A DNA stretch of 64,000 nucleotides from an uncultured Bacteroidota bacterium (GTDB taxonomy: Bacteria > Bacteroidota > Bacteroidia > Bacteroidales > UBA12077): positions 96,626 through 160,625 of the forward strand of contig CAJXLK010000001.1 in the NCBI GenBank assembly GCA_913055635.1, read 5' to 3'. Numbering within the stretch: position 1 is the first letter of the stretch; each line of letters begins with the position of its first letter. Below, piece after piece: positions 1-64,000 of this stretch. The notes beneath the pieces were generated by a model, which was given only the letters and a program-made list of their open reading frames with translations, ran no database searches and was not told the origin of the DNA. The position numbers were made by a program, and so were the translations under genes.

Positions 1-26
1 TGCCAGGCCGCTGTCAAAAATAATAC

Positions 27-60
27 ATTATGGGTTTAATCCCATAATTTTTATTGTTTT
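27..60 (+). terminator. Intrinsic-terminator-like hairpin, possibly bidirectional
   Basis: 8-bp stem attatggg (27-34) / cccataat (41-48) with a 6-nt loop, followed by tttttattgtttt. An A-run (16-20) lies on the left flank. Confidence 0.5.
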
Positions 61-309
61 CACCCCAGACTCATGGCATTTGCCAGGTCAGGGGGCTGAC
101 CGGTGTGGGCCAGGGGGGAGGCCGGGTTCAAAATGGCAAGATTTAAGGGCCTGGGGGCAGAAAGGCTGGGGCAGGTGCGCCGAAGCAAAGTTTCCGCCAA
201 TCTCCAGGTAAACGGGGCATGGAGACGGGGCCCGATGAGCTGGGGGTAGGCGGGCGGGAAGCATCCCTGTAATATGTTCATTGGCTGACAGGCCGGCGAC
301 ATCGATAAA

Positions 310-804
310 CTAGGGCAGGTGACCGGAAAGGGCCAGCGATCGCTCATCAATGGCTCTTTGGGTGGCCAGTATGCCATCGAGGTGGTCGTATTCATGCTGA
401 AGGAGCTCAGACATGGATCCTTCCAGGAAACAGGCCTGTGGCTGCCATTTTTCATCGAGATAGTGGATCCGGCAGGTTTGATGTCTTTTTACCCGCACCA
501 GCAGGTTGGGAAAACTCATGCAATCATCCCACAACTCCATCATTTCGTTGCTTTTATCTGTAATGACGGGATTGATCAACAACTGGGGCCTTTCCATGTT
601 GAGCACGATCAGGCGTTTGAGGTAACCGATCTGGGGGGCGGCCATTGCCCGGCCCGCGCCATATTGATGGCGGAAGGCGGCGATCAGTTCGGCCATTGTC
701 CGGGCCTTTTCAAGGGCCTGATCCAGTTCGCCTTTTTCCAGGGGAGCGCATTTTTGATGCAGCCTGGGATCGCCCAGCTTAAGGATTTGGTTGAGGTCGG
801 CCAT
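310..804 (-). CDS. def: Peptide deformylase
   Basis: 164-aa ORF carrying the three deformylase boxes: GRAMAAPQIG (GxGxAAxQ), DDCMSFP (EGCLS-type) and QHEYDHLDG (HExxH). Confidence 0.92.
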   Translation of the reverse strand: MADLNQILKLGDPRLHQKCAPLEKGELDQALEKARTMAELIAAFRHQYGAGRAMAAPQIGYLKRLIVLNMERPQLLINPVITDKSNEMMELWDDCMSFPNLLVRVKRHQTCRIHYLDEKWQPQACFLEGSMSELLQHEYDHLDGILATQRAIDERSLALSGHLP

Positions 805-850
805 TTGAAGGTATGCAATGATTCAATGACAAAGGTAGGAAAAAAAAATG

Positions 851-869
851 GACCCCGCTAAGCGGGGTC
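851..869. repeat. 19-nt perfect palindrome gaccccgc-taa-gcggggtc (family copy 1)
   Basis: Read directly. 8-bp GC-rich arms. The loop is inverted (ctaag) relative to copies 2 and 3. Flanked by an A8 run on the left. Confidence 0.85.
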
Positions 870-877
870 AAAAACTT

Positions 878-894
878 ACCCCGCTTAGCGGGGT
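878..894. repeat. 17-nt palindrome accccgc-tta-gcggggt (family copy 2)
   Basis: Read directly, 9 nt downstream of copy 1, in the def/dnaE divergent intergenic region. Confidence 0.85.
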
Positions 895-925
895 TCGAAC
901 CTCATTTTTTCAGATCTTTGTTGTG

Positions 926-3868
926 ATGATCGCCGCTCATTCATACTACAGCTTGAGATATGGGGTTCATTCGGTGGAAGAACTGGTTCGCCAGGCCGCT
1001 TCATATGGGATGGATTCCCTGATTTTGACCGATATCGACAACACATCGGGTGTGGTCGAGTTGGTCAAATTCTGCCGCGAATACAACATCCGACCCATCG
1101 TGGGGATTGATTTTCGCAACGCCGATCAATGGCTTTACACCGGCATAGCCCTTAACAACAATGGCTTTTACCAGCTCAATGATTTTCTGAGTTACCACCG
1201 CCTGCGCCACCAATCCTTACCGGATATCCCGCCAGCTATGACAGATGTGGCGATGATCTATCCATATCGCAGCAGGCATCCCGATGAGCTGAGAAGCAAT
1301 GAATGGATCGGTATTCGGCCCCATGAGATCAACCGGATCGTTGCCAACGAATATCCCCGGCATGCAGAAAAATTGCTGATGTTTCACCCGGTAACATTTA
1401 TGAGCCGGGAGGATCTTGATGTTCATCGCCATTTGAGGGCCATTGACCACAATGCCCTGCTGTCTCACCTGCAAAACGAATGGCTGGCCGGTGAAGACGA
1501 ATTTTTTGTCCCCCCAACGGACCTTCATGCCCGCTACCAAAATTTTCCCGAACTCATTGAAAATGCTGAATCCATTCACCGGCAGGCAGCTCTTTCCTTT
1601 GAACCGGGGATGAAGAACAAGAAAACGTTTACCGGCGATTCCCAAAAGGATCGGGCCTTGCTGGAGAAACTTGCTTATCAGGGGATGGAAAAACGTTATG
1701 GCCCGGGTCATACCGCAGCCCGTGAAAGGGTTGACCGCGAGCTGGAAGTGATCAACCGGTTGGGTTTTGCGGCCTATTTTTTAATCACCCATGATATTGT
1801 TCGTTTCTCCATGCAGCAGGGTTTTCACCATGTTGGCCGCGGCAGTGGCGCCAACAGCGTGGTGGCTTATTGCCTTTACATCACCGATGTCGACCCGATC
1901 GAACTGAACCTGTATTTTGAACGTTTCATCAACCCCAAACGCAGCAGTCCCCCCGACTTTGACATTGACTATTCCTGGAAGGAGCGGGACCGGGTACTGG
2001 ATTATATTTTTAATACTTATCCGGGTGAACACACGGCCTTGTTGGGGACCATATCTACTTTCCGTGGTAAGTCTATCATTCGTGAACTCTCCAAGGTTTA
2101 TGGCCTGCCTAAGGGCGAGACGGATGCCATTTTGCGGGAGCCTGGCCGGTACATTAACCGGGATGCGACCATTGACCGGATCTTTGAACTGGCAGAGCGA
2201 TTGAGTGATTATCCCAATTTGCGCAGCATTCATGCCGGGGGTGTTTTGATTTCAGAAAAACCTGTAACCTGGTATACCGCCCTCGACCGGCCGCCTAAGG
2301 GGTATCCCACCACCCAGTGGGACATGTATTCGGCTGAAGATCTGGGCTTTGAAAAGCTTGACATCCTCAGCCAGCGAGGCATAGGCCACATCAAAGAGAC
2401 AGTGGATATTGTCAGGGAAAACGAAGGTTTGCAGGTCAGCATCCATGATGTAGAGGCCATTAAAGGTGATAATCTGGCCAGGTCCCTGCTTCGTTCGGGC
2501 GAGACCACGGGCTGCTTCTACATTGAGAGTCCTGCCATGCGGGGTTTGTTGAAGAAACTCCGGTGCGACAATTACCTGACCCTGGTGGCGGCCTCTTCGA
2601 TCATACGCCCCGGCGTTGCTAAGTCCGGGATGATGAAGGAATACATCCGGCGTTTTCACCATCCCGGTGATTTTCAGTACATTCATCCGGTGATGCAGCA
2701 GCAGTTGCAGGAGACCTATGGGGTGATGGTTTACCAGGAAGATGTTTTGAAGGTATGTCATCATTTTGCGGGATTGGATTTGGCCGATGCCGACATCCTG
2801 AGGCGGGCGATGAGTGGAAAATTTCGTTCGGGGAAGGAGTTTCGGCGGATTGAAGATAAGTTTTTCTCCAATTGCCGTCAGCGTGGCTATTCAGAGCACA
2901 TCATCAAGGAAGTATGGCGGCAGATTGAGTCTTTTGCCGGCTATTCCTTCTCCAAAGCCCATTCGGCCTCCTATGCGGTGGAGAGCTTTCAGAGTCTTTA
3001 CCTGAAAGCCCACCATCCCCTGGCATTTATGACTGCTGTGATCAATAATTTTGGGGGTTTTTACCAGACGTGGGTTTATATCAACGAAGCCCGCCGCTAC
3101 GGGGGAAAGGTTCACCTGCCCGAGATCAATCACAGCCTTTATTTGACCCGCCTGAAGGATCGGGATATCTACCTGGGATTCATACATATCCGCGACATGG
3201 AATCGTCAACAGCACGGCTGCTCATACAGGAAAGGCAAGAGCGGGGAACCTTTGCCAGCCTGGAGGATTTGATCGCCCGCACCGGTTTGCACCGCGAGCA
3301 GCTTATTTTGCTGATCCGGGTCGGAGCACTCCGTTTTACCGGCTACTCCAAGGCCGAGCTGCTGTGGAAGGCCCACATGCTCACCGCCCGTAAGCGCTCA
3401 AAAGCCCATAACCGCCAGCTTTTCCCCCCCGAAACACCCCGGGGCGAACTGCCCCAGATGCCCCAGGATCCGCTCGAGGATGCCTATGATGAAATAGAAC
3501 TGTTGGGCTATCCCATTACACTGAGCCATTTCGATATGCTGAAGACTTCCTTCCGCGGTGAAGCCCTGGCCGGCAATCTGAACCGCTATGTCGGCCAAAG
3601 TGTCCGCATGGTAGGGCTGTTGGTGAACATTAAATACGTGAAGACGGTGAAGGGGGAGATCATGAATTTTGCAGCTTTTTTGGATGTGAAAGGGGCATTT
3701 TTTGATACGCTCCATTTTCCTGCCTCCCTAAAGACTTATCCTTTCAAAGGCGATGGGGTTTATTTGATCCTGGGCAGGGTGGTCGAAGAATTCGCTTTTG
3801 CCAGCCTGGAGGTGGAAAAAATGGCCAAACTGCCCCTCAAACCCGATCCCCGGGATGACCCCGCTTAG
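926..3868 (+). CDS. dnaE: DNA polymerase III alpha-subunit family protein, short (~980 aa) form; DnaE2/error-prone-like by size
   Basis: N-terminal PHP-domain start (HSYYSLRYGV...LILTDIDNTSG). Polymerase core motifs GRGSGANSVVAYCLYITDVDP, PDFDIDY and FSKAHSASYA. I prefer the ATG at 926, because the 848 ATG lies inside the palindromes. No beta-clamp or tau-binding tail is visible, hence the short-form call. Confidence 0.85.
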   Translation: MIAAHSYYSLRYGVHSVEELVRQAASYGMDSLILTDIDNTSGVVELVKFCREYNIRPIVGIDFRNADQWLYTGIALNNNGFYQLNDFLSYHRLRHQSLPDIPPAMTDVAMIYPYRSRHPDELRSNEWIGIRPHEINRIVANEYPRHAEKLLMFHPVTFMSREDLDVHRHLRAIDHNALLSHLQNEWLAGEDEFFVPPTDLHARYQNFPELIENAESIHRQAALSFEPGMKNKKTFTGDSQKDRALLEKLAYQGMEKRYGPGHTAARERVDRELEVINRLGFAAYFLITHDIVRFSMQQGFHHVGRGSGANSVVAYCLYITDVDPIELNLYFERFINPKRSSPPDFDIDYSWKERDRVLDYIFNTYPGEHTALLGTISTFRGKSIIRELSKVYGLPKGETDAILREPGRYINRDATIDRIFELAERLSDYPNLRSIHAGGVLISEKPVTWYTALDRPPKGYPTTQWDMYSAEDLGFEKLDILSQRGIGHIKETVDIVRENEGLQVSIHDVEAIKGDNLARSLLRSGETTGCFYIESPAMRGLLKKLRCDNYLTLVAASSIIRPGVAKSGMMKEYIRRFHHPGDFQYIHPVMQQQLQETYGVMVYQEDVLKVCHHFAGLDLADADILRRAMSGKFRSGKEFRRIEDKFFSNCRQRGYSEHIIKEVWRQIESFAGYSFSKAHSASYAVESFQSLYLKAHHPLAFMTAVINNFGGFYQTWVYINEARRYGGKVHLPEINHSLYLTRLKDRDIYLGFIHIRDMESSTARLLIQERQERGTFASLEDLIARTGLHREQLILLIRVGALRFTGYSKAELLWKAHMLTARKRSKAHNRQLFPPETPRGELPQMPQDPLEDAYDEIELLGYPITLSHFDMLKTSFRGEALAGNLNRYVGQSVRMVGLLVNIKYVKTVKGEIMNFAAFLDVKGAFFDTLHFPASLKTYPFKGDGVYLILGRVVEEFAFASLEVEKMAKLPLKPDPRDDPA

Positions 3869-3875
3869 CGGGGTC
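3857..3875. repeat. 19-nt palindrome gaccccgc-tta-gcggggtc (family copy 3) overlapping the dnaE stop codon
   Basis: The TAG stop (3866-3868) sits in the hairpin loop. The arms are identical to copy 1. Confidence 0.85.
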
Positions 3876-4223
3876 GGGAAACAGTTTATTGGCTTCATCG
3901 TGTTTGAGATTTGTGATTTGGAGGGCAGTTGGCGTAAAATTCAACTCCCCAATCTTATGGAAAGATATTCGGAAGCATTCATTGAATAAGCCATTAATCG
4001 GTGATGGATTTTTTAATTGGATAATCATTATTTAGGGTGTTCTAACTCTTTAAACTTTTAGTTTGCCGGTAAAACCAGCCCCCTGAAGCATCTTAAACTA
4101 CATCGGTCTCCGGAGAACACTCTGCCGCGTGGAACCCTGCCATCCTGGCGGTGAAATCCAAATGATTAAGGATTTGATGGGGTTTAAGGATAGGGCCGTT
4201 TGTGTATCTGTATTTTTAATCGT

Positions 4224-4282
4224 CCCCCCTGGAATCCGGGGGTCTCTGAATAACCCCCTGGAATCCGGGGGTCTCTGAATAA
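4224..4282. repeat. 30 + 29-nt direct tandem unit cccccctggaatccgggggtctctgaataa (two units here, one in copy 2)
   Basis: Read directly. Each unit contains a ccccc/ggggg inverted repeat. Copy 2 has a single unit at 8253-8282. Confidence 0.9.
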
Positions 4283-4300
4283 CCTTCAAGATGGGGGTGG

Positions 4301-4339
4301 TCTTTAAAGAAACCGCCGGGCTGGTGTCCAACCCGGCGG
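4301..4339 (-). terminator. Intrinsic terminator of the large secreted-protein gene (copy 1)
   Basis: Perfect 8-bp GC stem ccgccggg (4313-4320) / cccggcgg (4332-4339) with an 11-nt loop. On the minus strand it is followed by tttctttaaag. It lies 30 nt past the stop codon. Confidence 0.7.
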
Positions 4340-4368
4340 AAGATGCAGGACAAGGTGTGATGTTCCGG

Positions 4369-7300
4369 TTACCGGCTGATGCTGTACTCCAGCCTGTCAA
4401 GGGGGTAGTATGTTTTCGGGTGGTCTCCGATGCGCTCTTTCTCGCTCTTGTGATGGAGTTTGATGATAGCCCTGTCATCCAGTGTCGGATATGCTGCATC
4501 TATGTTCATGAATGAGGTGTAACTTGATACATTACCTCTTCGTTCACTTCGTCCGTAGATTTCTTTAAGATTTCCTGCCCAGTCCTGTAAATTTACTTCT
4601 ATGTCTCCTCCATTAACAGCTGTTTCTTTATATTGCTTATTATTTTCATATATTGCCAGTGCTTCAGGAACTGTTTCATTACCACCGATATATACGTTCC
4701 ATCCGAGACTGTCGGGATGGTAATTATGCTCTGGATGATAATTGCTGAATTCTGCATCGATGTGTTCGTTTACGAGTTTGAATGGTCTGGATGGATCATC
4801 CATGGGCACGCTTTTTGGTATGCCATAGAACAGACTATCTCCGACTGCAATGATTGAATCCCTGAATGTTTGTTTCTCTGAAGCGTCCATTGATTCATAG
4901 TTGAGTCTGACTTTTCGCCCCATCGCTTCTTCAGTGTCTGTTCTATATGCAGAGGAACTTGGAGGACTTCGTATCATCTCATCGATTTTCTCGGGATCCG
5001 CTGTCACTGTCTCTCCTTTATCCGGATCGTTTTCTGTCGCTGGAATCGGCAGTTCCGTTGGCACGAGCATCCAGTTTATCGTCTCGATACTGTCTTCAGC
5101 CGGCTCGATGACCTCTGACTTGATCGTATATGTGTGACCTACATCTGACAGATACCCGCTTGCATTGTGATTGTGATAACCGACCTCCCAGAATCCTTCT
5201 GTATTGCAATCGATATCGCCGATCCTGAATTTTCCGTCTGCATCCGTCACGCTCTCTGCTAACAGCGTGCTATCGCTTGCTCTCTTGAACCTTACCTTGA
5301 CGCTATCGAGCCGCTTGTTGGCATCGTAGATATCTCTGATTGTTCCTTTTAGAGTGACATTCTGATCGTACTGTTGAACATAAGCGTCTCCTAGATCATC
5401 AAGTGATTTTGTTATTTTTATAGTATCTTTATATGGTTTGAACATTCCTGTTGAGGTGGTGTCTGTTGGGGTAATCGTTCTGACATACTGTGCGGTATCG
5501 GCTTCTCCCTGTGCATCTGTGGGGATTTTAATATTTGTGAACTCATAAAAATTATCATCATTCATTGTTATTGAATCTTTATGATTGACATTAACACCCT
5601 TTATTTTCACAAATGCATTTGAAATCCACCCATAAGGTTCTCGTCGTATAGTTCCTATTACACTCTCATTCTCTACATACTCTGGATACTCTGTGAGTCC
5701 CGGCATATCAATCTCATTCTCTCCCTCACTCACATTCATGGTAGTGTCCTTATCTGTATATCCTTCTCGGGAGAGTGAATAGACGAGGCTATCAAGCCGT
5801 TGCGTGGCCGGCCTCGTAACATCGAACTCGTAATCCGGATCGTTCTCCTGGAGCGCCTTTCCGTGAGCCAATGTGTCCTGGGAGTTGGCCTTATCGGTTA
5901 CGACATAATCGAGGCTATCGGTTGCCGTACTTCCGAACAGCGAATACGACACCGTATCTGGCTTCAACGCCGGCAAATCAAACGCATTCTCTCCCTCGCT
6001 CACATCCACAGCCGTATCTTGTTTTAGATAATTATCTCTGGACAAATTCACCAGCACACTATCGATCTGCTCTTCAGTTGCAAGCCTCTCAAAATCCACG
6101 CTGTAAGCAGGACTATTCTCCTGCAGGGCCTTTCCCTCTCCCAGTGTATCCTGTGGGTTGGCCTTATCAGTCACGACATAATCGAGGCTATCTGTTGCCG
6201 TACTTCCAAACAGCGAATACGACACCGTATCCGGCTTCAATGGCGGCAGATTGATCGCATTCACACCTGTCTGCACCTCTCGCACGAGTGTATCGAGATC
6301 CTGATAATCCTCTCTTAATAGCTCGAACCTAACGCTATCAAGCGCTCCGACGCGCTTGAAACCCATCTCATAACTGTTCTCACTCACATTCGCTGAATCC
6401 AGCCCCGCTCCATCGGCTGCATTGAAAAGTTTGATCTTTGAACCATTCGGCCCTGCACTTCCTGTAAACGAATAGACGAGACTGTCAAGCCGCACATCGA
6501 AGCTGTTCTGCCCGTATGAAAGTGCCACGGTCGTATCCTTATCCTGCCAGTTCTGATGGGCTACAGCCACATCCGCGCTGTCTGTGGAAACATCTGTCGT
6601 ATAGTTCACCTCAGTGCCGTTTAACGATTCTCCGGTGCTTCGTGGTGTGACTGCCACATCGCTTCCTTGTGGGGCTTCGACCTTGACCTCATAATGGAGG
6701 GTCACATCGGTGAGATCCTGTTTTAGCGTATCGGTGACAGTACCGTCCCAGTTTTTTTGCACGACATTGGGTGCTGATTGCGTAATCTGCACTGGCTGGC
6801 TCTCCTTCGTATTGGAGAACGTTGCCGAATACCGCCCCTCTATCTCATCAGTATCGGCGAGTATCGTATCTGCTTGACTATCCTTTATCGTCACAGCAGC
6901 ACCGTCCATCGCATCCCCTAAGACGGTGTGGTTGAACGTATCTTCTGGTGTGCTTTTTTCAGAGAGCCTGAACGTCACGTTTTGTCCGCCCCAGCTTCCA
7001 ACAAACGTGCTATCGAGCGTCTCATGTTCTGGTGCTTCCACGTGCAGGTTCAACTCCTTCTCCCTGCTGTCCAGATATGCAGAGTCGGTCCTGTAGGTTT
7101 TGTTTGCATCAACGGCTCCTGCAAACACTTCGTTGCCATCCACAGCAATATTCACGTTCGCATCAGCCGCGTTTCCTTCTACGGTATAGAAATGGATGAA
7201 TCCATCCGGGGCGATGGTTTCGGAGAGGTTGTTTGTGCCTTCACTGAGGTGGTATTCGCGGGTGAAGCGTGTGAAGGTGATGTTGCAGGAGCCGTCGGGT

Positions 7301-7959
7301 TGGAAAGAGAAGGTATAGTTGGGGTCCGGGCTGGTGTTATGCAGGCTGGCGGTGGCATCAGACGGGCCGGGCCGATGCCCTGTTTTGCCCCCGCCTGCCT
7401 GTGAGCCGCCGGGGTGGTGTATGATCCGGGCGTTTGAGCCCTGCCAGCGGAACAGGTAGATGCCCCCGTCCACCGAGCCAGGGTGAGGCTGCCATCGAAA
7501 GACGGTGGTGGTGCTGCCTCCGCCCCGGGGTTCCAACCGGGCCACGAGGCGCCCCGAGAGGCTGTGTATGGTGGCAGCCGGACGGTCTTTCTCGGGAGCG
7601 GCCCGGCCCCTTACCACGATGCGGTGCGAGGCGCCCGGGTTGGGGATGACCGTGACACCCGCACCCTCGCTTTCCGGCCCGTTAAGACCGGTTGCCACCG
7701 ACAACCCGCTGAAGCCGGCCTGCCCGTCGGGTCCGGTCAGCAGGGTGTCAACCGCCCCGTCTCCACCGTAAGGGGCGATCACTACCCGGGCCCGGCGAAC
7801 AGCCTCGCCGCTGTCGGTCTTCACCGTGAGGGTGCCCGAGGCCGCCTGGCCAAAAGCGGCAGGGGAGCCACACAATAGTACGATAAATATAGCCACACCT
7901 GTGATGCCGCCGCAGTTGATCCTGTGAAAAACCTTTGGGCGCGAAAAAGAGGTTGTCAT
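4369..7959 (-). CDS. Large secreted multi-domain repeat protein, copy 1 (1196 aa), function unknown
   Basis: Signal peptide MTTSF...LLCGSPAAFGQA. CarboxypepD_reg-like segment (GTLTVKTDSGEAV...TGPDGQAGF). Internal T9SS-CTD-like segment (VIPNPGASHRIVV...IHSLSGRLVARL...GGIYLFRWQG). Two 91-aa tandem repeats. A second CarboxypepD_reg-like segment (LKGTIRD...TDADGKFRI). The C-terminal ~350 aa has no motif I recognise. Confidence 0.85.
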   Translation of the reverse strand: MTTSFSRPKVFHRINCGGITGVAIFIVLLCGSPAAFGQAASGTLTVKTDSGEAVRRARVVIAPYGGDGAVDTLLTGPDGQAGFSGLSVATGLNGPESEGAGVTVIPNPGASHRIVVRGRAAPEKDRPAATIHSLSGRLVARLEPRGGGSTTTVFRWQPHPGSVDGGIYLFRWQGSNARIIHHPGGSQAGGGKTGHRPGPSDATASLHNTSPDPNYTFSFQPDGSCNITFTRFTREYHLSEGTNNLSETIAPDGFIHFYTVEGNAADANVNIAVDGNEVFAGAVDANKTYRTDSAYLDSREKELNLHVEAPEHETLDSTFVGSWGGQNVTFRLSEKSTPEDTFNHTVLGDAMDGAAVTIKDSQADTILADTDEIEGRYSATFSNTKESQPVQITQSAPNVVQKNWDGTVTDTLKQDLTDVTLHYEVKVEAPQGSDVAVTPRSTGESLNGTEVNYTTDVSTDSADVAVAHQNWQDKDTTVALSYGQNSFDVRLDSLVYSFTGSAGPNGSKIKLFNAADGAGLDSANVSENSYEMGFKRVGALDSVRFELLREDYQDLDTLVREVQTGVNAINLPPLKPDTVSYSLFGSTATDSLDYVVTDKANPQDTLGEGKALQENSPAYSVDFERLATEEQIDSVLVNLSRDNYLKQDTAVDVSEGENAFDLPALKPDTVSYSLFGSTATDSLDYVVTDKANSQDTLAHGKALQENDPDYEFDVTRPATQRLDSLVYSLSREGYTDKDTTMNVSEGENEIDMPGLTEYPEYVENESVIGTIRREPYGWISNAFVKIKGVNVNHKDSITMNDDNFYEFTNIKIPTDAQGEADTAQYVRTITPTDTTSTGMFKPYKDTIKITKSLDDLGDAYVQQYDQNVTLKGTIRDIYDANKRLDSVKVRFKRASDSTLLAESVTDADGKFRIGDIDCNTEGFWEVGYHNHNASGYLSDVGHTYTIKSEVIEPAEDSIETINWMLVPTELPIPATENDPDKGETVTADPEKIDEMIRSPPSSSAYRTDTEEAMGRKVRLNYESMDASEKQTFRDSIIAVGDSLFYGIPKSVPMDDPSRPFKLVNEHIDAEFSNYHPEHNYHPDSLGWNVYIGGNETVPEALAIYENNKQYKETAVNGGDIEVNLQDWAGNLKEIYGRSERRGNVSSYTSFMNIDAAYPTLDDRAIIKLHHKSEKERIGDHPKTYYPLDRLEYSISR
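5695..6240 (-). repeat. Two in-frame 273-bp (91-aa) tandem repeats inside the large gene
   Basis: LKPDTVSYSLFGSTATDSLDYVVTDKAN... occurs twice, with Leu codons at 6238-6240 and 5965-5967, exactly 273 nt apart. More degenerate units lie upstream. The same tract occurs at 9695-10240 in copy 2. Confidence 0.85.
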
Positions 7960-8300
7960 AACAACGCGTTTGTTTTGTTGGTATAACCAAAATAAGAAAA
8001 ATTGCGGGAAAAGCGAAAGAAGAAGGCAAAGGAAGAGGAAGGAGGGAATAGGGTTCTATTGTTTTATGGTTGAAGGGTTAAGGGGTCGTTGTTGCGGAAG
8101 TTGCGACCGCAGGCTGTCACGCGTCAAATTTGAAACATAAAACGTTGCACCTAAAACTCCAGGCTAAGCACCAAATTTTAAGCAAAATTTCAATCTCCAA
8201 ATCTCAAACCGGTGACAACAGAGGATATCGGGTTTGGAATTTTCCCAATCGTCCCCCCTGGAATCCGGGGGTCTCTGAATAACCGTCAAGATGGGGGTGG

Positions 8301-8339
8301 TCTTTAAAGAAACCGCCGGGCTGGTGTCCAACCCGGCGG
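8301..8339 (-). terminator. Intrinsic terminator of the large secreted-protein gene (copy 2)
   Basis: Sequence identical to 4301-4339. Confidence 0.7.
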
Positions 8340-8368
8340 AAGATGCAGGACAAGGTGTGATGTTCCGG

Positions 8369-11300
8369 TTACCGGCTGATGCTGTACTCCAGCCTGTCAA
8401 GGGGGTAGTATGTTTTCGGGTGGTCTCCGATGCGCTCTTTCTCGCTCTTGTGATGGAGTTTGATGATAGCCCTGTCATCCAGTGTCGGATATGCTGCATC
8501 TATGTTCATGAATGAGGTGTAACTTGATACATTACCTCTTCGTTCACTTCGTCCGTAGATTTCTTTAAGATTTCCTGCCCAGTCCTGTAAATTTACTTCT
8601 ATGTCTCCTCCATTAACAGCTGTTTCTTTATATTGCTTATTATTTTCATATATTGCCAGTGCTTCAGGAACTGTTTCATTACCACCGATATATACGTTCC
8701 ATCCGAGACTGTCGGGATGGTAATTATGCTCTGGATGATAATTGCTGAATTCTGCATCGATGTGTTCGTTTACGAGTTTGAATGGTCTGGATGGATCATC
8801 CATGGGCACGCTTTTTGGTATGCCATAGAACAGACTATCTCCGACTGCAATGATTGAATCCCTGAATGTTTGTTTCTCTGAAGCGTCCATTGATTCATAG
8901 TTGAGTCTGACTTTTCGCCCCATCGCTTCTTCAGTGTCTGTTCTATATGCAGAGGAACTTGGAGGACTTCGTATCATCTCATCGATTTTCTCGGGATCCG
9001 CTGTCACTGTCTCTCCTTTATCCGGATCGTTTTCTGTCGCTGGAATCGGCAGTTCCGTTGGCACGAGCATCCAGTTTATCGTCTCGATACTGTCTTCAGC
9101 CGGCTCGATGACCTCTGACTTGATCGTATATGTGTGACCTACATCTGACAGATACCCGCTTGCATTGTGATTGTGATAACCGACCTCCCAGAATCCTTCT
9201 GTATTGCAATCGATATCGCCGATCCTGAATTTTCCGTCTGCATCCGTCACGCTCTCTGCTAACAGCGTGCTATCGCTTGCTCTCTTGAACCTTACCTTGA
9301 CGCTATCGAGCCGCTTGTTGGCATCGTAGATATCTCTGATTGTTCCTTTTAGAGTGACATTCTGATCGTACTGTTGAACATAAGCGTCTCCTAGATCATC
9401 AAGTGATTTTGTTATTTTTATAGTATCTTTATATGGTTTGAACATTCCTGTTGAGGTGGTGTCTGTTGGGGTAATCGTTCTGACATACTGTGCGGTATCG
9501 GCTTCTCCCTGTGCATCTGTGGGGATTTTAATATTTGTGAACTCATAAAAATTATCATCATTCATTGTTATTGAATCTTTATGATTGACATTAACACCCT
9601 TTATTTTCACAAATGCATTTGAAATCCACCCATAAGGTTCTCGTCGTATAGTTCCTATTACACTCTCATTCTCTACATACTCTGGATACTCTGTGAGTCC
9701 CGGCATATCAATCTCATTCTCTCCCTCACTCACATTCATGGTAGTGTCCTTATCTGTATATCCTTCTCGGGAGAGTGAATAGACGAGGCTATCAAGCCGT
9801 TGCGTGGCCGGCCTCGTAACATCGAACTCGTAATCCGGATCGTTCTCCTGGAGCGCCTTTCCGTGAGCCAATGTGTCCTGGGAGTTGGCCTTATCGGTTA
9901 CGACATAATCGAGGCTATCGGTTGCCGTACTTCCGAACAGCGAATACGACACCGTATCTGGCTTCAACGCCGGCAAATCAAACGCATTCTCTCCCTCGCT
10001 CACATCCACAGCCGTATCTTGTTTTAGATAATTATCTCTGGACAAATTCACCAGCACACTATCGATCTGCTCTTCAGTTGCAAGCCTCTCAAAATCCACG
10101 CTGTAAGCAGGACTATTCTCCTGCAGGGCCTTTCCCTCTCCCAGTGTATCCTGTGGGTTGGCCTTATCAGTCACGACATAATCGAGGCTATCTGTTGCCG
10201 TACTTCCAAACAGCGAATACGACACCGTATCCGGCTTCAATGGCGGCAGATTGATCGCATTCACACCTGTCTGCACCTCTCGCACGAGTGTATCGAGATC
10301 CTGATAATCCTCTCTTAATAGCTCGAACCTAACGCTATCAAGCGCTCCGACGCGCTTGAAACCCATCTCATAACTGTTCTCACTCACATTCGCTGAATCC
10401 AGCCCCGCTCCATCGGCTGCATTGAAAAGTTTGATCTTTGAACCATTCGGCCCTGCACTTCCTGTAAACGAATAGACGAGACTGTCAAGCCGCACATCGA
10501 AGCTGTTCTGCCCGTATGAAAGTGCCACGGTCGTATCCTTATCCTGCCAGTTCTGATGGGCTACAGCCACATCCGCGCTGTCTGTGGAAACATCTGTCGT
10601 ATAGTTCACCTCAGTGCCGTTTAACGATTCTCCGGTGCTTCGTGGTGTGACTGCCACATCGCTTCCTTGTGGGGCTTCGACCTTGACCTCATAATGGAGG
10701 GTCACATCGGTGAGATCCTGTTTTAGCGTATCGGTGACAGTACCGTCCCAGTTTTTTTGCACGACATTGGGTGCTGATTGCGTAATCTGCACTGGCTGGC
10801 TCTCCTTCGTATTGGAGAACGTTGCCGAATACCGCCCCTCTATCTCATCAGTATCGGCGAGTATCGTATCTGCTTGACTATCCTTTATCGTCACAGCAGC
10901 ACCGTCCATCGCATCCCCTAAGACGGTGTGGTTGAACGTATCTTCTGGTGTGCTTTTTTCAGAGAGCCTGAACGTCACGTTTTGTCCGCCCCAGCTTCCA
11001 ACAAACGTGCTATCGAGCGTCTCATGTTCTGGTGCTTCCACGTGCAGGTTCAACTCCTTCTCCCTGCTGTCCAGATATGCAGAGTCGGTCCTGTAGGTTT
11101 TGTTTGCATCAACGGCTCCTGCAAACACTTCGTTGCCATCCACAGCAATATTCACGTTCGCATCAGCCGCGTTTCCTTCTACGGTATAGAAATGGATGAA
11201 TCCATCCGGGGCGATGGTTTCGGAGAGGTTGTTTGTGCCTTCACTGAGGTGGTATTCGCGGGTGAAGCGTGTGAAGGTGATGTTGCAGGAGCCGTCGGGT

Positions 11301-11959
11301 TGGAAAGAGAAGGTATAGTTGGGGTCCGGGCTGGTGTTATGCAGGCTGGCGGTGGCATCAGACGGGCCGGGCCGATGCCCTGTTTTGCCCCCGCCTGCCT
11401 GTGAGCCGCCGGGGTGGTGTATGATCCGGGCGTTTGAGCCCTGCCAGCGGAACAGGTAGATGCCCCCGTCCACCGAGCCAGGGTGAGGCTGCCATCGAAA
11501 GACGGTGGTGGTGCTGCCTCCGCCCCGGGGTTCCAACCGGGCCACGAGGCGCCCCGAGAGGCTGTGTATGGTGGCAGCCGGACGGTCTTTCTCGGGAGCG
11601 GCCCGGCCCCTTACCACGATGCGGTGCGAGGCGCCCGGGTTGGGGATGACCGTGACACCCGCACCCTCGCTTTCCGGCCCGTTAAGACCGGTTGCCACCG
11701 ACAACCCGCTGAAGCCGGCCTGCCCGTCGGGTCCGGTCAGCAGGGTGTCAACCGCCCCGTCTCCACCGTAAGGGGCGATCACTACCCGGGCCCGGCGAAC
11801 AGCCTCGCCGCTGTCGGTCTTCACCGTGAGGGTGCCCGAGGCCGCCTGGCCAAAAGCGGCAGGGGAGCCACACAATAGTACGATAAATATAGCCACACCT
11901 GTGATGCCGCCGCAGTTGATCCTGTGAAAAACCTTTGGGCGCGAAAAAGAGGTTGTCAT
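8369..11959 (-). CDS. Large secreted multi-domain repeat protein, copy 2 (1196 aa, identical to copy 1)
   Basis: Same protein as 4369-7959. The start is set at the same MTTSFSRPKVF Met. The longer 8369-12493 ORF is read-through of upstream non-coding sequence. Confidence 0.8.
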   Translation of the reverse strand: MTTSFSRPKVFHRINCGGITGVAIFIVLLCGSPAAFGQAASGTLTVKTDSGEAVRRARVVIAPYGGDGAVDTLLTGPDGQAGFSGLSVATGLNGPESEGAGVTVIPNPGASHRIVVRGRAAPEKDRPAATIHSLSGRLVARLEPRGGGSTTTVFRWQPHPGSVDGGIYLFRWQGSNARIIHHPGGSQAGGGKTGHRPGPSDATASLHNTSPDPNYTFSFQPDGSCNITFTRFTREYHLSEGTNNLSETIAPDGFIHFYTVEGNAADANVNIAVDGNEVFAGAVDANKTYRTDSAYLDSREKELNLHVEAPEHETLDSTFVGSWGGQNVTFRLSEKSTPEDTFNHTVLGDAMDGAAVTIKDSQADTILADTDEIEGRYSATFSNTKESQPVQITQSAPNVVQKNWDGTVTDTLKQDLTDVTLHYEVKVEAPQGSDVAVTPRSTGESLNGTEVNYTTDVSTDSADVAVAHQNWQDKDTTVALSYGQNSFDVRLDSLVYSFTGSAGPNGSKIKLFNAADGAGLDSANVSENSYEMGFKRVGALDSVRFELLREDYQDLDTLVREVQTGVNAINLPPLKPDTVSYSLFGSTATDSLDYVVTDKANPQDTLGEGKALQENSPAYSVDFERLATEEQIDSVLVNLSRDNYLKQDTAVDVSEGENAFDLPALKPDTVSYSLFGSTATDSLDYVVTDKANSQDTLAHGKALQENDPDYEFDVTRPATQRLDSLVYSLSREGYTDKDTTMNVSEGENEIDMPGLTEYPEYVENESVIGTIRREPYGWISNAFVKIKGVNVNHKDSITMNDDNFYEFTNIKIPTDAQGEADTAQYVRTITPTDTTSTGMFKPYKDTIKITKSLDDLGDAYVQQYDQNVTLKGTIRDIYDANKRLDSVKVRFKRASDSTLLAESVTDADGKFRIGDIDCNTEGFWEVGYHNHNASGYLSDVGHTYTIKSEVIEPAEDSIETINWMLVPTELPIPATENDPDKGETVTADPEKIDEMIRSPPSSSAYRTDTEEAMGRKVRLNYESMDASEKQTFRDSIIAVGDSLFYGIPKSVPMDDPSRPFKLVNEHIDAEFSNYHPEHNYHPDSLGWNVYIGGNETVPEALAIYENNKQYKETAVNGGDIEVNLQDWAGNLKEIYGRSERRGNVSSYTSFMNIDAAYPTLDDRAIIKLHHKSEKERIGDHPKTYYPLDRLEYSISR

Positions 11960-12268
11960 AACAACGCGTTTGTTTTGTTGGTATAACCAAAATAAGAAAA
12001 ATTGCGGGAAAAGCGAATTATCTTTTCCCGGCGCAACTTTTCGTTGCCTCTCAAGTTTTTCAGGATTTGGCATTAATTTTCCATAGATGCGGTGTCTGTC
12101 ATATGCATCATTCTCTTTATTGGGGCATTTATTGAGTGGTGGATCTTTTTTTCTGGGCTTAATAATCGCAGTGCGAGATGATGTTTTTTTGCAGATTGAT
12201 ATATGCGAACAATGTTGATTTTTTTGACTTCCTGGTGGATAATCGTTAGCTTTGAATATAAATCCGAA

Positions 12269-12475
12269 ATGATGAAGCGATTTGAGATCATATTGGCCCT
12301 GGTCCTGTTCATCTTGATGGTAATGCATCTGGTCTATTCGATTGACTACAGCCATCTTTTTACCACCGCCAACAAAGCAGGCGCCACCGGCGCGATGATC
12401 TGCCTGTTGGGGTTGGTATCGCTGTGGCTGAGCCTTCGTCAGGAGGCAGGCGAGCGGCCATCTGCCCGCCGGTAG
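12269..12475 (+). CDS. Small two-helix membrane protein (hypothetical)
   Basis: MMKRFEIILALVLFILMVMHLVY...GAMICLLGLVSLWLSL has two hydrophobic helices. No homology recognised. Confidence 0.3.
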   Translation: MMKRFEIILALVLFILMVMHLVYSIDYSHLFTTANKAGATGAMICLLGLVSLWLSLRQEAGERPSARR

Positions 12476-12510
12476 GCTCTTCCTTAGGGCCAACGAGAAT
12501 ACCGCCCCAA

Positions 12511-12744
12511 TCAGTCCATAAATTCAGTTTGTTTCCAGGGCAGGCTGTCGGGTTGGGCTGGTTCCTGCAGGGTATCGGAAGGGATTTTGTCTTGCCGGTT
12601 TTCTGCAGCAGCCGGATCATTTTTTGAACGCCTGTATTGCCGGAGATTGTACAATATTTCAGCCATTGCCAGCATTACCGCTGTGAGCAGGATGAACTGC
12701 AAAAGGCGTTTTCTGAACATTTTACTGGCTTGGTGTTTTTCCAT
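12511..12744 (-). CDS. Small membrane-anchored protein (hypothetical)
   Basis: N-terminal KMFRKRLLQFILLTAVMLAMAEILY helix. Overlaps the rdhC-like 3' end by 46-70 nt, so it is doubtful. Confidence 0.25.
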   Translation of the reverse strand: MEKHQASKMFRKRLLQFILLTAVMLAMAEILYNLRQYRRSKNDPAAAENRQDKIPSDTLQEPAQPDSLPWKQTEFMD

Positions 12745-13892
12745 GTCCTAATCATTTTATACCGGAACAATTTTATGAAACTTGCCACGGGTTTAATCGG
12801 GCAGAGAAAATTGCACCAGGGCTTTCGAATAAAAAGGGAAACGATGGTGATGATTCCCAACAGCAGGAACATGATCCGGGAGCCGGTCAAATGAAAAGCC
12901 GCCCCGAATACTTCATAATCAGAGATGCCCGGGTTTCTGGTCCACAGGGCGATAAGGACTGCACCCCAGGCCAGGGACCGCTGAATCCATGTCCATAAGC
13001 GGCGGTTATAGAGGGGAGCCGTTTTAGCCCTGCCTAGATTGCCCAATGCATCCTGAAATCCTTTGAACGGGCAAATAGACGAGCAGTAAGGGTTCCTTCC
13101 GGTGATCAACAAGATAATAAGGGTAGCGAAAATCAGTATATAGGTAAACAACTCGTGTTGCCATTGCGGCCAGTGGCCTGCTAACATGCCGTTGATTTGA
13201 GTCAGGGTAAGGGGGCGGTTGTAGACAAATCCCAAAAATATCAGGCCTCCATAGAGGCATATCCGGTGCAGTTTTTTCTTATGGGCCAGGCGGGGCAGCC
13301 AACTCAGAAGGGTAAGGGCAAACAACAACAGCAAAATGGATTCCTGAATGCCGAACTTTACCCTGGAAGTAGGGGAGGGAGCCGTTTTATCGGGAAAAAA
13401 TTCAGAGGTTATCCGGCGGGCAGCCTGCTCACCTGCCCTGGCGATGGCCCGGCTGGTTTGGGTGGCCCCGGTCACCCCGTCGGTTTGTGCCAACCGTGAG
13501 ATGTTCCGCTCACAGGCTTTTCCCCGGAAAGCTTCCAGGTAATCGGACTGATAGATTTTGGAAAGATAGGAGGGGGTTTCAGAGGCCGACAACACCTGAA
13601 TTTTTTGGATCCTGCCTTCAGGGGCGAGTTCAACGGCTACTTTGAGGCCACCGGCATAACCCTGGGCTTTGCCGGTGGCCAGGTAGAAAGCCTCTTTTTT
13701 GCCTTTGGGGAAAACTTTCCACAGGCCTTTTCCGTGCGAAGCCAACCGGTAAAGGCTGTCGGGATAGCGGGTGGCGATGTGGCGGTTTTGATGGATCTGT
13801 CTGCGCTGTTTGCCGCCCCACCATGCAGCAACAATGGTCAACAACGCAAAAAGGGCCAGGGCCCAATCCATATTTTGCCTTTTGATCTTCAC
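12675..13892 (-). CDS. RdhC/PceC-like membrane flavoprotein (NosR/NirI family: FMN-binding domain + polytopic membrane domain with two CX3CP motifs)
   Basis: FMN_bind signature DGVTGATQTSRAI. About 6 hydrophobic helices. PYCSSICPF and PWCNFLCPI motifs. The start overlaps the rdhB-like stop (ATGA). Confidence 0.75.
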   Translation of the reverse strand: MKIKRQNMDWALALFALLTIVAAWWGGKQRRQIHQNRHIATRYPDSLYRLASHGKGLWKVFPKGKKEAFYLATGKAQGYAGGLKVAVELAPEGRIQKIQVLSASETPSYLSKIYQSDYLEAFRGKACERNISRLAQTDGVTGATQTSRAIARAGEQAARRITSEFFPDKTAPSPTSRVKFGIQESILLLLFALTLLSWLPRLAHKKKLHRICLYGGLIFLGFVYNRPLTLTQINGMLAGHWPQWQHELFTYILIFATLIILLITGRNPYCSSICPFKGFQDALGNLGRAKTAPLYNRRLWTWIQRSLAWGAVLIALWTRNPGISDYEVFGAAFHLTGSRIMFLLLGIITIVSLFIRKPWCNFLCPIKPVASFIKLFRYKMIRTWKNTKPVKCSENAFCSSSCSQR

Positions 13893-14200
13893 ACCCGCTT
13901 TTTTTTACTTTTCATGGTGATAAGCCTCCATAGCCCAACGCCAAGGATGATGTCAATCAACAGGAATAAACCGAGAAAATAAAGTCCGGCCTGTGTTTCT
14001 CCTTCCCCGATCAGGGTCATTCCCCCGGCCAGGGACAACGATAAGAGGATGAACCAGGCCGCCGAGAGGAGCCATTTCCACCAGTTCATCTGCAGATTGA
14101 GGTCTTGTGCCCAATATCGTGCGCTGTAGATCATGATCAGGTAAAGCATGCCCATGATGATCCAAAAAACGGGTTTGAGAAACAGGTCGATGATAAACAT
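13889..14200 (-). CDS. RdhB-like small membrane anchor protein (103 aa, 3 predicted helices)
   Basis: Size, three hydrophobic segments, a GEGETQ acidic loop, and its position directly downstream of the rdhA-like gene. Confidence 0.6.
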   Translation of the reverse strand: MFIIDLFLKPVFWIIMGMLYLIMIYSARYWAQDLNLQMNWWKWLLSAAWFILLSLSLAGGMTLIGEGETQAGLYFLGLFLLIDIILGVGLWRLITMKSKKKRV

Positions 14201-14341
14201 GATTGAATGTAGTTAATAATGAATCTTCTACAATTTTTAATGGCCCTGGTTTATAACCTTAATTTTCATTCCGTAGGGTCCAAAACAATGATTTGCTCAT
14301 CACTATGCGGCTTCTTTATAATTCATGATTATGGTTATCCC

Positions 14342-15826
14342 TTAGTCAAGATTGAACCATTCCTCGGTTTTCAGCCACTGGGGTGGTTTTTGGTAAACTG
14401 CGTTGGTACCGTTTGGAGGAGGGAGGTACTGAGCTCCGCCCGGGTATGAGAAGAAGCTTTTCTGCATGGTAAGCATGGCGGAAGAGAACGTCCCGGTGGG
14501 GTCGTAGGCATCCACATCTTTGGCCAGGCGGTGGACCCAGTTGTTTTTGCGGGAATAAGGGCAAACAGCTAGGCACACGCGGCATCCCCGGGGATGTTGG
14601 GTTGCCACCGTATTCCATATGGTAAAACATTTGTCCTGGTTGATGGCCCAGCGGCGGTATCCGCGGATTACATCCGGGGGTTTTTCGGCGGAACTGATGG
14701 CCCCCGAGGGGCATTGATCGGCACATATCTTACATTTACGGCAAAATTCGGCCACTCCGAAGTCAATGGGGTGGTCCTCTTCGAGGGGCATATTGGTGGT
14801 TACGGCAGCCAGCCGGGTGTTGGCTCCCAGCTCAGGGGTGATCAGGATGCCGTGTCTGCCTTGTTCGCCCAGGCCGGCGTCGATGGCCAGAGGGGGCATG
14901 GCGATGTCGTAATCGGTGGGGGGCACATGAGGCCGGGCCGCATAGCCGAGGTGTTTGAGAAAAACTTCCAGCTTGCCGGCGATGAAGTTAAGCATGGAAT
15001 AGGCATCATAGGAAGTACCATAAACGGGATTGGCATAAAGGCTATCCCATTCGTGGGGTATGGCTACCACAACGGCATGTTTCCAATGTGGCGGCTTGTT
15101 GAATTGGGTCTTGCCCACGCCCCTGAGATAACCCTGATAAACCCACTGCTCGCGCACGGGCGCGATACCCACCAGGGTTGCCCCAAAGGTATGGGCGATT
15201 TTTTTGATCAACCGGGAACCATGACCAGGCGATTTCAGCGAATAAGCTTCGGTGGTGATGCCTTTAAAGTCCGACTCTTCCGGGGGGCCTTCCGGTTCAG
15301 ACGGGAAAGCACCTTTTCCGTGTAGCGGGCTCTCATGAGCGGCCGACCAGGCCGAGGCCAGCAAATAACGGGTCTTGTATTTTTTCCAGTTTTTCTTTTG
15401 TTGTTGACCCCGGCGAAAAGCCTTCTTGAATTCTTGCAGGCTCCCGGGGTGGCTTTGATAATAATCTCTCAGGGGCCCGGGCAGGTCACTGACCCCTTGT
15501 TTGAGCGTCCATTGCGGGGATGATCCGTCGCGGGGAAACATCAGCCGGTAAAGCTCGCCATTGCGGTTGAAAATGTTTTCCAGATAAGTGATCCGGCGCA
15601 CCGGCCCAACCTTTTGATAGGTCGGACGATGCACCCGGAAAGCCGCCCGGTTGAAATACTGGTTGCCTCCATAGGCATCCCGGCCCCAGCCCGTATGGGT
15701 GGCTTTGTTCCTGCCCGAGAGGTAGCCGGCCCCGGCAATGCCCCCGAGCGAAAGGGCGGCTCCTGCCAGGCCGCTGTATTTGATGAAATCACGCCGGTTG
15801 AACTTTTTGCCTGAGCGATCTGCCAT
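14342..15826 (-). CDS. rdhA: Reductive dehalogenase catalytic subunit homologue (RdhA family)
   Basis: Twin-arginine signal KFNRRDFIKYSGLAGAALSLGG. C-terminal Fe-S motifs CRKCKICADQCP and C(X)nCRVCLAVCPY. The 494-aa length is typical of RdhA. Confidence 0.8.
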   Translation of the reverse strand: MADRSGKKFNRRDFIKYSGLAGAALSLGGIAGAGYLSGRNKATHTGWGRDAYGGNQYFNRAAFRVHRPTYQKVGPVRRITYLENIFNRNGELYRLMFPRDGSSPQWTLKQGVSDLPGPLRDYYQSHPGSLQEFKKAFRRGQQQKKNWKKYKTRYLLASAWSAAHESPLHGKGAFPSEPEGPPEESDFKGITTEAYSLKSPGHGSRLIKKIAHTFGATLVGIAPVREQWVYQGYLRGVGKTQFNKPPHWKHAVVVAIPHEWDSLYANPVYGTSYDAYSMLNFIAGKLEVFLKHLGYAARPHVPPTDYDIAMPPLAIDAGLGEQGRHGILITPELGANTRLAAVTTNMPLEEDHPIDFGVAEFCRKCKICADQCPSGAISSAEKPPDVIRGYRRWAINQDKCFTIWNTVATQHPRGCRVCLAVCPYSRKNNWVHRLAKDVDAYDPTGTFSSAMLTMQKSFFSYPGGAQYLPPPNGTNAVYQKPPQWLKTEEWFNLD

Positions 15827-15968
15827 GGTGTGTTTTTTTGTTGGGGTAAAGGTAATAAATAGTTACAAAAGTAACTAATTTGTTTTGATTTTTCCCGAAC
15901 CCAACCCCCATCCAGTAACCTATACAACAAGGCTATGCATGAGACTGCACAACCCTATATCCATAGAG

Positions 15969-15984
15969 CATGCGGATTCCATGG
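15969..15984. promoter_or_regulatory. 16-nt motif catgcggattccatgg (copy 1 of 3)
   Basis: The same CATGCGGNTTCCATRR word recurs at 16214-16229 and 16346-16361, within one intergenic region. Confidence 0.4.
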
Positions 15985-16038
15985 TAAGGTTTATTATAAG
16001 TATGGATTCAGGTTCAATGCCACAGAGATTTACATACT

Positions 16039-16126
16039 TTCAATGAGTCATTGTCCAAATTTCAATGAGTTATTCTCCAAATCTCAATGAGTCATTGTCC
16101 AAATTTCAATGAGTCATTGTCCAAAT
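16039..16126. repeat. 4 x 22-bp tandem array ttcaatgagtcattgtccaaat with palindromic core ATGAGTCAT; candidate operator array
   Basis: Units at 16039, 16061, 16083 and 16105. Units 1, 3 and 4 are nearly identical and unit 2 has 3-4 substitutions. The array lies between the rdhA-like gene (minus) and the MarR gene (plus). Confidence 0.85.
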
Positions 16127-16435
16127 AAAAGGGATATATTTATATTTGTGTAAAAGTTTAAGCCAAAATGAATTTGGCAGGCAAGGACTCACGAACTAAA
16201 GCGAGGTATCAGACATGCGGTTTCCATGGTGAGTGTGCTGTTCATATTTGATGATGGTGTAATACAATACTGAAATAAACGTTAATAAGTCTTTCTCCAG
16301 ATGAAGCCCCCATGCAAGGACTCACACAACAAGGACATGGATCTACATGCGGGTTCCATAATGATTGACCACATAATGTCTGTTTTAATATTCATATCAT
16401 ATTGATTTACAAGATTTTAATTAAGATATATCCAT

Positions 16436-16906
16436 ATGAAGTATTCCTTTGAAGGCTCGCTGGGGCGGATTTCCCATCAGGTATCGCGGGATCTGGGCCG
16501 GCACCTGGAACGGAAGTTCCGCCAGGCCGGTTATTCGATCAACAATTATGAATGGGCTGTATTGTCGTATCTTTTCACCCATCAAAAGAGTTGCCAGAAA
16601 TCCATTGCTGCGTTTTTGGGGACCGATAAAGTCATGGCCAAGCGGATCATCGACGGGCTGGAGAAAAGCGGTTACGTAAGCCGCCAGGAGGATACCACCG
16701 ACAAACGTTACAAGCAGGTTCAAATGACCCCTCGCGGGAATGCCCTTTTTAAGGAGTTGGAACCTTTTGCCGGTGAAGTTTTGGAGACTGCTTTCCGCGG
16801 TATTCCGCAATCTTCTATCAGCCAAACTTTTGATACCCTTCATCGGGTGTTGGAAAACCTGGAGGAAGCTTCACCCGGAACCGATGGTTTCAATGAATTG
16901 AAGTAA
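16436..16906 (+). CDS. MarR-family transcriptional regulator
   Basis: 156-aa winged-helix pattern: EWAVLSYLF...QKSIAAFLGTDKVMAKRIIDGLEKSGYVSRQEDTTDKRYKQVQMTPRG. Confidence 0.85.
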   Translation: MKYSFEGSLGRISHQVSRDLGRHLERKFRQAGYSINNYEWAVLSYLFTHQKSCQKSIAAFLGTDKVMAKRIIDGLEKSGYVSRQEDTTDKRYKQVQMTPRGNALFKELEPFAGEVLETAFRGIPQSSISQTFDTLHRVLENLEEASPGTDGFNELK

Positions 16907-17035
16907 TAACTTTGAAATGCCCTGGCAGAGCGATTAACCGTCGGAATGATAATTCTGCTTTAAATCTGAGCCGATATATTGAAAAATTTCGGTTAAATTT
17001 TACCTTTGTAGGCACAATGGTAAAAGGATCAATGA

Positions 17036-18780
17036 ATGGAAAATTTTGTCGTTTCAGCCAGGAAGTACAGGCCCTCAACCTTTGATACCGTTGTGGGGCA
17101 ATCCTCGATCACCCGGACCCTGAAGAATGCCATCACCAATGACCAGATCGCCCAGGCCTATCTGTTTTGCGGTCCGCGGGGAGTAGGTAAGACGACGGTT
17201 GCACGGATATTTGCCAAAACGATCAATTGTTCAAATCTGAATGAAAACCTGGAGCCCTGTAATGCCTGTGATTCCTGTGTCGCCTTCAATCAACACCGTT
17301 CCACCAATATACATGAGCTGGATGCGGCTTCCAACAATTCGGTGGAAAACATCCGGTCCCTGACCGAACAGGTTCGTATTCCTCCGCAGGTTGGCAAATA
17401 CAGCATTTACATCATCGATGAGGTGCATATGCTCTCGCCCGCAGCCTTCAATGCCTTTTTGAAGACCCTGGAAGAGCCCCCTGCTCATGCCATCTTCATT
17501 CTGGCTACCACAGAAAAGCATAAGATTCTGCCCACCATCCTCTCGCGGTGTCAGATATTTGATTTCAACCGGATCAAAGTAGAAGAGATGGTACAATATC
17601 TGGAACAGATCAGCCGGGAGGAAAACCTGGATTATGAGAAAGATGCCCTGAATGTGATTGCCCAGAAGGCCGATGGGGCCCTTCGCGATGCCTTGTCGAT
17701 TTATGACCAGGTGGTCAGCTTCTCGGGGGAAAAAATCACCTATCAGAACGTGATAGAGAATTTGAATGTGCTGGACTATGATTACTATTTTCGTTTGACC
17801 GATGCTTTTCTGGAAGGCGATCATGGCCAGGCCCTGTTGATTTTCAATGAAATCCTTGAGAAAGGCTTTGATGCCCATCAGTTCATCAATTCATTGAGCC
17901 AGCATTTCAGAGACCTGTTGGTCAGCAAGGATGAGCAGACCCTTGATTTGCTGGAGGTTGGAGCAGGCATCCGGGAGCGTTACAAGGAGCAGTCGGGCAA
18001 AGTTTCTGCCAAATATCTGATCAGGGCCTTAAATATAGCCAACCAGTATGATGTAACCTACCGTTCCAGCATGAACCAGCGCCTTCACATAGAGCTGGCG
18101 ATGGTGGACCTGTGCAACATGGAGGCGGAAAAAAAAAAGCAGGTGAATCAAGCGGGGAAGGTGCCACAGAGGTAAAGGAGAAACAGCCGGCGCAAGGCGG
18201 GGCAAAACCGAGTGAGCGGGTCAAGTCGAGCGTAAGGGCCAAGGCTTCCAGTTCAGAGGCATCGCAAGCAGCTACCCCTTCAAAAAAGCCGGACACCTTT
18301 TCGATCAACCAGGCCCTGAAAAAGGGACGCCAGGAGAAACCCGGGGAGGCTGAAGGCGATCAGCAGCCGGAGGAGGAGGAGGAGCCTTCCGCCGATACCG
18401 GGAAAAACCGCCACCACCATTTCACCCAGGAAGAACTCGAAAAGGCCCTGAAGACCATTGCCGGGGAATACAAGGATAAGCCTCGAATATCCAATATGCT
18501 TGCCTCACGCAAACCGCAAAAGCAGCCGGATGATCTGATTCATATTCACCTGGAGAATCAGCTCCAGCAGCAACAGATCAACCGGATTTACAATACCCTT
18601 TTATACCGCCTGAAGGAGGAACTTCAAAACGACGCCATTACCCTTCAAACTGAAATTGCCCGCGAACAGCAGGCGGGCGATAAAAAACTCTACACCGCCG
18701 AGGACAAATATTTGTACATGGAGAAGAAAAATCAGTACCTCAAACAGCTCAAACAGGATTTTGATCTGGATTTTGACTGA
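17036..18780 (+). CDS. dnaX: DNA polymerase III subunit gamma/tau. Frame 0 stops at 18175 (379 aa); the full-length tau-like product needs a -1 shift at 18133-18139
   Basis: AAA+ clamp-loader motifs GPRGVGKTT, YIIDEVHMLS and SRCQ. The -1 frame ORF (18112-18780) continues with a K/E/Q-rich linker and a conserved-looking C-terminal domain. Confidence 0.9.
18133..18139 (+). promoter_or_regulatory. A AAA AAG slippery heptamer within an A10 run (candidate -1 frameshift or transcriptional slippage site)
   Basis: Frame-0 codons are GAA AAA AAA AAG. GGAGG at 18121-18125 lies 7 nt upstream. The downstream ORF is in the -1 frame. Confidence 0.6.
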
Positions 18781-18782
18781 TT

Positions 18783-18958
18783 CCCCGGCCCGTTTTTATC
18801 CGGTCGGCCCGTTTTTCACCCAGCCAGTCCGTTTTTTATCCAGCCCCGATTTTCATCCAGCCAGTCCGTTTTTCATCTGGCCGGCCCGTTTTTTACCCAC
18901 CCAGTCCGTTTTTCATCCGGTCGGCCCGTTTTTCACCCCGCCAGCCCGTTCTTCCCCG
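18783..18958. repeat. About 9 degenerate tandem units (17-21 bp), consensus ccRgYcRgcccgtttttYaY
   Basis: Read directly. The array begins 3 nt after the tau-frame stop at 18780. Confidence 0.8.
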
Positions 18959-19287
18959 GGGCATTCAACCTGCTTGGATCACCAATCAACGGTGGGGCAT
19001 CTTCTGACAATATCCAATGCAGGGTTCATTCGAACAAAATTCAATTAACAGCCTGTATATCAATATAATAATAGCATATGCTTTGTTGATCTCGGTAACC
19101 TCTGCCATGAAACCCCCATGTTTTATTCATCACTTTTGTGCCAGTCGGTGCATGAGGGGTTCATCAGGACATTAAACCTGACCGGATTTTACGGGTCATA
19201 CCAATGCATATGATCTATGACATTTTTAAATCCGAAAAATGTTATTATGTTTACACTATCACGAATATTCCAAAAAAATTTGCAACT

Positions 19288-20307
19288 ATGGAAAATATTG
19301 ACTGGAGTAATTTACCGTTTGGTTACCATAAGCCCGATTACAATGTTCGGTGTCATTTTAAAAATGGAAAATGGGGTGAACTGGAGATTTCCTCTTCAGA
19401 GTACCTCAACATTCACCAGGCAGCCACTGCGTTGCATTACGGCCAGCAGGCCTTTGAGGGGATGAAGGCATACCGGGGCAAGAATGGAGAAATTCGTATA
19501 TTTCGGTGGGAAGAAAATTACAAGCGCATGGAGCGTTCCGCCCATGGCATATTGATGGAGCCGGTTCCGAAGCAGACGTTCAAAGATGCCATTTTCAAGG
19601 CGGTCAAGCTGAATGAACGATGGATTCCTCCCCATGGCACGGGGGCAGCTTTATACATCCGTCCGTTGTTGATTGGCTCCGGGGCTGAAATAGGGGTTAA
19701 GCCCGCTAAGGAATATTTATTTGTTGTCTTTGTCACCCCGGTAGGGCCCTATTTTAAAGCGGGCTTCAAGCCGATTGATATTGCCATTGTCAGGGATAGT
19801 GACCGAACGGCACCCCTGGGCACCGGCATGTATAAGGTGGGGGGCAACTATGCGGCCAGTCTGCCGGGCATCAAAGAGACCAAGGAAGCGGGTTATGCCC
19901 AGCCCCTTTATTTGGATTCCAAGGAAAAGAAATACATTGACGAGATCGGGGCGGCCAATTTCTTTGGCATCAAAAACAACACCTACATCACGCCCGATTC
20001 CAATTCCATTTTGCCCTCGATCACCAATAAGAGCATTCAGGAGATGGCCCCGGATTTGGGCATCAAGGTTGAGGCCCGGCCGGTGCCGGTCGAAGAACTG
20101 GAGACCTTTGAAGAGGTCGGAGCCTGCGGCACGGCAGCCATTATAGCCCCCATTGGTAAAATAAAGGACCTGGATCAGGACAGGACCTTTACTTATTCTT
20201 CCGACGGGAAGCCCGGGCCCATTTCCACCAAAATCTACAACAAGCTACTGGGCATACAGTTTGGCGATGAGGAGGATCCCTATGGCTGGATTGATATTAT
20301 TGAATAA
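19288..20307 (+). CDS. ilvE: Branched-chain amino acid aminotransferase
   Basis: 339 aa from MENIDWSNLPFGY. Class IV aminotransferase pattern: YGQQAFEGMKAYR, YIRPLLIG, KVGGNYAASL, GAANFF, SILPSITNKS, GTAA. Confidence 0.9.
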   Translation: MENIDWSNLPFGYHKPDYNVRCHFKNGKWGELEISSSEYLNIHQAATALHYGQQAFEGMKAYRGKNGEIRIFRWEENYKRMERSAHGILMEPVPKQTFKDAIFKAVKLNERWIPPHGTGAALYIRPLLIGSGAEIGVKPAKEYLFVVFVTPVGPYFKAGFKPIDIAIVRDSDRTAPLGTGMYKVGGNYAASLPGIKETKEAGYAQPLYLDSKEKKYIDEIGAANFFGIKNNTYITPDSNSILPSITNKSIQEMAPDLGIKVEARPVPVEELETFEEVGACGTAAIIAPIGKIKDLDQDRTFTYSSDGKPGPISTKIYNKLLGIQFGDEEDPYGWIDIIE

Positions 20308-20476
20308 GCAGATTGCTTAAAGGTTGAGTAAGGGGAGCCTTCTGCGGGAATGGTTTTAACATATTGGTGCCACGAGAGACTGGCCGGAGATCCTGGTCGA
20401 ACCGATAAGCCTTCCATGGGAATGGTTGTTAACAGGGATGGCTGAAATTGACAGAAAAAGGTTTTTTTAGCCTTCG

Positions 20477-20505
20477 TTTGACGTTTTCGCGTCAAATCTT
20501 TTTCA
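20477..20505 (+). terminator. Hairpin tttgacg/cgtcaaa followed by a T-rich tract
   Basis: 7-bp stem (20477-20483 / 20490-20496) followed by tctttttc. It lies 170 nt past the ilvE stop, so assignment to ilvE is uncertain. Confidence 0.4.
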
Positions 20506-20627
20506 CCTCCGTCTTATAGGGTCGGGGGTGTTTTTTTGGGCCGCTGTGGAAACGAGATTATTACGCTGAAGATAACGATAATGATGGGCTTTGGGTGTTT
20601 TTTGGGGCCGTTGTGGAAGCGAAGTGT

Positions 20628-21806
20628 TCAGCCGGCGATCACCCCTGAGCCCAGCAGTTCGTCGTTGAGGTACCAGGCGGCAAACTGACCGGGGGTGATG
20701 CCCCGTTGGGGCTGGTCAAAGACAATGTAGGCGCCTTCCTTTTTTCGGATGAGCCGGCCTTTTTGTAAGGGCTGGCGGTAGCGGATCCTGAAATCCAGGG
20801 TTTGTTCGCCCCCGGGGGGCATCTCCAGGTCTGGTCTGATCCAGTGGAGGTCACTGGCGTGAATGAACAGCCCCCGGCGGAAAAGGCCCGGATGATCCTT
20901 GCCTTCGCCGGCATAAACGATGTTTTTTTCCGTGTCAATGCCAATGACATAAAGGGGCTCTTTCGTTCCGCCTACGTTCAGCCCCTTGCGCTGGCCTACC
21001 GTGAAAAAGTGGGCTCCGTGGTGTTGTCCGATTTTTGTGGCTTTTTCCGGGGCCAGGTCATGGGGCCGGCACAGATCCTCCACGCCATCTTCGTCGCTGT
21101 GATGATTTTGAAGGTGATGGCCTTCTATTTTGAGGATGGGCCCTTTTTGGGTGGACAGTTTTTGCTGGAGGAACTCGGGCAGGTCCACTTTACCGATGAA
21201 ACAGATTCCCTGGGAATCTTTGCGGTTGGCGGTAGGCAGGCCCAACTTTTTGGCAATATCACGCACCTGGGATTTGTAGAGTGATCCCAGTGGAAAAAGG
21301 GCTTTGCTGAGTTGTTCCTGGGATATTTGGCAGAGGAAATAACTTTGCTCCTTGTTTTTATCATCTCCGGCCACCAGGGAATGGATGGTCTTTTGCCCTG
21401 TGCGGTGCGTTTGTTTCCTGACATAGTGGCCGGTGGCAATATAGTCGGCGCCCAGTTTGGCGGCTTCCCGTGCAAACAGATCGAACTTGACTTCCCGGTT
21501 GCACAGCACATCGGGGTTGGGTGTTCTTCCCCGTTGATATTCGGCAAACATGTAATCGACCACACGTTGTCGGTATTCCCGGCTGAAATCAACGAAATGC
21601 AGGTCAATGCCCAGCTTGCGGGCTGCCATCTCTGCAAAAGACCAGTCGTCCTCCCATGTGCAGCTGCTGGTCAATACCCCCTGCTGGTCTTCCCAGTTCT
21701 TCATGAACAAACCCATTACCTCATAGCCTTGTTCCTTCAGCAAATGAGCAGCAACGCTCGAATCTACACCTCCCGACAGGCCAACAACCACCCTTTGTTT
21801 TTCCAT
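20628..21806 (-). CDS. mnmA: tRNA 2-thiouridine(34) synthase MnmA
   Basis: PP-loop VVVGLSGGVDSSV, plus NPDVLCN, ATGHY and CFIG motifs. The alternative upstream ATG at 21857 would add 17 aa. Confidence 0.9.
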   Translation of the reverse strand: MEKQRVVVGLSGGVDSSVAAHLLKEQGYEVMGLFMKNWEDQQGVLTSSCTWEDDWSFAEMAARKLGIDLHFVDFSREYRQRVVDYMFAEYQRGRTPNPDVLCNREVKFDLFAREAAKLGADYIATGHYVRKQTHRTGQKTIHSLVAGDDKNKEQSYFLCQISQEQLSKALFPLGSLYKSQVRDIAKKLGLPTANRKDSQGICFIGKVDLPEFLQQKLSTQKGPILKIEGHHLQNHHSDEDGVEDLCRPHDLAPEKATKIGQHHGAHFFTVGQRKGLNVGGTKEPLYVIGIDTEKNIVYAGEGKDHPGLFRRGLFIHASDLHWIRPDLEMPPGGEQTLDFRIRYRQPLQKGRLIRKKEGAYIVFDQPQRGITPGQFAAWYLNDELLGSGVIAG

Positions 21807-21974
21807 CTGTTGCACTTTTTGGTTAAATGATTCATGTTGGTTGATTTTAACAGACATGGCCTTATTTTCTAATTTTCCATAATGATAACGGCCATTTATA
21901 TGGCAAGCATGCTTTGCGGCTACAAAAATACGAAATTGTGGCGGGGTTTATTTTCAACGGGGTGAATTTTTGAA

Positions 21975-22134
21975 TCTTCCCGGTAACGTGAGTGAACTGA
22001 GGGTATCGTGAACCGGCTGCTCCGTTGGCATGAATCAACCCTTAAGCATGAACCTATTTCCATTGTCGTGAACGAATCCCTGTTATGGTAGAAAAGTCCT
22101 TGTTGTCATAGATGAGCCCTTATTGTTGTGAATG
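21975..22134. repeat. About 8 degenerate tandem units (16-22 bp) ending in (c/t)(g/a)tgaa(c/t)
   Basis: Read directly in the mnmA/DDAH divergent intergenic region, e.g. ctatttccattgtcgtgaac, caacccttaagcatgaac, agcccttattgttgtgaatgg. Confidence 0.6.
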
Positions 22135-22191
22135 GAGGAAAAATGTTATTTTTGCGGGGTCAGGTAATCGCATGACCCCAAATATCTTATT

Positions 22192-22953
22192 ATGTACACC
22201 CAAGCCCTGGTAAAGTTACCTGCCGAAACCCTGGTTGACGGCATTACCACTGCCGATCTTGGCCAACCGGATTATGACCTTGCCTTGCGGCAACATCAGC
22301 TTTACCGGCAAACCCTGGAGGATTGTGGTGTCCGGGTTAAGGTGCTGGAAGCTCAGGCTGATTATCCGGATTCTGTTTTCATTGAAGATGCGGCCGTTGT
22401 GACCAGCCGGTTTGCCGTTATAACCCGGCCGGGCGCCCCGTCGAGGAGGGGAGAGGTCGAGCCCGTGCGCGAAGAACTGAGGAACCTGGTGGGGCCGACC
22501 GGAGAAATTGAATCGCCGGGTATATTGGATGGGGGTGACGTGATGCAATGCGGCTTCACCTTCTTTGTCGGTTTATCCAGCCGGACCAACCGGGAGGGAT
22601 TCCGCCAGTTCTCCGAATTCGTAGGGCATTTTGGATATGATGCCGCTCCTGTTTCGATCGAAGATATGTTGCACCTGAAAACGGGCGTGGCCTATCTGGA
22701 ATATAACAACCTACTGATAAGTCGTGATCTACAAGATCATCCGGCTTTTTCCTCCTTTAATAAAATGGTGGTACCTCCACAGGAGGCCTATGCCGCCAAC
22801 AGCCTGTGGATCAACGGGCGGGTGCTTGTACCCGAAGGCTTCCCCCAAACCCTTCACATGCTTAAAGAACAGGGCTACAAGACCATCCCCTTGCCGGTTT
22901 CGGAATTCAGAAAATTAGACGGTGGCCTCAGTTGTCTTTCCCTTAGGTTTTAA
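22192..22953 (+). CDS. Dimethylarginine dimethylaminohydrolase-type amidinotransferase (guanidino-modifying enzyme superfamily)
   Basis: 253 aa with FIEDAAVV, GGDVM, HLKTG and a C-terminal LDGGLSCLSLRF catalytic-Cys motif. Confidence 0.7.
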   Translation: MYTQALVKLPAETLVDGITTADLGQPDYDLALRQHQLYRQTLEDCGVRVKVLEAQADYPDSVFIEDAAVVTSRFAVITRPGAPSRRGEVEPVREELRNLVGPTGEIESPGILDGGDVMQCGFTFFVGLSSRTNREGFRQFSEFVGHFGYDAAPVSIEDMLHLKTGVAYLEYNNLLISRDLQDHPAFSSFNKMVVPPQEAYAANSLWINGRVLVPEGFPQTLHMLKEQGYKTIPLPVSEFRKLDGGLSCLSLRF

Positions 22954-23386
22954 TTTTTAAATGTACCCTAAAACCCATAGGGTGATGGACTAGATGTAAC
23001 CCCTGTTCTAATATTTCATCCTTATTCTGTATCTATTTCATGATCTATATTCAACCCCTGCCATTCAATTCCTGCTTTATATTCAATCCAATCCTTGCTC
23101 TTGATTGAAACCTTAGTTAATTTACTTTCGGCGCTTGATTCAACCCTTGAGCAAAGGACTTTGATAACTGGTGTTTGCTTGAACTGAACCCTTCGGTTAA
23201 AAGGAATGTCATTATCTGGCTTGAAATCAAGAACTGACGAAACACCGACAAACCCCTGGAGCCTGTTCCCCGGTTAAAATCTTTCCATTTTTTTAAGGAA
23301 GAGGGATTTCCTTTTTTATTTGGAATAAAAATTCTAATTTTGCGGTTCATTTAAATGTTTAATGAATCAATAAATTAATTCAAACC

Positions 23387-23752
23387 ATGGAGCGACATTA
23401 CGAAACCGTTTTCATTACAACTCCCGTTTTATCTGAAGATCAGATGAAGGAAACGGTCGAAAAATTCCGGAACATACTCCAGAAGAACCAGGCCGAAGTG
23501 GTTCATGAGGAGAATTGGGGTTTGAGGAAACTGGCTTACCCCATTGACAAGAAATCCACTGGGTTTTACCACCTGATTGAATTTAAATCAGAGGGTCAGG
23601 CGATTGACAATCTGGAAGTTGAATTCAAAAGGGATGAGCGTGTCCTGCGATTTTTGACCGTTAAGATGGACAAGCACGCCATTGAGTATGCTGAGAAGCG
23701 CAGAAATCAAAAGCAAAACAACAGGAAAAACGAAACCCAAAAGGAGCAATAA
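23387..23752 (+). CDS. rpsF: 30S ribosomal protein S6
   Basis: [10 protein letters not shown]...[10 protein letters not shown], followed by rpsR and rplI. Confidence 0.95.
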
Positions 23753-23755
23753 GAC

Positions 23756-24028
23756 ATGGCACAACAAAATCAATCCGAAATCAGATATCTGAATCCACCG
23801 GCAATTGAGGTTAAAAAGAGGAAATTCTGCTGGTTCCGCAAGAACAACATCAAATATGTGGATTATAAAAACCCCGATTTTCTCAAGAAGTTTTTGAATG
23901 AACAGGGTAAGATTCTGCCCCGGCGGATCACCGGGACTTCCCTGAAATACCAGCGGAAGGTTGCAAGAGCCGTTAAGCGGGCTCGTCATCTGGCCTTATT
24001 GCCCTATGTTACCGATATGTTGAAATAA
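23756..24028 (+). CDS. rpsR: 30S ribosomal protein S18
   Basis: KKRKFCWF...[29 protein letters not shown]...[21 protein letters not shown]. Confidence 0.95.
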
Positions 24029-24041
24029 TAATTCGAAGGAT

Positions 24042-24488
24042 ATGGAAATCATACTCAAACAAGATATTGACAAACTGGGAAGCAAGAATGATATTGTAAC
24101 CGTAAAGGACGGTTATGCCATCAATTATTTGATTCCTCGCGGTATGGCCATCATGGCCACCAAGTCGGCCAAGAAGATGGCTGAGGAGATCGCCCGCCAG
24201 CGCGCCCACAAAGAAGAGAAGCTCAAGGAACAGGCCGAAGAGTTGGCTGGTAAGCTGGAAGGCATGAAGCTGGAGATCGGGGCGAAGACCAGTTCCAAGG
24301 GTAAAATCTTTGGATCGGTCAATACCCTGCAGATTGCAGAAGAGCTTCAGAAGCAAGGCATTGAAGTTGACCGCAAAAATGTGGAAATTAAGGAGGAACC
24401 CATCAAGGAAGTGGGCACCTACACCGCTACTGTTAAGCTTCACAAGGACGTTAGCCGCGAGATTACCTTTGAAGTCAAGGGCGAGTAA
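24042..24488 (+). CDS. rplI: 50S ribosomal protein L9
   Basis: MEIILKQDIDKLGSKNDIVTVKDGYAINYLIPRG. Confidence 0.95.
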   Translation: MEIILKQDIDKLGSKNDIVTVKDGYAINYLIPRGMAIMATKSAKKMAEEIARQRAHKEEKLKEQAEELAGKLEGMKLEIGAKTSSKGKIFGSVNTLQIAEELQKQGIEVDRKNVEIKEEPIKEVGTYTATVKLHKDVSREITFEVKGE

Positions 24489-24512
24489 TTGAATTGCTTT
24501 ACGTTAGGGAAG

Positions 24513-24550
24513 GCCCCGGTTGTATTGATCAGCTCCGGGGCGTTCCGTTT
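24513..24550 (+). terminator. rplI terminator-like hairpin
   Basis: 7-bp stem gccccgg (24513-24519) / ccggggc (24535-24541), followed by gttccgtttc. The T tract is weak. Confidence 0.45.
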
Positions 24551-24642
24551 CACTCCATAAGGAACCCTGATCAAATCACCTCCCAGAAAAGGGGAATGAT
24601 TTGATCAGTTTTTTTTGATTTAACATCACCTAAAATTCCCCC

Positions 24643-24925
24643 ATTCATTCACACCCCGCTTTCGTTTCACTTCAGCGGGGCAGGCATTCACTCCCCGCTT
24701 TTGCTCCGTTCATAGGGGCAGGCGTTCATTCCCCACTTTTGCTCCGTTCATAGGGGCAGGCGTTCATTCCCCGCTTTCGTTTCACTTCATCGGGGCAGGC
24801 ATTCCCTCCCCGCTTTTACTCCGTTCATCGGGGGGGTAGGCATTCACTCATTCAATCATTTAATTATTGAATCCCCGCCTTCGTTTTATTGTGATGGGGC
24901 AGGCACTCACGCATTCTTGCATTCA
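24643..24925. repeat. 6-7 tandem units (38-42 bp, one of 63 bp), each carrying a ccccgc...g(c)gggg hairpin; consensus cRttcaYtccccgcttt-N-ttcaNNggggcagg
   Basis: Unit starts at 24643, 24685, 24723, 24761, 24800, 24841 and 24904 (partial). The array fills the convergent gap between rplI and gpx and abuts the gpx stop codon. Confidence 0.85.
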
Positions 24926-24926
24926 C

Positions 24927-25487
24927 TCATTTCTCCTTGACCCATCCCAGGATCTTTTCATCCATCGGGTTGGTTTTTGAATAGGCCACTTTTACCAGTT
25001 CCCCCTTTTCGTTGATCAGGTATTTTTGAAAATTCCATTTGACCTTGGAATCCATCTTGCCGTTGTAATTTTTGGTGGTCAGCCATTGATATAGCGGATG
25101 TTGATCTTTGCCTTTTACAGATATTTTGGACATCATGGGAAAAGTGACCCCGTAATTTTTTTGGCAGAATTGTTTGATTTCGGCATCGGAACCAGGTTCC
25201 TGGTTGGCAAAATTGTTGGCCGGAAAACCGATGATGGTGAAATTTTCGCCGCCATACTGTTCGTAAAGCTTCTGAAGATCTGCGTATTGTGGGGTGTAGC
25301 CGCACCTGGAGGCGGTGTTGACCACCAGCACCTTCTTACCTTTCAGGCTGGCCAGATCCAGGGATTGCCCGTCGATGGTTTCAACGGTAAAATCGTGGAA
25401 GTTTTTCTTTTCAAGGGATTCCCCGGCCTGCCCGAAAACAGTCCACGTCAGCATCATGCCTAATAGTGTGATCCATAAGGTTTTCAT
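24927..25487 (-). CDS. gpx: Glutathione peroxidase (Cys-type) with signal peptide
   Basis: VLVVNTASRCGYTPQY active-site box, plus FPANNF and WNFQKYL. I prefer the start at MKTLWITLLGMML. Confidence 0.88.
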   Translation of the reverse strand: MKTLWITLLGMMLTWTVFGQAGESLEKKNFHDFTVETIDGQSLDLASLKGKKVLVVNTASRCGYTPQYADLQKLYEQYGGENFTIIGFPANNFANQEPGSDAEIKQFCQKNYGVTFPMMSKISVKGKDQHPLYQWLTTKNYNGKMDSKVKWNFQKYLINEKGELVKVAYSKTNPMDEKILGWVKEK

Positions 25488-25836
25488 AATCGCATCTTTT
25501 TGGTTTGAAATTTTGGTGTACTTATTTTGGTTTATCATGGCTAACAAGGCGGAGGGATGAATTGTTCTGTGGGATCCGGGTAGGATTTATATTTTCCAAA
25601 CCGGTGAAATTGGATTTGCCAGGATAGGCGAGTCAAATTTATAGTTCATACTTACTGTTTGGTTCAGAAAAATGTATCAAACTGGATATGTTGATTTATA
25701 GTTCCACAAAAGGGTTTATGCTCCCTGAAAACCTTGAATTTAGAAAATTTAACCCGGAGGACTCCCTTAACTGGGAAGAATTTGCTACATTTGAACTGCT
25801 GTAGTGATGACCGATTAAAAAAGGAGGCTTGTGACC

Positions 25837-26403
25837 ATGAAGAATCATTTTTTTATCACTGGATTGCCACGGTCCAGGACCAGTTGGCTGGCCAATTTCT
25901 TCACCCATAACAATTCTTTCTGTTTCCATGAAGCCACCCGTTTTTGTGCCAGTCTGAGCGATCTCAGGGAGCTGATGAAAAGCCATCAGGCCGACAACAT
26001 TGGCAATGCAGACCCTGCCTTGCTTTATATCATGGATGATGTCAAAAAGGCCTTTCCTGATTCACGTCTCGTCTTGATAGAACGTGAATTACACGAGACC
26101 ATCGACAGTTTCATCGATTTTTACACCAGTTACGAATACAAGAGCATCCAGGAATGGATTGAACAGTTGTATGATATCATGGAGCGCATCAAGAACCGCT
26201 ATGAGGTATTGACCGTTCGCCATGACAGCCTCAATTATATGGATACCTGCAAGGAAGTGTGGGAGTATATTCTTCCCGATGAACCCTTTGACGTGAAGCG
26301 CTGGAACCTGCTGGATGAGCTATATATCAACAAACTGGTGGATAAGCACTCGACCCATGTGATGAAGAAGAGCCTCTACCATAAATACATTCAATATTAC
26401 TAA
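25837..26403 (+). CDS. Sulfotransferase-family protein (putative)
   Basis: N-terminal FFITGLPRSRTSWL resembles the PAPS 5'-phosphosulfate-binding loop. AGGAGG lies 9 nt upstream of this ATG. An alternative GTG is at 25831. Confidence 0.5.
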   Translation: MKNHFFITGLPRSRTSWLANFFTHNNSFCFHEATRFCASLSDLRELMKSHQADNIGNADPALLYIMDDVKKAFPDSRLVLIERELHETIDSFIDFYTSYEYKSIQEWIEQLYDIMERIKNRYEVLTVRHDSLNYMDTCKEVWEYILPDEPFDVKRWNLLDELYINKLVDKHSTHVMKKSLYHKYIQYY

Positions 26404-26440
26404 GCAGGTCGCTTGGACAGGAGTCATTTCCTCATTCCTC

Positions 26441-28423
26441 CTACTGGCAGTATAATTTAATCACCGTATAGGCCTCTTCCAGGCCGAGCTCTCCGGCCTT
26501 GCTGATGTCGATGCACCCTTTGGTGGATTTTTGCAGGTAGATATAGGTCAATCCGCGGTTAAAGTAAGCCCGGGCAAATTCTTCATCCAGAAAGATGGCT
26601 TTGTCGTAATCCTGGAGGGCTCCCTCGAAATTTTTATTCCGGATTTTGGCGTTGGCCCGGTTGTAGTAAGAGTATACGAAGCGTGGTGCCTGCTGGATGG
26701 ATTTGTTGTAATCGCCGATCACCTTTTTATAGTCGTGGAAGGTCACTTTGCGGCTAACGGGTTCAGCCACCAGGTCGTTATTGAGCTGAATATTCATTTG
26801 GCCGGCATCGTCGCCCATACTTTGGATGTAGTCGACCATTTTGTTGCGGATGTTGCCCCGGATGAAGGGAATCAGGAAATGCTCGGGGCGTAATTTGTGG
26901 GCTTTGGAAAGGTCATCGAGGGCGCTGTTGTAATTTTTGACCCGGACTTTATAGAGGGCTCTTTTGATGTAGAGCATGGTGCTATCGGGCGAGAGGTCAA
27001 TTTGATCGGAGAGGTGCTCGATTTTATCGGTGAAGAAAGTCTCGGAGTGATGGGTGCTGCCCTGGGTGGCAAACCTGAAATCGTCGGTTAAAGATGAAAA
27101 ATTGGTCCTGCCGGGTTGCTCGGGCAAAAAGGGTTTCATTTGGCCTTTCAGGTTTTGTTGGTTGCCGGGTTTGAAATGAAAGGAAAATATTTGTTTGGGT
27201 TCGACCGAGCGGTCGACGTTGCCGAACTGCCGGGGCAGGTTTTGGCTGTTTTGGAGCGAGATGAGCCTTTTGAAGTTTTCGGTGGTATCGGCAAAATTGA
27301 TCTGGTCCAGTTGGTTATTGCGGTAGGATTGGGTGATTTTCTTGGCTTTTTGCCGGTCCTGTCTGGCCCCGCGGTAATCCTGCAGTTGTTTGCGGGCATA
27401 GGCACGTTGGAGGTAAGCTTTGGCAAAGTTGGGATAAAATTTGATGGCCATGGTAAAATCCCGGATGGCTTTGCCATAAGCGCCCTGTTTCATTCGGACC
27501 AGGCCGCGGTTAAAATAGGTAAGTATATTTTGAGGGTTGTATTTAAGCACCTGGTTGTAATCGCCGATGGCCTCTTCGAGGGCTCCGATTCGTGTTTCCA
27601 GCAGCGCCCGGTTGTAGTAGGCTAGGGCATTGGCCGGATGCTCTCGGATCACCTGATCCAGGTCGTTGAGGGCGGGCTGAATCTGATCCAGCTGATAACG
27701 GGTCATGGCCCGATGAATGCGGGCTTTGGCGTTTTGGGGATCCCGCTTCAGGGCCTGGTTGAAGTTGTTCAAAGCCGGCTGATAATGGTTTTTTTGGTGA
27801 TGGATCCGCCCGCGGGTCACGTAGGCCCGGGTAAAGGATGAATCGGCCCGGAGGGCCCGGGAGAGATCTTTCAGACTGGCAGAGGTGTCATTCAGATTTA
27901 ACTTACTGATGGAACGGTAATAATAAGCCCTTTCCTGTCCGGCTTTCCGGTTTAACGCCTGATTAAAATCGGCAATGGACGCCTGGTATCTTTCCAGGCG
28001 CAATTTGGCAAACCCCCTTTGGATATACAGTTCCGCCTTACCGGTGATGAAATGAAGGGTTTGGTTGAAATCCTCAATGGCCCCGCGGAAGTTATAGAGC
28101 TGGATACGGGTCATACCCCTGTAATAATAGGCTTCTGCTGCATTTCCTTTATATTCAATGGCTTTGGAATAATCCCGCTCAGCCCCGTAGTAATCCTGGA
28201 GGTTGTATTTGGCTATGCCCCGAAGATAATAGGCATCGGCCCGGTGCGGCTGATATTCAAGCACGGTGTTGAACGTGCTGATGGCCCGTGAAAATTTGTA
28301 GTATTGCAGCAACTGGCGCCCCTTTTGCAGGTAATAATCCGTGTTGATCTGACTGACAACTGCAGCGGGCAGCAGAAAGAAAAAAATCAGGGCAGTTATG
28401 CAGGTTTTATGTTTGTAACGCAA
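26441..28423 (-). CDS. Tetratricopeptide-repeat protein with signal peptide (660 aa)
   Basis: More than 12 repeats of the A..YY.RG....L.DY..A..D...A pattern. Confidence 0.85.
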   Translation of the reverse strand: MRYKHKTCITALIFFFLLPAAVVSQINTDYYLQKGRQLLQYYKFSRAISTFNTVLEYQPHRADAYYLRGIAKYNLQDYYGAERDYSKAIEYKGNAAEAYYYRGMTRIQLYNFRGAIEDFNQTLHFITGKAELYIQRGFAKLRLERYQASIADFNQALNRKAGQERAYYYRSISKLNLNDTSASLKDLSRALRADSSFTRAYVTRGRIHHQKNHYQPALNNFNQALKRDPQNAKARIHRAMTRYQLDQIQPALNDLDQVIREHPANALAYYNRALLETRIGALEEAIGDYNQVLKYNPQNILTYFNRGLVRMKQGAYGKAIRDFTMAIKFYPNFAKAYLQRAYARKQLQDYRGARQDRQKAKKITQSYRNNQLDQINFADTTENFKRLISLQNSQNLPRQFGNVDRSVEPKQIFSFHFKPGNQQNLKGQMKPFLPEQPGRTNFSSLTDDFRFATQGSTHHSETFFTDKIEHLSDQIDLSPDSTMLYIKRALYKVRVKNYNSALDDLSKAHKLRPEHFLIPFIRGNIRNKMVDYIQSMGDDAGQMNIQLNNDLVAEPVSRKVTFHDYKKVIGDYNKSIQQAPRFVYSYYNRANAKIRNKNFEGALQDYDKAIFLDEEFARAYFNRGLTYIYLQKSTKGCIDISKAGELGLEEAYTVIKLYCQ

Positions 28424-28437
28424 GCGCGGGCTGGTAT

Positions 28438-28899
28438 TTATTGATAAATCAATTGAATGATCCGGGCGAGTTGTTCCCGGTCAATATCATCAAAAGCATT
28501 CAGCTGACTGCTATCGATATCAAGCACCCCGATGATTTGGCTTTCATTGTTGCGGATGGGCAGGACGATTTCCGACTGGCTTCGGGCATCGCAGGCAATG
28601 TGACCGGGAAATTTTTCTACATCGGGCACCACCACAGGTACCTGGCGGTTAATCCCGGCCCAGCAAACACCCTGGTTGTCTTCCAGCTCCTGGCAGGCCA
28701 CCGGCCCCTGATAAGGACCTACTTTGAGTTTGCCGCCTTTCAGAAAATAGTAACCCGTCCAGAAATAGTGGTCCATCTTATGGTGAAGCACCGCAATGAT
28801 GGTGGACATGCGAGAAAGCTCATCATCGCTTTTGGGCATCAGTTCACTGAGTTGCTGGTAAATCCTTTCGTAACGGTTTTTCTTTTTGGTCTGGTCCAT
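28438..28899 (-). CDS. GAF-domain protein of the free methionine-(R)-sulfoxide reductase (YebR/MsrC) type
   Basis: GPYQGPVACQEL...GVCWAG...VPDVEKFPGHIACDARSQSEIVLPI...IGVLDIDS. Confidence 0.75.
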   Translation of the reverse strand: MDQTKKKNRYERIYQQLSELMPKSDDELSRMSTIIAVLHHKMDHYFWTGYYFLKGGKLKVGPYQGPVACQELEDNQGVCWAGINRQVPVVVPDVEKFPGHIACDARSQSEIVLPIRNNESQIIGVLDIDSSQLNAFDDIDREQLARIIQLIYQ

Positions 28900-29128
28900 G
28901 GTCACGCTTTTTGCTTTTCCAACAATCCCTCGGGGATAAAAGTTAAATGGAAAGGACAAAACTAAATAAATTTTTTCTCTTTGCGGGTTTGTTTATCTTT
29001 GCGCTCGTTTTCCCTGGTATGGCTCTGATGGGTGTGAAGGAATAATGGATGCGGTTCCCGGGACTCTAAGACGGTGGCAACAGATTGAGCAGGGTTTATT
29101 GGGGAACCCCATTTTTGGCATTTTTAAG

Positions 29129-30427
29129 ATGATCAATAAGCTGGTAGGAAATATCAAGGCTTCAGAGACCGGCACATTTCGTCTGCACCTGGGTTATTCG
29201 GTGATAGACGGGATGATGCGGGGGGCCTTGATTATGAATGAGTTTGTATTCATCAAAAGCCTTAAAGGCACCAGTTACCAGTTGGGAGTATTGTTCCAGT
29301 TTACGGTTATTGTGCTGATCTTTTCGGTCTTTTTCAATGAAATGCTGCGCCGTTCTGCTGACAAAAAAAGGTTGTTGCGCCGGGCTGCCGTGATCACCCA
29401 TGCGCCATTGTTGCTGCTGATCATTTTTCCGGCCGATCCGGTGAATCTCCCTGCTCAGTCGCTTTACCATTACCTGTTTTTGATCATTTTCCTGGTTTAT
29501 CACCTGGCCCGCCCCCTGGTCTTTCCCACCATCAACCTGTTGCTTAAAAACAATTACCGCCTGGAGGTTTTCGGCTCCCTCTTTGGTGTGGCCACCTCGG
29601 TGAATAAGGTGATGATGTTGCTAACCACCTTCTTTTACGGGCTGCTGCTGGATTACGACCATTATGCTTTTGTCTATGTTTTCCCGGTTCTGGGAATACT
29701 GGGGGCCTTTTCCATTTATTTGCTCTCGAGGATCCCTTATGAGGAAAAGCAACCCCCCCGGTTGAAGCAGTCATTTTTGGATTCGGTGAAAAGTTCTTTG
29801 CGGAACCTTTTGAACATCCTGCGATTCAATGCCCCCTACCGGGATTATGAGATTGGGTTTATGTTTTACGGCTTTGCCTTTATGAGCACCAAAGCGGTGA
29901 TCACCCTTTTTTATAAGGAGCAGTTGGATCTGAATTATTCCAGCGTGGCCTTTTACCAGAATGGCTTCAACGTACTGGCCATCATACTTTTGCCGGTTTT
30001 TGGAAAGGTCCTTGGCCGGACCGATCCCCGGAAATTTGTCATGCTCACCTATTCATCGCTGGCCCTCTACCTTTTTTTTATAGGTTTTACCCAATACTTT
30101 CCCTACCATACTGTTTTTTGGGAGATTGAGCTCTATTATTTTCTGCTTTTGGCCATTGTCTTTAAAGGGATATTTGTTGCCACAATGCCCCTGGCCTGGA
30201 GCATCGGGTCTTCCTACTTTTGTTCCAGTCAAGAGGCCGGCGATTATCAGTCGGTCCACCTTACCCTGACCGGTGTGCGGGCCATCTTTGCCCCGCTGAT
30301 CGGAGTGATGTTCTATGAGCTGATCCACTTCTCCGGAACCTTCGCCATTGCCATTTTTGCATTGATCGGTGCAATAACCCTTATGCTCTGGTCCTATAAG
30401 CATCGAAAGATTGAGCAAATCACTTAA
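29129..30427 (+). CDS. Polytopic membrane transporter, MFS-like (about 12 helices)
   Basis: Hydrophobicity pattern only. No signature motif confidently read. Confidence 0.5.
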   Translation: MINKLVGNIKASETGTFRLHLGYSVIDGMMRGALIMNEFVFIKSLKGTSYQLGVLFQFTVIVLIFSVFFNEMLRRSADKKRLLRRAAVITHAPLLLLIIFPADPVNLPAQSLYHYLFLIIFLVYHLARPLVFPTINLLLKNNYRLEVFGSLFGVATSVNKVMMLLTTFFYGLLLDYDHYAFVYVFPVLGILGAFSIYLLSRIPYEEKQPPRLKQSFLDSVKSSLRNLLNILRFNAPYRDYEIGFMFYGFAFMSTKAVITLFYKEQLDLNYSSVAFYQNGFNVLAIILLPVFGKVLGRTDPRKFVMLTYSSLALYLFFIGFTQYFPYHTVFWEIELYYFLLLAIVFKGIFVATMPLAWSIGSSYFCSSQEAGDYQSVHLTLTGVRAIFAPLIGVMFYELIHFSGTFAIAIFALIGAITLMLWSYKHRKIEQIT

Positions 30428-30591
30428 AATTTCTGGCTAATCACCCTTCCCTTTTGTTGGATCCTTTTTAACATTCATGCAAAGATATCATACGATCATC
30501 AAAAAAAGATCAACGATAAATAAATGTGCTTGTATAAAGTATAGACAATTTCATACATTTGTTGTTAGGGTCTTTTATATAATTCAAATCT

Positions 30592-31020
30592 ATGTCAAGC
30601 AATCCAAAATCGGAGTTCGAATCCACCAACACCAACAAACAGGCAGTCCGTCTGGAAATAGAAGCCACCAACAGGACGCCGGAGATTAAAATGGATGGAT
30701 CAAAAGGCCTCATCTCCATTAAAGGTGTTTCCATGCCAGCCAATGTCAATCAGTTTTATAGCCCGCTTTTGGAGCGGTTGGATCAGTACATGGCCAATCC
30801 CAAAGAGGACACCCGTGTGGTGTTTGATTTGGAATACGTCAATTCATCATCCTCGCAGATGATCCTGGCTATATTGTTCAAGCTCAAAACATTGGTTGAT
30901 AAGGGAAACAACCTGAAAATTGATTGGCATTATGTGGTGGAAGATGAAGACATTTATGAGACCGGAAAATCTTACTCTGAACTTTCGGGCATTACTTTTA
31001 ATTTTCATGAGCGTGAATAG
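30592..31020 (+). CDS. SiaC-like DUF1987 protein, paralogue A (142 aa)
   Basis: TPEIKMDGSKGLISIKGVSMPANVNQFY...DLEYVNSSSSQM...IDWHYVVEDEDI. Confidence 0.75.
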   Translation: MSSNPKSEFESTNTNKQAVRLEIEATNRTPEIKMDGSKGLISIKGVSMPANVNQFYSPLLERLDQYMANPKEDTRVVFDLEYVNSSSSQMILAILFKLKTLVDKGNNLKIDWHYVVEDEDIYETGKSYSELSGITFNFHERE

Positions 31021-31029
31021 GAGGAATTT

Positions 31030-31476
31030 ATGAGTGAAACGAACCATATCGGTTTGAAAAGACTGTATGAGCAGATCCGCGAAATACCAGGCAAAGATCG
31101 GGTAGAGATACCGCGGACCGAACGCACCCCCGAGATTGTATTGGATCGCTCGGGAGAAGAGGGCCGCATCAAATTTTTGGGGCGGTCCCTGCCGGATGAT
31201 GCCCGCAATTTTTACCGGCCTATACTAACCTGGATCGATGATTATTTTAAGAGTCCACTGGATTCGACAGTGATCAGTTTCGATCTGGAATATTTTAACA
31301 CCTCTTCTTCCAAAATGCTGCTGCAGATCATCCGTAAATTCCAAAAGCTGGAGGAGCAGAATAAGAACCTGAAAGTAGAATGGTATTACCTGGAAGATGA
31401 TGAAGACATTCTGGAATCGGGTGAAACTTTCCAGGATCTGACCAATATTGAATTTGATTTTATCAGTTATCAGTAA
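31030..31476 (+). CDS. SiaC-like DUF1987 protein, paralogue B (148 aa)
   Basis: TPEIVLD...IKFLGRSLPDDARNFY...DLEYFNTSSSKM...VEWYYLEDDEDI. Confidence 0.75.
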   Translation: MSETNHIGLKRLYEQIREIPGKDRVEIPRTERTPEIVLDRSGEEGRIKFLGRSLPDDARNFYRPILTWIDDYFKSPLDSTVISFDLEYFNTSSSKMLLQIIRKFQKLEEQNKNLKVEWYYLEDDEDILESGETFQDLTNIEFDFISYQ

Positions 31477-31497
31477 AAATATTTTAAAGGAACAACT

Positions 31498-31929
31498 ATG
31501 GGAATGCTAGCCACCAAAGAGATTATCAAAGAAGTCAATGATGCGGTAAACAAGGAAGAAGTTTCCATACAGGGGACAGCAGAAACACCTGAGATCAAGC
31601 TTGATGCCAACAATGGGGAGGTTAAGTTTTCGGGCCGGTCCATGCCGGAAGATGCCAAAAGCTTCTATGCACCTCTCAAGCAATGGTTGGAGGACTACAG
31701 CCAGAATCCCCGCCAGGGCACCCTGGTGACCTTTGCCTATGAGTATTTCAACACGGCATCCTCTAAAATGATCATGGAATTGATCGAGCGGGTGAAGATG
31801 ATTCAGGAGAACGATCCGGAGTTAAGGGTTGAGTGGCATTATCTGGAGGATGATGACGACATGCTGGAAGCCGGCGAAGATTACGCCGACATCACCGGCG
31901 TAGATTTTGAATTTCATAGTTACGAATGA
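31498..31929 (+). CDS. SiaC-like DUF1987 protein, paralogue C (143 aa)
   Basis: TPEIKLDANNGEVKFSGRSMPEDAKSFY...YEYFNTASSKM...VEWHYLEDDDDM. Confidence 0.75.
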   Translation: MGMLATKEIIKEVNDAVNKEEVSIQGTAETPEIKLDANNGEVKFSGRSMPEDAKSFYAPLKQWLEDYSQNPRQGTLVTFAYEYFNTASSKMIMELIERVKMIQENDPELRVEWHYLEDDDDMLEAGEDYADITGVDFEFHSYE

Positions 31930-33166
31930 TCAGCGGCCTGCCTTTTCGATATAGTCTTTTTTCTATCTTCTTTCCTTTTTGCCCGTTGTAGAACCATACC
32001 GGTCCATCGGGCAAATTTTTTCGATGCATCATGATGCGCTGCAAGTTGCCTTTGCGGTTACAATAATGCCAGGGACCTTCTTTCAGGTCGTTCCAGTAAT
32101 GGCCGTAGGATTTGATGTGGCCGGAAGGGTGAAAAAATTTCCAGAAACCGGTGGCTTCTCCTTCCTTATATTGGCCTAACTGTTTGATGCGGCCGTTGGG
32201 GTGGTATATTTTCCAGTAGCCGGTGTATTTTCCTCTCAGATACTGCCCTTTTGCGTGGAGGGTGCCATTGGGGTAGTAGGTTTTCCAGGGTCCTGTTTTT
32301 TTGCCTTGCTGCGAATACCGGCCCTTTTCCTTGAGGTTGCCATTGGGATAGAAGGTTTGGTAGGGGCCGGTGATCTTTCCCTGGTTATAACTGCAGCGGA
32401 TCATGATGTGGCCGTTGGGGTGGTAACCTTTGAAGGGGCCATGGAGTTGGCCCTTTTTATAAAGGCAGATTCGCTGCAGGTGGCCGGTTTTTTTATAATA
32501 CACCCTGAGGGTATCGCTAAAACTGCCATTGATTTTGGTTCCCCGGTAATTCAGGCTGCCGTCGTCGTAATACTGTTTCCAGGTGCCATGGGGTTGGCCT
32601 TGTTGGGCCTGGTATTTTCGGTAACGGGTGCCATCGGGGTACCAGACCTTTACCCAGCCCTTCTGGATGCCATTGTGATAGTGGGAGAGGGATTCGAGGG
32701 TATCGTCCTTGTAGAAGGTTTTAAAGGAACCCTCCAGTTGGCCGTTCTGGTAGCGGCCTTTTTGTTTGATGTGGCCGTTTTTGTAGTAAACCTTGTAAGG
32801 CCCGTGGCGTCTGCCCTTTTCAAAGGTCAGTTTTTTCTTGAGTTCACCTGTTGGATAATACAGGTGCCAGAGGCTGTCGGTGCGGCCCTGGCGGAAGAAT
32901 CCGCGCTGGCCAGGGCGGCCGTTGGGATGGTAGTATCGGTAGGGGCCATCTTTGATCGTATCGCCGGAGGTGATTTGCAGGGTAAAGACTTCCTTGAGGT
33001 GGCCGTTGGGGTAATATCTTTTAAGCGAGTCGGTTTTCTGAGCCAGGCAGGCACAGGTTGCCCCATAAACACCCAACAGCAGCAGCGTTAAAAGGATTCG
33101 CGCCGGTATTTGCTTATTCGACTTCAATGGTAATCTGAGTCCCCTCCAATGCTTGACTGCTTCCAT
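31892..33166 (-). CDS. MORN-repeat-variant (YwqK-like) repeat protein with signal peptide
   Basis: More than 12 repeats of the Y(Y/H)PNG.(L/I)K..G.Y..G...G.W pattern. The 3' end overlaps paralogue C by 38 nt (convergent). Confidence 0.8.
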   Translation of the reverse strand: MEAVKHWRGLRLPLKSNKQIPARILLTLLLLGVYGATCACLAQKTDSLKRYYPNGHLKEVFTLQITSGDTIKDGPYRYYHPNGRPGQRGFFRQGRTDSLWHLYYPTGELKKKLTFEKGRRHGPYKVYYKNGHIKQKGRYQNGQLEGSFKTFYKDDTLESLSHYHNGIQKGWVKVWYPDGTRYRKYQAQQGQPHGTWKQYYDDGSLNYRGTKINGSFSDTLRVYYKKTGHLQRICLYKKGQLHGPFKGYHPNGHIMIRCSYNQGKITGPYQTFYPNGNLKEKGRYSQQGKKTGPWKTYYPNGTLHAKGQYLRGKYTGYWKIYHPNGRIKQLGQYKEGEATGFWKFFHPSGHIKSYGHYWNDLKEGPWHYCNRKGNLQRIMMHRKNLPDGPVWFYNGQKGKKIEKRLYRKGRPLIIRNYEIQNLRR

Positions 33167-33917
33167 AATCCAAAATGGCCGAAAGGGAATAGTTGCCCGG
33201 TTTAAGTTTATGGGCCGGCAGGGTCAATTCAACATTGCGCGTAGATTGGGGGTAAGCGGTTATTTCAACCGGTTCATATTTTTTTTCCTTAAGGGTTTTC
33301 ATATGGGAGGCAATAAGGTATATTTCACATTTAGTCATGGTGTTACCCAGGTTATCGATGTTCACGTTGAACTTTCTCAGCGAATCGGCGGATTGGGTAA
33401 GTTCCCTCAGGTTGCTTATTTGAACCCTTGTGCTGGTTTGGTTGCGTGGTGTGTAGGAGAGTTCGACGCTGATGCGGCCATACAGGTTAAGGCCTGCGCT
33501 TAATTCCTTGTCCGCCGCCAGGGAAGTTTGTTCCTTGGCTGAGGTGACGTTAAGAATGCCCCATTTTGAGGTAAAATCATCATTGGGAGCCTGCAGGGTA
33601 ACTTCAACGCTTTGGGCCTGATTCGGATTGAGTTCCAGATAGGAAGGATTCAGGGTAATCCATTCGGCAATTGAATTTTTAGAAGCCCCGGGACTCAAAA
33701 TTTTTCGATCTCCATCTTTATATACCAAATAATCTTTTAAGGATAAAACCAGAGAGGCCTTTTGGTTGCCATGATTTTTAACCGATATCATTTTGGTCTG
33801 GGTTTCCCCGGGGTTGGCAGTAAAATTGAGTTTGATCGGAGCCACCTCAAAACTCTGGGCCATGGTATATAAACTGGCTAAAACCATAACCAGGCTGAAA
33901 AATAACTGCTTGCTCAT
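33114..33917 (-). CDS. Secreted two-domain Ig/beta-sandwich-like protein; PapD-chaperone-like pattern (tentative)
   Basis: Signal peptide MSKQLFFSLVMVLASLYTMAQ. FEVAPIKLNFTANPGETQTKMISVKNHGNQ and WITLNPSYLELNPNQAQSVEVTLQAP resemble periplasmic chaperone / NEW3-type Ig strands. Confidence 0.4.
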   Translation of the reverse strand: MSKQLFFSLVMVLASLYTMAQSFEVAPIKLNFTANPGETQTKMISVKNHGNQKASLVLSLKDYLVYKDGDRKILSPGASKNSIAEWITLNPSYLELNPNQAQSVEVTLQAPNDDFTSKWGILNVTSAKEQTSLAADKELSAGLNLYGRISVELSYTPRNQTSTRVQISNLRELTQSADSLRKFNVNIDNLGNTMTKCEIYLIASHMKTLKEKKYEPVEITAYPQSTRNVELTLPAHKLKPGNYSLSAILDYGSSQALEGTQITIEVE

Positions 33918-34040
33918 CTTTTATTTTGCTTTGATGGATTTACAAATATATAAATTTAATCATCGGATTCTAATGTGTCGATTAAAATAAGTCAAAGTCA
34001 ATGACTAATTGATCACAAAATTAAAAAGATTGATGTAAAA

Positions 34041-36095
34041 ATGTATCCAATAATGCTATTTAGCAGTATAATTATAGGATTTTTATTAGTTTTATCCTTA
34101 AAAGAATTGGTTTTGAACAGACAGAATAACATCAAACTACTTTTAACCCTGGCTGTGGTGCTGCTGGCTCAAAATGTGCTGGCTCAAAATATTAAGCCAT
34201 TGAACCAAGAACAACAGCAAAGGGTAGAAAAACTTCAGGAAATCATAGAGTATTCAAAAAATCGCGGGGAATGGAAAGATGCGATTTCTTCCCTGAACAA
34301 GATTGCTTTTCTTTATTGGGATAATGGCAATACCAGCAAAGCGGTTGAATATTTCGAAAGGGCTGTTCCATTGAATCAAAAAATTGGGAACAAGGAGAAC
34401 ATAAAGACGATATACAGCAATATTGGGTTGATATACACCGACATGGAAGAACTTGATCCGGCGTTGAATTATTTCCGGAAAAGTCTAAAGGTACGTCGGG
34501 AGTTGGGCAACAGCAAGGAGATCGCTTCAGGTTTAATTGATGTTGCCTATATTATGGGATTAAAGGGGAACTATCGCCAAGCCAATAAGCGCCTGGATGA
34601 AGCCCTGAAGATTGCCCTGGAAAATGAATATGGGCGTATGACGGTAAACATTTATAATCAGTTGGCCAAGAATTATGAAAAGATTGGAAACATTAAAAAA
34701 TCCAATGAATATAAGAAGAAGTATGCCTCCTACCAGGAACACCTGGAGACCCAGTCAATGAAACAGGAATACCAGGAGCAGCAGGAGCAGAGTGAGGCCA
34801 AGCTGCGCAAGGCCAGGTTAAAGCGTCAGAAGGAGCAGGCTCAGCACCAATTGGCTCAGCTTCGTTATGAACGCCGTCAGGATTCTATACAGGAGGTGGT
34901 CCAGGAGAAGCAGGATTCATTGACACGGGCTAGGCGGCTGGATAGTCTCAAGCAGCTGAGGATCAATCAGCAGGAACAGAAGATGGAATTGCAGGAGGCA
35001 CGTCTTGAGCGCCAGGAAGCACAACAGCGGGTTCAGCAGATGATCATCTATTCGGTAGCCGGAGGCTTGCTTTTGGGTATTGTACTGTTGGTGGTGATGT
35101 ACCGGAGCAATCGGGCCAGAAAAAAAGCCAATCAGGCTCTGGCCGAAAAGAACCGGGAGATTGAAAAGAAAAGTGAACAGCTTCAGGAAGCGTTCAATAA
35201 AATTGAAGATCAGAATATAAAGATTACCCAAAGCATTACATATGCTCAGGAGATACAGAAAGCCCTCTTTCCGCCTAAGGAAAATCTGACTCATTATATT
35301 CCGGAGTCATTTATTTTTTTCCAGCCAGTGGATTTGGTCAGTGGAGATTTTTATTGGTTCAAAGAATTATCTGAACACAGCGAGATTCGTCAGCAGATGC
35401 ATAAATATGCCCACCAGGAACATGCCGGTGCTATCGATGGAGGTGATGATAAAAATGGCGATGACTATCCACCGACCGACAACAGCAAGTTTGTGGTTTC
35501 AGCAGTAGATTGTACCGGCCATGGCGTACCCGGGGCATTTATGTCGATGATTGGCTATAATTTGCTGGATGAGATCACCCAGAGTGGGGTCTCCCAGCCC
35601 GGTCGGATTCTGCGGGAATTGCATAAGGGCATTCGCCGCACGCTCAAACAGCATGAGACCAATAACCGCGATGGAATGGACCTGTCCCTTTGTGTAGTTG
35701 ACCGACAAGCCAATCGGGTGGACTTTGCCGGGGCTAAAAACCCGCTGGTTTATATTCAGGATGGCGAAGTACATGTTATTAAAGGAAACCGGGTGCCGGT
35801 AGGGGGCATGCAGAGTGAAAAAGAACGCTATTTCTCCGAATCATCCGTTCAGGTCGATCGCCCCACCTGGTTCTACATTTTTTCCGATGGCTATACCGAC
35901 CAGTTTGGCGGGCCTAAAAATCGGAAATATCTATTGAAAAACCTTAAACAACTTTTACTCGATATTCATCAAAAACCGATGGAAGAACAAGAGCAGATGC
36001 TCTCGCAGAGCCTGAATAATTGGATGGGAGATCGCGAAAATCAAATCGACGACGTCCTGGTCATTGGTTTCAAACTCGAGCCATCTGTGTTTTAG
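34041..36095 (+). CDS. TPR - coiled coil - TM - PP2C/SpoIIE serine phosphatase (684 aa)
   Basis: N-terminal TM segment, then TPR-like repeats (YSNIGLIY...AL.YF.KSL), a Q/E-rich coiled coil, a TM helix IIYSVAGGLLLGIVLLVVMY, and PP2C motifs SGDFYWF, DCTGHGVPGAFMSMIG and FSDGYTDQFGG. Confidence 0.85.
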   Translation: MYPIMLFSSIIIGFLLVLSLKELVLNRQNNIKLLLTLAVVLLAQNVLAQNIKPLNQEQQQRVEKLQEIIEYSKNRGEWKDAISSLNKIAFLYWDNGNTSKAVEYFERAVPLNQKIGNKENIKTIYSNIGLIYTDMEELDPALNYFRKSLKVRRELGNSKEIASGLIDVAYIMGLKGNYRQANKRLDEALKIALENEYGRMTVNIYNQLAKNYEKIGNIKKSNEYKKKYASYQEHLETQSMKQEYQEQQEQSEAKLRKARLKRQKEQAQHQLAQLRYERRQDSIQEVVQEKQDSLTRARRLDSLKQLRINQQEQKMELQEARLERQEAQQRVQQMIIYSVAGGLLLGIVLLVVMYRSNRARKKANQALAEKNREIEKKSEQLQEAFNKIEDQNIKITQSITYAQEIQKALFPPKENLTHYIPESFIFFQPVDLVSGDFYWFKELSEHSEIRQQMHKYAHQEHAGAIDGGDDKNGDDYPPTDNSKFVVSAVDCTGHGVPGAFMSMIGYNLLDEITQSGVSQPGRILRELHKGIRRTLKQHETNNRDGMDLSLCVVDRQANRVDFAGAKNPLVYIQDGEVHVIKGNRVPVGGMQSEKERYFSESSVQVDRPTWFYIFSDGYTDQFGGPKNRKYLLKNLKQLLLDIHQKPMEEQEQMLSQSLNNWMGDRENQIDDVLVIGFKLEPSVF

Positions 36096-36300
36096 GTTTT
36101 GAAATACAGGAAAATGTAACTTCAGATCAAAACTTTCGTAAATATTTATAGAATAGAAATTTTGACTGAAAAGGGCATGAGACAGATCAACCAGAATAAA
36201 TAGTTGATGGATTGCAGTGCCAGTAGTTTGATATTCAAATATAATTTACTAATTTAGCCACCATTCGGAATTATTAAGCCAATTATAAAATCATCGTCCT

Positions 36301-36921
36301 ATGAAAAAGTTTGTTTTACTCATGTTAGCAGTGCTGCTTGGATATCAGGTTACCTCTTTCGCTCAGGCAGTCGATGACAGGGCCGTTGTTCCTGTTTCTG
36401 TTACCCTGAATTCGATTTTGCGGTTGAATATTGAATCCGGTGGTAACGTAGAGTTCAATTTCAATACCCTGGAACAATATAAAAATGGCATCAGTGGTAT
36501 TGGAACAAATGATCAGTATTCCACCAAAATTACCATTGCTTCTTCTGTTGATTGGGATCTGGAAATGGGGGCTGAGGATGGCTCTTTGATCAGTACCGAT
36601 GATACCACCAGTGGGGCCGGAAGTATGGATTTAGGTTATATTACCTATGAAGTTCAGTATACGGGGAGCGATTATTCCACTGGCGAAATTACCATACCCA
36701 CCAGTAGTGGTCCCAGCGAATTGAAACAAATTTCTTCTTCCACAGAAGTGATTCAAAAAGGAAGTGCGAGCAATGCCGGAGACATCAACAAGAACCAATT
36801 CCGGATTGACTGGGCTTGTGGGAGCATGGCGGATAATGCCACCGACAATTTGATAGGTTCTAGTCTCACGGGAGGGAGATATTCCACCAATGTCTTCTTT
36901 AAGCTTAAACCCCACAACTAA
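36301..36921 (+). CDS. Secreted beta-rich protein, paralogue 1 (206 aa); candidate surface-fibre subunit
   Basis: Signal peptide MKKFVLLMLAVLLGYQVTSFAQA. Shares ESGGNVEFNF, DLGYITYEV and a C-terminal RYSTNVFFKL with the next gene. Confidence 0.6.
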   Translation: MKKFVLLMLAVLLGYQVTSFAQAVDDRAVVPVSVTLNSILRLNIESGGNVEFNFNTLEQYKNGISGIGTNDQYSTKITIASSVDWDLEMGAEDGSLISTDDTTSGAGSMDLGYITYEVQYTGSDYSTGEITIPTSSGPSELKQISSSTEVIQKGSASNAGDINKNQFRIDWACGSMADNATDNLIGSSLTGGRYSTNVFFKLKPHN

Positions 36922-36950
36922 TTGCGGGAAGTTTAATAAGCATGGATTAT

Positions 36951-36993
36951 TAAGTCAAACTATATTACATTATTTATAATATAGTTTGACTTA
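36951..36993 (+). terminator. Perfect 17-bp-stem hairpin between the two paralogous secreted-protein genes (attenuator or terminator candidate)
   Basis: taagtcaaactatatta (36951-36967) / taatatagtttgactta (36977-36993) with a 9-nt loop. No strong T-run follows. Confidence 0.55.
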
Positions 36994-37018
36994 TTCATAA
37001 TGGCAATTCAAATGATTG

Positions 37019-37555
37019 ATGAAGCATCATACTGGCAAATTTTTAATCAGTCTGATTATTTTTTTATTCATACACCCTTTGGTTCATGCTCAGGATGGGT
37101 CGTACCAACTAACCGTTGAAGCAGGTGGGGCCATCGAATTCAAAGTTTATTCCCTTCGGCATTATTACCAGGGCATGACTTACTCCAACCGAACCACCAT
37201 GCGGATTCACTGCGATACGCTTTCCGGAAATCAACATACCGACGTGTGGTATTTAGGAGTCAAAGCGCAAGATGCTTCATTTTACAGCAGTTATCCTGGA
37301 CGCACCCTTGATTTAGATTATGTTACCGTGGAAATTTTTGACGGGGGCGGCATAGATGCCTTCAACTCCGGTGAATTAACATCTGGTGAAGTTACATTGA
37401 ATGGCTCGAGTTATGCACCTTTGGTTGAAGGTGGAGATGCCGGAAATTATAAGATTGATTTGACATATCATCTGGATTCGGTGACCGGTCAGCTTCCAGG
37501 TTACTATAACACCAATTTCTTGTTCAAGATGGATACAGTGCCTTTCCCATGGTAA
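37019..37555 (+). CDS. Secreted beta-rich protein, paralogue 2 (178 aa)
   Basis: Signal peptide MKHHTGKFLISLIIFLFIHPLVHAQ. EAGGAIEFKV, DLDYVTVEI and YYNTNFLFKM match paralogue 1. Confidence 0.6.
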   Translation: MKHHTGKFLISLIIFLFIHPLVHAQDGSYQLTVEAGGAIEFKVYSLRHYYQGMTYSNRTTMRIHCDTLSGNQHTDVWYLGVKAQDASFYSSYPGRTLDLDYVTVEIFDGGGIDAFNSGELTSGEVTLNGSSYAPLVEGGDAGNYKIDLTYHLDSVTGQLPGYYNTNFLFKMDTVPFPW

Positions 37556-37556
37556 A

Positions 37557-40500
37557 ATGCTTATGCAAAATTGCGCGAAATATGGCATTATTTTTCTCCT
37601 CCTCTTTCTGAGCACAAGCACCATTATCTTCGGGCAAGTGCTGAATGGTGGCAACAGCCATAAAAATATTACCGCGCAATTTGTTAGGGAAGACATCAAA
37701 ATCAAACCGCAGACCCCTTTTTTTAATGTTTTAAAGATTTCCAACGGCTCTGACCGGCAAAGGTTTGTCAACCTGACCTATGAAATACCGGTGGGTTGGA
37801 GCCTGATTTCCGACCAGGATAATAGGATTAATCTCCCCCCCCATGATACCGTCTCGGTTCCCCTTCGGGTTTCGCCCAACCAGCAGGTTAAAGGAGAAAT
37901 TGGCTATTCGGTGATTGCTTCCCTGACCAACCGTTCCGGGGAGCCGATCACCACTTCTTATTGTTTTATCAAAGTCCCCCGGCAAAGTGATTTGCGCTTC
38001 AGGCCCTTAACCCGGGTCACCTACATCAACCAGCAAAAACGCACCGGTAGCTTCTCTTTTCGTCTGATTAATGAAGGAAATGTCGACGAGGTGGTTTATC
38101 TGAATTTTACTTCCACCCCGGATGTGGACATGAAAAAGGAGGTCAATAACTCCTTTTCCTCTAATCTGGTAGTCCCCGCCCGTTCGGATACCACCCTGTC
38201 ATATCAGGTGACGATCGATAAAAAACAAGCCCAGAAATCACTGTATCGGATTAATTTGACAGGACATACGGAATATTCCCGATTCAATTCTTCTTTTTGG
38301 TTTAAAAACCTGGTCAGTCGCTTTCAATACGAAAAGCCCTCCAGCGAAGTGCCATTGATTGTGGAATTGAATATGGAAAATTTATTTAGTGACCAGGGCA
38401 GTTATTTTTCTGGTTCGGCCCAGGGCAACCTTTTATTTTCAAACGACCGGGAAATCAAGTATTATTTTTTAAAAATGCCTGACCGCAGCCCCCGAACCAA
38501 TTTTTTAAATACCAGCCGGATTTTCCTTAATTATAACACCCCCACTTTTAATGCTAAATTAGGCAACCGGATCCCCTTTCGTCTGAGAACCGGATATGGT
38601 AAAGGGGCCGCCTTGCAATATAAACAATTCAACAATTTTAAAATTCAAGGCAAATATACCCGCAATGAATTTCTTCCCATCAATAACTATGGGTTGAGCA
38701 CCGACTTTAATCTTTTTAAATCTCGGTTGCAGACGCACACCAACCTGGAATACAGCCATAACCTGCGCACTGATGAACAAATTATGTTGGGGTTGTTCAG
38801 CAATCGTTTAGTTATTCAGGACGAACACAATATCGAAACGGAGTTTGGAATGAGCAGTAAAGCCCGGAACCTTTTTAACGGCAATCAGCTGGGCTTGCAT
38901 TATCGGCTGAAATACAACGGAGAAATCGATGATTTAAGGTTCCGTTTTAGAAACCGCTATAATTCAGACGATTACTACGGAAGTTTTTATGGAAAGAACG
39001 ATATAAAGTTTAATGCCAACTATGATTATAAAAAGGGTTACCGGTTCAACCTTAATTTTTTTAACTCCAGGTATCAGCCTTCCTCGGTATATCGTAATGA
39101 ATCCTCTTCCGATTATCGTTTGCAACGAAATATTAATTTTCGCACCAGTAAATTGCTGAATAATTCGCTATCCCTTTTTGGCCAGGGTGGGTATGAATAC
39201 TTTAACTCCAATGCCTTTTATACCAACAATCAGACAAGACATCCGTTCATCACCAACAGTGGATATTTGGAAATCGGGGGCAGGTTGAACCTGAATACTT
39301 ATGATCGGATTTCCACTTCTTTTAAAGGGGGATATACCTTTGCCACCCAATATGAAGTGAACCAGACCAATGAATCTCAAAAAAGGGCTCTGGCGAATCG
39401 GGAGCAAAGTTTTAACGGGATATTCAACCTGAATTATTACAGCCCCAATTGGGGAGTTTTTTTCCGCTACAACTATGGCCCTTACAATGGCAATCAGTAT
39501 TACACCTATTTGTATTCGGGCAATTTCAACCAACTTTTGCGTTTAATGCCTTACTACCGGGATTACATCTATAAGGACATCATCCAGTTTGATTCACGGA
39601 TGAATTATATGTACAGCATCAATCGTCAGACCCATCGGCTGAACTGGGGCAATGAGGTGAAGTTTCATTTGAATTATGGACTGATGTTGAGGCTGATCGC
39701 TAATTTTACCCTGCAGTCTACAATGGGCGAAAGCCAGGAAATGCGGATTCAGGAGAAGCAACAATATACCTATTCCAATTCTTATTTTGAACTTAGGTTG
39801 CAAAAACGTTTTGACTGGAACCAACCCCGAATGAAATATTACAACCTGAACGTTAATCTTTTTAAGGACCTGAACGGCAATCTTAAGCGGGATGGCAATG
39901 AGCCGGGAGTCAAAAACGTATTGGTAAATATTGAACGTGTGGATGCCACAGAATTGGACACCTTTGATGTAAGTTATGAGCAATCGGGCAATTTGGTGAA
40001 CAACCGGTTGCTATCGGGCATGCAGGGTCGGATTCGGTATGAAAATATGCCGCAGGGAGTTTACCGCTTGCGCTTGAAGAATGTGGGCAAAGAGGGCGGG
40101 AAATTTACCGCCGACCAGCAAGAAGTATTGATCAATATGGATAAAGACCGCACGGTGGATATTCCCTACCTGGAACGCAACAAGATCTATGGGCGGGTTA
40201 TTCTGAACCGAAGCAAACTGTCCAACCTGGGGCCCCTTGATAAGAGCAACATCAAAGTGACAGCCGTCGACAGCAAAGGGCGTAAGACCTCCACATTGAC
40301 CGATAAAAAAGGGAAATTTGTAATTTATGCCCCCAGTGTGGATAAGTATGATGTATATATCAATAACATCTTCAAGGAACACTTTGATTTGAGAAAAAAC
40401 CACTATAAGGTACAACTTAACGGATACAAACAGTTTGAAGTGAACTTTATTTTTGATGAGAAACGTCGGGAAATCAATTTCACCCCAAGTATGAGTGAGA

Positions 40501-41138
40501 CCGATGTGGAGGTCAAAAGCGTGAAGCGTACCAATCTCACCGGGACAATAAAGGATGAAAATACCCTTCAGCCGGTACGGGCTACCCTGGAGGTGGTCGA
40601 CAATAAGACCGGAACAACGGTTGAGACGACCCATTCCGATCCGGAGACCGGCCGGTTCAGCATGAGTTTCATGACTGGCAACAACTATTCGCTGATCGTT
40701 TCAGCCCAGGGATACTGGCTCTACACAGAAAAGCTGGATTTGGACCAAATGCTGACCATCCAGGATGTGGAAAAGGAGATCCTGCTGAAAAACATCATGA
40801 TTGGCTCGCGCCTCGACCTGGAGAACCTGCAGTTTGAACCCGGCAGCGCTGAAATACCCAATGATGCCTATCCCGAATTGGACCGGTTGATTGAACAGCT
40901 GAAGGACAATCCCAATGTGCGCATCCAGATTGCCGGCCATGCCGATGCCCTCGAGCAACTGGATCATCCCAATATTTCCGAAGACCGAGCCAAGGCCGTG
41001 GCCAAATACATCATGAAGAATGGTTTCAGCAACATTGAATACGTTGGTTATAAAGATAAGAAACCGGTAGCTCCCAATGATTCTCCTGAAAACCGTGCCA
41101 AAAACCGAAGGGTCGAGATTACTGTGGTAGATAAATAA
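37557..41138 (+). CDS. 1193-aa outer-membrane protein: Ig-like (NEW3/CARDB-type) N-terminal domains, Tyr/Asn-rich beta-barrel-like middle, CarboxypepD_reg-like repeats, C-terminal OmpA domain
   Basis: The start is 1 nt after the previous stop. NLTYEIPVGWSLIS...VSVPLRVSP (NEW3-like). The central ~450 aa are rich in Y/N/F/R with alternating patterns. IYGRVILN...TDKKGKFVIY and LTGTIKDE...DPETGRFSM (CarboxypepD_reg-like). OmpA box LQFEPGSAEI...IAGHAD...NRRVEITVV. Confidence 0.8.
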   Translation: MLMQNCAKYGIIFLLLFLSTSTIIFGQVLNGGNSHKNITAQFVREDIKIKPQTPFFNVLKISNGSDRQRFVNLTYEIPVGWSLISDQDNRINLPPHDTVSVPLRVSPNQQVKGEIGYSVIASLTNRSGEPITTSYCFIKVPRQSDLRFRPLTRVTYINQQKRTGSFSFRLINEGNVDEVVYLNFTSTPDVDMKKEVNNSFSSNLVVPARSDTTLSYQVTIDKKQAQKSLYRINLTGHTEYSRFNSSFWFKNLVSRFQYEKPSSEVPLIVELNMENLFSDQGSYFSGSAQGNLLFSNDREIKYYFLKMPDRSPRTNFLNTSRIFLNYNTPTFNAKLGNRIPFRLRTGYGKGAALQYKQFNNFKIQGKYTRNEFLPINNYGLSTDFNLFKSRLQTHTNLEYSHNLRTDEQIMLGLFSNRLVIQDEHNIETEFGMSSKARNLFNGNQLGLHYRLKYNGEIDDLRFRFRNRYNSDDYYGSFYGKNDIKFNANYDYKKGYRFNLNFFNSRYQPSSVYRNESSSDYRLQRNINFRTSKLLNNSLSLFGQGGYEYFNSNAFYTNNQTRHPFITNSGYLEIGGRLNLNTYDRISTSFKGGYTFATQYEVNQTNESQKRALANREQSFNGIFNLNYYSPNWGVFFRYNYGPYNGNQYYTYLYSGNFNQLLRLMPYYRDYIYKDIIQFDSRMNYMYSINRQTHRLNWGNEVKFHLNYGLMLRLIANFTLQSTMGESQEMRIQEKQQYTYSNSYFELRLQKRFDWNQPRMKYYNLNVNLFKDLNGNLKRDGNEPGVKNVLVNIERVDATELDTFDVSYEQSGNLVNNRLLSGMQGRIRYENMPQGVYRLRLKNVGKEGGKFTADQQEVLINMDKDRTVDIPYLERNKIYGRVILNRSKLSNLGPLDKSNIKVTAVDSKGRKTSTLTDKKGKFVIYAPSVDKYDVYINNIFKEHFDLRKNHYKVQLNGYKQFEVNFIFDEKRREINFTPSMSETDVEVKSVKRTNLTGTIKDENTLQPVRATLEVVDNKTGTTVETTHSDPETGRFSMSFMTGNNYSLIVSAQGYWLYTEKLDLDQMLTIQDVEKEILLKNIMIGSRLDLENLQFEPGSAEIPNDAYPELDRLIEQLKDNPNVRIQIAGHADALEQLDHPNISEDRAKAVAKYIMKNGFSNIEYVGYKDKKPVAPNDSPENRAKNRRVEITVVDK

Positions 41139-41149
41139 AATTTTTGAGT

Positions 41150-41536
41150 ATGAGAAAGTATGGCCTTTTTATTGTAGGACTCCTTTTTATCTTTTTTTTG
41201 ACCCAATGCGAACAGGAGAAGGAATTTAAATATGATGTTCATTTATTAACCGGTAAACATTGGGGTATACCTGAAGTACTGGAGAGGGGACCCTCCAGTG
41301 AACCATGGCTTCCCGGTTCCCCCACCGTTTTTTATAAGGATGGCCGCGTTTCTTTCGGCGGTCGATTGGATTCATGGCAGGTGCTCGATTCGGAAAGCCT
41401 GTTGATTCAACAACGGAAAGAAAACTGGCAGGTGCTCGAGCTGACCGAAAACAAGTTGCTGGTCGAAGTCCTCAGCCATCCCGAAGGGCAGTTCATCGTT
41501 CGGGCCGTTTTTTATAACCAGGGCCCGGCCGAATGA
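41150..41536 (+). CDS. Lipoprotein (hypothetical)
   Basis: MRKYGLFIVGLLFIFFLTQC with a lipobox Cys. Confidence 0.6.
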   Translation: MRKYGLFIVGLLFIFFLTQCEQEKEFKYDVHLLTGKHWGIPEVLERGPSSEPWLPGSPTVFYKDGRVSFGGRLDSWQVLDSESLLIQQRKENWQVLELTENKLLVEVLSHPEGQFIVRAVFYNQGPAE

Positions 41537-42182
41537 AACCCTGAATCCGGGGTCGCATCCTTTTTGATCCCTTGCTATCTTCATACCCACCAAATGGCAG
41601 CAGATTCATCCTGAATGAATCATCCTTACTACCCCGTTTTTCTGTTTGAACCTGAAGTGGCCATTTTAATGTGAAAGTTTTGAAAAATATTCAGATAAAA
41701 AGCTCCTTATAACTATTATTCCCCCCATCTGTTGTAGGGGGTTTACCCTTAACGGATTTTACGGAATAGAGGGTTTTCACCTTATGGGTGGCTGATTTGC
41801 TTATAATCAGTAGACTCCTCCGATGATGCTCGCCTTGCTCTTGGGGTTTATAACCCCTGGTTTCATTGTTCAAGTTTCCCGCAGTCAATTGGATGGATAG
41901 TATGGCTCTGTCTAAACGCCCCGCATTTATTTGACCAGCGCCCTGTTTTTTCACCTTTTAATAATTTGCTGATAATTAATGTGTTTTATTTGAGCCGCTG
42001 ATAAAACCGGGTAAAATCACCCTATACCCCAAACTGGTTGATTATACCTGATGCGGGGATGGTGTTATGGTGTAAATTCGCTTAATAGCAAACCGGCAAT
42101 ATGATTGGCTCAATACATTTTGCCAATAATTAGAAGCAAACAATGTTTCAATTCTAACATGTTCAATCAATAAGGAGGTTAT

Positions 42183-42689
42183 ATGGAACAAAAAAACGAA
42201 AAGACCAATTCTTATTTAACTTTTAAACTGGGCGAGGAAGAATTTGGGGTCCACGTCAGTCAGGTCATCAACATTTTGGAGATGACCCGGATTATTGAGG
42301 TGCCCCGCACCCCGTCTTATATGAAAGGGGTGATCAACCTCAGGGGGACGGCCCTGCCGGTGATCGATACCCGTCTGCGTTTGGGCCTGGAAGAGGCTAA
42401 ATATAGCCATAACACCTGTATTGTTGTACTGGATCTTGAGCATCAGGGGGAGACCTACCATGTGGGTGCCATTGTGGATGAAGTATTGTCTGTGGTTGAG
42501 ATAGAAGCCGGACAGGTTGAACCCCCGCCGGCCATTGGCGATGAAAAAGGCCCGGACTTCATCTTTGGTATGACCCGCATTGACGATCGATTTACGATGT
42601 TGTTGGATATGCAGGGGATGATGGATGAGCGGGAGATGGAAAAGATTTCGCAAGCCGCCGGCGAGCGGCAAAGCAAAGTAGCCTCATAA
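42183..42689 (+). CDS. cheW: Chemotaxis coupling protein CheW
   Basis: [18 protein letters not shown]...[31 protein letters not shown] strong AGGAGG (42173-42178) precedes the ATG. Confidence 0.9.
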
Positions 42690-42721
42690 AGCATTTACGT
42701 TACACACAAAAAAAGAGCAAA

Positions 42722-44875
42722 ATGAACTGGAAAGATTTAAAACTGGGGGCAAAACTGGCGATTGGTTTTGGCCTGCTTATTCTGATTTCAATGATACTTG
42801 GCGGACTGGCCGTGTATAACATGTCCAATGTCTCTAAGAATTCGAATTATCTGGCCGATGAATACATCCCGGAAGTGGATCTGGCCAGTACCCTGGAGCG
42901 CAATGCAAGGCAAACGATGTACAACATGCGGGGATACAGCCTTTCGGAAAATGAGGGGTATCTGCGTGAAGGCCGCAATTATTTGGGGAAGGTGGAGAAT
43001 AACATCGCTGAGGCCCGTCGCCTGGCCCGTGAGACTTCCCAGCTGGACAAGCTCAATTCGGAGATCGACCATGTTGAGAACAACCTCAACGAGTACAAGG
43101 GCCTGGTCGATCAGACGGTTACCCTGAACAACGGGCTGCAACAGGAGCGCAATCAGATGGATGCTTCGGCCGACCAGTTTATGGAGGCCTGCTACAATTA
43201 CCTGGAGAGCCAGAACCGGCAACTTCGTGAGGAGATTGCCAATAATGCTTCAGCCCAGGCTTTTACCGAGCGGCATAAAAAGATCACCTGGATCAATGAC
43301 ATCATTGATGCGGGCAATGCCGTGAGGGTGAGCAATTTCAAACATCAGGCCAAAAGAAATCCGGATGCTTTTCGCAAGGCCCTCAATGATTTTGACATAT
43401 CCGCCACCATGGATAAGCTTAGGAACGTGACTTACCTGGAGGCCGACAAGGAAGCGCTGGATCAGATACGTCAGTCGGCCGATGGGTATACCCAGGCCAT
43501 GAACACCTTCATCAATGATTGGGAAAAGCGCAATCAGTTGAACCAGGAGCGCGACCAGGTGGCCACCCGGGTGCTTGAGTCTACCCAGGCCGTTGCCAAT
43601 GCCGGGATCAAGACCACTTCCAACATTGCCGACCAGGCCGTGAAAATGCTCTCGCAATCGAGCAACATCATGATAGCCGGGCTTATTCTGGCACTGATCC
43701 TTGGGGTGATTCTGGCCATCACCATTACCCGCACCATTACCAGACCATTGAATCAGGGTGTAGCTTTTGCTCAGGAAGTGGCCAATGGCAACCTGGAAGC
43801 TCAGGTGGATGTTCACCGCAATGATGAAATCGGCACCCTGGCCGATGCCCTGCGCAATATGGCCTCCCGCCTGCAAGGCGTTGTCCGCGAAATTCGGGCA
43901 GGCGCTGAAAACATTGCTTCAGCCAGCGAGCAGATGAGCTCCAATTCCCAGGAAATGTCTCAGGGCTCCAGCGAACAGGCTTCTTCCGCTGAAGAGGTCT
44001 CTTCCTCGATGGAAGAGATGAAATCGAACATCCAGCAGAATACGGATAATGCCCAGCAAACCGAAAAGATTTCTAAGAATGCAGCCGAAAGCATCAAGAA
44101 AGGCAATGAGGCGGCTCAGAATTCAGTTCAGTCGATGAAGGAAATTGCTGAAAAGATTTCCATCATTAATGATATTGCTTATCAGACCAATATCCTTGCC
44201 TTGAATGCAGCTGTCGAAGCCGCCCGGGCCGGTGAGCACGGCAAAGGATTTGCTGTGGTGGCCGCTGAGGTGCGTAAACTGGCTGAACGCAGCTCCGAAG
44301 CAGCCAACGAAATTGATGAGAAGTCTAAAGCCGGCGTTCAAATTTCTGAAGAGGCCGGCCAGCAACTTAGTGAAATCGTGCCTGAAGTCGAGAAAACCTC
44401 TCAGTTGGTTCAGGAAATTACCGCAGCCAGCAATGAGATGAACAGTGGCGCCGATCAGGTTAACAATGCCATTCAGCAGTTGAATCAGGTCACCCAGCAA
44501 AACGCCTCCTCATCCGAAGAACTGGCATCCAACGCAGAAGAGCTCTCCAGCCAGGCCGATCAGCTTAAACAGGTTATCAGCTTCTTTAAACTCAATGACA
44601 CCAATGGCCAGGGACAAGGCGCCTCTAAGGGTCATAAGCATCTTGATTTTGGCCACATGAGCCAGCAATCCAATCAGAACCAACAAAGCGGCCCCCAAAA
44701 CGGACAGGGCCAGCAAACGAGTCAGCAGCATCAACCCCGCCAGCAATCAGCCCGGGCCTCCAATCAAAACGCAGGCAAGACCTATTCATCGGGTCAACAA
44801 CAAAACAACGGCAACGGGGTTGACCTGAAAATGTACAACCACGACCAGCAGGACAAAGATTTTGAGAATTACTGA
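42722..44875 (+). CDS. Methyl-accepting chemotaxis protein (2 TM, periplasmic helical sensor, HAMP, MA domain, long Q/N/G-rich tail)
   Basis: [21 protein letters not shown]. Signalling hairpin [40 protein letters not shown]. The tail ends ...[10 protein letters not shown]. Confidence 0.92.
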
Positions 44876-44938
44876 TATAGGACTGTTTTTGGCTTAATGT
44901 TCCGTCTTTAGTTCATACTGGTTTGGTTTTTTGGATGC

Positions 44939-45008
44939 CTGCCCCAACTGCTGCCTTTAAAAGATTATGTAACGCTTTTAAGGTGGCTGTTGGGGCAGCT
45001 TCTTTTAG
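44939..45008 (+). terminator. Long imperfect hairpin plus T-tract after the MCP gene
   Basis: ctgccccaac (44939-44948) pairs with gttggggcag (44989-44998), with inner pairing cctttaaaag/cttttaagg, followed by cttctttt. Confidence 0.55.
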
Positions 45009-45209
45009 AGGGGCAGGAAAAATATCCCTTTTTGGGGTGCACTTCAAAGGCCCAATAATGAGCTGTTAAGGTTAATGGGAGCTGGATTGACCCGTTTAAC
45101 GGGCAAGATGAACTCAAAAATATTTTGTGGGATGTTTACCGGCGAATCAACTCACTTTCCACTTTTTATTGGCCGGCCTGTTGGATTGAAATATTTATTT
45201 GTTGGTTGT

Positions 45210-47234
45210 TTACCGCTTGATCAATTTGCTTTCCACCATTTGAATGAATTCATCCTGTTTTACTGGTTTGGAGATATAACCGTCGAAGCCCTCTTCCAGA
45301 AACTGCTGCTTATTATGTTCATAGGCATAAGCTGTAATGGCAATTACCGGGATTTGCGGGTTGAATTGTTTGATCTGTTTAAGGGCAGCCACCCCGTCTA
45401 AAACAGGCATTTTGATGTCCATTAAAATCAGGTCGATCGCTTCAGCATTTTTCACAGCTTCGACGGCCTGTGCGCCGTTTTCTGCGTGTTTTATCCGGGC
45501 ATGGGTGCCTTTGATGAATTCATTCAGCAGGAAATAGTTGGTGGCATCATCTTCTGCGATCAAAATCGTCTTGCCGGACCAGTCGGATGAGCGCCCTGGT
45601 GTTGTTTGGCCGGTGCTTTGCTGGTCTTTTGGACTTTGCCGGGGAATTTTAAAAACCACCGTGGAACCATTGTTCTGAGATGAATGGAATTTAATGGACC
45701 CGCCCATGGACCGGACCAGTCCCCGGGCGATGGAAAGGCCAAGGCCCAGGCCTTCGTACTGACGGGTTATGCCATGATCCAGTTGCCTGAACCTTTCAAA
45801 GATCAATTCCCTGGAATCCCGGGGCACGCCTATGCCGGTATCGCGGATGTAAAAATCCAGGTTGCCCCGGCTGTCTGCTTCATATCCCATTTCAATATAG
45901 CCTGAATGGGTGAATTTTATTGCGTTATCGATGAGTTTGGTGAATATCTGGTGCATTTTCTGATGGTCCAGCCTGATCCAATCATTTTGGTCAGGCAGAG
46001 GTTTACGGATTTTCAGTTGAAGGTTTTTTTGCGCTTTTTCCATTTTGTAGCGGGCCTGCTCAGCCAACTCATCGATCAGCCCGTTCAGGGAGAAGGGTTG
46101 GGAATTGATTTGAATTTGATTGGCTTCAATATAGGATACATCGAGGATGTCATTGAGAATTGACAGCAGTTTGTCACCGCTTTGGCGGATGCTGGTGATG
46201 AATTCATGTCTTTTGGCTTCATCGGGCGATGTCTCCTTCAGCAGATCGGCAAAGCCCAGAATGGCATTCAGGGGGGTTCGGATTTCATGGGAGAGGTTGG
46301 CCAGAAAAGCCGATTTCAGGCTGGCGCTTTCCTCTGCCTTTTCCTTGGCTTCCAGCAATTCCTTTTCGTACTGCTTCCTTCGGGTGATGTCGCGGGCCAC
46401 CGTAAGGATGGCCGGCCGGCCTTTGAAGGTGATGCGGTTGGCATTGATTTCAGTGGGAATTTTTTGATTGTCACGAGTGATGTGCACGGTTTCACCTCTG
46501 AAATGTTTTTCTTTCATTACCCGATTGAATATATCCGGGGCTTTAGAAGCATTCTCAGGGGTGTCGATGTCGATGGGGGTCATTTGCAGCAATTCCTCTT
46601 TGCTGTAGTTCAATCGCCTGGTGGCCTCATGGTTCACTTCCAGCATGTTGCCCTCCGGGTCATGAATGAAAATGGCATCGAGCATCGAGTTGAATAGCGA
46701 TTTAAATTTTTGTTCATTTTGACGGGTTTCTTCTTCTGCCTGTTTTCGGTTGATATAAACCGCCAGCTCATTGGCCACTGTCTCCAGCATGTTGCGTTCT
46801 TCCTTGAGGAAGGGGCCTTCTTCCAGGGCAGGCATTTCCATGAGGTAATAAATTTCAATTTTCAAGGCCTCGCATATCGCATCTACCTGAGCATGAACAC
46901 TTTGCTTCCAATTCGTTGGTTTGTAATTGTCGGTGGTATAAACCTTTTTCCCGCAGGTAATCCGCCCGCAACAGATGGTGGGATAAAGGTAGGATTGGGT
47001 CAAAACACGAATGGATTGTTTCAAAACATAATCCGTGGAATTATCGGGATGATTGGTCAAACGGGCAATCTGGTAAATCCCGGCAAGCTCCTTCTTCCTC
47101 TCGGTCAACTGGAATTGTTGGTCCTCTAATTCTTCTCGAAGTTCCTTTTGTTGGTTTTCCGCCTGGCTCAGTTTCGAGCGGAGCTCCTGAATTTCATCGA
47201 TCAATTCCTCTTTGCTGTCGTTTTTTGCTTTCAT
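45210..47234 (-). CDS. Hybrid sensor histidine kinase / response regulator (coiled coil, GAF/PAS-like, PAS, HisKA, HATPase_c, REC)
   Basis: H-box SHEIRTPLNAILGF. N/G boxes DNAIKFT, DTGIGVP and GLGLGLSI. REC ILIAEDD...DLILMDIKMPVLDG...KP. Confidence 0.92.
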   Translation of the reverse strand: MKAKNDSKEELIDEIQELRSKLSQAENQQKELREELEDQQFQLTERKKELAGIYQIARLTNHPDNSTDYVLKQSIRVLTQSYLYPTICCGRITCGKKVYTTDNYKPTNWKQSVHAQVDAICEALKIEIYYLMEMPALEEGPFLKEERNMLETVANELAVYINRKQAEEETRQNEQKFKSLFNSMLDAIFIHDPEGNMLEVNHEATRRLNYSKEELLQMTPIDIDTPENASKAPDIFNRVMKEKHFRGETVHITRDNQKIPTEINANRITFKGRPAILTVARDITRRKQYEKELLEAKEKAEESASLKSAFLANLSHEIRTPLNAILGFADLLKETSPDEAKRHEFITSIRQSGDKLLSILNDILDVSYIEANQIQINSQPFSLNGLIDELAEQARYKMEKAQKNLQLKIRKPLPDQNDWIRLDHQKMHQIFTKLIDNAIKFTHSGYIEMGYEADSRGNLDFYIRDTGIGVPRDSRELIFERFRQLDHGITRQYEGLGLGLSIARGLVRSMGGSIKFHSSQNNGSTVVFKIPRQSPKDQQSTGQTTPGRSSDWSGKTILIAEDDATNYFLLNEFIKGTHARIKHAENGAQAVEAVKNAEAIDLILMDIKMPVLDGVAALKQIKQFNPQIPVIAITAYAYEHNKQQFLEEGFDGYISKPVKQDEFIQMVESKLIKR

Positions 47235-47342
47235 TTACCTGAACCACTTGTGTGAGGGGTTTCCTTTTGATTATTGTGATTTTTTTGCGATTAACCTGGA
47301 GGGCCCTGTTTTTGTTTTTTGGGCCTCTGGCCTATAAGGCGA

Positions 47343-47516
47343 TTAATTGAAGGTGATGGAGGCCATCACCTGGATTTTACGGGTTGACTGCTCCTGTATA
47401 AGGGGGCGGTTTAAGTCAATGGATTGAATTTCCAGCCAGGGATACTGTTCGATGAACCGGAAAAATTTGTTTTTAAAGTCTTCTATGCCGTTGGAATAAA
47501 AGATGTATTTGTTCAT
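47343..47516 (-). CDS. 57-aa hypothetical protein immediately upstream of the hybrid kinase (below the ORF-track cutoff)
   Basis: My own translation: MNKYIFYSNGIEDFKNKFFRFIEQYPWLEIQSIDLNRPLIQEQSTRKIQVMASITFN. Same strand as the kinase gene. Confidence 0.35.
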   Translation of the reverse strand: MNKYIFYSNGIEDFKNKFFRFIEQYPWLEIQSIDLNRPLIQEQSTRKIQVMASITFN

Positions 47517-47672
47517 AATGGGATAAGGTTTTATAGAATTACGTGATCTGTTGAGCGGAGTTACCGGTGATTTGACAAAAAGTTTATGATTTTTGACAGG
47601 CCGGCATTTGCGCCTTGCGTTTTTCGAAATGAATGAGCTTATGGGTGTTAATTATTTCAATCCTCCTTCGAT

Positions 47673-49673
47673 TTGCATACAAAGAAAAAATTTGTTTTAA
47701 GCGTTTTTTCTCAGCATATCTCGGTCAGTTCCTTCCAGGTTCTGCCCAATGATCAAACCGCCCGGGTTCATCAACCGGTAAGGGATCAAAATGGGGAAAA
47801 GTGTGCCCTGATAAAGGTGGTGACCACCCGGCAGGGGTTTGCCTGGGAGGCCGGAACGCTGGGCATCACCAGGATAAAGCGAAAAACAGGTGAATATTGG
47901 GTATACGTGCCCCGGGGCTCTAAAAAGATCACCATCAAGCATGATGAACTCGGATTATTGAGGAATTATTATTATCCGGTGCCCATAGAAAAGGCCACGG
48001 TGTACGAGATGAAACTTGCCACCTCGGGTAATGAAGTAACCGGGCGGAACCAGGGCATTTCATCGTCTTATTTAATCGTGAACAGTGAGCCCAAAAAGGC
48101 CGAACTTTATATCGATAACAAATACCGCGGCAAGACACCGTTTAGCGGAAAGTTTGCCACCGGAAAACATACCTACCGGTTGAATAAGAGCAAATATCAT
48201 ACCCGGGCCGGCGAGGTGGAATTGTCAGCAGAAAAAGGCAGAAAGGAGTTGGATGTTACTTTGAAGCCCCGTTTTGGAAGCCTCTCGGTTGAGAGTAAAC
48301 CGGAGTCCGGGTTAAATACTTTTCTCGATGGGGATTCCACAGGCAAAAAAACCCCAGCGGTCTTTCACCGTATAGCAAGCGGTAAGCATCAGATTGAGCT
48401 CAAGGGCAAATGGTATCAACCGGTCAACAGGACTGTTACAGTAAGGGATACGCAAAAGACCGGGCTTTTGGTTAATCTTACTCCCATATACGGCCACGTT
48501 ACCGTTGAAACCCAACCGCCTTCACGCATTTTTATTGACGGACAGCGGGTAGGACATCAAACTTACCAGGGCAGACTAGTCGAAGGCATCCACACTTTTA
48601 CCGCGAAAAAAGAAGAATATACCGCAGATCAGCTCGATAAAAAAATTGTCTCTGACAACCGGTATGACATACAGCTTAATCCTCAACCCCGCTATGGGGC
48701 TTTGGATGTCTCATCTGATCCGATCAATGCCAATATCTTCATTGACGGGAAAAAATATGGAAAGACCCCCAACATCATCAAAGAGCTTTCAAAGGGGATG
48801 TATCAGGTCAAATTGGTCAAAGAAGGTTTTAAACCGGTGGAAAGGCAGATAACCATCCACCCCAATCAAACCAGTGAAATGGAAGAACGATTATTGGCTT
48901 CCGATCAGGTGACGGTTAACAGCAAGCCTTCCGGCGCAAAACTTTATATTGATGGCTCCTATGAAGGACAAACTCCGGTTGATTTGGCCCTTTCTTCCGG
49001 GCAACACCAGATTAGACTCTCTAAAGAAGAACATCAAGATTATCAGTCGGATTTTCAAGTAAAGGATGAACGCAGAAAATATACTTTTTCATTGAAACCT
49101 TCAACCGTTGGAGTAGTTCAGGTGACTTCCGATCCCCCTTCAGCCCGATTAATCGTAAATGGCAGCTATAAGGGCCGAACCCCGGTGAAAGTGAAAATGT
49201 CATCGGGCGAAGCAGAATTTATGGTGGCAAAGGAGGGGTTTAACACCAAACGCCGAACAATACATGTGGATGAATATACCAATGATCTGAATTTTACGAT
49301 GAGCATGGAAGGGCAGTATTATACATCAAAAGGAGAGGCCCTCATTTTATCTGCTTTTTGGCCGGGGTGGGGGTCCTATAAATTAAAAGACGCGGATAAG
49401 TGGGGTGATATACGGACCGTGGGCTCTGTATGGGTTACCGCAGGGTACGCATCTTTATTGGCAAGCAATAATTTTAGGTTTTTGTTTTACTCCTTATACG
49501 GATTGCCGCTCCTGGCCGATTGGATGGTGATACTTGCCTCGGATAATACCTCCCGTCAGAAGGCCCTTGATAAGTTCCGATCCTCCAAAATTACCCCTGG
49601 AATAAAAATACAACCGAATCGCGTTACTGGAGAGGAACAATTGATGTTTTCCCTGAAGATTTCTCTCAATTGA
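47673..49673 (+). CDS. PEGA-domain repeat protein with C-terminal membrane segments
   Basis: At least six repeats of V.S.P..A.(I/L)(Y/F)IDG...G.TP......G.H...L.K.G(Y/F). The start is a TTG and is uncertain. Confidence 0.8.
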   Translation: MHTKKKFVLSVFSQHISVSSFQVLPNDQTARVHQPVRDQNGEKCALIKVVTTRQGFAWEAGTLGITRIKRKTGEYWVYVPRGSKKITIKHDELGLLRNYYYPVPIEKATVYEMKLATSGNEVTGRNQGISSSYLIVNSEPKKAELYIDNKYRGKTPFSGKFATGKHTYRLNKSKYHTRAGEVELSAEKGRKELDVTLKPRFGSLSVESKPESGLNTFLDGDSTGKKTPAVFHRIASGKHQIELKGKWYQPVNRTVTVRDTQKTGLLVNLTPIYGHVTVETQPPSRIFIDGQRVGHQTYQGRLVEGIHTFTAKKEEYTADQLDKKIVSDNRYDIQLNPQPRYGALDVSSDPINANIFIDGKKYGKTPNIIKELSKGMYQVKLVKEGFKPVERQITIHPNQTSEMEERLLASDQVTVNSKPSGAKLYIDGSYEGQTPVDLALSSGQHQIRLSKEEHQDYQSDFQVKDERRKYTFSLKPSTVGVVQVTSDPPSARLIVNGSYKGRTPVKVKMSSGEAEFMVAKEGFNTKRRTIHVDEYTNDLNFTMSMEGQYYTSKGEALILSAFWPGWGSYKLKDADKWGDIRTVGSVWVTAGYASLLASNNFRFLFYSLYGLPLLADWMVILASDNTSRQKALDKFRSSKITPGIKIQPNRVTGEEQLMFSLKISLN

Positions 49674-49725
49674 AAGGATTGTTTATTTTTTTCGAATGAT
49701 TCATTTTTTGGATCACATCTGTATT

Positions 49726-50136
49726 TTAACTCGTTTCTTTTTCTATCCAGTCAAGGGCCTTTTGCTCAGAATTAAATGTTTTCAGCGATAAATTGAATTT
49801 ATTGGTAACAGAAAGTATCATATTCAGGTAATATTGTTTGAATACATTTCCCTCAAATACCACTGCTGCTCTTTTTAGTCCGCATTTATTCACTGCTTCG
49901 GGTACTGCTTCATTTTCAAACCATTTTCTGTGATCGGGTGATATGACGCCTTGATCTCTGATATCCGACAAGAAGTTATCGATTTGATGTTTTAAGCCGT
50001 ATTCCAGTAATTCGTTGAATGGTATTTTGTATTCATCTATTTCGGGTTTCCTTTTCCAAAGGATTTTACCCATTTTTAGTTCAGGATGATAAGTAACTTT
50101 CGCAAAGTCCTTATCCATAAGCAAATGTGCTTCCAT
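49726..50136 (-). CDS. Hypothetical protein, SpoIIAA-like STAS/SEC14-type pattern (tentative)
   Basis: About 136 aa from MEAHLLMDKDFAKVTYHPELKMGKILWKRKP... Low-GC gene. The family call is from the overall pattern only. Confidence 0.35.
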   Translation of the reverse strand: MEAHLLMDKDFAKVTYHPELKMGKILWKRKPEIDEYKIPFNELLEYGLKHQIDNFLSDIRDQGVISPDHRKWFENEAVPEAVNKCGLKRAAVVFEGNVFKQYYLNMILSVTNKFNLSLKTFNSEQKALDWIEKETS

Positions 50137-50860
50137 GACTTCGAAATTTATTTTGGGTTTTCTAGAATTCTTATACGGTTTTTGTGTTTTAAAGTTATCC
50201 ACTCGAGCAAGTACCCCTTGTGCAGCAAAAAAAAATTGGGGTGATGTTTGGTCAAGTTGCTTTTTGTTCTTATCACCGATAAGTTTATATCCCTCTGTCG
50301 ATTGATCCGGTTTGATTCAAACCTCTTCTGCTGGAAGGTGATCAGGAAAATCGGCACTTCCCGGATGTTTCTTTTGGGGTTTTTCCCGCAAAGATGAGGG
50401 CACTTTTATTTTTTCCAAACTGGTGAAAACCGATTGCGAAAAATTGGTGTTTCAAAGTTACTGTTTACAACTGGCACCGATCCGCTCCTGTCCCTTCTAT
50501 TTTATTTTGGGTTGAAGGCTTTGAATTGCATTACTTATGGGGTTTGTGGAGGTTTTTTTATAAAACCGAATTTTAAAGGCAGGATTTAAGATGATTAAAG
50601 ACCATTGCCCAGGTGGAGAAAATTTAAATTTGCGCTTCTGAGAGATCCATTTTTTACACAAAACCCTCCCTTTTTATTTTTGACAGGCATTAAATTGGAA
50701 TTTTCTCTATGCGTGATTTTACCAAGGTTCAATTAACCTTTGCCAAAATCATTTTTATTATATTCTTTTTGATTTTTTAAAAATTTTTTTGAACTTTTGG
50801 ATAAACTTAAATGGATCATTTACGTTATACTTATTCAAAAAAGAAGTTAGGAATTATATA

Positions 50861-51289
50861 ATGCAAGTTATTGATGAAAAGATCAATAGAGTCAAAGAGT
50901 CTACAGATGACTTAATGCAGGAGACCTTTGAGGAAACGGCGAATAATTTTTTGGATCAAGCCAATGACTTTAAAGGCAGTTTATATTCTCTTGCTGAGAA
51001 ATTTAATTCATTAAACGAGGACCTATTCTCTTACACAAACCAAGAGAAAGAAGATTCTTTAAAGAATCTAGATAAGCTGAAAAGTTTATTATCTAATGCC
51101 AATGAATTAATAGCGAGAGTTAAGAGAAATCGAGCCCTTTATTCTATAGTAAAAAGCGAGCTTAGGGTGTTTAGAGTTGAAACATCCCAGCTTAACGAAA
51201 TAATTCATGACATTAAATTAAAATACATTGATCTTCCAAATGATAAAAAGTTAAGAGAGGCTGCAAATAAATTAAAGTCTCAGTTTTGA
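50861..51289 (+). CDS. Helical/coiled-coil hypothetical protein (142 aa); candidate partner of the downstream RelE-like gene
   Basis: Its stop overlaps the TTG start of the next ORF. Very AT-rich. Confidence 0.5.
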   Translation: MQVIDEKINRVKESTDDLMQETFEETANNFLDQANDFKGSLYSLAEKFNSLNEDLFSYTNQEKEDSLKNLDKLKSLLSNANELIARVKRNRALYSIVKSELRVFRVETSQLNEIIHDIKLKYIDLPNDKKLREAANKLKSQF

Positions 51290-51717
51290 TTGAATACCTT
51301 TGTACTTCCGATTTTATCAGATCCATCAATAATCTTACTCGAAAACCAAAATATCAATACAATTCTTGTATTAAGGATATAAAGGATGAGCTTAAAGAAA
51401 AAAACATAACGCAGATCATTGATTCTGCCTTTTTATTATATCAAAATATGGAATTGCATGTTCTGAAAATCAGAATTAAAAAATCAGAACAAAGAGTGGG
51501 CAAAAGTGGTGGATATAGATTAATTGCCGCAGCAAACAATAAGACAAACCGTATAGCTTTTCTGCAAATTTATCCTAAAACTGGCAGATTCAAAAAAGAA
51601 GATTTTGACAAAGATGATGAATTGGACAAACATTTAGAAACCCTTCAAAAGGAAATAGAAACTAATTCAATTATGAAGTTTAATTTATCAGATGTTGAAC
51701 TAGGGGACTTTATTTAA
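51286..51717 (+). CDS. RelE/HigB-type toxin-like protein with extended acidic C-terminus
   Basis: LKIRIKKSEQRVGKSGGYRLIAAANNKTNRIAFLQIYPKTG matches, from memory, the (K)xRxxxxxxGKSGGxR(v/l)I......(a)xxLxxYxK core of GKSGG-type RelE toxins. The start is a TTG. Confidence 0.55.
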   Translation: MIEYLCTSDFIRSINNLTRKPKYQYNSCIKDIKDELKEKNITQIIDSAFLLYQNMELHVLKIRIKKSEQRVGKSGGYRLIAAANNKTNRIAFLQIYPKTGRFKKEDFDKDDELDKHLETLQKEIETNSIMKFNLSDVELGDFI

Positions 51718-51736
51718 ATAGATAAAAAAAACAAAA

Positions 51737-51777
51737 AAAGGGAACTTGAATAAATCAGGTTCCCTTTTTTAATTTTT
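51737..51777. terminator. Bidirectional intrinsic terminator
   Basis: aaagggaac (51737-45) / gttcccttt (51759-67), flanked by an A-run on the left and a T-run on the right. It sits between the toxin-like gene (+) and tRNA-Leu (-). Confidence 0.7.
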
Positions 51778-51843
51778 AGTGCCCTTTTAGTGCACTCGTG
51801 TTTTTTTATTGTTTGGCAATCTGTGCTTTACGGCTGTGTTAAG

Positions 51844-51927
51844 TGCCCGAGGCGGGAGTCGAACCCGCACCCTCTTTCGAGGACATGACCCTGAATCATG
51901 CGCGTCTACCAATTCCGCCACCCGGGC
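51844..51927 (-). tRNA. tRNA-Leu (anticodon CAG), class II with long variable arm
   Basis: The reverse complement folds by hand. Acceptor GCCCGGG/CTCGGGC (one G-U pair). Anticodon stem CATGA/TCATG with loop TTCAGGG. Variable arm CCTCGAAAGAGGGT. T-arm GCGGG-TTCGACT-CCCGC. Discriminator A. Confidence 0.9.
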
Positions 51928-51947
51928 TTTATTTGTGAGAGCGGTTG

Positions 51948-51955
51948 CAAATATA
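51948..51955 (-). promoter_or_regulatory. Bacteroidota-type -7 box TAtaTTTG upstream of tRNA-Leu
   Basis: The minus strand reads tatatttg 20 nt before the tRNA 5' end, matching TAnnTTTG. Confidence 0.35.
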
Positions 51956-51998
51956 TAAAAATATATCGGCCCGCCGTGCATCATCCCTAAAAATTCTC

Positions 51999-52859
51999 TT
52001 AAAAGGCTTCGATTTTTTGGGCCACCGCCTCCAGCAGCCACTGTGGAGTCGATGTGGCCCCGCTGATCCCGACATGTTCTGCGGGGGTAAACCATGCCCG
52101 TTGTACTTCCCGGGCCGTGGAAACAAAATGGCAGCGGGAATTGTGGTGGCGGCATATCTCATAGAGCATCCGCCCGTTGGATGAATGGCGCCCGGCTACA
52201 AAAACAACCCGGTCGTGTTGGCGGCTGAAGGTTTTGATGTCTTCCTCGCGCCCCGATACATGGCGGCAGATCGTGTCGCGGGCATCCACCTCCACGCCCT
52301 TTTCCCGCAAATATTCCACCACCCGGGTGAAATCTTCCGGCTTTTTGGTGGTCTGGCTGAAAAGGGTCAAACTGCCCGGCAATTCCATATCCCCCAGATC
52401 TTCCAGTGAATCGAACACCACGGCTTCCCCGGTGGTTTGACCGGCCAGGCCAATGACTTCAGGATGGGCCCGCTTGCCAAATATCCAGACGTTTTTGCCC
52501 GAATTCCAGGCCTTGCGCACATCCCGCTGCAGTTTAAGCACAATCGGGCACGTGGCGTCGCGCAGTATATTGTTGTTGCGGCGAACCTGCTCGTAACTCT
52601 CTGGCGGCTCCCCATGGGCCCGGAACAGCACATTCTCACCCTCCAGCCGGCTGGCTTCCTCCAGACCCACAGTAATCAAACCCTTTTGCTCCAGACGGGC
52701 CACCTCTTCCTCATTGTGGACTATCTGTCCGGCACAGTATACCTTCTGGCCGCTGTCTAATAGGGCTTCGGCCTTCTCGATGGCTTTGACCACCCCCATG
52801 CAAAAACCAGCCCGCTGGTCAACCTCGGCCTTTAATCCCAGTTTTCCTTCTTTGATCAT
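51999..52859 (-). CDS. ispH: 4-hydroxy-3-methylbut-2-enyl diphosphate reductase
   Basis: GFCMGVVKAI, IVHNEEEV, ATCPIVLKLQ, SQTT, TICRHV and SSNG motifs. Confidence 0.92.
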   Translation of the reverse strand: MIKEGKLGLKAEVDQRAGFCMGVVKAIEKAEALLDSGQKVYCAGQIVHNEEEVARLEQKGLITVGLEEASRLEGENVLFRAHGEPPESYEQVRRNNNILRDATCPIVLKLQRDVRKAWNSGKNVWIFGKRAHPEVIGLAGQTTGEAVVFDSLEDLGDMELPGSLTLFSQTTKKPEDFTRVVEYLREKGVEVDARDTICRHVSGREEDIKTFSRQHDRVVFVAGRHSSNGRMLYEICRHHNSRCHFVSTAREVQRAWFTPAEHVGISGATSTPQWLLEAVAQKIEAF

Positions 52860-53532
52860 ACCGCTTGAGGCTTTCGTAAATCCAAAAGTTGATGAACAAC
52901 AAACTTAATAAATATACCGTATCTTCCACCGGTATGGAGTAGATTCTTAAACGCAGATTTTCCTGGTTGTTGTATAGCACCACCGGTATTTTGGTCAAAG
53001 CCCCGTTAACGACCAGAAAAGGCAGCAGCGATACAGCATAGCCTTTGTAAAAGCTCGTCAGCCGGCTGGCAGACAGGCGCCCCGCCAGCATGACCAAAAG
53101 CAGCAGGGATCCCAGCAGAAAATTGACAAATGTGTAAGTGCGGCTGGGAACAGAAACGGCCACCAGCAACAGGATCAGGGCCAGAAATAACGTGAAGGGC
53201 TTGATGTAGGGCAGGGGACGGGTGCCGGTGAAAAACGCCACCACCTCGTAGATGAAGAAACAGGCAAAGGGAATGACAAAGAAAAAAAGCCACTCCTCCA
53301 GGGGCAACCCCAACCAGTAAAGCCCAATGGTATAATCGGGCCTGAAATGCCAGATGCCGTGCTGCTCGAACAACACATCCCATATCAGAAAGGGAATGGC
53401 CGTTAGGACAATGGCCGGGATGATGTAGCGGAATTTTTTGTAAAACTGTATTTTAGGCTCAAAGCTTTTGTACAACGGAAAACTCAGCGAGAGCAACAAA
53501 AGCAGAAAATATGTGAATCGGGTGAATTCCAT
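52819..53532 (-). CDS. crtY: Lycopene cyclase, fused CrtYc/CrtYd-type membrane protein
   Basis: Two lycopene_cyc half-domains with the LPLEEWLFF and IPVEDTVYLL boxes. About 7 helices. The start is set at MEFTRFTYF. Confidence 0.75.
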   Translation of the reverse strand: MEFTRFTYFLLLLLSLSFPLYKSFEPKIQFYKKFRYIIPAIVLTAIPFLIWDVLFEQHGIWHFRPDYTIGLYWLGLPLEEWLFFFVIPFACFFIYEVVAFFTGTRPLPYIKPFTLFLALILLLVAVSVPSRTYTFVNFLLGSLLLLVMLAGRLSASRLTSFYKGYAVSLLPFLVVNGALTKIPVVLYNNQENLRLRIYSIPVEDTVYLLSLLFINFWIYESLKRYDQRRKTGIKGRG

Positions 53533-53589
53533 GTGGCCCAATGCTTTTAGATGTCCTTGTTTTAAAATGAATATTGATCTCACCTCTCA

Positions 53590-54429
53590 TTACAGCAGGT
53601 TCATTGAATTCCTCAGGTAAGCCTGAAACAGCAAAAAGATTTTCTGTCCATTGGCAATGCGCAACCGCCCGTTCATGATGGCCTGTGGTTCAGAGTGCCT
53701 GATTTTTTTGAACAGCCGCAGGTAATAGATATACGCCAGGTAAACCCCAAAGCGGGCCCTTTTGTTGAGCATGAGGATGCCCTGGTAAGCTTCCCGGAAA
53801 TCATTTTCAATGTCGCGCTCGATTTCGGTTTTGACTTCGCGGGTAAAACCGTTGTAGCTCATCTTGGCAAAATACGTCCGCCCGCGTTCCTGATAATCAT
53901 TGTTGATGTCGCGCAAAAAGTTGACTTTCTGAAAGGCTTCGCCCAGTTTTCGCGCGTAGGGTTTTAGGGCTTCATAGCGTTGATCATCGTCGTGGTAAAA
54001 AATGCGCAGACACATCAGCCCCACCACCTCGGCCGACCCGTAAATATATTCGCCGATCAACTGCTCGTCGTATTCAGAATGGTTCAGGTCCATCTTCATG
54101 CTTTTGAGAAAGGCATCAATATGTTGGCGTTCAATGCCATAGTGGTTGACGATCCACTGAAAGCTGTCCAGTATCGGGTTGGTGCTGATGCCCCGCTCGA
54201 TGGCCTGATAGGTCTGGTCGATGAACTCATTCAGCATGGCTTCCTGTGGGTACCCGTGTAAGGTATCGACGATCTCGTCTGCGTAGCGCACAAAACCGTA
54301 TATGGCGTAAATGGGCTCACGGATTTGCCGGTTCAGCATTTTTACACCCAACGAAAAGGAGGTGCTGTAATTATGGGTTGTTAACTTGCTGATTTGCAGA
54401 TTGTTTTTGGTGTACAGGTTTTTGCTCAT
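53590..54429 (-). CDS. crtB: Phytoene synthase
   Basis: YSTSFSLGVKML...AIYGFVRYADEIVD (first DxxxD-type box) and FLRDINNDYQE (second box). Confidence 0.9.
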   Translation of the reverse strand: MSKNLYTKNNLQISKLTTHNYSTSFSLGVKMLNRQIREPIYAIYGFVRYADEIVDTLHGYPQEAMLNEFIDQTYQAIERGISTNPILDSFQWIVNHYGIERQHIDAFLKSMKMDLNHSEYDEQLIGEYIYGSAEVVGLMCLRIFYHDDDQRYEALKPYARKLGEAFQKVNFLRDINNDYQERGRTYFAKMSYNGFTREVKTEIERDIENDFREAYQGILMLNKRARFGVYLAYIYYLRLFKKIRHSEPQAIMNGRLRIANGQKIFLLFQAYLRNSMNLL

Positions 54430-55891
54430 GGTTGATCCTTTGGGTTACAAGTTTTGAACTGATTACGGCCATAGGCAGACCCGTACCGGGGACTGTTGAA
54501 GAGCCGACATAATATACGTTGCCGTATTTTTCATCGCGGTTACCAGGGCGGAATCCGCCCACCTGGTTCAGGTCGTGGGCCAGTCCCAGGCCACTTCCCT
54601 GGTAAAGGTTGAACATGTTCTTCCACTTCACCGGATCATAGATGGTCTTGGAAACCAGGTTATCTTCTATATTGTAGCCGATCCTCACCGACAGGTCCTC
54701 GATGATATGGCTGGCCAGCTCCTCGCGGTCCGACCAGTCGGGCTTGTACCTTAAATCCGGCACCGGGCAAAGAATAAAAAGGGCTTCATGGCCCGCCGGG
54801 GCAGTATCCGGATTGTGCCGCGAAGGCACGTTCAGATAGTAATACGGTTTCTCCAGGCTGATCGAGTTTTTAAAAATCTTACTGGCATACTCCTTAAAAT
54901 TGTTTCCGAGGAAGTAGTTGTGATGGTGGATGTTGTTCAGCTTGCCCTTAACCCCAAGATACATGGTGAAGGGGGCCAGGGTCCATTTTTTTCGGTCCAG
55001 TTTCTCGGGTTGGTACTGTTTGCGGTTGAAGATTTTACCGCGGAACCAGGCCGCATCGGAATTGACCACAAAAAGGTCCGATTCCCAGGTATGGCCATCC
55101 TGATCGCGGAAACCCTTAACCCCCTGGTGGTCGGTGAGAAAATCCACAATCTCGGTGTTGTAATGAACCCGAATGTTGCGCTTTTTCATCTCCTCCAGCA
55201 GCCCTTCCACAATTTTATACATGCCCCCCCGCACATTATGATACCCGTCGTGGATCAGTTCGGTATAGGTTAACATGCTAAATACGGCCGGTGTATCAAA
55301 GGGAGTGGCCCCTAAGAAGAAGGCCACCAGCGAAAAAATGACCTTCACTTCGTAGGAGGTGAAATATTTTTCCATTTCCCGCCACATCGAGCGAAGCATT
55401 TTGGGCGCATTGCGAATCGGCACCCGCGTTAGCTGGAGCAGGTAATCGGTTAAACTGGTAAAGTTTTTCTTTACAATGCGGTACTCGGTGTCATGATAAA
55501 TCGTGGCAGCACTTCTGAGGTATTGCTGCATACGTCGCTCAAAGTCAGGTTCAATATCCTTAAATTCCTGAGCCAGCTTTTTTAGGTCTTTGTATACGGT
55601 ATAAAACCTGTCGGAACCCGAAAAATTCACCTGGTAGAGTGGATCCAGCTCAATGAATTCAAAGGGCAGGTCCATGTTGCAGTATTCCACGAATTCTTTG
55701 AATTCATAGCTCATACTGAAAAAGGTCGGTGCCATATCAAAGGTAAAACCATCTTTTTTCAGTTGATTGAGCCTCCCCCCGGCCTGGTGGTTTTTTTCAA
55801 CCACTTCAACATCATAGCCGTCGCAAGAAAGGCGCAATGCCGCTGTCAGTCCGCCTAAACCGGATCCGATAACCAAAACTTTTTTTCCCAT
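54371..55891 (-). CDS. crtI: Phytoene desaturase
   Basis: N-terminal FAD fold KKVLVIGSGLGGLTAALRL and C-terminal VYYVGSSTVPGTGLPMA. Overlaps crtB by 59 nt. Confidence 0.88.
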   Translation of the reverse strand: MGKKVLVIGSGLGGLTAALRLSCDGYDVEVVEKNHQAGGRLNQLKKDGFTFDMAPTFFSMSYEFKEFVEYCNMDLPFEFIELDPLYQVNFSGSDRFYTVYKDLKKLAQEFKDIEPDFERRMQQYLRSAATIYHDTEYRIVKKNFTSLTDYLLQLTRVPIRNAPKMLRSMWREMEKYFTSYEVKVIFSLVAFFLGATPFDTPAVFSMLTYTELIHDGYHNVRGGMYKIVEGLLEEMKKRNIRVHYNTEIVDFLTDHQGVKGFRDQDGHTWESDLFVVNSDAAWFRGKIFNRKQYQPEKLDRKKWTLAPFTMYLGVKGKLNNIHHHNYFLGNNFKEYASKIFKNSISLEKPYYYLNVPSRHNPDTAPAGHEALFILCPVPDLRYKPDWSDREELASHIIEDLSVRIGYNIEDNLVSKTIYDPVKWKNMFNLYQGSGLGLAHDLNQVGGFRPGNRDEKYGNVYYVGSSTVPGTGLPMAVISSKLVTQRINHEQKPVHQKQSANQQVNNP

Positions 55892-56016
55892 TTATTTATA
55901 TTTGCCTATTTTCGTATGGTTGTAAACAATATTTTTAGATTTTTTGTTTGAAACACTGCCTGTTTTTTTTAAACAAGTAGGATGAACGGATATAAGTTAC
56001 CAAAAAATCCGCTTGC

Positions 56017-57519
56017 ATGAAAAAAAAGTTTGCTGTTATTGGTGGGGGTATTGGGGGCATGGCTGCAGCCATTAGCCTGCGAAATCAGGGTTATGAGGTA
56101 ACGGTATTTGAAAAAAACCGTTACCTGGGGGGGAAGATGGGTCAGATTCAGATGCAGGGTTACCGTTTTGATTTGGGGCCCTCTGTTTTTACCATGCCGG
56201 GTTTGGTGGATGAGTTGTTTGAAGCAGCCGGCGAAGCCCCCCGGGCCTATTACCGTTATGATCCGCTCAGTCAAAGTTGTCAGTATTTTTATGAAGACGG
56301 AACCCTTATACGGGCATTTGGAGAAGTGGAGGATTTTGCCCGGGAGCTGGCCGCCAAAACCGGTGAACCTCAGAGCCATATCCATCGCTTTCTGGAGAAA
56401 AGCCGTACCATATATGAGTTAACGGCCGATCTATTTATGTTCCATTCCATTCACGAACCGGCCGCTATGCTGAAGCGCGGTAACCTGAAGCCCTTGCTGA
56501 ACTTTCGCAAGATTGATGCTTTTCGCACCATGCATCAGGCCAATTCCCGTCACTTTAACAGCAGCAAGCTGGTGCAGCTCTTTGACCGCTACGCCACCTA
56601 TAACGGATCGGATCCTTACCGCATACCGGCTACATTCAATATCATTACCCACCTCGAACACAACATGGGGGTTTTTTATCCGGAAGGCGGAATTCATGCG
56701 GTAGTCGAGGCCCTGCAGCGGTTGATGGACAAAACCGGCATCCGGGTTCACCGCCAGGAGCCGGTGGAGAAGCTTCTTCCCGGGAAAGACCGTATCCAGG
56801 GCCTTCAAACCCCTCAAGGGCGGTATGATTTTGACGGGTTCGTCTCCAACATGGATGTGAACCTTTTTTACGACCAGCTTTTAAAGGAGGAACGAACCCT
56901 CAAAAAGTTGCGGAAACCGGAAAAGTCCACTTCCGCCCTGATTTTTTACTGGGGCGTGGATGGCTCATTCCCTGATCTGAGTCTGCATAATATCCTTTTT
57001 GCGAAGAATTACCGCCAGGAGTTTGACTATCTTTTTAAGCAGGGGTCCATATCGCCCGATCCGACGGTTTATATTTATATCAGTTCCAGGGTTGTGGAAG
57101 GAGATGCCCCCCGGGGCAAAGAGAACTGGTATGTCATGGTCAATGCCCCTGAGGATACCGGGCAGGATTGGGCGCGTTTGCGTGCTGAAGCCCGAACCAA
57201 TGTTGTGGCCAAGATTCAGCGGATGCTGGGAATTCAGGTAGATCGGCATATAGAATGTGAAAAAATTTTAGATCCCCCGTCTATCGGCGCATATACCACA
57301 TCCTACCACGGTTCTCTCTATGGAAACAGTTCCAACGGAAAGTTTGCAGCATTCAACCGCCACGCCAATTTCAGCCGGAGGTACCACAACCTTTATTTCA
57401 CCGGGGGAAGTGTGCATCCCGGGGGTGGCATCCCCTTAGCCCTTGCCAGCGCCCGTATTGTTTCAGATAAAATCAGAAAAGATGACAAAACAAGGCAAAG
57501 AAGAAAAGCGCGAAAATAA
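56017..57519 (+). CDS. crtD: CrtI-family carotenoid desaturase, CrtD-like (1-hydroxycarotenoid 3,4-desaturase candidate)
   Basis: KFAVIGGGIGGMAAAISL and a C-terminal LYFTGGSVHPGGGIPLA. A second CrtI paralogue placed next to cruF. Confidence 0.7.
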   Translation: MKKKFAVIGGGIGGMAAAISLRNQGYEVTVFEKNRYLGGKMGQIQMQGYRFDLGPSVFTMPGLVDELFEAAGEAPRAYYRYDPLSQSCQYFYEDGTLIRAFGEVEDFARELAAKTGEPQSHIHRFLEKSRTIYELTADLFMFHSIHEPAAMLKRGNLKPLLNFRKIDAFRTMHQANSRHFNSSKLVQLFDRYATYNGSDPYRIPATFNIITHLEHNMGVFYPEGGIHAVVEALQRLMDKTGIRVHRQEPVEKLLPGKDRIQGLQTPQGRYDFDGFVSNMDVNLFYDQLLKEERTLKKLRKPEKSTSALIFYWGVDGSFPDLSLHNILFAKNYRQEFDYLFKQGSISPDPTVYIYISSRVVEGDAPRGKENWYVMVNAPEDTGQDWARLRAEARTNVVAKIQRMLGIQVDRHIECEKILDPPSIGAYTTSYHGSLYGNSSNGKFAAFNRHANFSRRYHNLYFTGGSVHPGGGIPLALASARIVSDKIRKDDKTRQRRKARK

Positions 57520-58141
57520 TATTGTTCTGGTGGCCCGGATTTTCCTCTTCGTAATTTACCTGGTCGGTTTAATTGGCATCAGCCTGCAGAACCTGCGTCC
57601 GGCCTATGTTCAGATTACCCCGGTAAGTCTGATGCTCAGTGCCCTGATCCTGCTTGCTTTTCATGAACAGTGGAACCTTCGCACTGTATTGGTTTTGGCT
57701 GGCATCGGCCTGGCCGGTTATTTCATCGAAGTATTGGGCGTGCAAACCGGGGTGATTTTTGGCGATTATACCTATGGAACAACCCTGGGCCCCGCTGTCG
57801 CTGGCGTACCCCTGATTATCGGGATCAACTGGCTAATATTGATCTATGCCATCTGGTATGTGGCCGGTAAACTGACCCTTCAGCCCTTCATCCGAATCCC
57901 CCTTACCGGTGCCTTAATGGTGGGGTTTGACCTGCTGATGGAACCGGTTGCCGTAGCCCTGGATATGTGGGAGTGGAGCGGAAAAAGCATCCCCTTTGAA
58001 AATTACCTGGCCTGGTTTGGCATTTCCCTGGTTTTTGCCGCCATCCTCTATTTTGCCCGAATCAGGATCCATAACCCCGTAGCGGGCTACCTGCTTCTTT
58101 TTATGGCCTTTTTCTTTGGCGTGCTGAATTTTACCGTATGA
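57482..58141 (+). CDS. cruF: Carotenoid biosynthesis membrane protein of the CruF (carotenoid 1,2-hydratase) type
   Basis: About 7 helices with GVIFGDYTYG, GINWL and MEPVAVALDMWEW. Confidence 0.65.
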   Translation: MTKQGKEEKRENNIVLVARIFLFVIYLVGLIGISLQNLRPAYVQITPVSLMLSALILLAFHEQWNLRTVLVLAGIGLAGYFIEVLGVQTGVIFGDYTYGTTLGPAVAGVPLIIGINWLILIYAIWYVAGKLTLQPFIRIPLTGALMVGFDLLMEPVAVALDMWEWSGKSIPFENYLAWFGISLVFAAILYFARIRIHNPVAGYLLLFMAFFFGVLNFTV

Positions 58142-58171
58142 TTTTATATCTTTGAATAAGAAACCTCTATT

Positions 58172-58849
58172 ATGGGCGTCTTTTTGGCAATACTGATTAT
58201 TACCGCCTGGCTGGGGCACCTGGTCTATTCACTGGTTTATGTGGAGCCTGAATTGACTGCACCGCTCACCTATGGGCATACCCTTTTGCAGGGGTATCTC
58301 TTTACCGGCCTTTTTATCACCGGCCACGATGCCATTCACCGAACCATTTCCCAAAAAAAGTGGGTGAATGATCTTTTTGGCTGGCTGGCTTCTTTTCTCT
58401 TTGCGGCCCTTTCCTATCGGCGCCTTACCCGCAATCACTGGAAACATCATCGGGCGCCCGGTACCGAAGCGGACCCCGATTTTTATGTCCGTTCCCAGAA
58501 TTTCTGGCGGTGGTGGCTGGTTTTCATGGTTCGTTACATCACCATCCCCCAGCTGATTTTTATGGCTGCCGCATTTAATGTGCTTCTGATCTGGTTCTCC
58601 GAAGCCTCCCTTTTGCTTTTTTGGATCATTCCGGCTTTTCTCGGAACCTTTCAGATGTTCTATTTTGGAGTGTATCAACCCCACAAATTGCCCCATACAC
58701 AAAGTATGAACCCTTATAACTCCAGGACCCAGCAGAAAAACCATTTATGGGCCATGATATCCTGCTATTTCTTTGGCTATCATTATGAACATCATGCCTC
58801 GCCCACGATCCCCTGGTGGAAACTCTACACAACCAAGCAGCCCAAATGA
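58172..58849 (+). CDS. crtW: Beta-carotene 4-ketolase (CrtW-type di-iron membrane oxygenase)
   Basis: Three His boxes: HDAIHR, HWKHHR and HYEHH. Confidence 0.7.
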   Translation: MGVFLAILIITAWLGHLVYSLVYVEPELTAPLTYGHTLLQGYLFTGLFITGHDAIHRTISQKKWVNDLFGWLASFLFAALSYRRLTRNHWKHHRAPGTEADPDFYVRSQNFWRWWLVFMVRYITIPQLIFMAAAFNVLLIWFSEASLLLFWIIPAFLGTFQMFYFGVYQPHKLPHTQSMNPYNSRTQQKNHLWAMISCYFFGYHYEHHASPTIPWWKLYTTKQPK

Positions 58850-59460
58850 TCAAAGCCCGCCACCATTGGTTCTATGTGCGTTTTTTCCGGTTTTATACCC
58901 GGTGGATGCTCGCCCGGCATTTTCGCCGGGTGATCCTTAAAGGTCAGTTTCAGGATACGGGCAGGCCCGTTTTATTGGTGGGGAATCATTTTAGTTGGTG
59001 GGACGGCTTTTTTGCCCATTGCCTCAATGAAAAGCTCTTCCATAAAAGGTTTCACGTGATGATGCTTGAACAGCAGCTTCGCCCGCGGATGTTCCTCAAT
59101 AAGGCCGGGGCCTTTTCCATCAGGAAGCATTCCCCCTCGGTTTTGGAATCGCTTCATTATACCCGCCGGCTTTTGGAGGATCCCCATAACCTGGTGGCGA
59201 TGTTTCCCCAGGGAAAGATTCATTCGATGTATGATTACCCGGTGAAGTTTGAAAAGGGGCCGGTGAAAATCCTCCGGGGAATAGAACCCCAGGTGCGGGT
59301 TTTTTTTATGGCGGCCCTGGTCGATTATTTTTCGCATCCGAAACCATCGCTTACCTTGGCCATTGAAGAATATCAACCAACCGATTCAATTGCCTTGGAG
59401 GATATGGAGGAGGCTTTCAATCATTTTCTCCGTCGGATGATTCAGGACCAGCACGAGTGA
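58846..59460 (+). CDS. PlsC-type acyltransferase (CruD-like carotenoid glycoside acyltransferase candidate)
   Basis: HX4D box NHFSWWDG and an FPQGK box. ATGA overlap with crtW. Confidence 0.7.
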   Translation: MIKARHHWFYVRFFRFYTRWMLARHFRRVILKGQFQDTGRPVLLVGNHFSWWDGFFAHCLNEKLFHKRFHVMMLEQQLRPRMFLNKAGAFSIRKHSPSVLESLHYTRRLLEDPHNLVAMFPQGKIHSMYDYPVKFEKGPVKILRGIEPQVRVFFMAALVDYFSHPKPSLTLAIEEYQPTDSIALEDMEEAFNHFLRRMIQDQHE

Positions 59461-59603
59461 AATCCTGTTAAATGAGGGTGTGGGGGGTAGATAATGGTTG
59501 TATCGGGTTTTCAAACGAAACATCGTTTAAGGATGGATAGGATGGTAATTTTCATTTTTTTTCAAACACAGGTGACCTGCCCCTTGTTTAAAAGTAAAAA
59601 TCA

Positions 59604-60719
59604 ATGGCTTTAATTTTAGATATATTGGCCTGGGTGATTATGGGATTCACCCTGATGCGGTTGTCGGTTAGTTTGGTTAATTGGTTGTCGCCCTTGTATT
59701 TGAAGCCGGGCCGGCCAACCGGGGGGGAGTTGGTTTCCCTTCTGATTCCTGCCCGAAACGAGGCAGACAACCTGCGTATATTACTGCCGGCCCTGTTAAG
59801 GCAGAGTTATCCGCATTTTGAGTTGATTGTTTACGACGACCATTCAGCGGATGCCACCTCGCAGGTATTGCGTTCTTTCAGCCGGCGTGACCGCCGGGTA
59901 ACCTGGATACAGGGTGGGGATCTGCCCGGTGGGTGGAGTGGCAAAAATTATGCCTGTCATCAGCTTGCACAGCAAGCCCGGGGCGATTATATGCTTTTTA
60001 TGGATGCCGATGTATCTGTGGCAACCGATCTGTTGGAGAAAGCCCTTCACCATATCCATCGCCGCGGGTTGGCCCTGCTTTCCATTTTTCCCCATCAAAA
60101 AATGAAAACCCCGGGCGAATGGCTTACCGTACCCCTGATGAACTGGATCCTGCTGACGTTGTTGCCGTTGGTGCTGGTAAAAAGAAACCCCCGGCCGGCT
60201 TTTGCTGCTGCCAACGGACAGTTTATGCTGTTTGACGCCACCCTCTACCGCCAGCATCAGTGGCACCAGTTGGTACCCTCCAGCCTGGTGGAAGACATCC
60301 AGATTAGCCGCCTCATCAAACAAAAAGGCTATACCACACAAACCCTTTTGGGTAACAATGACATCATGTGCCGGATGTATAGCTCTTTTAAAGAAGGGGT
60401 GCATGGCTTTGCCAAAAATGTGACCGAATTTTTCGGGGGCAGCAGCCTGATGACCCTTATTTTTGTTTTTATGACCAGTGCCGGGGTAGGGATTATCCCG
60501 GTGGCACTGGGGTGGCAATGGTTTATTGGTTATGTTGCTGCCGTGGCTGTTATTCGGGTGTTGGTTTCCGCGGCAAGCCGCCAGTCGGTGCTAAAAAATC
60601 TGGTGTATCATATTCCCCAGATGGTTGCGTTAATTATGATTGCAATCGAGGGCATTAAAGTCCGTAAAAACGGAGTTTATCAATGGAAAGGAAGAAGCAT
60701 AGAAGGTTCAGCGGCCTGA
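59604..60719 (+). CDS. Family-2 glycosyltransferase with C-terminal membrane helices (CruC/CrtX-like carotenoid glycosyltransferase candidate)
   Basis: SLLIPARNEADNL, IVYDDHSADAT, MDADV (DxD) and VEDI. Confidence 0.75.
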   Translation: MALILDILAWVIMGFTLMRLSVSLVNWLSPLYLKPGRPTGGELVSLLIPARNEADNLRILLPALLRQSYPHFELIVYDDHSADATSQVLRSFSRRDRRVTWIQGGDLPGGWSGKNYACHQLAQQARGDYMLFMDADVSVATDLLEKALHHIHRRGLALLSIFPHQKMKTPGEWLTVPLMNWILLTLLPLVLVKRNPRPAFAAANGQFMLFDATLYRQHQWHQLVPSSLVEDIQISRLIKQKGYTTQTLLGNNDIMCRMYSSFKEGVHGFAKNVTEFFGGSSLMTLIFVFMTSAGVGIIPVALGWQWFIGYVAAVAVIRVLVSAASRQSVLKNLVYHIPQMVALIMIAIEGIKVRKNGVYQWKGRSIEGSAA

Positions 60720-61942
60720 TGCGTTTTGTCATTTTAATGATCTTCAGTTATGGCCTCTTTTCTCCTGTATGGGCACATCAAGGTGATGGGTTCTCCTTCA
60801 GAGATGCCGCATCATCAGCAGGCGAAGTCCACTTCCCTGACCCAAAGGCCGGGTTCTCATTCTTAGACAGGAGATTTTCTGTCATAGATGGGAGATATGC
60901 CCCTACTGATGGGGTTTTTCCTATCCGACATCCCGGCGTCCCTTCAACGGATGGGGTTTTTCCTATCCGACATCCCGGCGTCCCTTCAACGGATGGGGAT
61001 TTTCCTATCGGACATTTCGGCGTCTCTACAACAGATGGGGGTTTTCCTATCGGACATGCCGGAATCCCTTCAACGGATGATAGTTTTCCTATAGGACATT
61101 TCAGCGCTTCTATAACGGATGCGGGATTTTTTTTCAAAGATGCCGGATCCTATGCCATCAAGGATTTTGGGGACAACGCTCTGGGGCTGTTCGCCCAGGA
61201 GGCTTCCTCCAGAATGCCTGTAAACACTTCGGCCGGCGGCAACGACTATACCTGTCGCTTTTATGAAGCTTATGTATCGGGAGAAATGGGTCCCTGGCCC
61301 GCACTGATGAATCAGTTGAAAGCCGACTACCGGCAGGTGCGTGACTCAGATGTTTTGTACGACCTGCTGATTGCCTACTATGGATACATTGCCTGGCTCA
61401 TTGGGGTGGAAAAGGAGGACCGCGCCAAAGATTATCTGGAGGAAGCCCGCAGCTACCTTGAAACCCTGGAGCAGGACGAAGATTACACTTCGTATGCGGC
61501 ATCTCTGAAGGGGGCATTCCTGGCCTATGAAATCGGAATGAACCGAAGTAAAGCAGTTTGGCTGGGGCCTAAAAGTATGAAACACATCAATCGCGCTGTG
61601 GAGCTTGATGGCCAAAATCCCATTGCCTGGATTGAGAAAGGCAATGCCGAGTATCATATGCCCCGGATCTTTGGGGGAAGTTACCATAAAGCGGCCAAAT
61701 ATTTCCACCGAGCCATCCGGCTGTTTGAAAACCAAAGTTCAAATCTGCAATGCAACTGGCGTTATCTGAATGCCCTGGCCTGGCTGGCTCAATCCTATGA
61801 CAGGGCCGGAGAACCAGAACTGGCCCTGCAAACCTACCAAAAGATTCTAGAGCAGGAACCCCGCTTTGAGTGGGTTAAAGATGAGCTTTACCCGGCTTTT
61901 AAAAAGGAGCATCCGGAACTAACCCCATCAATCCCAAAATAA
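60719..61942 (+). CDS. Secreted protein with 14-aa TDG.FPI(R/G)H repeats and a TPR-like C-terminal half
   Basis: The ATG overlaps the GT2 stop (TGATG). Signal peptide MRFVILMIFSYGLFSPVWA. The C-terminus shows an LALQTYQKILEQEP-type TPR pattern. Confidence 0.65.
   Translation: MRFVILMIFSYGLFSPVWAHQGDGFSFRDAASSAGEVHFPDPKAGFSFLDRRFSVIDGRYAPTDGVFPIRHPGVPSTDGVFPIRHPGVPSTDGDFPIGHFGVSTTDGGFPIGHAGIPSTDDSFPIGHFSASITDAGFFFKDAGSYAIKDFGDNALGLFAQEASSRMPVNTSAGGNDYTCRFYEAYVSGEMGPWPALMNQLKADYRQVRDSDVLYDLLIAYYGYIAWLIGVEKEDRAKDYLEEARSYLETLEQDEDYTSYAASLKGAFLAYEIGMNRSKAVWLGPKSMKHINRAVELDGQNPIAWIEKGNAEYHMPRIFGGSYHKAAKYFHRAIRLFENQSSNLQCNWRYLNALAWLAQSYDRAGEPELALQTYQKILEQEPRFEWVKDELYPAFKKEHPELTPSIPK
60905..61140 (+). 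repeat. 5.5 x 42-bp in-frame tandem repeat
   Basis: Units start at 60905, 60947, 60989, 61031, 61073 and 61115. Units 1 and 2 differ at only 1 of 42 nt. Confidence 0.9.
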
Positions 61943-61992
61943 TTTTTGCGCCCCCGGCTTTTCAGATAGGAGAGAATATAATGGTTGCAGCC

Positions 61993-62661
61993 ATGGATGA
62001 ATTGAAAAAACGCGATGTCATCATTTGGACTCTTTTGGCCGGCCTGTGGATGGTGCTTCTAACAGGATGCTTTTCGGCAGGGGAAGCCTTAAAGCAGACC
62101 GGATCTATTGACTCGTCTATTGACTCATCGGTTACCATTTATGTTACCAAAAGAGGTTGGCATACAGGGTTATTGATCCCAAAGCAAAAGGTCAAAGCCC
62201 TCATACCCGAAATGGACGCTGATTTTCCGGAAGCCAGCCATCTGAACTTCAGTTGGGGGGAAAAAAAATATTTTATGGCCCCTAAAGGTACTGTGATTCT
62301 TGCTCTTCGGGCTGCCTTACTGCCTACACAATCGGTGGTGCATGTTGACGGACTTGACCGCCTGCCTTCATCCTATATCAAAAGTCCTGGTGTCCAGGCC
62401 ATTGATTTGACTTCTGAGGGTTTTCAGTCAATGATGGTTTTCATCCAGAAAAGCTTTGAACGGGATTCGGCCTCCCGTTTGATTCTCCTGCGGGAAAACC
62501 CCCGGGCCATGAGTAATTTCTATCTATCCGGCATCACCTACTGGGGTACCCGCACCTGCAACGTATGGACCGCCAGAGCTTTGGAGCAGGCCGGCCTGGA
62601 CCTGAATCCTGGCTTCCTGCTTACTGCCGGCCAGATCATGCGAAGGGTTAAGAAAGAATAA
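61993..62661 (+). CDS. Lipoprotein of the DUF2459 / TIGR02117-like family (tentative)
   Basis: Lipobox LLTGC. GWHTGLLIP, SWGEKKYFMA and TCNVWTARALEQAGL resemble that family, from memory. Confidence 0.55.
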   Translation: MDELKKRDVIIWTLLAGLWMVLLTGCFSAGEALKQTGSIDSSIDSSVTIYVTKRGWHTGLLIPKQKVKALIPEMDADFPEASHLNFSWGEKKYFMAPKGTVILALRAALLPTQSVVHVDGLDRLPSSYIKSPGVQAIDLTSEGFQSMMVFIQKSFERDSASRLILLRENPRAMSNFYLSGITYWGTRTCNVWTARALEQAGLDLNPGFLLTAGQIMRRVKKE

Positions 62662-62718
62662 TACTCCCCAAACAGGAATCCAGATAATACCATCTCCTTT
62701 CTGAAACAGATCATTGCA

Positions 62719-63108
62719 TCAGTTCAGTTTCAATAGGAAAGGGGTGATCTTTTTTGAAAACAGATGAATATTAACGGGTTTGGTTATGTATGCATCGGCC
62801 CCGTAAGCGTAGATTTGTTTCTCTATATCATCAGTTATCATACCTGTTTGAATGATAACCGGTATATTCGGGAAAGATTTCTTTACCCTCTTTGTCAATT
62901 CGAATCCATTGATTTCGGCTAATTTTATATCGGTGATTATGAGTTTTACCTCACTTCGGTTGCATAGCTCAAACGCATCCTGCCCGTTGCCAGTGGACAA
63001 TATATCAATGGCTTGATCTTCTTTGAAAACGGACCGTAAAATCTCTTCAGTCAATAATCGGCTGGCTGTATCGTTATCGGCTACAAGAAACGTAATGCTT
63101 TTGTTCAT
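62719..63108 (-). CDS. Single-domain response regulator (CheY-like receiver)
   Basis: FLVADND...LIITDIKLAEINGFEL...PVIIQTG...ITKP. Confidence 0.85.
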   Translation of the reverse strand: MNKSITFLVADNDTASRLLTEEILRSVFKEDQAIDILSTGNGQDAFELCNRSEVKLIITDIKLAEINGFELTKRVKKSFPNIPVIIQTGMITDDIEKQIYAYGADAYITKPVNIHLFSKKITPFLLKLN

Positions 63109-63234
63109 ACTTTATAAGAAGGTCAGGACAAAAAATTTAATCAATAGATTTTCAAGTTTTAAGACAAAATTACACTATCCGGAATGATTAAATGGAACAT
63201 ACCCCTACGACTTATCTATGACATGGGTAAATAA

Positions 63235-64000
63235 TTAAAAATGCATTAGGTATTCGAACAAATTATCCTCCCTGGAAAGTCCGAGCTTTTTTTTTAGCCT
63301 GACCCGTGAGCGTTGAACACTTGAGGGATTGATGTTGAAATAAATTGCAATTTCCTTTGTGGTATAATTCATCCGGATCAAAGTACAATGTATTAAATTA
63401 TGGGCGGTTAGTCGCGAAAATTGCTGTTGCAGTCTTTTTCTGAATTCCTGATGCTCTAACAACTGTTTCGTAAGGGTATCCCCCTGGGAGGGTTTTTCTG
63501 AAGGTACATGATCTTTTCCCAGATCACTGTAAGGTTGAATTTTACATAGTGCACTATAAATGTGTCCGTAAGCATTAGCAATGGGTGCGATAGAGACATA
63601 ATGGTCCTTGCCATAAAATTTGGCCGGTTCAATTTTTGCATGTTGGCCGTCATCGTTCTTTGTCCAGGGGCAAATTTCGGAAGGTATTTTACCATGACAG
63701 ATGATGTCATAGCATTTTTTGCCAAGTATATCTGTATTGTTTTTGTTAAAGAGCTGATGCCCCTTTTGATTTAAAAATTTGACCTCAAAATTGTTGTTGA
63801 TGATACAAATGGCATCCTCACATATATTCAATACCTCGAGAGATTCATTGATATCGGAAAAAGCTTCGCATTGGCCCTGTTTTTTCTTCTGATGTTGCCT
63901 GAAAAGAATTAAGACCGCGTGAATCTTACCTTTTTCAGTATACAAAGGAAAATATTCCAGCAACATACTGTTGGGTTTTCCTCTGCGATCTGTTAGAATT
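63235..64000 (-). CDS. PAS-like sensor + LuxR-type HTH regulator, 5'-partial (the ORF stays open to the window edge)
   Basis: C-terminal TTKEIAIYFNINPSSVQRSRVRLKKKLGL (LuxR/GerE HTH). There is no stop between 63966 and 64000 in frame. Confidence 0.75.
   Translation of the reverse strand, partial: ILTDRRGKPNSMLLEYFPLYTEKGKIHAVLILFRQHQKKKQGQCEAFSDINESLEVLNICEDAICIINNNFEVKFLNQKGHQLFNKNNTDILGKKCYDIICHGKIPSEICPWTKNDDGQHAKIEPAKFYGKDHYVSIAPIANAYGHIYSALCKIQPYSDLGKDHVPSEKPSQGDTLTKQLLEHQEFRKRLQQQFSRLTAHNLIHCTLIRMNYTTKEIAIYFNINPSSVQRSRVRLKKKLGLSREDNLFEYLMHF

Follow-up and report, generated by a model that had tools for sequence, protein, structure and literature searches.

Probable recent direct duplication of a 3.8-kb unit encoding a rare putative surface protein in an uncultured Bacteroidales bacterium

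The window analyzed here is a stretch of 64,000 nucleotides, free of N's, from an uncultured Bacteroidales bacterium of hypersaline pond sediment. Its genes def (310-804, minus strand) and dnaE (848-3868), the latter next to the first of two repeat copies, and an rdhC-like gene beyond the second (12675-13892) lie where an earlier note on this DNA had placed them. A unique left flank without counterpart in relatives (3869-4217) runs from the dnaE stop codon to copy 1, and a right flank (12018-12268) leads from copy 2 to the gene of a 68-aa membrane protein (12269-12475, plus strand). When the synteny of the locus was compared with that of relatives, dnaE was found to adjoin this small membrane-protein gene, which in the nearest relatives follows directly after about 125-350 nt, and the gene carried by the repeat, encoding a protein of 1196 aa, was absent at this locus. 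The whole block 3869-12268 is therefore an insertion in a variable dnaE-dnaX region. The GC3 of the 1196-aa gene is mosaic, falling from 0.75 to 0.43, compared with about 0.61 in neighboring genes. In dnaX, the reading frame is lost at an A10 run, and if this reflects faulty sequencing, the contig contains at least one error.

Base-by-base comparison and BLAST agree that positions 4254-8017 equal 8254-12017 at an offset of exactly 4000, over 3764 nt with 99.97% identity and a single mismatch (T4285/G8285). Chance cannot have produced an identity of this length. Further to the left, a stretch of 38 nt (4218-4255 and 8247-8284) matches at an offset of 4029, because copy 1 contains one additional 29-nt unit, CCCCCTGGAATCCGGGGGTCTCTGAATAA. 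These matches confirm a near-perfect duplication of a whole gene unit, and the additional 29-nt unit and the substitution are indeed the only differences, as the earlier note had claimed. The copies span 4218-8017 (3800 nt) and 8247-12017 (3771 nt); the starts given previously hold, and the ends extend by one base beyond 8016 and 12016. They form a direct repeat with the gene on the minus strand in both, 229 nt apart and adjacent in the manner of a tandem duplication. The description as a tandem is thus apt for two direct copies but not for a head-to-tail arrangement, since a unique spacer unrelated to the flanks lies at the join (8018-8246; 229 nt rather than the 230 nt from 8017 given earlier). 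The left end of the spacer is purine-rich, and neither similarity to one of the flanks nor any source for it was detected. In a simple tandem duplication no unique DNA is expected at the join, yet 229 nt are present.

Measured from the left edge of the 3771-nt repeat, both differences fall in the first 68 nt. At its gene-distal end, copy 1 holds two tandem 29-nt units (4225-4282), each with a CCCCC/GGGGG hairpin, and copy 2 a single one (8254-8282); the substituted base, 3 nt from the array, is T at 4285 and also in contigs L088 and L089 of two other assemblies. The unit number is likewise two in the JGI contig L089 and one in the ENA contig L088. The 29-nt difference is a whole-unit change in a tandem array, a natural product of slippage. 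Since the round period of 4000 depends on this variable number, it is a coincidence, as had been supposed. It is also the sole support for the idea that the repeat is a copied block, produced synthetically or by data handling. The identity begins at 4254 and ends at 8017, off any block boundary, the 7 nt AATCGTC to the left of the 29-nt unit are shared at offset 4029 only, where the unit matches as well, the copies differ in length by precisely one unit of a natural array, and contigs of two other assemblies hold the outer junctions and stop inside the repeat. Sequence comparison and public contigs thus refute a copied block for practical purposes.

Each copy carries a 3591-nt gene on the minus strand (4369-7959 in copy 1, 8369-11959 in copy 2) for an acidic multi-beta-sandwich protein, and the two 1196-aa products are identical. 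A TTG-started ORF of 1374 aa that reaches 12493 at copy 2 was rejected as a mechanical extension of the 1196-aa ORF. Within the repeat, the gene is preceded by a leader of 58 nt, not 57 nt (7960-8017 and 11960-12017, minus strand), and followed, 30 nt past the stop codon, by a strong intrinsic terminator (4313-4339 in copy 1 and, with the same stem, 8313-8339 in copy 2, minus strand). The stem, previously described as 8 bp, has 12 pairs, 10 of them G-C, and is followed by UUUCUUU; in copy 1 its dG is -25.2 kcal/mol (z -4.5). In the leader of copy 1 only an imperfect -7-like box (TATTTTGG) was seen, and a consensus promoter was found neither in the 58-nt leader nor upstream of either copy. Of the complete transcription unit proposed earlier, the ORF and the terminator are hence the parts that are shown.

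While the left hairpin lies inside the unit, a second hairpin of 18 pairs with a U-run (11996-12042, minus strand) straddles its right edge, which falls in the loop (12017/12018). This structure is complete only at copy 2 (dG -21.3, z -4.7); copy 1 keeps the inner arm alone (7996-8013), and its context gives -0.6. With this 18-bp hairpin complete across the right edge of copy 2 only, copy 2 lies in the parental context and copy 1 is the derived one. Neither shared bases or microhomology at the four repeat edges, nor flanking repeats, inverted repeats of at least 25 nt or duplicated target bases at the edges were found.

We posit that the locus probably represents a genuine, recent direct duplication in the Bacteroidales chromosome, an event that is ordinary in kind. 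A 3.8-kb segment consisting of the 58-nt leader, the 3591-nt gene, the intrinsic terminator and the 29-nt hairpin repeat would have been copied onto the same strand 229 nt downstream of the original, leaving the cell with two identical genes. From the right breakpoint in the loop of a strong hairpin we infer a template switch at secondary structure, during replication or repair, rather than unequal crossing-over between flanking repeats, and the spacer may be filler or displaced DNA picked up in such an event. As a consequence, the dosage of the protein would be doubled, and RecA could use the 3.8-kb direct repeat to collapse, expand or homogenize the array.

In order to evaluate the arrangement independently of the window, assemblies of the same strain were traced via exact dnaE, rdhA and rdhC products. 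De Bruijn assemblers break contigs at genuine repeats and assemble a single-copy gene straight through. JGI contig L089 (3300001136) aligns without gaps and with 2 mismatches to window positions 1-4350, contains the two 29-nt units, and shares the left-flank junction of copy 1 before it stops 133 nt inside this copy. JGI contig L090 corresponds to 11929-17396, shares the right-flank junction of copy 2 and stops exactly 89 nt inside it. Position 11929 is the start of the first 89-mer common to both right-hand contexts, and the end of L089 follows as 4350 = 4254 + 97 - 1. The SOAPdenovo pipeline then in use at JGI had both 89 and 97 among its k values (PMC4149020), and the sample was assembled by JGI (PMC6048260); the k-mer argument presupposes that this sample went through that pipeline. 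The left junction was also recovered in ENA contig L088 (sample ERZ27241914), at 100% identity over 4255 nt. Since the flanking JGI contigs break just inside the repeat, a pure invention of the assembler or a planted copy is unlikely, and no public assembly runs through the locus as a single copy.

The tandem order might nevertheless be an artefact, with one chromosomal copy and a graph loop threaded from a separate molecule, such as a 4.0-kb circle of repeat and spacer, or from a second strain or locus where the gene has other flanks. Both outer junctions are present in public short-read assemblies, and the inner ones (copy 1 to spacer and spacer to copy 2) are known from the window only; it is from the window's own assembly that we infer the physical order through the spacer. 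All other public assemblies are short-read based and break at the repeat, a graph leading from the left flank through core, spacer and core to the right flank also fits a single copy plus a circle, and the frameshift in dnaX, if a sequencing error, would be a further blemish on the contig. The window lies on a contig of 256 kb; if this was built from short reads, the order through the 3.7-kb repeat is a graph inference and not read-spanned. Against an artefact, the JGI contigs show two continuations of the right end of the repeat, diverging exactly at 12017/12018, and a second left-hand path merging at the 29-nt array; alternative junctions therefore exist in real reads of another assembly. 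Moreover, a 4-kb circle of one surface-protein gene and 229 nt of non-coding DNA would be without replication function and has no match among plasmids or phages, and with a mixture of two strains the gene would have to be flanked by one rearrangement on its left and a different one on its right. Recent duplication, gene conversion and assembly artefact, the options put forward in the earlier note, all still stand, with the last now much weaker and in our view improbable, because the two outer junctions recur in independent assemblies, whose contigs end just inside the repeat from either flank.

An older paralogue pair kept identical by gene conversion (concerted evolution), with a tract ending near the left edge, appears somewhat less improbable to us, though still unlikely. 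Both differences are found at one extreme end of the repeat, and the divergence between the copies (0.03%) does not exceed that between samples in the flanks (0.04-0.05%). In addition, the dnaE-proximal copy of ERZ27241914 lies in 100% identical flanks, yet alternates in mosaic fashion between identical blocks and blocks of about 75-80% identity (89% over 790 nt and 85% for the protein), the pattern that results when diverged copies or alleles recombine. Import from another strain would explain this mosaic allele equally well, however, and a second, diverged copy was not seen in any sample. No decayed homology extends past the sharp repeat edges, in the spacer or the flanks, and the hairpin arm left over where copy 1 ends on the right resembles a fresh breakpoint. 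A recent duplication remains our preferred reading, although the data fit gene conversion too.

The pair could conceivably also belong to a variation system for a rare, hypervariable surface protein, which we consider doubtful. A hairpin-bounded unit would be copied locally, after which sequence would pass between the copies or between them and imported alleles, as suggested by the mosaic allele found within identical flanks in another sample; strains would differ in the 29-nt array and in copy number. If so, the population may vary the protein dose and an exposed C-terminal patch, for example under phage or predator pressure.

Mobility of the 3.8-kb unit was considered as well, namely as a non-autonomous, hairpin-bounded cassette inserted twice around the spacer and mobilized in trans by an HUH/Y1 single-strand transposase or similar enzyme. 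Consistent with this are the sharp edges without microhomology, a hairpin at or beside each end, the foreign, mosaic composition of the gene (GC3), its absence from relatives at this locus, and the genomic context of its homologue P0003, which adjoins DDE and Y1 transposase genes and REP-like palindromes. Yet none of the large ORFs in the 64-kb window encodes a transposase or integrase, neither the 29-nt unit nor the unit ends recurred outside the two copies in the window or in the loci scanned for them, and the homologues have no non-coding ends in common with the unit. The right hairpin is not internal to the element but spans its edge, and copy 1 has lost it; target-site duplications or terminal inverted repeats were not detected at the edges. 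We therefore consider such a cassette very unlikely and retain the recent duplication.

The encoded protein comprises an N-terminal signal-like segment, a CarboxypepD_reg-like and a FlgD_ig/Por_Secre_tail-like domain, a long array of Ig-like repeats of variable number, and a conserved C-terminal domain. Its N-terminus reads as a basic stretch and a hydrophobic stretch followed by AFG/QA, and judging from these sequence features it is probably exported to the cell surface; expression of both copies is likewise presumed. The modeled part (residues 800-1196, pLDDT 88) contains beta-sandwich domains whose best structural and sequence matches are SdrD, CnaB2, SpaA-type pilins and TIE, the first three by Foldseek and SdrD also by profile (E = 1.5e-7). 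Over the whole model no TM-score exceeds 0.24, so the resemblance is confined to the sandwich part; for the conserved C-terminal alpha/beta domain (residues ~980-1196), PDB and BFVD gave no match. CarboxypepD_reg and FlgD_ig domains are recognized in family members. Por_Secre_tail reaches 27.2 bits (cut-off 23) at residues 92-162 of the homologue P0002, scores weakly in other members and stays below threshold in the protein of the window, where the corresponding domain (residues ~100-175) is more likely a FlgD_ig-like structural sandwich.

The family is very rare, with 26 relatives among 1.84 billion representative proteins, and uncharacterized, and its C-terminal domain lacks a match in the solved and viral structure libraries searched. 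Only one contig on record carries the exact 1196-aa product, hence the gene was recovered whole in no other assembly. In uncultured bacteria, young gene duplications seldom come to light, as short-read assemblers collapse them or break at them, and the present one is visible only because one assembly resolved it. In otherwise near-identical strains, a single surface-protein gene has been hit by duplication, short-array change and mosaic allele replacement, which would make the locus a helpful case for work on the origins of cell-surface variation in natural populations. The event opens no long-standing question; its main practical use is as a caution and a test case for repeat assembly.

With SdrD B, CnaB and SpaA domains of Gram-positive MSCRAMMs and pilins, and with CarboxypepD_reg/prealbumin-like proteins, the protein shares beta-sandwich domains by profile and structure. 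Unlike Gram-positive adhesins, it comes from a member of the Bacteroidota and ends in LEYSISR without an LPXTG sortase motif, and its C-terminal alpha/beta domain resembles nothing in PDB or BFVD. The Bacteroidales host, the signal-like segment and the Por_Secre_tail-scoring domain of P0002 recall T9SS type A cargo (Por_Secre_tail, TIGR04183). The only Por_Secre_tail match in the family is N-proximal, however: the domain lies at residues ~100-175, with about 1000 residues following, and not at the C-terminus, where the sorting signal works and where the protein of the window carries a different, conserved domain. At the DNA level, the unit differs from IS, MITE and IS200/IS605-type elements and integron cassettes in that no transposase or integrase among the window's large ORFs, no extra copies of its ends in the window or the scanned loci and no fully internal hairpins at both ends were found.

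In classical tandem duplications, the right end is joined directly to the left end, and they form between flanking repeats (IS, rrn, REP) or at microhomology. Tandem duplication and amplification in bacteria have been described in Salmonella and E. coli by Roth, Andersson and colleagues. The present locus resembles them in its two same-strand, nearly identical multi-kb copies, a few hundred bases apart and including a whole gene, in the doubled dosage expected, and in offering a substrate for RecA-mediated loss, expansion and conversion. It departs from them in that a unique 229-nt spacer takes the place of a direct right-to-left fusion, and in that one breakpoint lies in a hairpin loop, with neither flanking repeats nor microhomology. 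Adjacent near-identical copies with an indel and a SNP on a metagenome-derived contig are also reminiscent of false duplications made in assembly. Here, in contrast, the copies flank a unique spacer and differ at one end only, and independent assemblies have the two outer junctions as well as breaks at these repeat edges.

The near-perfect duplication of a gene for a 1196-aa protein, described in the earlier note, is real, and its interpretation there was essentially correct according to a base-by-base comparison, BLAST and independently assembled outer junctions. Positions 4254-8017 equal 8254-12017 at an offset of exactly 4000 with one mismatch (T4285/G8285), which BLAST returned as 3764 nt at 99.97 % identity, and positions 4218-4255 equal 8247-8284 at an offset of 4029. 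The offset changes because a 29-nt unit, CCCCCTGGAATCCGGGGGTCTCTGAATAA, is present twice in copy 1 (4225-4282) and once in copy 2 (8254-8282); it has no other occurrence within the 64-kb window. From the limits of the match, the dnaE-side copy 1 (R1) spans 4218-8017 (3800 nt), the rdhC-side copy 2 (R2) 8247-12017 (3771 nt) and the spacer between them 8018-8246 (229 nt), so that the right edges first given are shifted by one base. The base-by-base comparison bore out that the extra unit and the single substitution are the only differences, and every ORF within the block was found again in the second copy, as had been claimed. The large gene is encoded on the minus strand (4369-7959 and 8369-11959; 1196 aa in both copies) with a leader of 58 nt rather than 57 nt, and a terminator hairpin of 12 pairs with a U-run lies 3' of it (4313-4339 and 8313-8339; dG -25 kcal/mol, z -4.5). 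The description of the block as a complete transcription unit holds for this clear terminator, but not for a promoter. On the minus strand, neither a sigma-70-like promoter nor a Bacteroidetes TAnnTTTG box was found within the leader or in the DNA upstream of the two copies, and the only promoter-like sequence in the leader is an imperfect TATTTTGG.

The exact period of 4000 is without meaning, as the earlier note had supposed. The stretch of identity is not aligned with block boundaries at either end; the heptanucleotide AATCGTC to the left of the array of 29-nt units agrees at offset 4029 only; the indel corresponds to precisely one complete unit of an array that is natural and tandem; and the unit number varies among public assemblies of this strain (two units in the JGI contig L089, one in the ENA contig L088). 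The distance of 4000 or 4029 is thus set by the variable short repeat. The window contains no N's, and an artefact in which a block of sequence was merely copied is ruled out for practical purposes.

Public contigs of the same strain were identified through exact protein-sequence look-ups. Two of them belong to IMG 3300001136, a JGI assembly from the sediment of hypersaline pond A23 near San Francisco (PMC6048260). L089 (JGI1684J13235_1000536) aligns without gaps to window 1-4350, differing at two positions, includes the left junction, two 29-nt units and T4285, and terminates at 4350. L090 (JGI1684J13235_1002832) matches 11929-17396 with two mismatches, includes the right junction and terminates at 11929, exactly 89 nt into R2. 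The third, L088 (k141_245770, ERZ27241914), is 100 % identical to window 1-4255 and then runs on into the gene. Because these contigs reproduce the junctions, both outer junctions are real and reproducible.

The JGI contigs from both flanks halt shortly inside the repeat, as a de Bruijn assembler does where a sequence continues in two ways; had the gene been in single copy, the assembler would have read through. On the assumption that 3300001136 was assembled with the JGI SOAPdenovo pipeline of the period (k = 81, 85, 89, 93, 97, 101; PMC4149020), the contig ends fit k = 89 and k = 97 quantitatively, with 11929-12017 being the first 89-mer common to the R2/right-flank and R1/spacer contexts and 4254-4350 the first 97-mer common to the two-unit and one-unit left ends; the left end also fits k = 65 counted from the SNP. 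The right-hand branch point is the repeat edge of the window, to the base. The inner junctions (R1/spacer and spacer/R2) come from the window's own assembly only and could thus also reflect mis-threading, with a single chromosomal copy plus a circle or a second context. Such mis-threading would, however, presuppose a 4-kb molecule that is implausible, or else strains living together that carry two opposite rearrangements, and it would leave the branch points of the JGI contigs to be explained; we consider it unlikely. In exact-product look-ups, a single contig on record bears the 1196-aa product. Two public contigs of 20-50 kb bear the exact small-ORF, rdhC and rdhA products (window 12269-15826) and may hold the junctions of copy 2.

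An 18-pair hairpin (11996-12042; dG -21.3 kcal/mol, z -4.7), with a U-run after it on the minus strand, has the right edge of R2 (12017|12018) in its loop, while R1 has kept only the inner arm, which has no fold (-0.6 kcal/mol). Since the hairpin is intact only at R2, R2 and the right flank are parental and the R1/spacer junction is the new one. No microhomology was found at the four repeat edges, and the outer flanks resemble neither one another nor anything in the remaining window or in the intergenic DNA of relatives. Searches for the source of the spacer gave no match in either outer flank, in the remainder of the window, in the relatives' intergenic DNA or in Rfam, plasmid and phage collections, and its folding is nothing unusual. 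We posit that the duplication is probably genuine and recent, the R2 unit having been copied to a site 229 nt downstream. With one breakpoint in a hairpin loop and no flanking homology, this copy might have been made by a template switch in replication or repair, with the spacer as possible filler from that event; the duplication does not look like unequal crossing-over. The outcome would be two identical genes with doubled dosage and a substrate for recombination. A mobile cassette bounded by hairpins lacks every defining feature tested and seems very improbable. No transposase or integrase was found among the large ORFs of the 64-kb window, and no non-coding ends are conserved between the unit and the loci of its homologues.

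The copies diverge at 1 of 3764 positions, and the window differs from the JGI contigs at 2 of 4350 and 2 of 5468 positions in the flanks. As the divergence between the copies does not exceed that of the flanks, the duplication, or the last homogenisation, is about as young as the split of the sampled populations. The two differences between R1 and R2 are both found in the leftmost 68 nt of the repeat, for which we calculate a chance of about 3 in 10,000 under random placement in 3771 nt. This clustering suggests events linked to the breakpoint and to an array prone to slippage or, alternatively, gene conversion over a tract that ended short of the edge. An older duplication, its copies kept identical through gene conversion, is conceivable but not the reading we would expect to hold.

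The repeat is set among housekeeping genes. Left of it lie def (310-804, minus strand) and dnaE (848-3868). To the right of the repeat follow a gene for a 68-aa membrane protein (12269-12475), an rdhC-like gene (12675-13892, minus strand), a small ORF, a gene for a reductive dehalogenase with a TAT signal (14342-15826, minus strand; TIGR02486, 181 bits) and, after the rdh genes, a dnaX-like gene (from 17036). The closest genomes are from uncultured Bacteroidales with a dnaE identity of 72-74 %. In the nearest relatives, the small membrane-protein gene follows dnaE at a distance of ~125-350 nt, and after it come rdhC-orf-rdhA-dnaX (L007), dnaX directly (L008) or other cargo (L009 and L011). The synteny check proposed in the earlier note accordingly has dnaE adjoining the small membrane-protein gene, with the large gene absent from the locus. 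Positions 3869-12268 are therefore an insertion into a variable dnaE-dnaX region, comprising R1, R2, the spacer and unique flanks of ~600 nt.

The rdhA-orf-rdhC cluster itself (12675-15826, minus strand) is reductive-dehalogenase-like, with a TAT signal and two Fe-S motifs, in a host belonging to the Bacteroidales of hypersaline sediment; between dnaE and dnaX it is present in L007 and L011 and absent in L008 and L009. The dnaX-like gene (17036-18780) consists of a 379-aa ORF and an out-of-frame continuation, split exactly at an A10 run (18129-18138), where A11 would bring it back in frame. The dnaX genes of L008, L009 and L011 carry an A10 run at this codon as well yet are in-frame, with 580-586 aa where the locus holds the whole gene. 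Either the split reflects a sequencing error in the homopolymer, or the run is a conserved slippery site of the dnaX tau/gamma type, at which the unshifted frame gives the short product. Elsewhere in the window, BLAST detected direct repeats at 18790-18954 (89 nt, 82 % identity, spacing 76), 24648-24833 (71 nt, 92 % identity, spacing 115) and 60905-61147 (159 nt, 80 % identity, spacing 84). An ORF of 1193 aa (37557-41138, plus strand) was considered as a paralogue of the large gene and rejected; it is unrelated and OmpA-anchored, ending in CarboxypepD_reg and OmpA domains.

The 1196-aa protein is acidic (pI 4.65), as expected for a salt-pond organism, and begins with a basic and then hydrophobic segment ending in AFG|QA, a putative signal peptide. 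In a collection of 5.8 billion proteins it has only two relatives, P0002 (full length, 40-60 % identical) and P0003, and an exhaustive HMMER search of 1.84 billion representatives yielded 26, most of which have the last ~350 residues in common. A scan of JGI metagenomes with the protein gave no match; with the family alignment it gave one distant single-copy homologue (L087). The family architecture comprises a signal-like N-terminus, a CarboxypepD_reg-like domain, a FlgD_ig/Por_Secre_tail-like sandwich, 90-residue Ig-like repeats that vary in number (the window protein has two extra), a second CarboxypepD_reg-like sandwich and, at the C-terminus, a conserved domain marked by the motifs DSLFYG, LGWNV, GG-I, KE-YGR and FMN--PT--DRA. 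Residues ~100-175 resemble a T9SS C-terminal sorting domain but are N-proximal, a trait common to the family; in P0002, TIGR04183 matches with 27.2 bits at residues 92-162, not at the C-terminus. While a single-sequence model of the protein reached a pLDDT of only 31, an alignment-based model of residues 800-1196 from 16 sequences reached a pLDDT of 88 and a pTM of 0.82. Fold searches against PDB and viral structures matched the generic beta-sandwich part only (SdrD, CnaB2, SpaA pilins, TIE and phage baseplate proteins; TM <=0.24), with no match for the alpha/beta C-terminal domain. The product can be described as no more than a large adhesin-like protein, probably of the cell surface or secreted.

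All homologue loci fetched (L001-L006 and L087) carry the gene in single copy, and the duplication is therefore specific to this lineage. REP-like palindromes flank homologous genes of other organisms, for example CAGACCTGACAGGTTT..AAACCTGTCAGGTCTG and CCCGGTGTGTTT..AAACACGCCGGG (L001 9145-9267, 14279-14472 and 15079-15341; L005 ~2400-2560 and 5740-6210), and are also found on either side of a Y1_Tnp gene beside P0003. L087, a JGI contig of 8.7 kb, has 91 % identical direct repeats at both ends (132-263 and 8526-8657) and a further pair at 529-575 and 8360-8406; the contig may represent a circular element or one flanked by repeats.

The dnaE-proximal copy in ERZ27241914 (L088 13371-14163, equivalent to window 4218-5036) has flanks that are 100 % identical over 4255 nt, one 29-nt unit and an unchanged terminator. 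Within the 3' coding part of this allele, identical blocks alternate with blocks of ~75-80 % identity, amounting to 89 % over 790 nt and 85 % protein identity, and a hypervariable patch at ~residues 1050-1135 resembles other family members. Base composition also changes along the large gene, from GC 0.66 and GC3 0.75 in codons 1-220 (pI 10.1) to 0.50 and 0.53 in codons 221-800 and 0.44 and 0.43 in codons 801-1196; the neighbouring genes have GC 0.49-0.56 and GC3 ~0.61. A local foreign fusion of the GC-rich 220 N-terminal codons and the T9SS-tail-like domain was rejected, as P0002 and others have the same N-terminal architecture. The mosaic allele in identical flanks and the mosaic base composition point to a recombination-prone and probably horizontally acquired surface-protein gene.

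The duplication concerns a rare, uncharacterised and probably surface-protein family in an uncultured halophilic Bacteroidales bacterium. In kind, the event is a known phenomenon, a young gene duplication; the structure of its joins is unusual, as the spacer is unique and one breakpoint falls within the loop of a hairpin.

Follow-up and report, generated by a model that had tools for sequence, protein, structure and literature searches.

A MarR-associated rdhABC operon of an uncultured Bacteroidales bacterium, predicted to encode an exported, membrane-anchored reductive dehalogenase

Organization of the rdh locus

The analysed DNA, a stretch of 64,000 nt from a saline/marine metagenome (hereafter the window), carries three consecutive minus-strand genes, rdhA (14342-15826, 494 aa), rdhB (13889-14200, 103 aa) and rdhC (12675-13892, 405 aa). 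An ORF check reproduced the coordinates, lengths and strand given by an earlier sequence-only reading, which had set the operon at 12675-15826. While rdhA-B-C are real, the unit is larger: outside these limits lie a MarR-family regulator gene, a palindrome resembling an operator and a small fourth gene, provisionally named rdhX. The same operon occurs in two independent public assemblies (99.7-99.96% DNA identity). Window ORFs of at least 150 aa include no corrinoid, PceT-like, ApbE or Tat genes, as the sequence-only reading had noted for corrinoid salvage and maturation, and none for menaquinone synthesis or electron-donor enzymes. A search for a cobalamin riboswitch found none, and no RNA runs carrying the window rdhA were found. 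The cluster is confirmed as real and intact, and its sequence predicts an exported, membrane-anchored, corrinoid-type reductive dehalogenase (RDase) with its own MarR regulator in an uncultured Bacteroidales bacterium.

The catalytic subunit RdhA

RdhA scores 181.4 bits against the TIGR02486 ‘reductive dehalogenase’ model (curated cutoff 160.35), one of two profile checks suggested with the sequence-only reading; the match covers only the C-terminal two thirds of the protein, and the other profile, PF13486 (the N-terminal dehalogenase domain of Pfam), was undetected in RdhA. A phmmer search of the PDB recovered DhPceA (2.4e-35), NpRdhA (2.6e-33), SmPceA (2.3e-31) and QueG (1.2e-9), the PceA/NpRdhA matches being 24-26 orders of magnitude better than that to QueG. 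PceA structures were also the top Foldseek matches of the AF2 model (2e-13, or about 1e-13; TM 0.5), with the NpRdhA fold matched as well and QueG at 2e-4 (about 1e-4; TM 0.3).

JGI labels several RdhA relatives ‘epoxyqueuosine reductase’. These labels, together with Pfam, which sees only ferredoxin-type domains in the protein, could be taken to mean that rdhA encodes QueG or a generic ferredoxin-domain protein. That identification is refuted to near certainty by the PDB phmmer and Foldseek scores and by the QueG model TIGR00276, which gives 51.1 bits, over residues 312-432 only (cutoff 200). RdhA groups with RDases, the point on which the sequence-only reading had staked its assignment beforehand. 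Nor do the Tat signal and the presence of RdhB and RdhC partners fit QueG, whose target is tRNA in the cytoplasm and thus out of reach for an exported enzyme.

The Tat signal peptide spans residues 1 to ~33 (15728-15826), with the twin-arginine motif N10-R-R-D-F-I-K16 (15779-15799) and a Gly/Ala-rich h-region ending in A-G-A. Both PF10518 (24.4 bits, cutoff 22.7) and TIGR01409 (22.6 bits, cutoff 16.7) recognise it, which bears out the leader RRDFIK noticed earlier; no RdhA segment reaches the transmembrane hydropathy threshold. The two C-terminal Fe-S motifs previously reported can be read directly from the translation (C362xxCxxCxxxCP and C400...C415xxCxxxCP, 14558-14743) and coincide with Fer4_7 and Fer4_16 matches at residues 362-424; all eight cysteines are invariant in the homologue alignment.

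Tyr276 (14999-15001), the proposed catalytic proton donor, aligns by phmmer with DhPceA Y337 (chain Y289) and is invariant among 31 homologues; a catalytic role is described for DhPceA Y337 and SmPceA Y246 (PMC10624902). Its putative partner Arg338 (14813-14815), kept in at least 90% of homologues, aligns with DhPceA R396 and with the corresponding arginine of SmPceA, R305 (PMC10624902). The same column holds K488 of NpRdhA, and the K488Q variant chain shows Q exactly there, so that Tyr276 and Arg338 align with catalytic residues of three solved enzymes. Following the second cluster, C422-P-Y-S-R426-K-N-N-W430-V-H432 (14531-14563) aligns with the menaquinone-pocket helix of DhPceA, in which K489, W493 and H495 are the pocket residues (PMC10624902). 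The motif CP..[KR]...W.H is found in 120 of 120 close homologues and 26 of 33 subfamily representatives, and in 1 of 27 enzymes of the N-terminal-helix type; it is nearly missing in enzymes without RdhB, and in NpRdhA a Gly takes the place of the His. The corrinoid-contacting residues H395, K399, H461 and S479 of DhPceA are unconserved in RdhA in the pairwise alignment.

RdhA belongs to a separate subfamily

In our tree RdhA falls in a well-supported subfamily of its own (UFBoot 99), apart from PceA-type, NpRdhA-type and N-terminal-helix ‘hybrid’ enzymes. Named homologues at 59-66% identity are Bacteroidales/Bacteroidota MAG proteins, as are those of loci L001 and L002 (75%). Most members carry Tat signals, with N-terminal hydrophobic extensions in a Desulfobacterota branch (P0089, P0100, P0117, P0121), and rdhB adjoins rdhA in the subfamily, which is placed outside the PceA group.

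We found no characterised member of this subfamily, so its chemistry could differ. The enzyme might belong to the RdhA/QueG superfamily and yet reduce a bond other than carbon-halogen, e.g., that of an aromatic or vinylic carbon to a different leaving group, which would make ‘dehalogenase’ a misnomer. The UFBoot 99 split from all three solved dehalogenases is compatible with this, as are the subfamily-specific N-terminal ~190 residues and C-terminal tail, the failure to detect PF13486 and the ‘epoxyqueuosine reductase’ labels on some relatives. We nevertheless regard such a substrate as improbable: the Tyr/Arg pair of C-halogen reduction is conserved, the TIGR02486 cutoff is passed, and export combined with RdhB anchoring is an arrangement known only for dehalogenases.

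Partner proteins RdhB, RdhC and RdhX

The sequence-only reading described the rdhB product as a 103-aa three-helix anchor resembling RdhB, and our results agree. Hydropathy indicates three hydrophobic helices and a positively charged C-terminus, and the AF2 model has three helices (mean pLDDT 81). Between helices 2 and 3 lies a G65-E-G-E68 (GExE) loop (13997-14008), in which E66 and E68 are invariant in 7 orthologues. The best fold match across the PDB is PceB (8q4h_C; probability 0.99, TM 0.66/0.74, rmsd 2.7 Å, Foldseek E-value 0.29), although a sequence profile search with RdhB did not recover PceB. PF27193 VcrB is assigned to an identical protein encoded on contig L011.

RdhC is a PceC-like polytopic flavoprotein, as had been proposed, with FMN_bind (8.6e-12) and two Fer4_5 matches in Pfam. 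Its D-G-V-T-G-A-T-Q-T-S motif occupies residues 138-147 (T141-G-A-T144-Q-T at 13455-13472), and the two CX3CP motifs are at residues 270 (13068-13085) and 360 (12798-12815). G142, A143, T144 and all four CX3CP-motif cysteines are invariant among relatives, and the FMN domain matches RnfG structures (3e-9); matches to NosR, NapH and RnfG models are partial and far under their cutoffs. PMC5928378 defines the RdhC family by six helices, an FMN motif, two CX3CP motifs and the absence of a C-terminal Fe-S motif, and the window protein shows the motif features among these. The overlap of rdhC with rdhB described earlier, 4 nt (GTGA), holds only if rdhC starts at the GTG at 13892 (405 aa); gene callers on identical contigs begin at the ATG seven codons downstream (13871; 398 aa), and the N-termini of relatives favor the longer form.

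The fourth gene, rdhX (12511-12720, minus strand), overlaps the 3' end of rdhC; its 69-aa product is a single-pass membrane protein whose C-terminal part carries the conserved motif D-S-L-x-W-x-x-T-E-F-M. It lies directly 3' of rdhC, often with an ATGA overlap, in 9 of 9 loci that carry it, including the window, L001, L002, L005, L013, L015, L016 and L017. RdhX has no Pfam family; it is represented by 12 clusters in the protein collection, of which the three whose source is named come from Bacteroidales/Bacteroidetes MAGs and are labelled hypothetical proteins.

Regulatory region and conservation of the operon

A MarR-family gene (16436-16906, plus strand; 156 aa, PF01047 3.2e-10) diverges from rdhA; three types of regulator have been characterised for rdh clusters, and MarR is among them (PMC12090745). 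An 18-bp palindrome, TAGTTACTTTTGTAACTA (15860-15877, minus strand), lies about 50 bp ahead of the rdhA start; it occurs once in the window and is a putative MarR operator. Single copies (TAGTTnCnnTTGnAACTA) are found 39-148 bp upstream of rdhA in all 11 MarR-bearing related loci, and in 0 of the 4 loci that showed no MarR gene (L004, L008, L009, L010). The palindrome overlaps a putative Bacteroidetes-type TAnnTTTG promoter element. The 609-bp rdhA-marR spacer also holds four head-to-tail 22-bp units, TTTGGACAATGACTCATTGAAA with palindromic core AATGACTCATT (16038-16126, minus strand; TRF score 157), an array unique within the window. Four units are present in both the window and JGI contig L012, the spacer of ENA contig L011 is shorter by 44 bp (two units), and related loci, with spacers of about 100-270 bp, lack the repeats, which may or may not be part of rdh regulation.

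The rdhA-B-C order with a divergent MarR gene recurs in L002, L005, L007, L013, L015, L016 and L017; the regulator is a called gene in each except L002, where an ORF upstream of rdhA has a MarR Pfam match. L009 has rdhA-B-C and no MarR gene. The flanking genes dnaX, ilvE-like, mnmA and dnaE are syntenic in L005 and L015. Against the same relative, RdhA (71%) and MnmA (66%) have diverged to similar degrees, which points to vertical inheritance of the operon under selection, as judged from these comparisons.

Comparison with known systems

The closest comparison is PceA2B2, encoded by pceABCT in Desulfitobacterium hafniense TCE1 and Dehalobacter restrictus (PDB 8Q4H; PMC10624902, PMC5928378). 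The two share a Tat-exported RdhA with corrinoid fold, two Fe-S motifs and catalytic Tyr/Arg, the K/R-W-H helix after the second cluster, a three-helix B subunit whose helices 2 and 3 flank an ExE loop, and the order A-B-C, with a PceC-type FMN/CX3CP protein encoded next. RdhA and 8q4h_A are 23% identical (Foldseek), the phmmer match covering only residues 195-239 and 250-436. Unlike pceABCT, the window has an RdhA of another, well-separated subfamily, a B subunit without detectable sequence similarity, no PceT chaperone gene, the additional gene rdhX and a Gram-negative host; its regulator is MarR, in place of CRP/FNR or of constitutive expression from a transposon promoter.

Bacteroidetes already appeared in a 2018 list of RdhC sequences (PMC5928378), and a 2025 study (PMC12090745) counted RDase genes in 112 Bacteroidota reference genomes and detected Bacteroidales RDase transcripts in PCE-dechlorinating cultures. 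With ‘hybrid’ rdhA also on record, the cluster type is not new for the phylum. The earlier statement that its function is uncharacterised in Bacteroidota-like organisms holds in that no cluster has been tested biochemically, while such clusters had already been surveyed. By description, the window resembles Bacteroidales/Bacteroidota MAG clusters of the Aarhus Bay PCE-dechlorinating cultures with respiratory-class RDase genes, some with rdhB (PMC12090745); there as here, no carrier is physiologically characterised, and the parts consulted of PMC12090745 and PMC5928378 contain no description of an rdhX gene or the palindrome. A clade described between cytosolic and prototypical respiratory RDases (N-terminal helix or Tat signal, rdhB partner) also resembles our subfamily, an identity that we offer only as a lead.

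The ‘hybrid’ enzymes of Marinilabiliales and other Bacteroidetes (PMC6797604) share phylum and superfamily core with RdhA but have three N-terminal transmembrane helices, no Tat motif and no separate rdhB, and form the tree group in which the quinol-pocket motif is so rare. Marine Desulfoluna rdhABC (PMC7031245) has, by description, the same gene order, an RdhC with FMN and CX3CP motifs and MarR beside one cluster; bromophenol/bromobenzene respiration has been demonstrated in this non-specialist, which belongs to another phylum. Desulfoluna makes its own corrinoid.

Proposed function

The Tat signal, separate RdhB and PceC-like RdhC constitute, on sequence grounds, an exported, membrane-anchored architecture. 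We consider it likely that the MarR-controlled rdhA-rdhB-rdhC-rdhX operon encodes a periplasm-facing, membrane-anchored, corrinoid-dependent RDase. By analogy with Desulfitobacterium hafniense PceA2B2, corrinoid and two [4Fe-4S] clusters would be loaded into RdhA in the cytoplasm before Tat export, and the exported enzyme would dock on RdhB. Menaquinol would be oxidised at the RdhA/RdhB interface (R426, W430 and H432; E66 and E68), with electrons passing through the two Fe-S clusters to cobalt, where the organohalide would be reduced and halide released. More tentatively, RdhC, flavinylated at Thr144 in its periplasmic domain, may act as an accessory factor in electron transfer or maturation and not as a stoichiometric subunit; what PceC-type proteins do is unsettled in model organisms too (PMC10624902). 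RdhX could be a small membrane partner, and MarR may act as a repressor that occupies the promoter-overlapping palindrome until a ligand releases it. Of the ‘respiratory’ type proposed earlier, the exported, anchored architecture stands; a respiratory role is predicted from it together with the conserved residues, and the substrate, too, is a prediction.

The same complex could instead be a detoxification device or a fermentation-aiding electron sink, not energy-conserving respiration. MarR regulators usually answer phenolic or toxic ligands, toxic organohalides of saline habitats include bromophenols from algae and mats, and a MarR phenolic sensor would be in keeping with a regulon for stress or detoxification. 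Only one rdhA is present in the window, compared with dozens in specialist respirers, and a dedicated electron-donor module, corrinoid pathway and chaperone are all missing near the operon among window ORFs of at least 150 aa. ‘Facilitated fermentation’ has been discussed for Bacteroidetes RDases (PMC6797604). We nonetheless think this physiology unlikely, as conservation covers the quinol-pocket motif as well as the GExE loop, with its proposed outer-side proton release, and a quinol-oxidising, periplasm-facing terminal reductase would be respiratory by construction if a coupling dehydrogenase reduces the quinone pool. The two interpretations differ in physiology and share one mechanism. For the favored one, a quinol-fed, corrinoid-dependent RDase facing the periplasm, organohalides would serve the cell as a terminal electron acceptor or electron sink.

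Structure of the rdh operon

Three consecutive ORFs on the minus strand, rdhA (14342-15826, 494 aa), rdhB (13889-14200, 103 aa) and rdhC (12675-13892, 405 aa, GTG start), were recovered with the coordinates and lengths proposed in the sequence-only reading. rdhB lies 3' of rdhA after a gap of 141 bp (14201-14341) and adjoins rdhA in every related locus examined (related or identical loci in public contigs are designated L001 to L017). This spacer is shorter in related loci, with 91 bp in L007 and 11-21 bp in L005, L008, L009, L013, L015 and L017; the extra length in the window (14201-14341) is explained by neither a repeat nor an ORF. The proposed overlap of rdhC with rdhB depends on the start codon: it stands, as a GTGA tetranucleotide, if translation begins at the GTG (405 aa), and is lost if it begins at an ATG seven codons downstream (398 aa). 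The 398-aa form is the choice of gene callers on identical public contigs, while the N-termini of RdhC relatives align with the longer form.

The same operon is present in two independent public assemblies at 99.7-99.96% identity (L011, an ENA contig of 26 kb; L012, a JGI contig of 5.5 kb) and is thus no assembly accident. We found no convincing intrinsic terminator 3' of rdhX (provisional name), a small fourth gene of the operon, and a search for Rfam elements around the operon, cobalamin riboswitches among them, gave none. Corrinoid or maturation genes had been reported missing from the vicinity, and indeed no corrinoid-supply gene was found among the window's ORFs of at least 150 aa, nor any menaquinone, Tat, ApbE or electron-donor gene; the window has no further copy of rdhA either. 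Among the RNA sequencing runs searched none contained rdhA, and the stretch was found in a single DNA run, from a marine metagenome.

RdhA is a reductive dehalogenase family member

RdhA scores 181.4 bits against TIGR02486 (‘reductive dehalogenase’), above the curated cutoff of 160.35, with a match confined to profile positions 114-311 of 314. The second model suggested for this family, PF13486 (the N-terminal ‘Dehalogenase’ domain), gave no RdhA match at E ≤ 0.01, and for over 100 RdhA homologues the precomputed Pfam annotation likewise names Fer4-type domains only. The N-terminal region of RdhA is subfamily-specific; Foldseek nonetheless aligns 428-475 columns to PceA.

Confusion with the epoxyqueuosine reductase QueG was weighed at the level of models, sequences and folds. 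Against the QueG model TIGR00276, RdhA reaches 51.1 bits and fails the cutoff of 200. In a search of PDB sequences, the PceA of Desulfitobacterium hafniense (DhPceA, 8Q4H; 2.4e-35), the catabolic, cytoplasmic, NADPH-dependent NpRdhA (4RAS; 2.6e-33) and the PceA of Sulfurospirillum multivorans (SmPceA, 4UQU; 2.3e-31) were matched, with QueG structures at 1e-9 (1.2e-9) to 5e-8. An AlphaFold2 (AF2) model of RdhA built with 31 homologues (mean pLDDT 70, pTM 0.70) retrieved PceA and NpRdhA at ~1e-13 to 1e-11 (TM ~0.5) and QueG at ~1e-4 (TM ~0.3) in Foldseek. Because the TIGR02486, PDB and Foldseek scores favor dehalogenases over QueG, RdhA does not cluster with QueG.

Residue-by-residue alignment places RdhA Tyr276 with the catalytic Tyr337 of DhPceA, and Arg338 with DhPceA Arg396, the corresponding Arg of SmPceA and Lys488 of NpRdhA (roles of the DhPceA residues after PMC10624902). 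The chain of the NpRdhA K488Q variant carries its Q in exactly the Arg338 column. Across 31 sequences Tyr276 does not vary, and at least 90% of them retain Arg338. Both C-terminal Fe-S motifs are present, the first as CxxCxxCxxxCP (C362/365/368/372) and the second as CxxCxxxCP with a distant Cys (C400/415/418/422), and all eight Cys are invariant in the 31 homologues. RdhA is a member of the reductive dehalogenase family with conserved catalytic and pocket residues. As to the corrinoid, RdhA has fold-level similarity to the corrinoid-binding PceA and NpRdhA, and several of the DhPceA corrin-contact residues are not conserved.

The twin-arginine leader scores above the cutoffs of both PF10518 and TIGR01409, and the h-region of this Tat signal falls below the transmembrane hydropathy threshold, too weak for a membrane helix. 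Together with the adjoining rdhB, the Tat signal bears out the exported, membrane-anchored architecture that had been proposed.

Phylogenetic position of RdhA

An exhaustive HMMER search over 1.84 billion representatives returned 3690 matches to RdhA. About fifteen 50%-identity clusters match it across the full protein or the greater part of it (36-51% identity); all remaining matches cover the core alone (residues ~195-440). In trees based on 187 core columns, with DhPceA, SmPceA and NpRdhA included as fragments from the PDB search, RdhA falls in a well-supported clade (SH-like 0.95, FastTree, 124 sequences; UFBoot 99, IQ-TREE LG+G4, 65 sequences) that leaves out the Tat-bearing group to which both PceAs belong, the ‘hybrid’ enzymes, which have N-terminal helices, and NpRdhA. 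The position of NpRdhA itself is unstable: it is sister to the RdhA subfamily in FastTree (support 0.22) and placed elsewhere in IQ-TREE.

Most members of the RdhA subfamily have Tat signals, and a Desulfobacterota branch has hydrophobic N-terminal extensions, still with a neighboring rdhB. The named carriers that we found are MAGs, one of them from the Acidobacteriota, and a single cultured strain, Vibrio sp. SS-MA-C1-2; no characterized member of the subfamily was found. In profile the subfamily resembles the cold-seep ‘novel clade’ as described in PMC12219181.

A conserved, putative quinol-pocket motif and the RdhB anchor

Directly C-terminal to the second cluster motif, RdhA has the stretch C-P-Y-S-R426-K-N-N-W430-V-H432, in which R426, W430 and H432 align with K489, W493 and H495 of DhPceA, residues of a helix at which the head group of menaquinone is bound (PMC10624902). 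The K-W-H pattern also occurs in SmPceA, and NpRdhA has Gly at the His position. All 120 close homologues carry the motif CP..[KR]...W.H, as do 26 of 33 subfamily representatives; among 27 enzymes whose N-terminus bears membrane helices, only 1 does.

RdhB had been described as a three-helix anchor, and three helices are seen both by hydropathy (~11-27, 48-64 and 75-91, followed by a basic C-terminus) and in the AF2 model (2-33, 40-65 and 69-95). With three helices and a C-terminus of this charge, RdhB would turn the loop that joins helices 2 and 3 outward. This loop, G65-E66-G-E68, is invariant in 7 orthologues, and PceB has E61 and E63 (PMC10624902) as the counterparts of its E66 and E68 (ExE). 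The identical protein on L011 bears PF27193 (VcrB) in precomputed annotation; our Pfam scan gave no match for RdhB, since PF27193 is absent from the copy scanned. The RdhB model (pLDDT 81) has PceB (8q4h_C) as its top fold match in the whole PDB (probability 0.99, TM 0.66/0.74, rmsd 2.7 Å), at an E-value of only 0.29. A search of the PDB with the RdhB sequence profile did not return PceB, giving chance-level matches to a renin receptor helix only. The conserved K/R-W-H pocket motif of RdhA and the GExE loop of RdhB would both speak for coupling of RdhA to the quinone pool and for energy conservation.

RdhC has the motifs of the PceC family

RdhC proved to have both of the features first read from its sequence. 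Its FMN motif, T141-G-A-T144-Q-T, fits [S/T]G[A/S]TX[S/T] (FMN_bind, 8.6e-12) with G142, A143 and T144 invariant, and its two CX3CP motifs (C270SSICP and C360NFLCP) are invariant in Cys and Pro. PMC5928378 defines RdhC by the FMN motif, two CX3CP motifs, six transmembrane helices with an outside FMN domain and, in contrast to NosR and NapH, the lack of a C-terminal 4Fe-4S motif. The window's RdhC has no C-terminal ferredoxin motif and scores 34 bits against NosR (cutoff 1000) and 27 bits against NapH (cutoff 213). Simple hydropathy indicates five clear membrane segments (11-27, 186-202, 208-224, 248-264 and 339-355) and one weaker hydrophobic segment near 300-318; the charge distribution fits an N-in/FMN-out topology.

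The protein ends in a Cys-rich tail, KCSENAFCSSSCSQR (12675-12720), with the spacing CX6CX3C, which is no ferredoxin motif and is absent from four orthologues. The tail overlaps the 5' end of rdhX; it is probably the product of a displaced stop codon, not a metal site.

rdhX, a small gene 3' of rdhC

rdhX (12511-12720), which extends beyond the interval first described (12675-15826), encodes 69 aa. Its product has a basic N-terminus and a single membrane helix, from which a linker of variable sequence leads to the conserved C-terminal D-S-L-x-W-x-x-T-E-F-M. It lies directly 3' of rdhC in all 9 of the loci that have it, often with an ATGA overlap, and is lacking in L007 and L009. The family comprises 12 clusters, 3 of them with a source name (hypothetical proteins of Bacteroidales/Bacteroidetes MAGs), and rdhX has no Pfam match.

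The sole conserved soluble motif of RdhX, W-x-x-T-E-F-M (12514-12540), resembles the C-terminal W484-L-K-T-E-E-W-F of RdhA (14345-14377), part of a tail modeled at pLDDT >80. Co-variation of the RdhA tail motif with rdhX was considered and found unsupported, the motif being conserved with or without rdhX; because RdhA keeps it regardless, the resemblance may be due to chance.

The marR-rdhA regulatory region

Outside the interval first described, upstream of rdhA, there is a divergent MarR gene (16436-16906; PF01047, 3.2e-10). Divergent MarR genes are also called in L005, L007, L013, L015, L016 and L017, and L002 has an ORF with a MarR Pfam match at the same position. An 18-bp palindrome, TAGTTACTTTTGTAACTA, precedes the start of rdhA by 50 bp and overlaps a TAnnTTTG element, which we take to be of the Bacteroidetes promoter type. 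A copy of TAGTTnCnnTTGnAACTA occurs once per locus, 39-148 bp upstream of rdhA, in eleven loci (the window, L002, L005, L007, L013, L015, L016, L017, L001, L003 and L011/L012). In L001 and L003 the MarR position is at or beyond the contig end, and L011/L012 are copies of the window's own locus. The palindrome is absent from all four loci in which no MarR gene was seen (L004, L008, L009 and L010). This distribution suggests that the 18-bp palindrome is a putative MarR operator. With its winged-helix domain, its divergent position and a palindrome at the promoter, the MarR protein has the traits of an RdhR-like rdh regulator.

The 609-bp rdhA-marR spacer also contains four 22-bp units with a palindromic core (16038-16126). 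No such unit was found elsewhere in the window, the rdhA-rdhB spacer included, or in the relatives. All four units are present in the L012 spacer (962-1570), and the L011 spacer (1436-2000) is shorter by 44 bp (two units). Since these assemblies represent one population, either the copy number of the unit is truly polymorphic in this regulatory region or the array collapsed during assembly.

Host, inheritance and genomic neighborhood

For the window's MnmA, the closest named sequences come from Bacteroidales MAGs (72-75% identity), and the closest from a cultured organism is that of Perlabentimonas gracilis (63%). Relatives of RdhA are found at 59-66% among named sources and at 75% in L001/L002, all Bacteroidales or Bacteroidota. 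The operon is situated between dnaE and dnaX/ilvE-like/mnmA in the window, L005 (GCA_964585385.1) and L015, and identity between the window and the L005 genome is 71% for RdhA and 66% for MnmA. Since the relatives of RdhA and MnmA, the flanking gene order and the divergence agree, vertical inheritance within a lineage fits better than recent transfer.

Between rdhX and dnaE there is a direct repeat of 3764 bp (4254-8017 and 8254-12017; one mismatch, 4000-bp offset, 236-bp spacer), each copy with a large surface-protein gene of ~1196 aa without a Pfam match. In relatives this interval holds one to five other genes only, and the 3.76-kb tandem duplication is a recent insertion.

Several further features of these genomes were recorded. 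dnaX is split into two overlapping frames in the window (17036-18175, 379 aa; 18112-18780, 222 aa) and likewise in L015, the closest relative (378 aa plus a 240-aa DUF8439 ORF); in L005 it is one 573-aa gene. That the split is common to two genomes suggests programmed frameshifting rather than sequencing error. The window also encodes CheW and a methyl-accepting chemotaxis protein (42183-44875) and, beside ispH, a carotenoid-type cluster with phytoene synthase, two phytoene-desaturase-like flavoproteins and lycopene cyclase (51999-57519), neither of them quite expected in a Bacteroidales genome presumed to be anaerobic. L017 (GCA_032260385.1, Bacteroidales; 1-540) has, just upstream of MarR-rdhABCX, a second rdhB in opposite orientation and a neighboring 465-aa gene without recorded Pfam; some members of the lineage may thus have more than one rdh gene pair.

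Discussion

Of known systems, the pceABC(T) module with its PceA2B2 complex comes closest, and its architecture and key residues recur in the window. The window differs from it in RdhA subfamily and regulator, has no chaperone gene and carries an additional small gene. By analogy with PceA2B2 (PMC10624902), RdhA would be loaded with its cofactors in the cytoplasm, exported by Tat and docked on RdhB. Menaquinol would be oxidized at the RdhA/RdhB interface with release of protons outward via the RdhB glutamates, and electrons would pass through the two clusters to cobalt, where halide would be reductively removed and Tyr276 would donate the proton. An ApbE-type transferase would attach the flavin to Thr144 of RdhC; in model organisms, PceC is ~50-fold less abundant than PceA (PMC10624902).

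Reductive dehalogenase genes have precedents in the phylum. RdhC sequences of Bacteroidota are given in PMC5928378, and ‘hybrid’ rdhA genes are described in Marinilabiliales (PMC6797604). PMC12090745 reports 112 Bacteroidota reference genomes with RDase genes and Bacteroidales RDase transcripts in PCE-dechlorinating cultures; it also states that no corresponding isolate has been physiologically characterized for organohalide respiration. Because such genes have already been published for the phylum, the gain is incremental; minor points that may be new here are the distinct subfamily placement, the conserved putative operator and the rdhX gene.

On the most far-reaching interpretation, a module of five genes (marR and rdhA-B-C-X) would have been passed down vertically in a family-level Bacteroidales lineage; its RdhA belongs to a subfamily in which we found no characterized member and which may be the PMC12219181 ‘novel clade’. 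The module would support genuine inducible, menaquinone-dependent organohalide respiration, with RdhX as an unrecognized small subunit whose periplasmic C-terminal W-x-x-T-E-F docks on the complex. We regard this combination as possible but rather unlikely. The substrate of RdhA cannot be predicted from its sequence.

To our knowledge, organohalide respiration has not been demonstrated for any member of the Bacteroidota. Marine and saline sediments are rich in natural organohalides, and Bacteroidales are numerous there; the organisms that reduce these compounds in such habitats are still largely inferred from gene surveys. The locus is a compact test object, with a single rdhA and its anchor, a PceC-like flavoprotein, a candidate subunit and a regulator with a predicted 18-bp operator, and the ligand of the MarR protein could point to the RdhA substrate. 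If the most far-reaching interpretation is true, organohalide respiration would occur in a phylum without a proven organohalide respirer.

Follow-up and report, generated by a model that had tools for sequence, protein, structure and literature searches.

In a 64-kb stretch of DNA from an uncultured marine Bacteroidota bacterium (the window), three tandem genes of the SiaC family (A, B and C) stand next to the gene of a predicted SiaA-like sensor phosphatase and a cluster of unannotated envelope genes. The synteny of the array with the phosphatase and the envelope cluster is conserved, and kinase and cyclase genes are absent locally. We read the locus as a cyclase-less Sia-type switch whose output may be tied to surface fibrils of TLP-1 type. 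Its features are as follows (coordinates in the window, strand, product and basis):

30554..30561, plus strand: candidate promoter of the A-B-C operon, TACATTTG, which matches TAnnTTTG and lies 31 nt 5' of the start of A
30592..31020, plus strand: SiaC-family paralogue A, 142 aa (PF09345, E 3.6e-33)
31030..31476, plus strand: SiaC-family paralogue B, 148 aa (PF09345, E 6.5e-36)
31498..31929, plus strand: SiaC-family paralogue C, 143 aa (PF09345, E 4.6e-36)
31892..33166, minus strand: exported MORN_2-repeat protein, 424 aa (PF07661, E 9e-41)
33114..33917, minus strand: secreted protein with two Ig-like domains, 267 aa (AF2 model, pLDDT 65)
34041..36095, plus strand: predicted SiaA-like sensor phosphatase (PF13424, TPR; PF07228, PP2C/SpoIIE)
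36301..36921, plus strand: secreted TLP-1a/b-like subunit, 206 aa (profile and AF2/Foldseek)
37016..37555, plus strand: another secreted subunit, 179 aa (distantly paralogous to the 206-aa protein)
37557..41138, plus strand: envelope protein, 1193 aa, candidate assembly platform (Pfam CarboxypepD_reg and OmpA)
41144..41536, plus strand: small lipoprotein, 130 aa, with an LTQC lipobox (from sequence; last gene of the conserved cluster)

A, B and C are members of the SiaC family. The three tandem SiaC-like reading frames of the preliminary description were recovered exactly where it had placed them, and a profile search showed that each covers positions 1-119/120 of PF09345 (SiaC/DUF1987), i.e., its full length, and scores 114-124 bits where the cut-off is 24.5; the motif that had been quoted as common to the three paralogues is real in all of their sequences. 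The three ORFs lie on the same strand, separated by gaps of 9 nt (A-B) and 21 nt (B-C), and an AGGAGG-like ribosome-binding site can be read upstream of B. TAnnTTTG, which the candidate promoter matches, is the -7 element of sigma-A promoters in Bacteroidota. In alignments, an N-terminal extension of ~22 aa was specific to the A/B/C clade and absent from the 124-aa SiaCs that are linked to kinases. The locus was present in one DNA metagenome run only.

By alignment, a phosphorylatable residue at the position of Thr68 of Pseudomonas aeruginosa SiaC (PaSiaC) is conserved in all three paralogues. In PaSiaC, phosphorylation falls on Thr68, and the face used for docking is made up of N67/T68/S69 (PMC8457831). 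HMM alignment to PaSiaC (PDB 6kko/6k4f, E 1.2e-14) placed the Ser or Thr of A (VNSSSSQM), B (FNTSSSKM) and C (FNTASSKM) in register with the Thr of its LNTSS motif, which agrees with the original reading of Thr in B and C and Ser in A; the positions of Asn67/Thr68/Ser69 are N-S-S in A, N-T-S in B and N-T-A in C. The site varies by paralogue: i) A carries Ser (YVNSSSSQM), and some A orthologues have Asp in place of the docking Asn; ii) B carries Thr in the window and Ser in most of its orthologues; iii) in C the Thr is invariant among orthologues (YFNTASSKM). Every aligned orthologue of A, B or C kept Ser or Thr at this position, while the SiaC homologues at L013/L014, which stand in an unrelated context, have Ile there. 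We infer that A, B and C are phosphorylated at this predicted site.

Positional orthologues of the array were found in several uncultured Bacteroidota. In a tree of the paralogues (built without L040, whose copies were placed by pairwise BLASTP), the orthogroups tracked array position in six lineages. Conservation is highest for C, which is 65-69% identical to its orthologues (orthogroup support 96/87) and has homologues in 107 protein clusters, ~60 of which share at least 50% identity; A is the fastest-evolving of the three (long branches; orthogroup support 100/99). Recent tandem duplication or chance as the origin of the array was ruled out by the pairwise identity among A, B and C (35-40%) together with these position-following orthogroups. 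SiaC copy number per array ranges from 1 to 3: the B-C pair is the common core, and a third copy was gained independently at least twice. The preliminary description had taken the threefold array to suggest three outputs, or a phospho-relay or buffer. Because three is not a fixed design, a hard-wired reading as three outputs or a relay is weakened.

The PP2C phosphatase gene that had been noted about 2 kb from the array was located at 34041-36095; this is 2.1 kb downstream of the array, and between the two lie the MORN and 267-aa genes (both on the minus strand). Its predicted product consists of a signal/anchor, TPR repeats, a Q/E-rich coiled coil, a TM helix and, at residues ~360-684, a cytoplasmic PP2C (SpoIIE) domain that retains the metal-site motifs DCTGHG, SDGYTDQ and DDV. 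The sole PDB sequence match of the protein was 6k4e, the PP2C domain of SiaA (E 3e-30). Moreover, it is collinear with the PP2C protein of the SiaB-SiaC-PP2C operon at L010, which has the same TPR-TM-PP2C architecture; against the NCBIfam SiaA equivalog it scored 166, the cut-off being 700. By these sequence comparisons the neighbouring PP2C is SiaA-like. Its orthologues were found at L004, L028, L032 and L040.

A kinase and a cyclase are absent locally, as several searches showed: i) in Pfam scans covering every non-overlapping ORF of the window from 90 aa up, no GGDEF, HATPase_c_2 or DUF6272 domain was found; ii) a SiaB-family HMM built here had no match in the six-frame translation of the window even at E<=10; iii) the 10 kb adjoining the window on its left likewise gave no kinase or cyclase, the sequence recovered on its right being an 887-bp contig; iv) no SiaB-family (DUF6272) kinase, RsbW-type kinase or GGDEF protein was found within ~40 kb upstream and 32 kb downstream of the array (~74 kb in total); v) no locus of the related clade had a kinase within 10-20 kb. 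The Pfam scans and the SiaB HMM thus bear out the earlier statement that the window holds neither a small HATPase kinase nor a GGDEF protein, and the possibility raised with it, a canonical siaB-siaD pair just outside, is answered for the left side by the lack of a kinase or cyclase in those 10 kb. That the locus is cyclase-less also stands, but this does not make it special, since the SiaB-SiaC(-PP2C) operons of other Bacteroidota (L008, L010, L011, L017, L020 and L036) likewise had no GGDEF among their scanned or annotated neighbours. The same was true of the SiaC/SiaB loci fetched from Bacteroidota as a whole (neighbours scanned or annotated).

Absence of the kinase from the window does not imply its absence from the genome. 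SiaB-family clusters numbered 3760, and Bacteroidota carry thousands of SiaB/SiaC-family genes. In particular, in one MAG a 637-kb contig carries both an orphan SiaC triple (L007) and, ~550 kb away, a locus of two SiaB genes and one SiaC (P0189/L036); because of this precedent, an unlinked kinase is the likeliest arrangement. An unlinked SiaB would also be plausible under a conventional SiaABCD system, in which a siaB-siaD pair at another place in the genome would complete a c-di-GMP-producing pathway and A, B and C would redundantly activate a GGDEF cyclase, and the docking residues N-(T/S)-(S/A) do resemble those of PaSiaC. However, the lack of GGDEF beside the fetched loci and of a cyclase in the ~74 kb here argues against it, as do the general scarcity of GGDEF proteins in Bacteroidota and the scores of A, B and C against the NCBIfam SiaC equivalog (NF038265; 70-73 bits, below the cut-off of 150). 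We consider such a conventional system highly improbable.

The lack of a linked kinase here and in the clade loci could instead mean that the N-extended SiaCs have lost phospho-regulation and serve as constitutive STAS-like binders or scaffolds, perhaps as a hetero-oligomer, the PP2C having another substrate. The ~22-aa extension, missing from kinase-linked SiaCs, and the Asn-to-Asp change in some A orthologues would fit such adaptors. Yet no A, B or C orthologue lacks Ser or Thr at the phosphosite, although the Ile at L013/L014 shows that this position is free to change; moreover, linkage to a PP2C with intact catalytic motifs has lasted, and the orphan-triple genome provides a precedent for an unlinked SiaB. 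Loss of phospho-regulation is therefore quite improbable in our judgement, and we retain regulated phospho-switch proteins served by a kinase in trans as the preferred reading.

The gene order SiaC (two to three copies), MORN, 267-aa and PP2C was kept even where the identity of C falls to 50-53%. Next come the small secreted genes and a gene of ~1190 aa, wherever the fetched DNA extends that far (window, L028/L034/L035 and L032/L033); the DNA of L004 and L040 stops after PP2C, and that of L003 and L009 is partial. The upstream flanks, on the other hand, differ: an MFS gene in the window, a diphthamide-synthase-like gene at L028 and PHO4 at L032/L040. Two other sets of neighbours were rejected as parts of the system: the upstream MFS transporter and GAF protein, conserved solely in the closest relative (L002), and a CheW-MCP pair at 42-45 kb, which is not retained on the downstream side of the cluster in L034/L035.

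Such proximity could also arise if the array were an independent operon and the gene order simply inherited within one order-level lineage, with its phosphatase, kinase and target encoded elsewhere. A promoter-like element of its own stands before the array, whose intergenic gaps are short; at L030/L031 it lies 6 kb from the PP2C cluster, with the housekeeping genes mnmA and rpsF-rpsR-rplI in between; the arrays at L006 and L007 are set amid housekeeping genes, that at L007 being alone except for MORN genes; and a distant fibril cluster (L039) has no SiaC. Against this, the adjacency survives fully different upstream flanks (window, L028 and L032/L040), SiaC and TPR-PP2C are direct operon partners in other Bacteroidota, and L009 retains the set of C, MORN and 267-aa genes. 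We therefore hold unrelated neighbours to be unlikely and prefer a functional association, while part of the synteny may be shared ancestry. Because the L039 cluster has neither PP2C nor SiaC, the regulatory link would be confined to one subclade.

The envelope cluster with its TLP-1-like subunits, missed in the preliminary description, is the strongest clue to function. The MORN_2 gene is convergent with C and overlaps its end; its orthologues lie beside SiaC genes at L003, L004, L009, L028, L032 and L040, and the MORN_2 domain was found in the distant L039 cluster too. The 267-aa protein had weak Pfam matches to Cep192/WxLIP, and the best Foldseek matches of its model were WxLIP structures (9i25/9i1y, E 1e-10) and the chaperones CfaA/Caf1M/FimC (E 1e-7), at TM 0.3-0.4. 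The 206-aa protein, whose family comprises 223 representative clusters, has a TLP-1-like fold as modelled: the family profile matched 9ikj/9ikk over the N-terminal strands (E 0.003-0.008; TLP-1 residues 7-69 at E 0.003), and the AF2 model (pLDDT 88.7) had 9ikk/9ikj as best Foldseek matches (E 2.4e-6, TM 0.53/0.47), with cannulae, TasA and CS20 pili next. The 179-aa protein aligned with it at an hhalign probability of 90% (E 1.5e-6).

The 1193-aa protein has a signal peptide, a long Tyr/Asn-rich middle, which by eye may be a beta-barrel, a CarboxypepD_reg domain and a C-terminal OmpA peptidoglycan-binding domain, to which its PDB matches were confined; orthologues of 1184-1198 aa occur at L028, L032 and L039. 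Searched against usher families (including PF00577), it matched none, giving only CarboxypepD_reg and OmpA, and a classical chaperone-usher assignment is unsupported since the cluster had no usher match. At L032 and L034 a small gene occupies the same position as that of the 130-aa lipoprotein, a correspondence of position only. As all cluster products other than those of the array and the PP2C gene are exported, no cytoplasmic target is visible in the cluster.

Several known systems share parts of this design. SiaABCD of P. aeruginosa, encoded by PA0172-PA0169 and represented by the structures 6k4e (SiaA-PP2C), 6k4f (SiaB-SiaC), 6kko (SiaC) and 7e6g (SiaC-SiaD), likewise has a protein of DUF1987/SiaC fold with Ser/Thr at the Thr68 position, and its SiaA is the closest solved relative of the membrane sensor PP2C here. 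By analogy, the logic by which unphosphorylated SiaC binds a partner is likely shared. The differences are: i) SiaABCD has one SiaC, whereas this clade has two to three diverged, N-extended paralogues; ii) SiaB and SiaD are encoded with SiaC there, whereas the window has no adjacent kinase or cyclase; iii) the phosphatase input is a predicted periplasmic TPR/coiled coil in place of the N-terminal module of SiaA; iv) the genomic context here is an envelope fibril cluster.

The SiaB(x2)-SiaC-(TPR-PP2C) operons of Bacteroidota, which are annotated but unstudied, resemble the locus in SiaC family, in TPR-TM-PP2C architecture and in having no GGDEF partner. Their kinase belongs to the family NF038262 ("SiaB family protein kinase"), the equivalent of Pfam DUF6272. 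In these operons, however, translational coupling ties a doubled kinase to one SiaC of 124 aa, whereas the window has no kinase in cis, its SiaCs are multiplied and N-extended, and two convergent envelope genes stand between them and the phosphatase. The RsbR/RsbS/RsbT stressosome and the RsbU/V/W and SpoIIAA/AB/E switches also combine STAS-type phosphoproteins, a GHKL-type Ser/Thr kinase and PP2C phosphatases, and in the RsbR family several STAS paralogues feed multiple inputs into one pathway; unlike in these switches, the locus has no linked sigma or anti-sigma factor. DUF1987 is related to STAS by structure only (PMC8457831).

TLP-1a and TLP-1b are donor-strand-exchange fibrils that came out of Tsinghua Lotus Pond and whose cryo-EM structures (CryoSeek; PDB 9ikj and 9ikk) were obtained by structure alone from pond water, in a paper that names no assembly genes (PMC11494351). 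The 206-aa protein downstream of the array shares the fold (as modelled) and an alignable N-terminal donor-strand region, but is only 15-16% identical, is shorter when mature (~184 vs 236 aa) and is known from genes alone.

We therefore propose the following model, to which we give somewhat better than an even chance. A, B and C would be cytoplasmic SiaC-family (STAS-like) phospho-switch proteins, whose Ser/Thr at the Thr68 position would be dephosphorylated by the neighbouring SiaA-like phosphatase, the periplasmic TPR/coiled-coil sensor of which would read a cell-envelope signal. A SiaB-family (DUF6272) kinase encoded elsewhere in the genome would re-phosphorylate them. When unphosphorylated, A, B and C would each bind, via the N-(T/S)-S face, a partner other than a diguanylate cyclase and encoded outside the cluster. 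The module would be a regulatory add-on to the envelope cluster (MORN, Ig chaperone-like protein, two subunits, 1193-aa protein and lipoprotein), and would control fibril production or report the state of fibril assembly. We also infer that the kinase acts in trans, that signalling runs in this direction and that the switch is linked to fibril production. A more specific proposal, that a subclade of marine/sediment Bacteroidota wired a Sia-type Ser/Thr switch with a periplasmic TPR sensor phosphatase, an expanding set of two to three non-redundant SiaCs, a kinase in trans and a non-cyclase target into a TLP-1-type fibril locus, the SiaCs thereby governing fibril production, is tentative: possible, but on balance doubtful.

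Within the literature searched, we found no paper on DUF1987, DUF6272 or SiaC in Bacteroidota, and studies of SiaC/DUF1987 were found for Pseudomonas only, where it is a c-di-GMP cyclase switch. The locus gives a concrete, conserved context for the Sia modules of Bacteroidota, namely a sensor phosphatase and multiplied SiaCs in a fibril cluster, and with this context what the switch controls in Bacteroidota becomes testable by genetics and pull-downs. The cluster also supplies a gene neighbourhood for the TLP-1 fibril family. If the model is true, TLP-1a/b would gain a genetic home consisting of subunits, a chaperone-like protein, a giant OmpA-anchored platform and MORN accessories, and fibrils would be the first candidate output of the cyclase-less Sia modules of Bacteroidota.

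The claim of three tandem SiaC-like (DUF1987) paralogues was confirmed: A, B and C, consecutive in the ORF listing with intergenic gaps of 9 nt (A-B) and 21 nt (B-C), each covered the Pfam model PF09345 (SiaC, formerly DUF1987) end to end. They and the nearby phosphatase gene are as follows:

30592-31020, + strand: SiaC-family gene A, 142 aa, PF09345 E 3.6e-33
31030-31476, + strand: SiaC-family gene B, 148 aa, PF09345 E 6.5e-36
31498-31929, + strand: SiaC-family gene C, 143 aa, PF09345 E 4.6e-36
34041-36095, + strand: PP2C phosphatase gene, with signal/anchor, TPR repeats, long Q/E coiled coil, TM helix and C-terminal SpoIIE/PP2C domain

A candidate promoter, TACATTTG at 30554-30561 (31 nt upstream of A), matches TAnnTTTG, the -7 promoter consensus of Bacteroidota. 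Pairwise identity among A, B and C was 35-40%. Under the NCBIfam SiaC equivalog they scored 70-73 bits, below the cut-off of 150, and thus are members of the family, not orthologues of Pseudomonas SiaC. A profile built from all three found the P. aeruginosa SiaC structures 6kko and 6k4f (E 1.2e-14), and in the profile alignment the Thr of LNTSS was in register with FNTSS, FNTAS and VNSSS of the window proteins, so that a Thr or Ser is indeed kept at the phosphosite. In SiaC this residue, Thr68, is phosphorylated by SiaB, and the face N67/T68/S69 docks on the SiaD coiled-coil stalk (PMC8457831).

Neither a kinase nor a diguanylate cyclase had been visible in the preliminary description, and the searches bore this out: a Pfam scan of all non-overlapping ORFs of 90 aa or more across the 64 kb returned no GGDEF, HATPase_c_2 or DUF6272, and an HMM of the SiaB family, made from six DUF6272-type proteins, matched nothing in the window translated in six frames, at a threshold as loose as E<=10. 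Among the related loci examined, many Bacteroidota SiaC genes have a DUF6272 gene directly upstream; this Pfam family corresponds to NCBIfam “SiaB family protein kinase” (NF038262), and its GHKL N-box and GLGL motifs are retained. In the 10 kb left of the window (ENA contig) kinase and cyclase were likewise absent; no siaB-siaD pair was found over ~40 kb upstream and 32 kb downstream of the array. A conventional SiaABCD system with siaB-siaD elsewhere in the genome is very improbable, given that no GGDEF partner occurred at any Bacteroidota locus examined, among genes scanned or annotated. Cyclase-less SiaB-SiaC-(PP2C) modules were seen at six related loci (L008, L010, L011, L017, L020 and L036). 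One of these, L011 (CALRIU020000005.1), is labelled Hydrocarboniphaga daqingensis (Pseudomonadota), but its SiaB-SiaC-PP2C operon is nearly identical to those of Flavobacteriales L008 and L010; faulty binning or labelling of the MAG is the probable cause.

A SiaB-family domain profile search yielded 3760 protein clusters. One hit, P0189, belongs to a SiaB(x2)-SiaC operon at L036 and shares a 637-kb contig with L007, an orphan triple of SiaC genes ~550 kb away. An orphan SiaC array can therefore coexist in one genome with a SiaB kinase encoded far from it, a precedent that is a single example from outside the N-extended clade described below.

The PP2C domain encoded at 34041-36095 had one sequence relative in the PDB, the SiaA phosphatase domain 6k4e (E 3e-30), and kept the DCTGHG, SDGYTDQ and DDV motifs. 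Across TPR, TM and PP2C the window protein is collinear with the 822-aa phosphatase of L010, whose gene shares its operon with a SiaC gene and a doubled SiaB kinase. Based on two independent kinds of gene linkage, we infer that the window PP2C acts on SiaC-family proteins. We lean towards A, B and C being phospho-switch proteins that operate together with this PP2C and a trans-acting kinase.

A scan of one genome per species gave 22 loci, all from uncultured Bacteroidota except one mislabelled MAG, and more were added by identity look-ups; the related genomes are all uncultured MAGs or metagenome contigs. Three-gene SiaC arrays were also present in L003, L004, L006, L028/L029, L030/L031 and L040, while two copies were found in L032/L033 and one each in L005, L009 and L012; L007 is a distant triple of 124-aa SiaC proteins. 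In a maximum-likelihood tree of 44 SiaC sequences, window A, B and C fell inside a 24-member clade (support 92/95) sharing an N-terminal extension of ~22 aa, which is absent from the kinase-adjacent 124-aa SiaCs. Within the clade orthogroup equals array position (C, 96/87; A, 100/99, with the longest branches; A and B sister groups, 83/90), and the duplications therefore predate divergence of these lineages. Identity to orthologues was highest for C (65-69%), intermediate for B (50-53%) and 40-69% for A, the fastest-evolving. L040 has three copies (8821-10432) versus two, B and C, in its sister lineage L032 (9490-10432); its first gene arose by duplication of C (61% identity to L040 C, 38% to window A), not an orthologue of window A, and this third copy was thus gained independently. 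Three copies are therefore not a fixed number: the common core is the B-C pair or C alone, and the gain of a third copy happened on at least two independent occasions.

In the alignment the phosphosite was Thr in every C orthologue and Ser in A, with either residue occurring in B, while the SiaC homologues of L013 and L014 carry Ile (YFNIISSK), indicating that the position can change when not needed. This conservation, together with the intact phosphatase, makes it quite unlikely that A, B and C are adaptors working without any kinase, a reading favored by the clade-specific extension and by the fact that kinases are consistently missing from the surroundings of the N-extended clade. Separately, the SiaC-family genes at L013 (9983-10381), L014 (8318-8716) and L023 (9962-10408) lie directly downstream of pairs of LytTR response regulator and His_kinase (PF06580), which suggests a SiaC subfamily tied to two-component systems that, judging from the Ile of L013/L014, may work without Ser/Thr phosphorylation.

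The array is followed by genes for a MORN_2-repeat protein (-), a 267-aa secreted protein (-), the PP2C (+), secreted proteins of ~200 and ~180 aa, a ~1190-aa protein ending in an OmpA domain and a small lipoprotein. The window, L028/L034/L035 and L032/L033 shared the full order; L004 and L040 agreed through the PP2C (the end of the DNA examined), and L003 and L009 partly. A signal peptide or lipobox is present in all products other than the SiaCs and the catalytic domain of the PP2C. The region 33114-41536, with counterparts in L028/L034, L032 and L039, is a conserved and wholly unannotated Bacteroidota envelope cluster comprising a two-Ig chaperone-like protein, two TLP-1-like donor-strand subunits, the OmpA-anchored protein, MORN_2 and the lipoprotein.

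The family of the 206-aa protein comprises 223 representative clusters, and its 61-member profile matched in the PDB only the TLP-1a/b fibrils (9ikj, 9ikk; E 0.003-0.008, N-terminal strands). Its AlphaFold model (pLDDT 88.7) had two significant Foldseek matches, TLP-1b and TLP-1a (E 2.4e-6 and 4.8e-6; TM 0.53), followed by archaeal cannulae, TasA and CS20 pili, all donor-strand fibres. TLP-1a/b fibrils, which assemble by donor-strand exchange, were solved directly from pond water, with the producing species not known and no assembly genes described (PMC11494351). The 206-aa and 179-aa proteins are distant paralogues of each other (hhalign 90%); the 267-aa model has two Ig-like domains (pLDDT 65), with WxLIP and pilus chaperones closest at low TM scores, and the 1193-aa protein did not match usher families. 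The cluster is a candidate biogenesis locus of these orphan fibrils. In a distant relative, L039 (31% identity), three small subunit-like genes are accompanied by genes for 1198-aa and 243-aa proteins, a separate OmpA protein and TPR/MORN_2 proteins, with no PP2C or SiaC in the 17.8 kb read. Our conclusion is that the fibril cluster came first and that one subclade added the PP2C/SiaC module to it for regulation.

That array and PP2C/fibril cluster are mere neighbours sharing no function is unlikely: their adjacency is kept across unrelated upstream flanks, although L006, L007, L039 and L030 speak for it (a 6-kb stretch containing mnmA and rpsF-rpsR-rplI separates array and cluster in L030/L031).

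On the observed family memberships, residue conservation, synteny and fold match, the signalling steps may be envisaged as follows: i) a periplasmic TPR/coiled-coil sensor would govern the cytoplasmic SiaA-like PP2C; ii) the PP2C would take phosphate off the Ser/Thr of SiaC-A, -B and -C; iii) a SiaB-family kinase encoded elsewhere would restore it; iv) unphosphorylated SiaCs would bind an unlinked cytoplasmic partner via the N-(T/S)-S face, perhaps a coiled coil by analogy with SiaD. The diverged paralogues probably supply different affinities or partners, as the RsbR paralogues of the stressosome do. Given the position of the module within the fibril cluster, its signal or its response most likely has to do with these fibrils, yet control of fibrils by the SiaC/PP2C module is only tentatively proposed.

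Several other features of the window were recorded. An exact tandem duplication of 4000-bp period (4254-8253 and 8254-12253) holds giant ORFs at 4369-7959 and 8369-12493 (-), without Pfam match and 100% identical over 1195 aa; with its round offset and full identity it resembles an artefact of assembly or window building more than real biology. At 42183-47234 a CheW (168 aa) adjoins an MCP (717 aa; 4HB, HAMP and MCPsignal domains), and a hybrid kinase (PAS-HisKA-HATPase-REC) lies next to the pair in convergent orientation. The window has no CheA, the CheW-MCP pair is not conserved in L034/L035, and genes of the chemotaxis type are uncommon in Bacteroidota. A carotenoid set (52819-57519: lycopene cyclase, phytoene synthase and two phytoene-desaturase-type oxidoreductases) and a fatty-acid-desaturase/hydroxylase-like gene (58172-58849) were also present, the carotenoid genes being consistent with pigmented marine Bacteroidota.

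The SiaC/DUF1987 work in the literature searched was all on Pseudomonas, while NCBI already names Bacteroidota proteins “SiaB family protein kinase” and “SiaC family regulatory phosphoprotein”. What is new here is the association of a SiaA-like sensor phosphatase with multiplied, N-extended SiaCs that lack a cis-encoded kinase. The link of these genes with a TLP-1-like fibril cluster would be unexpected to specialists.
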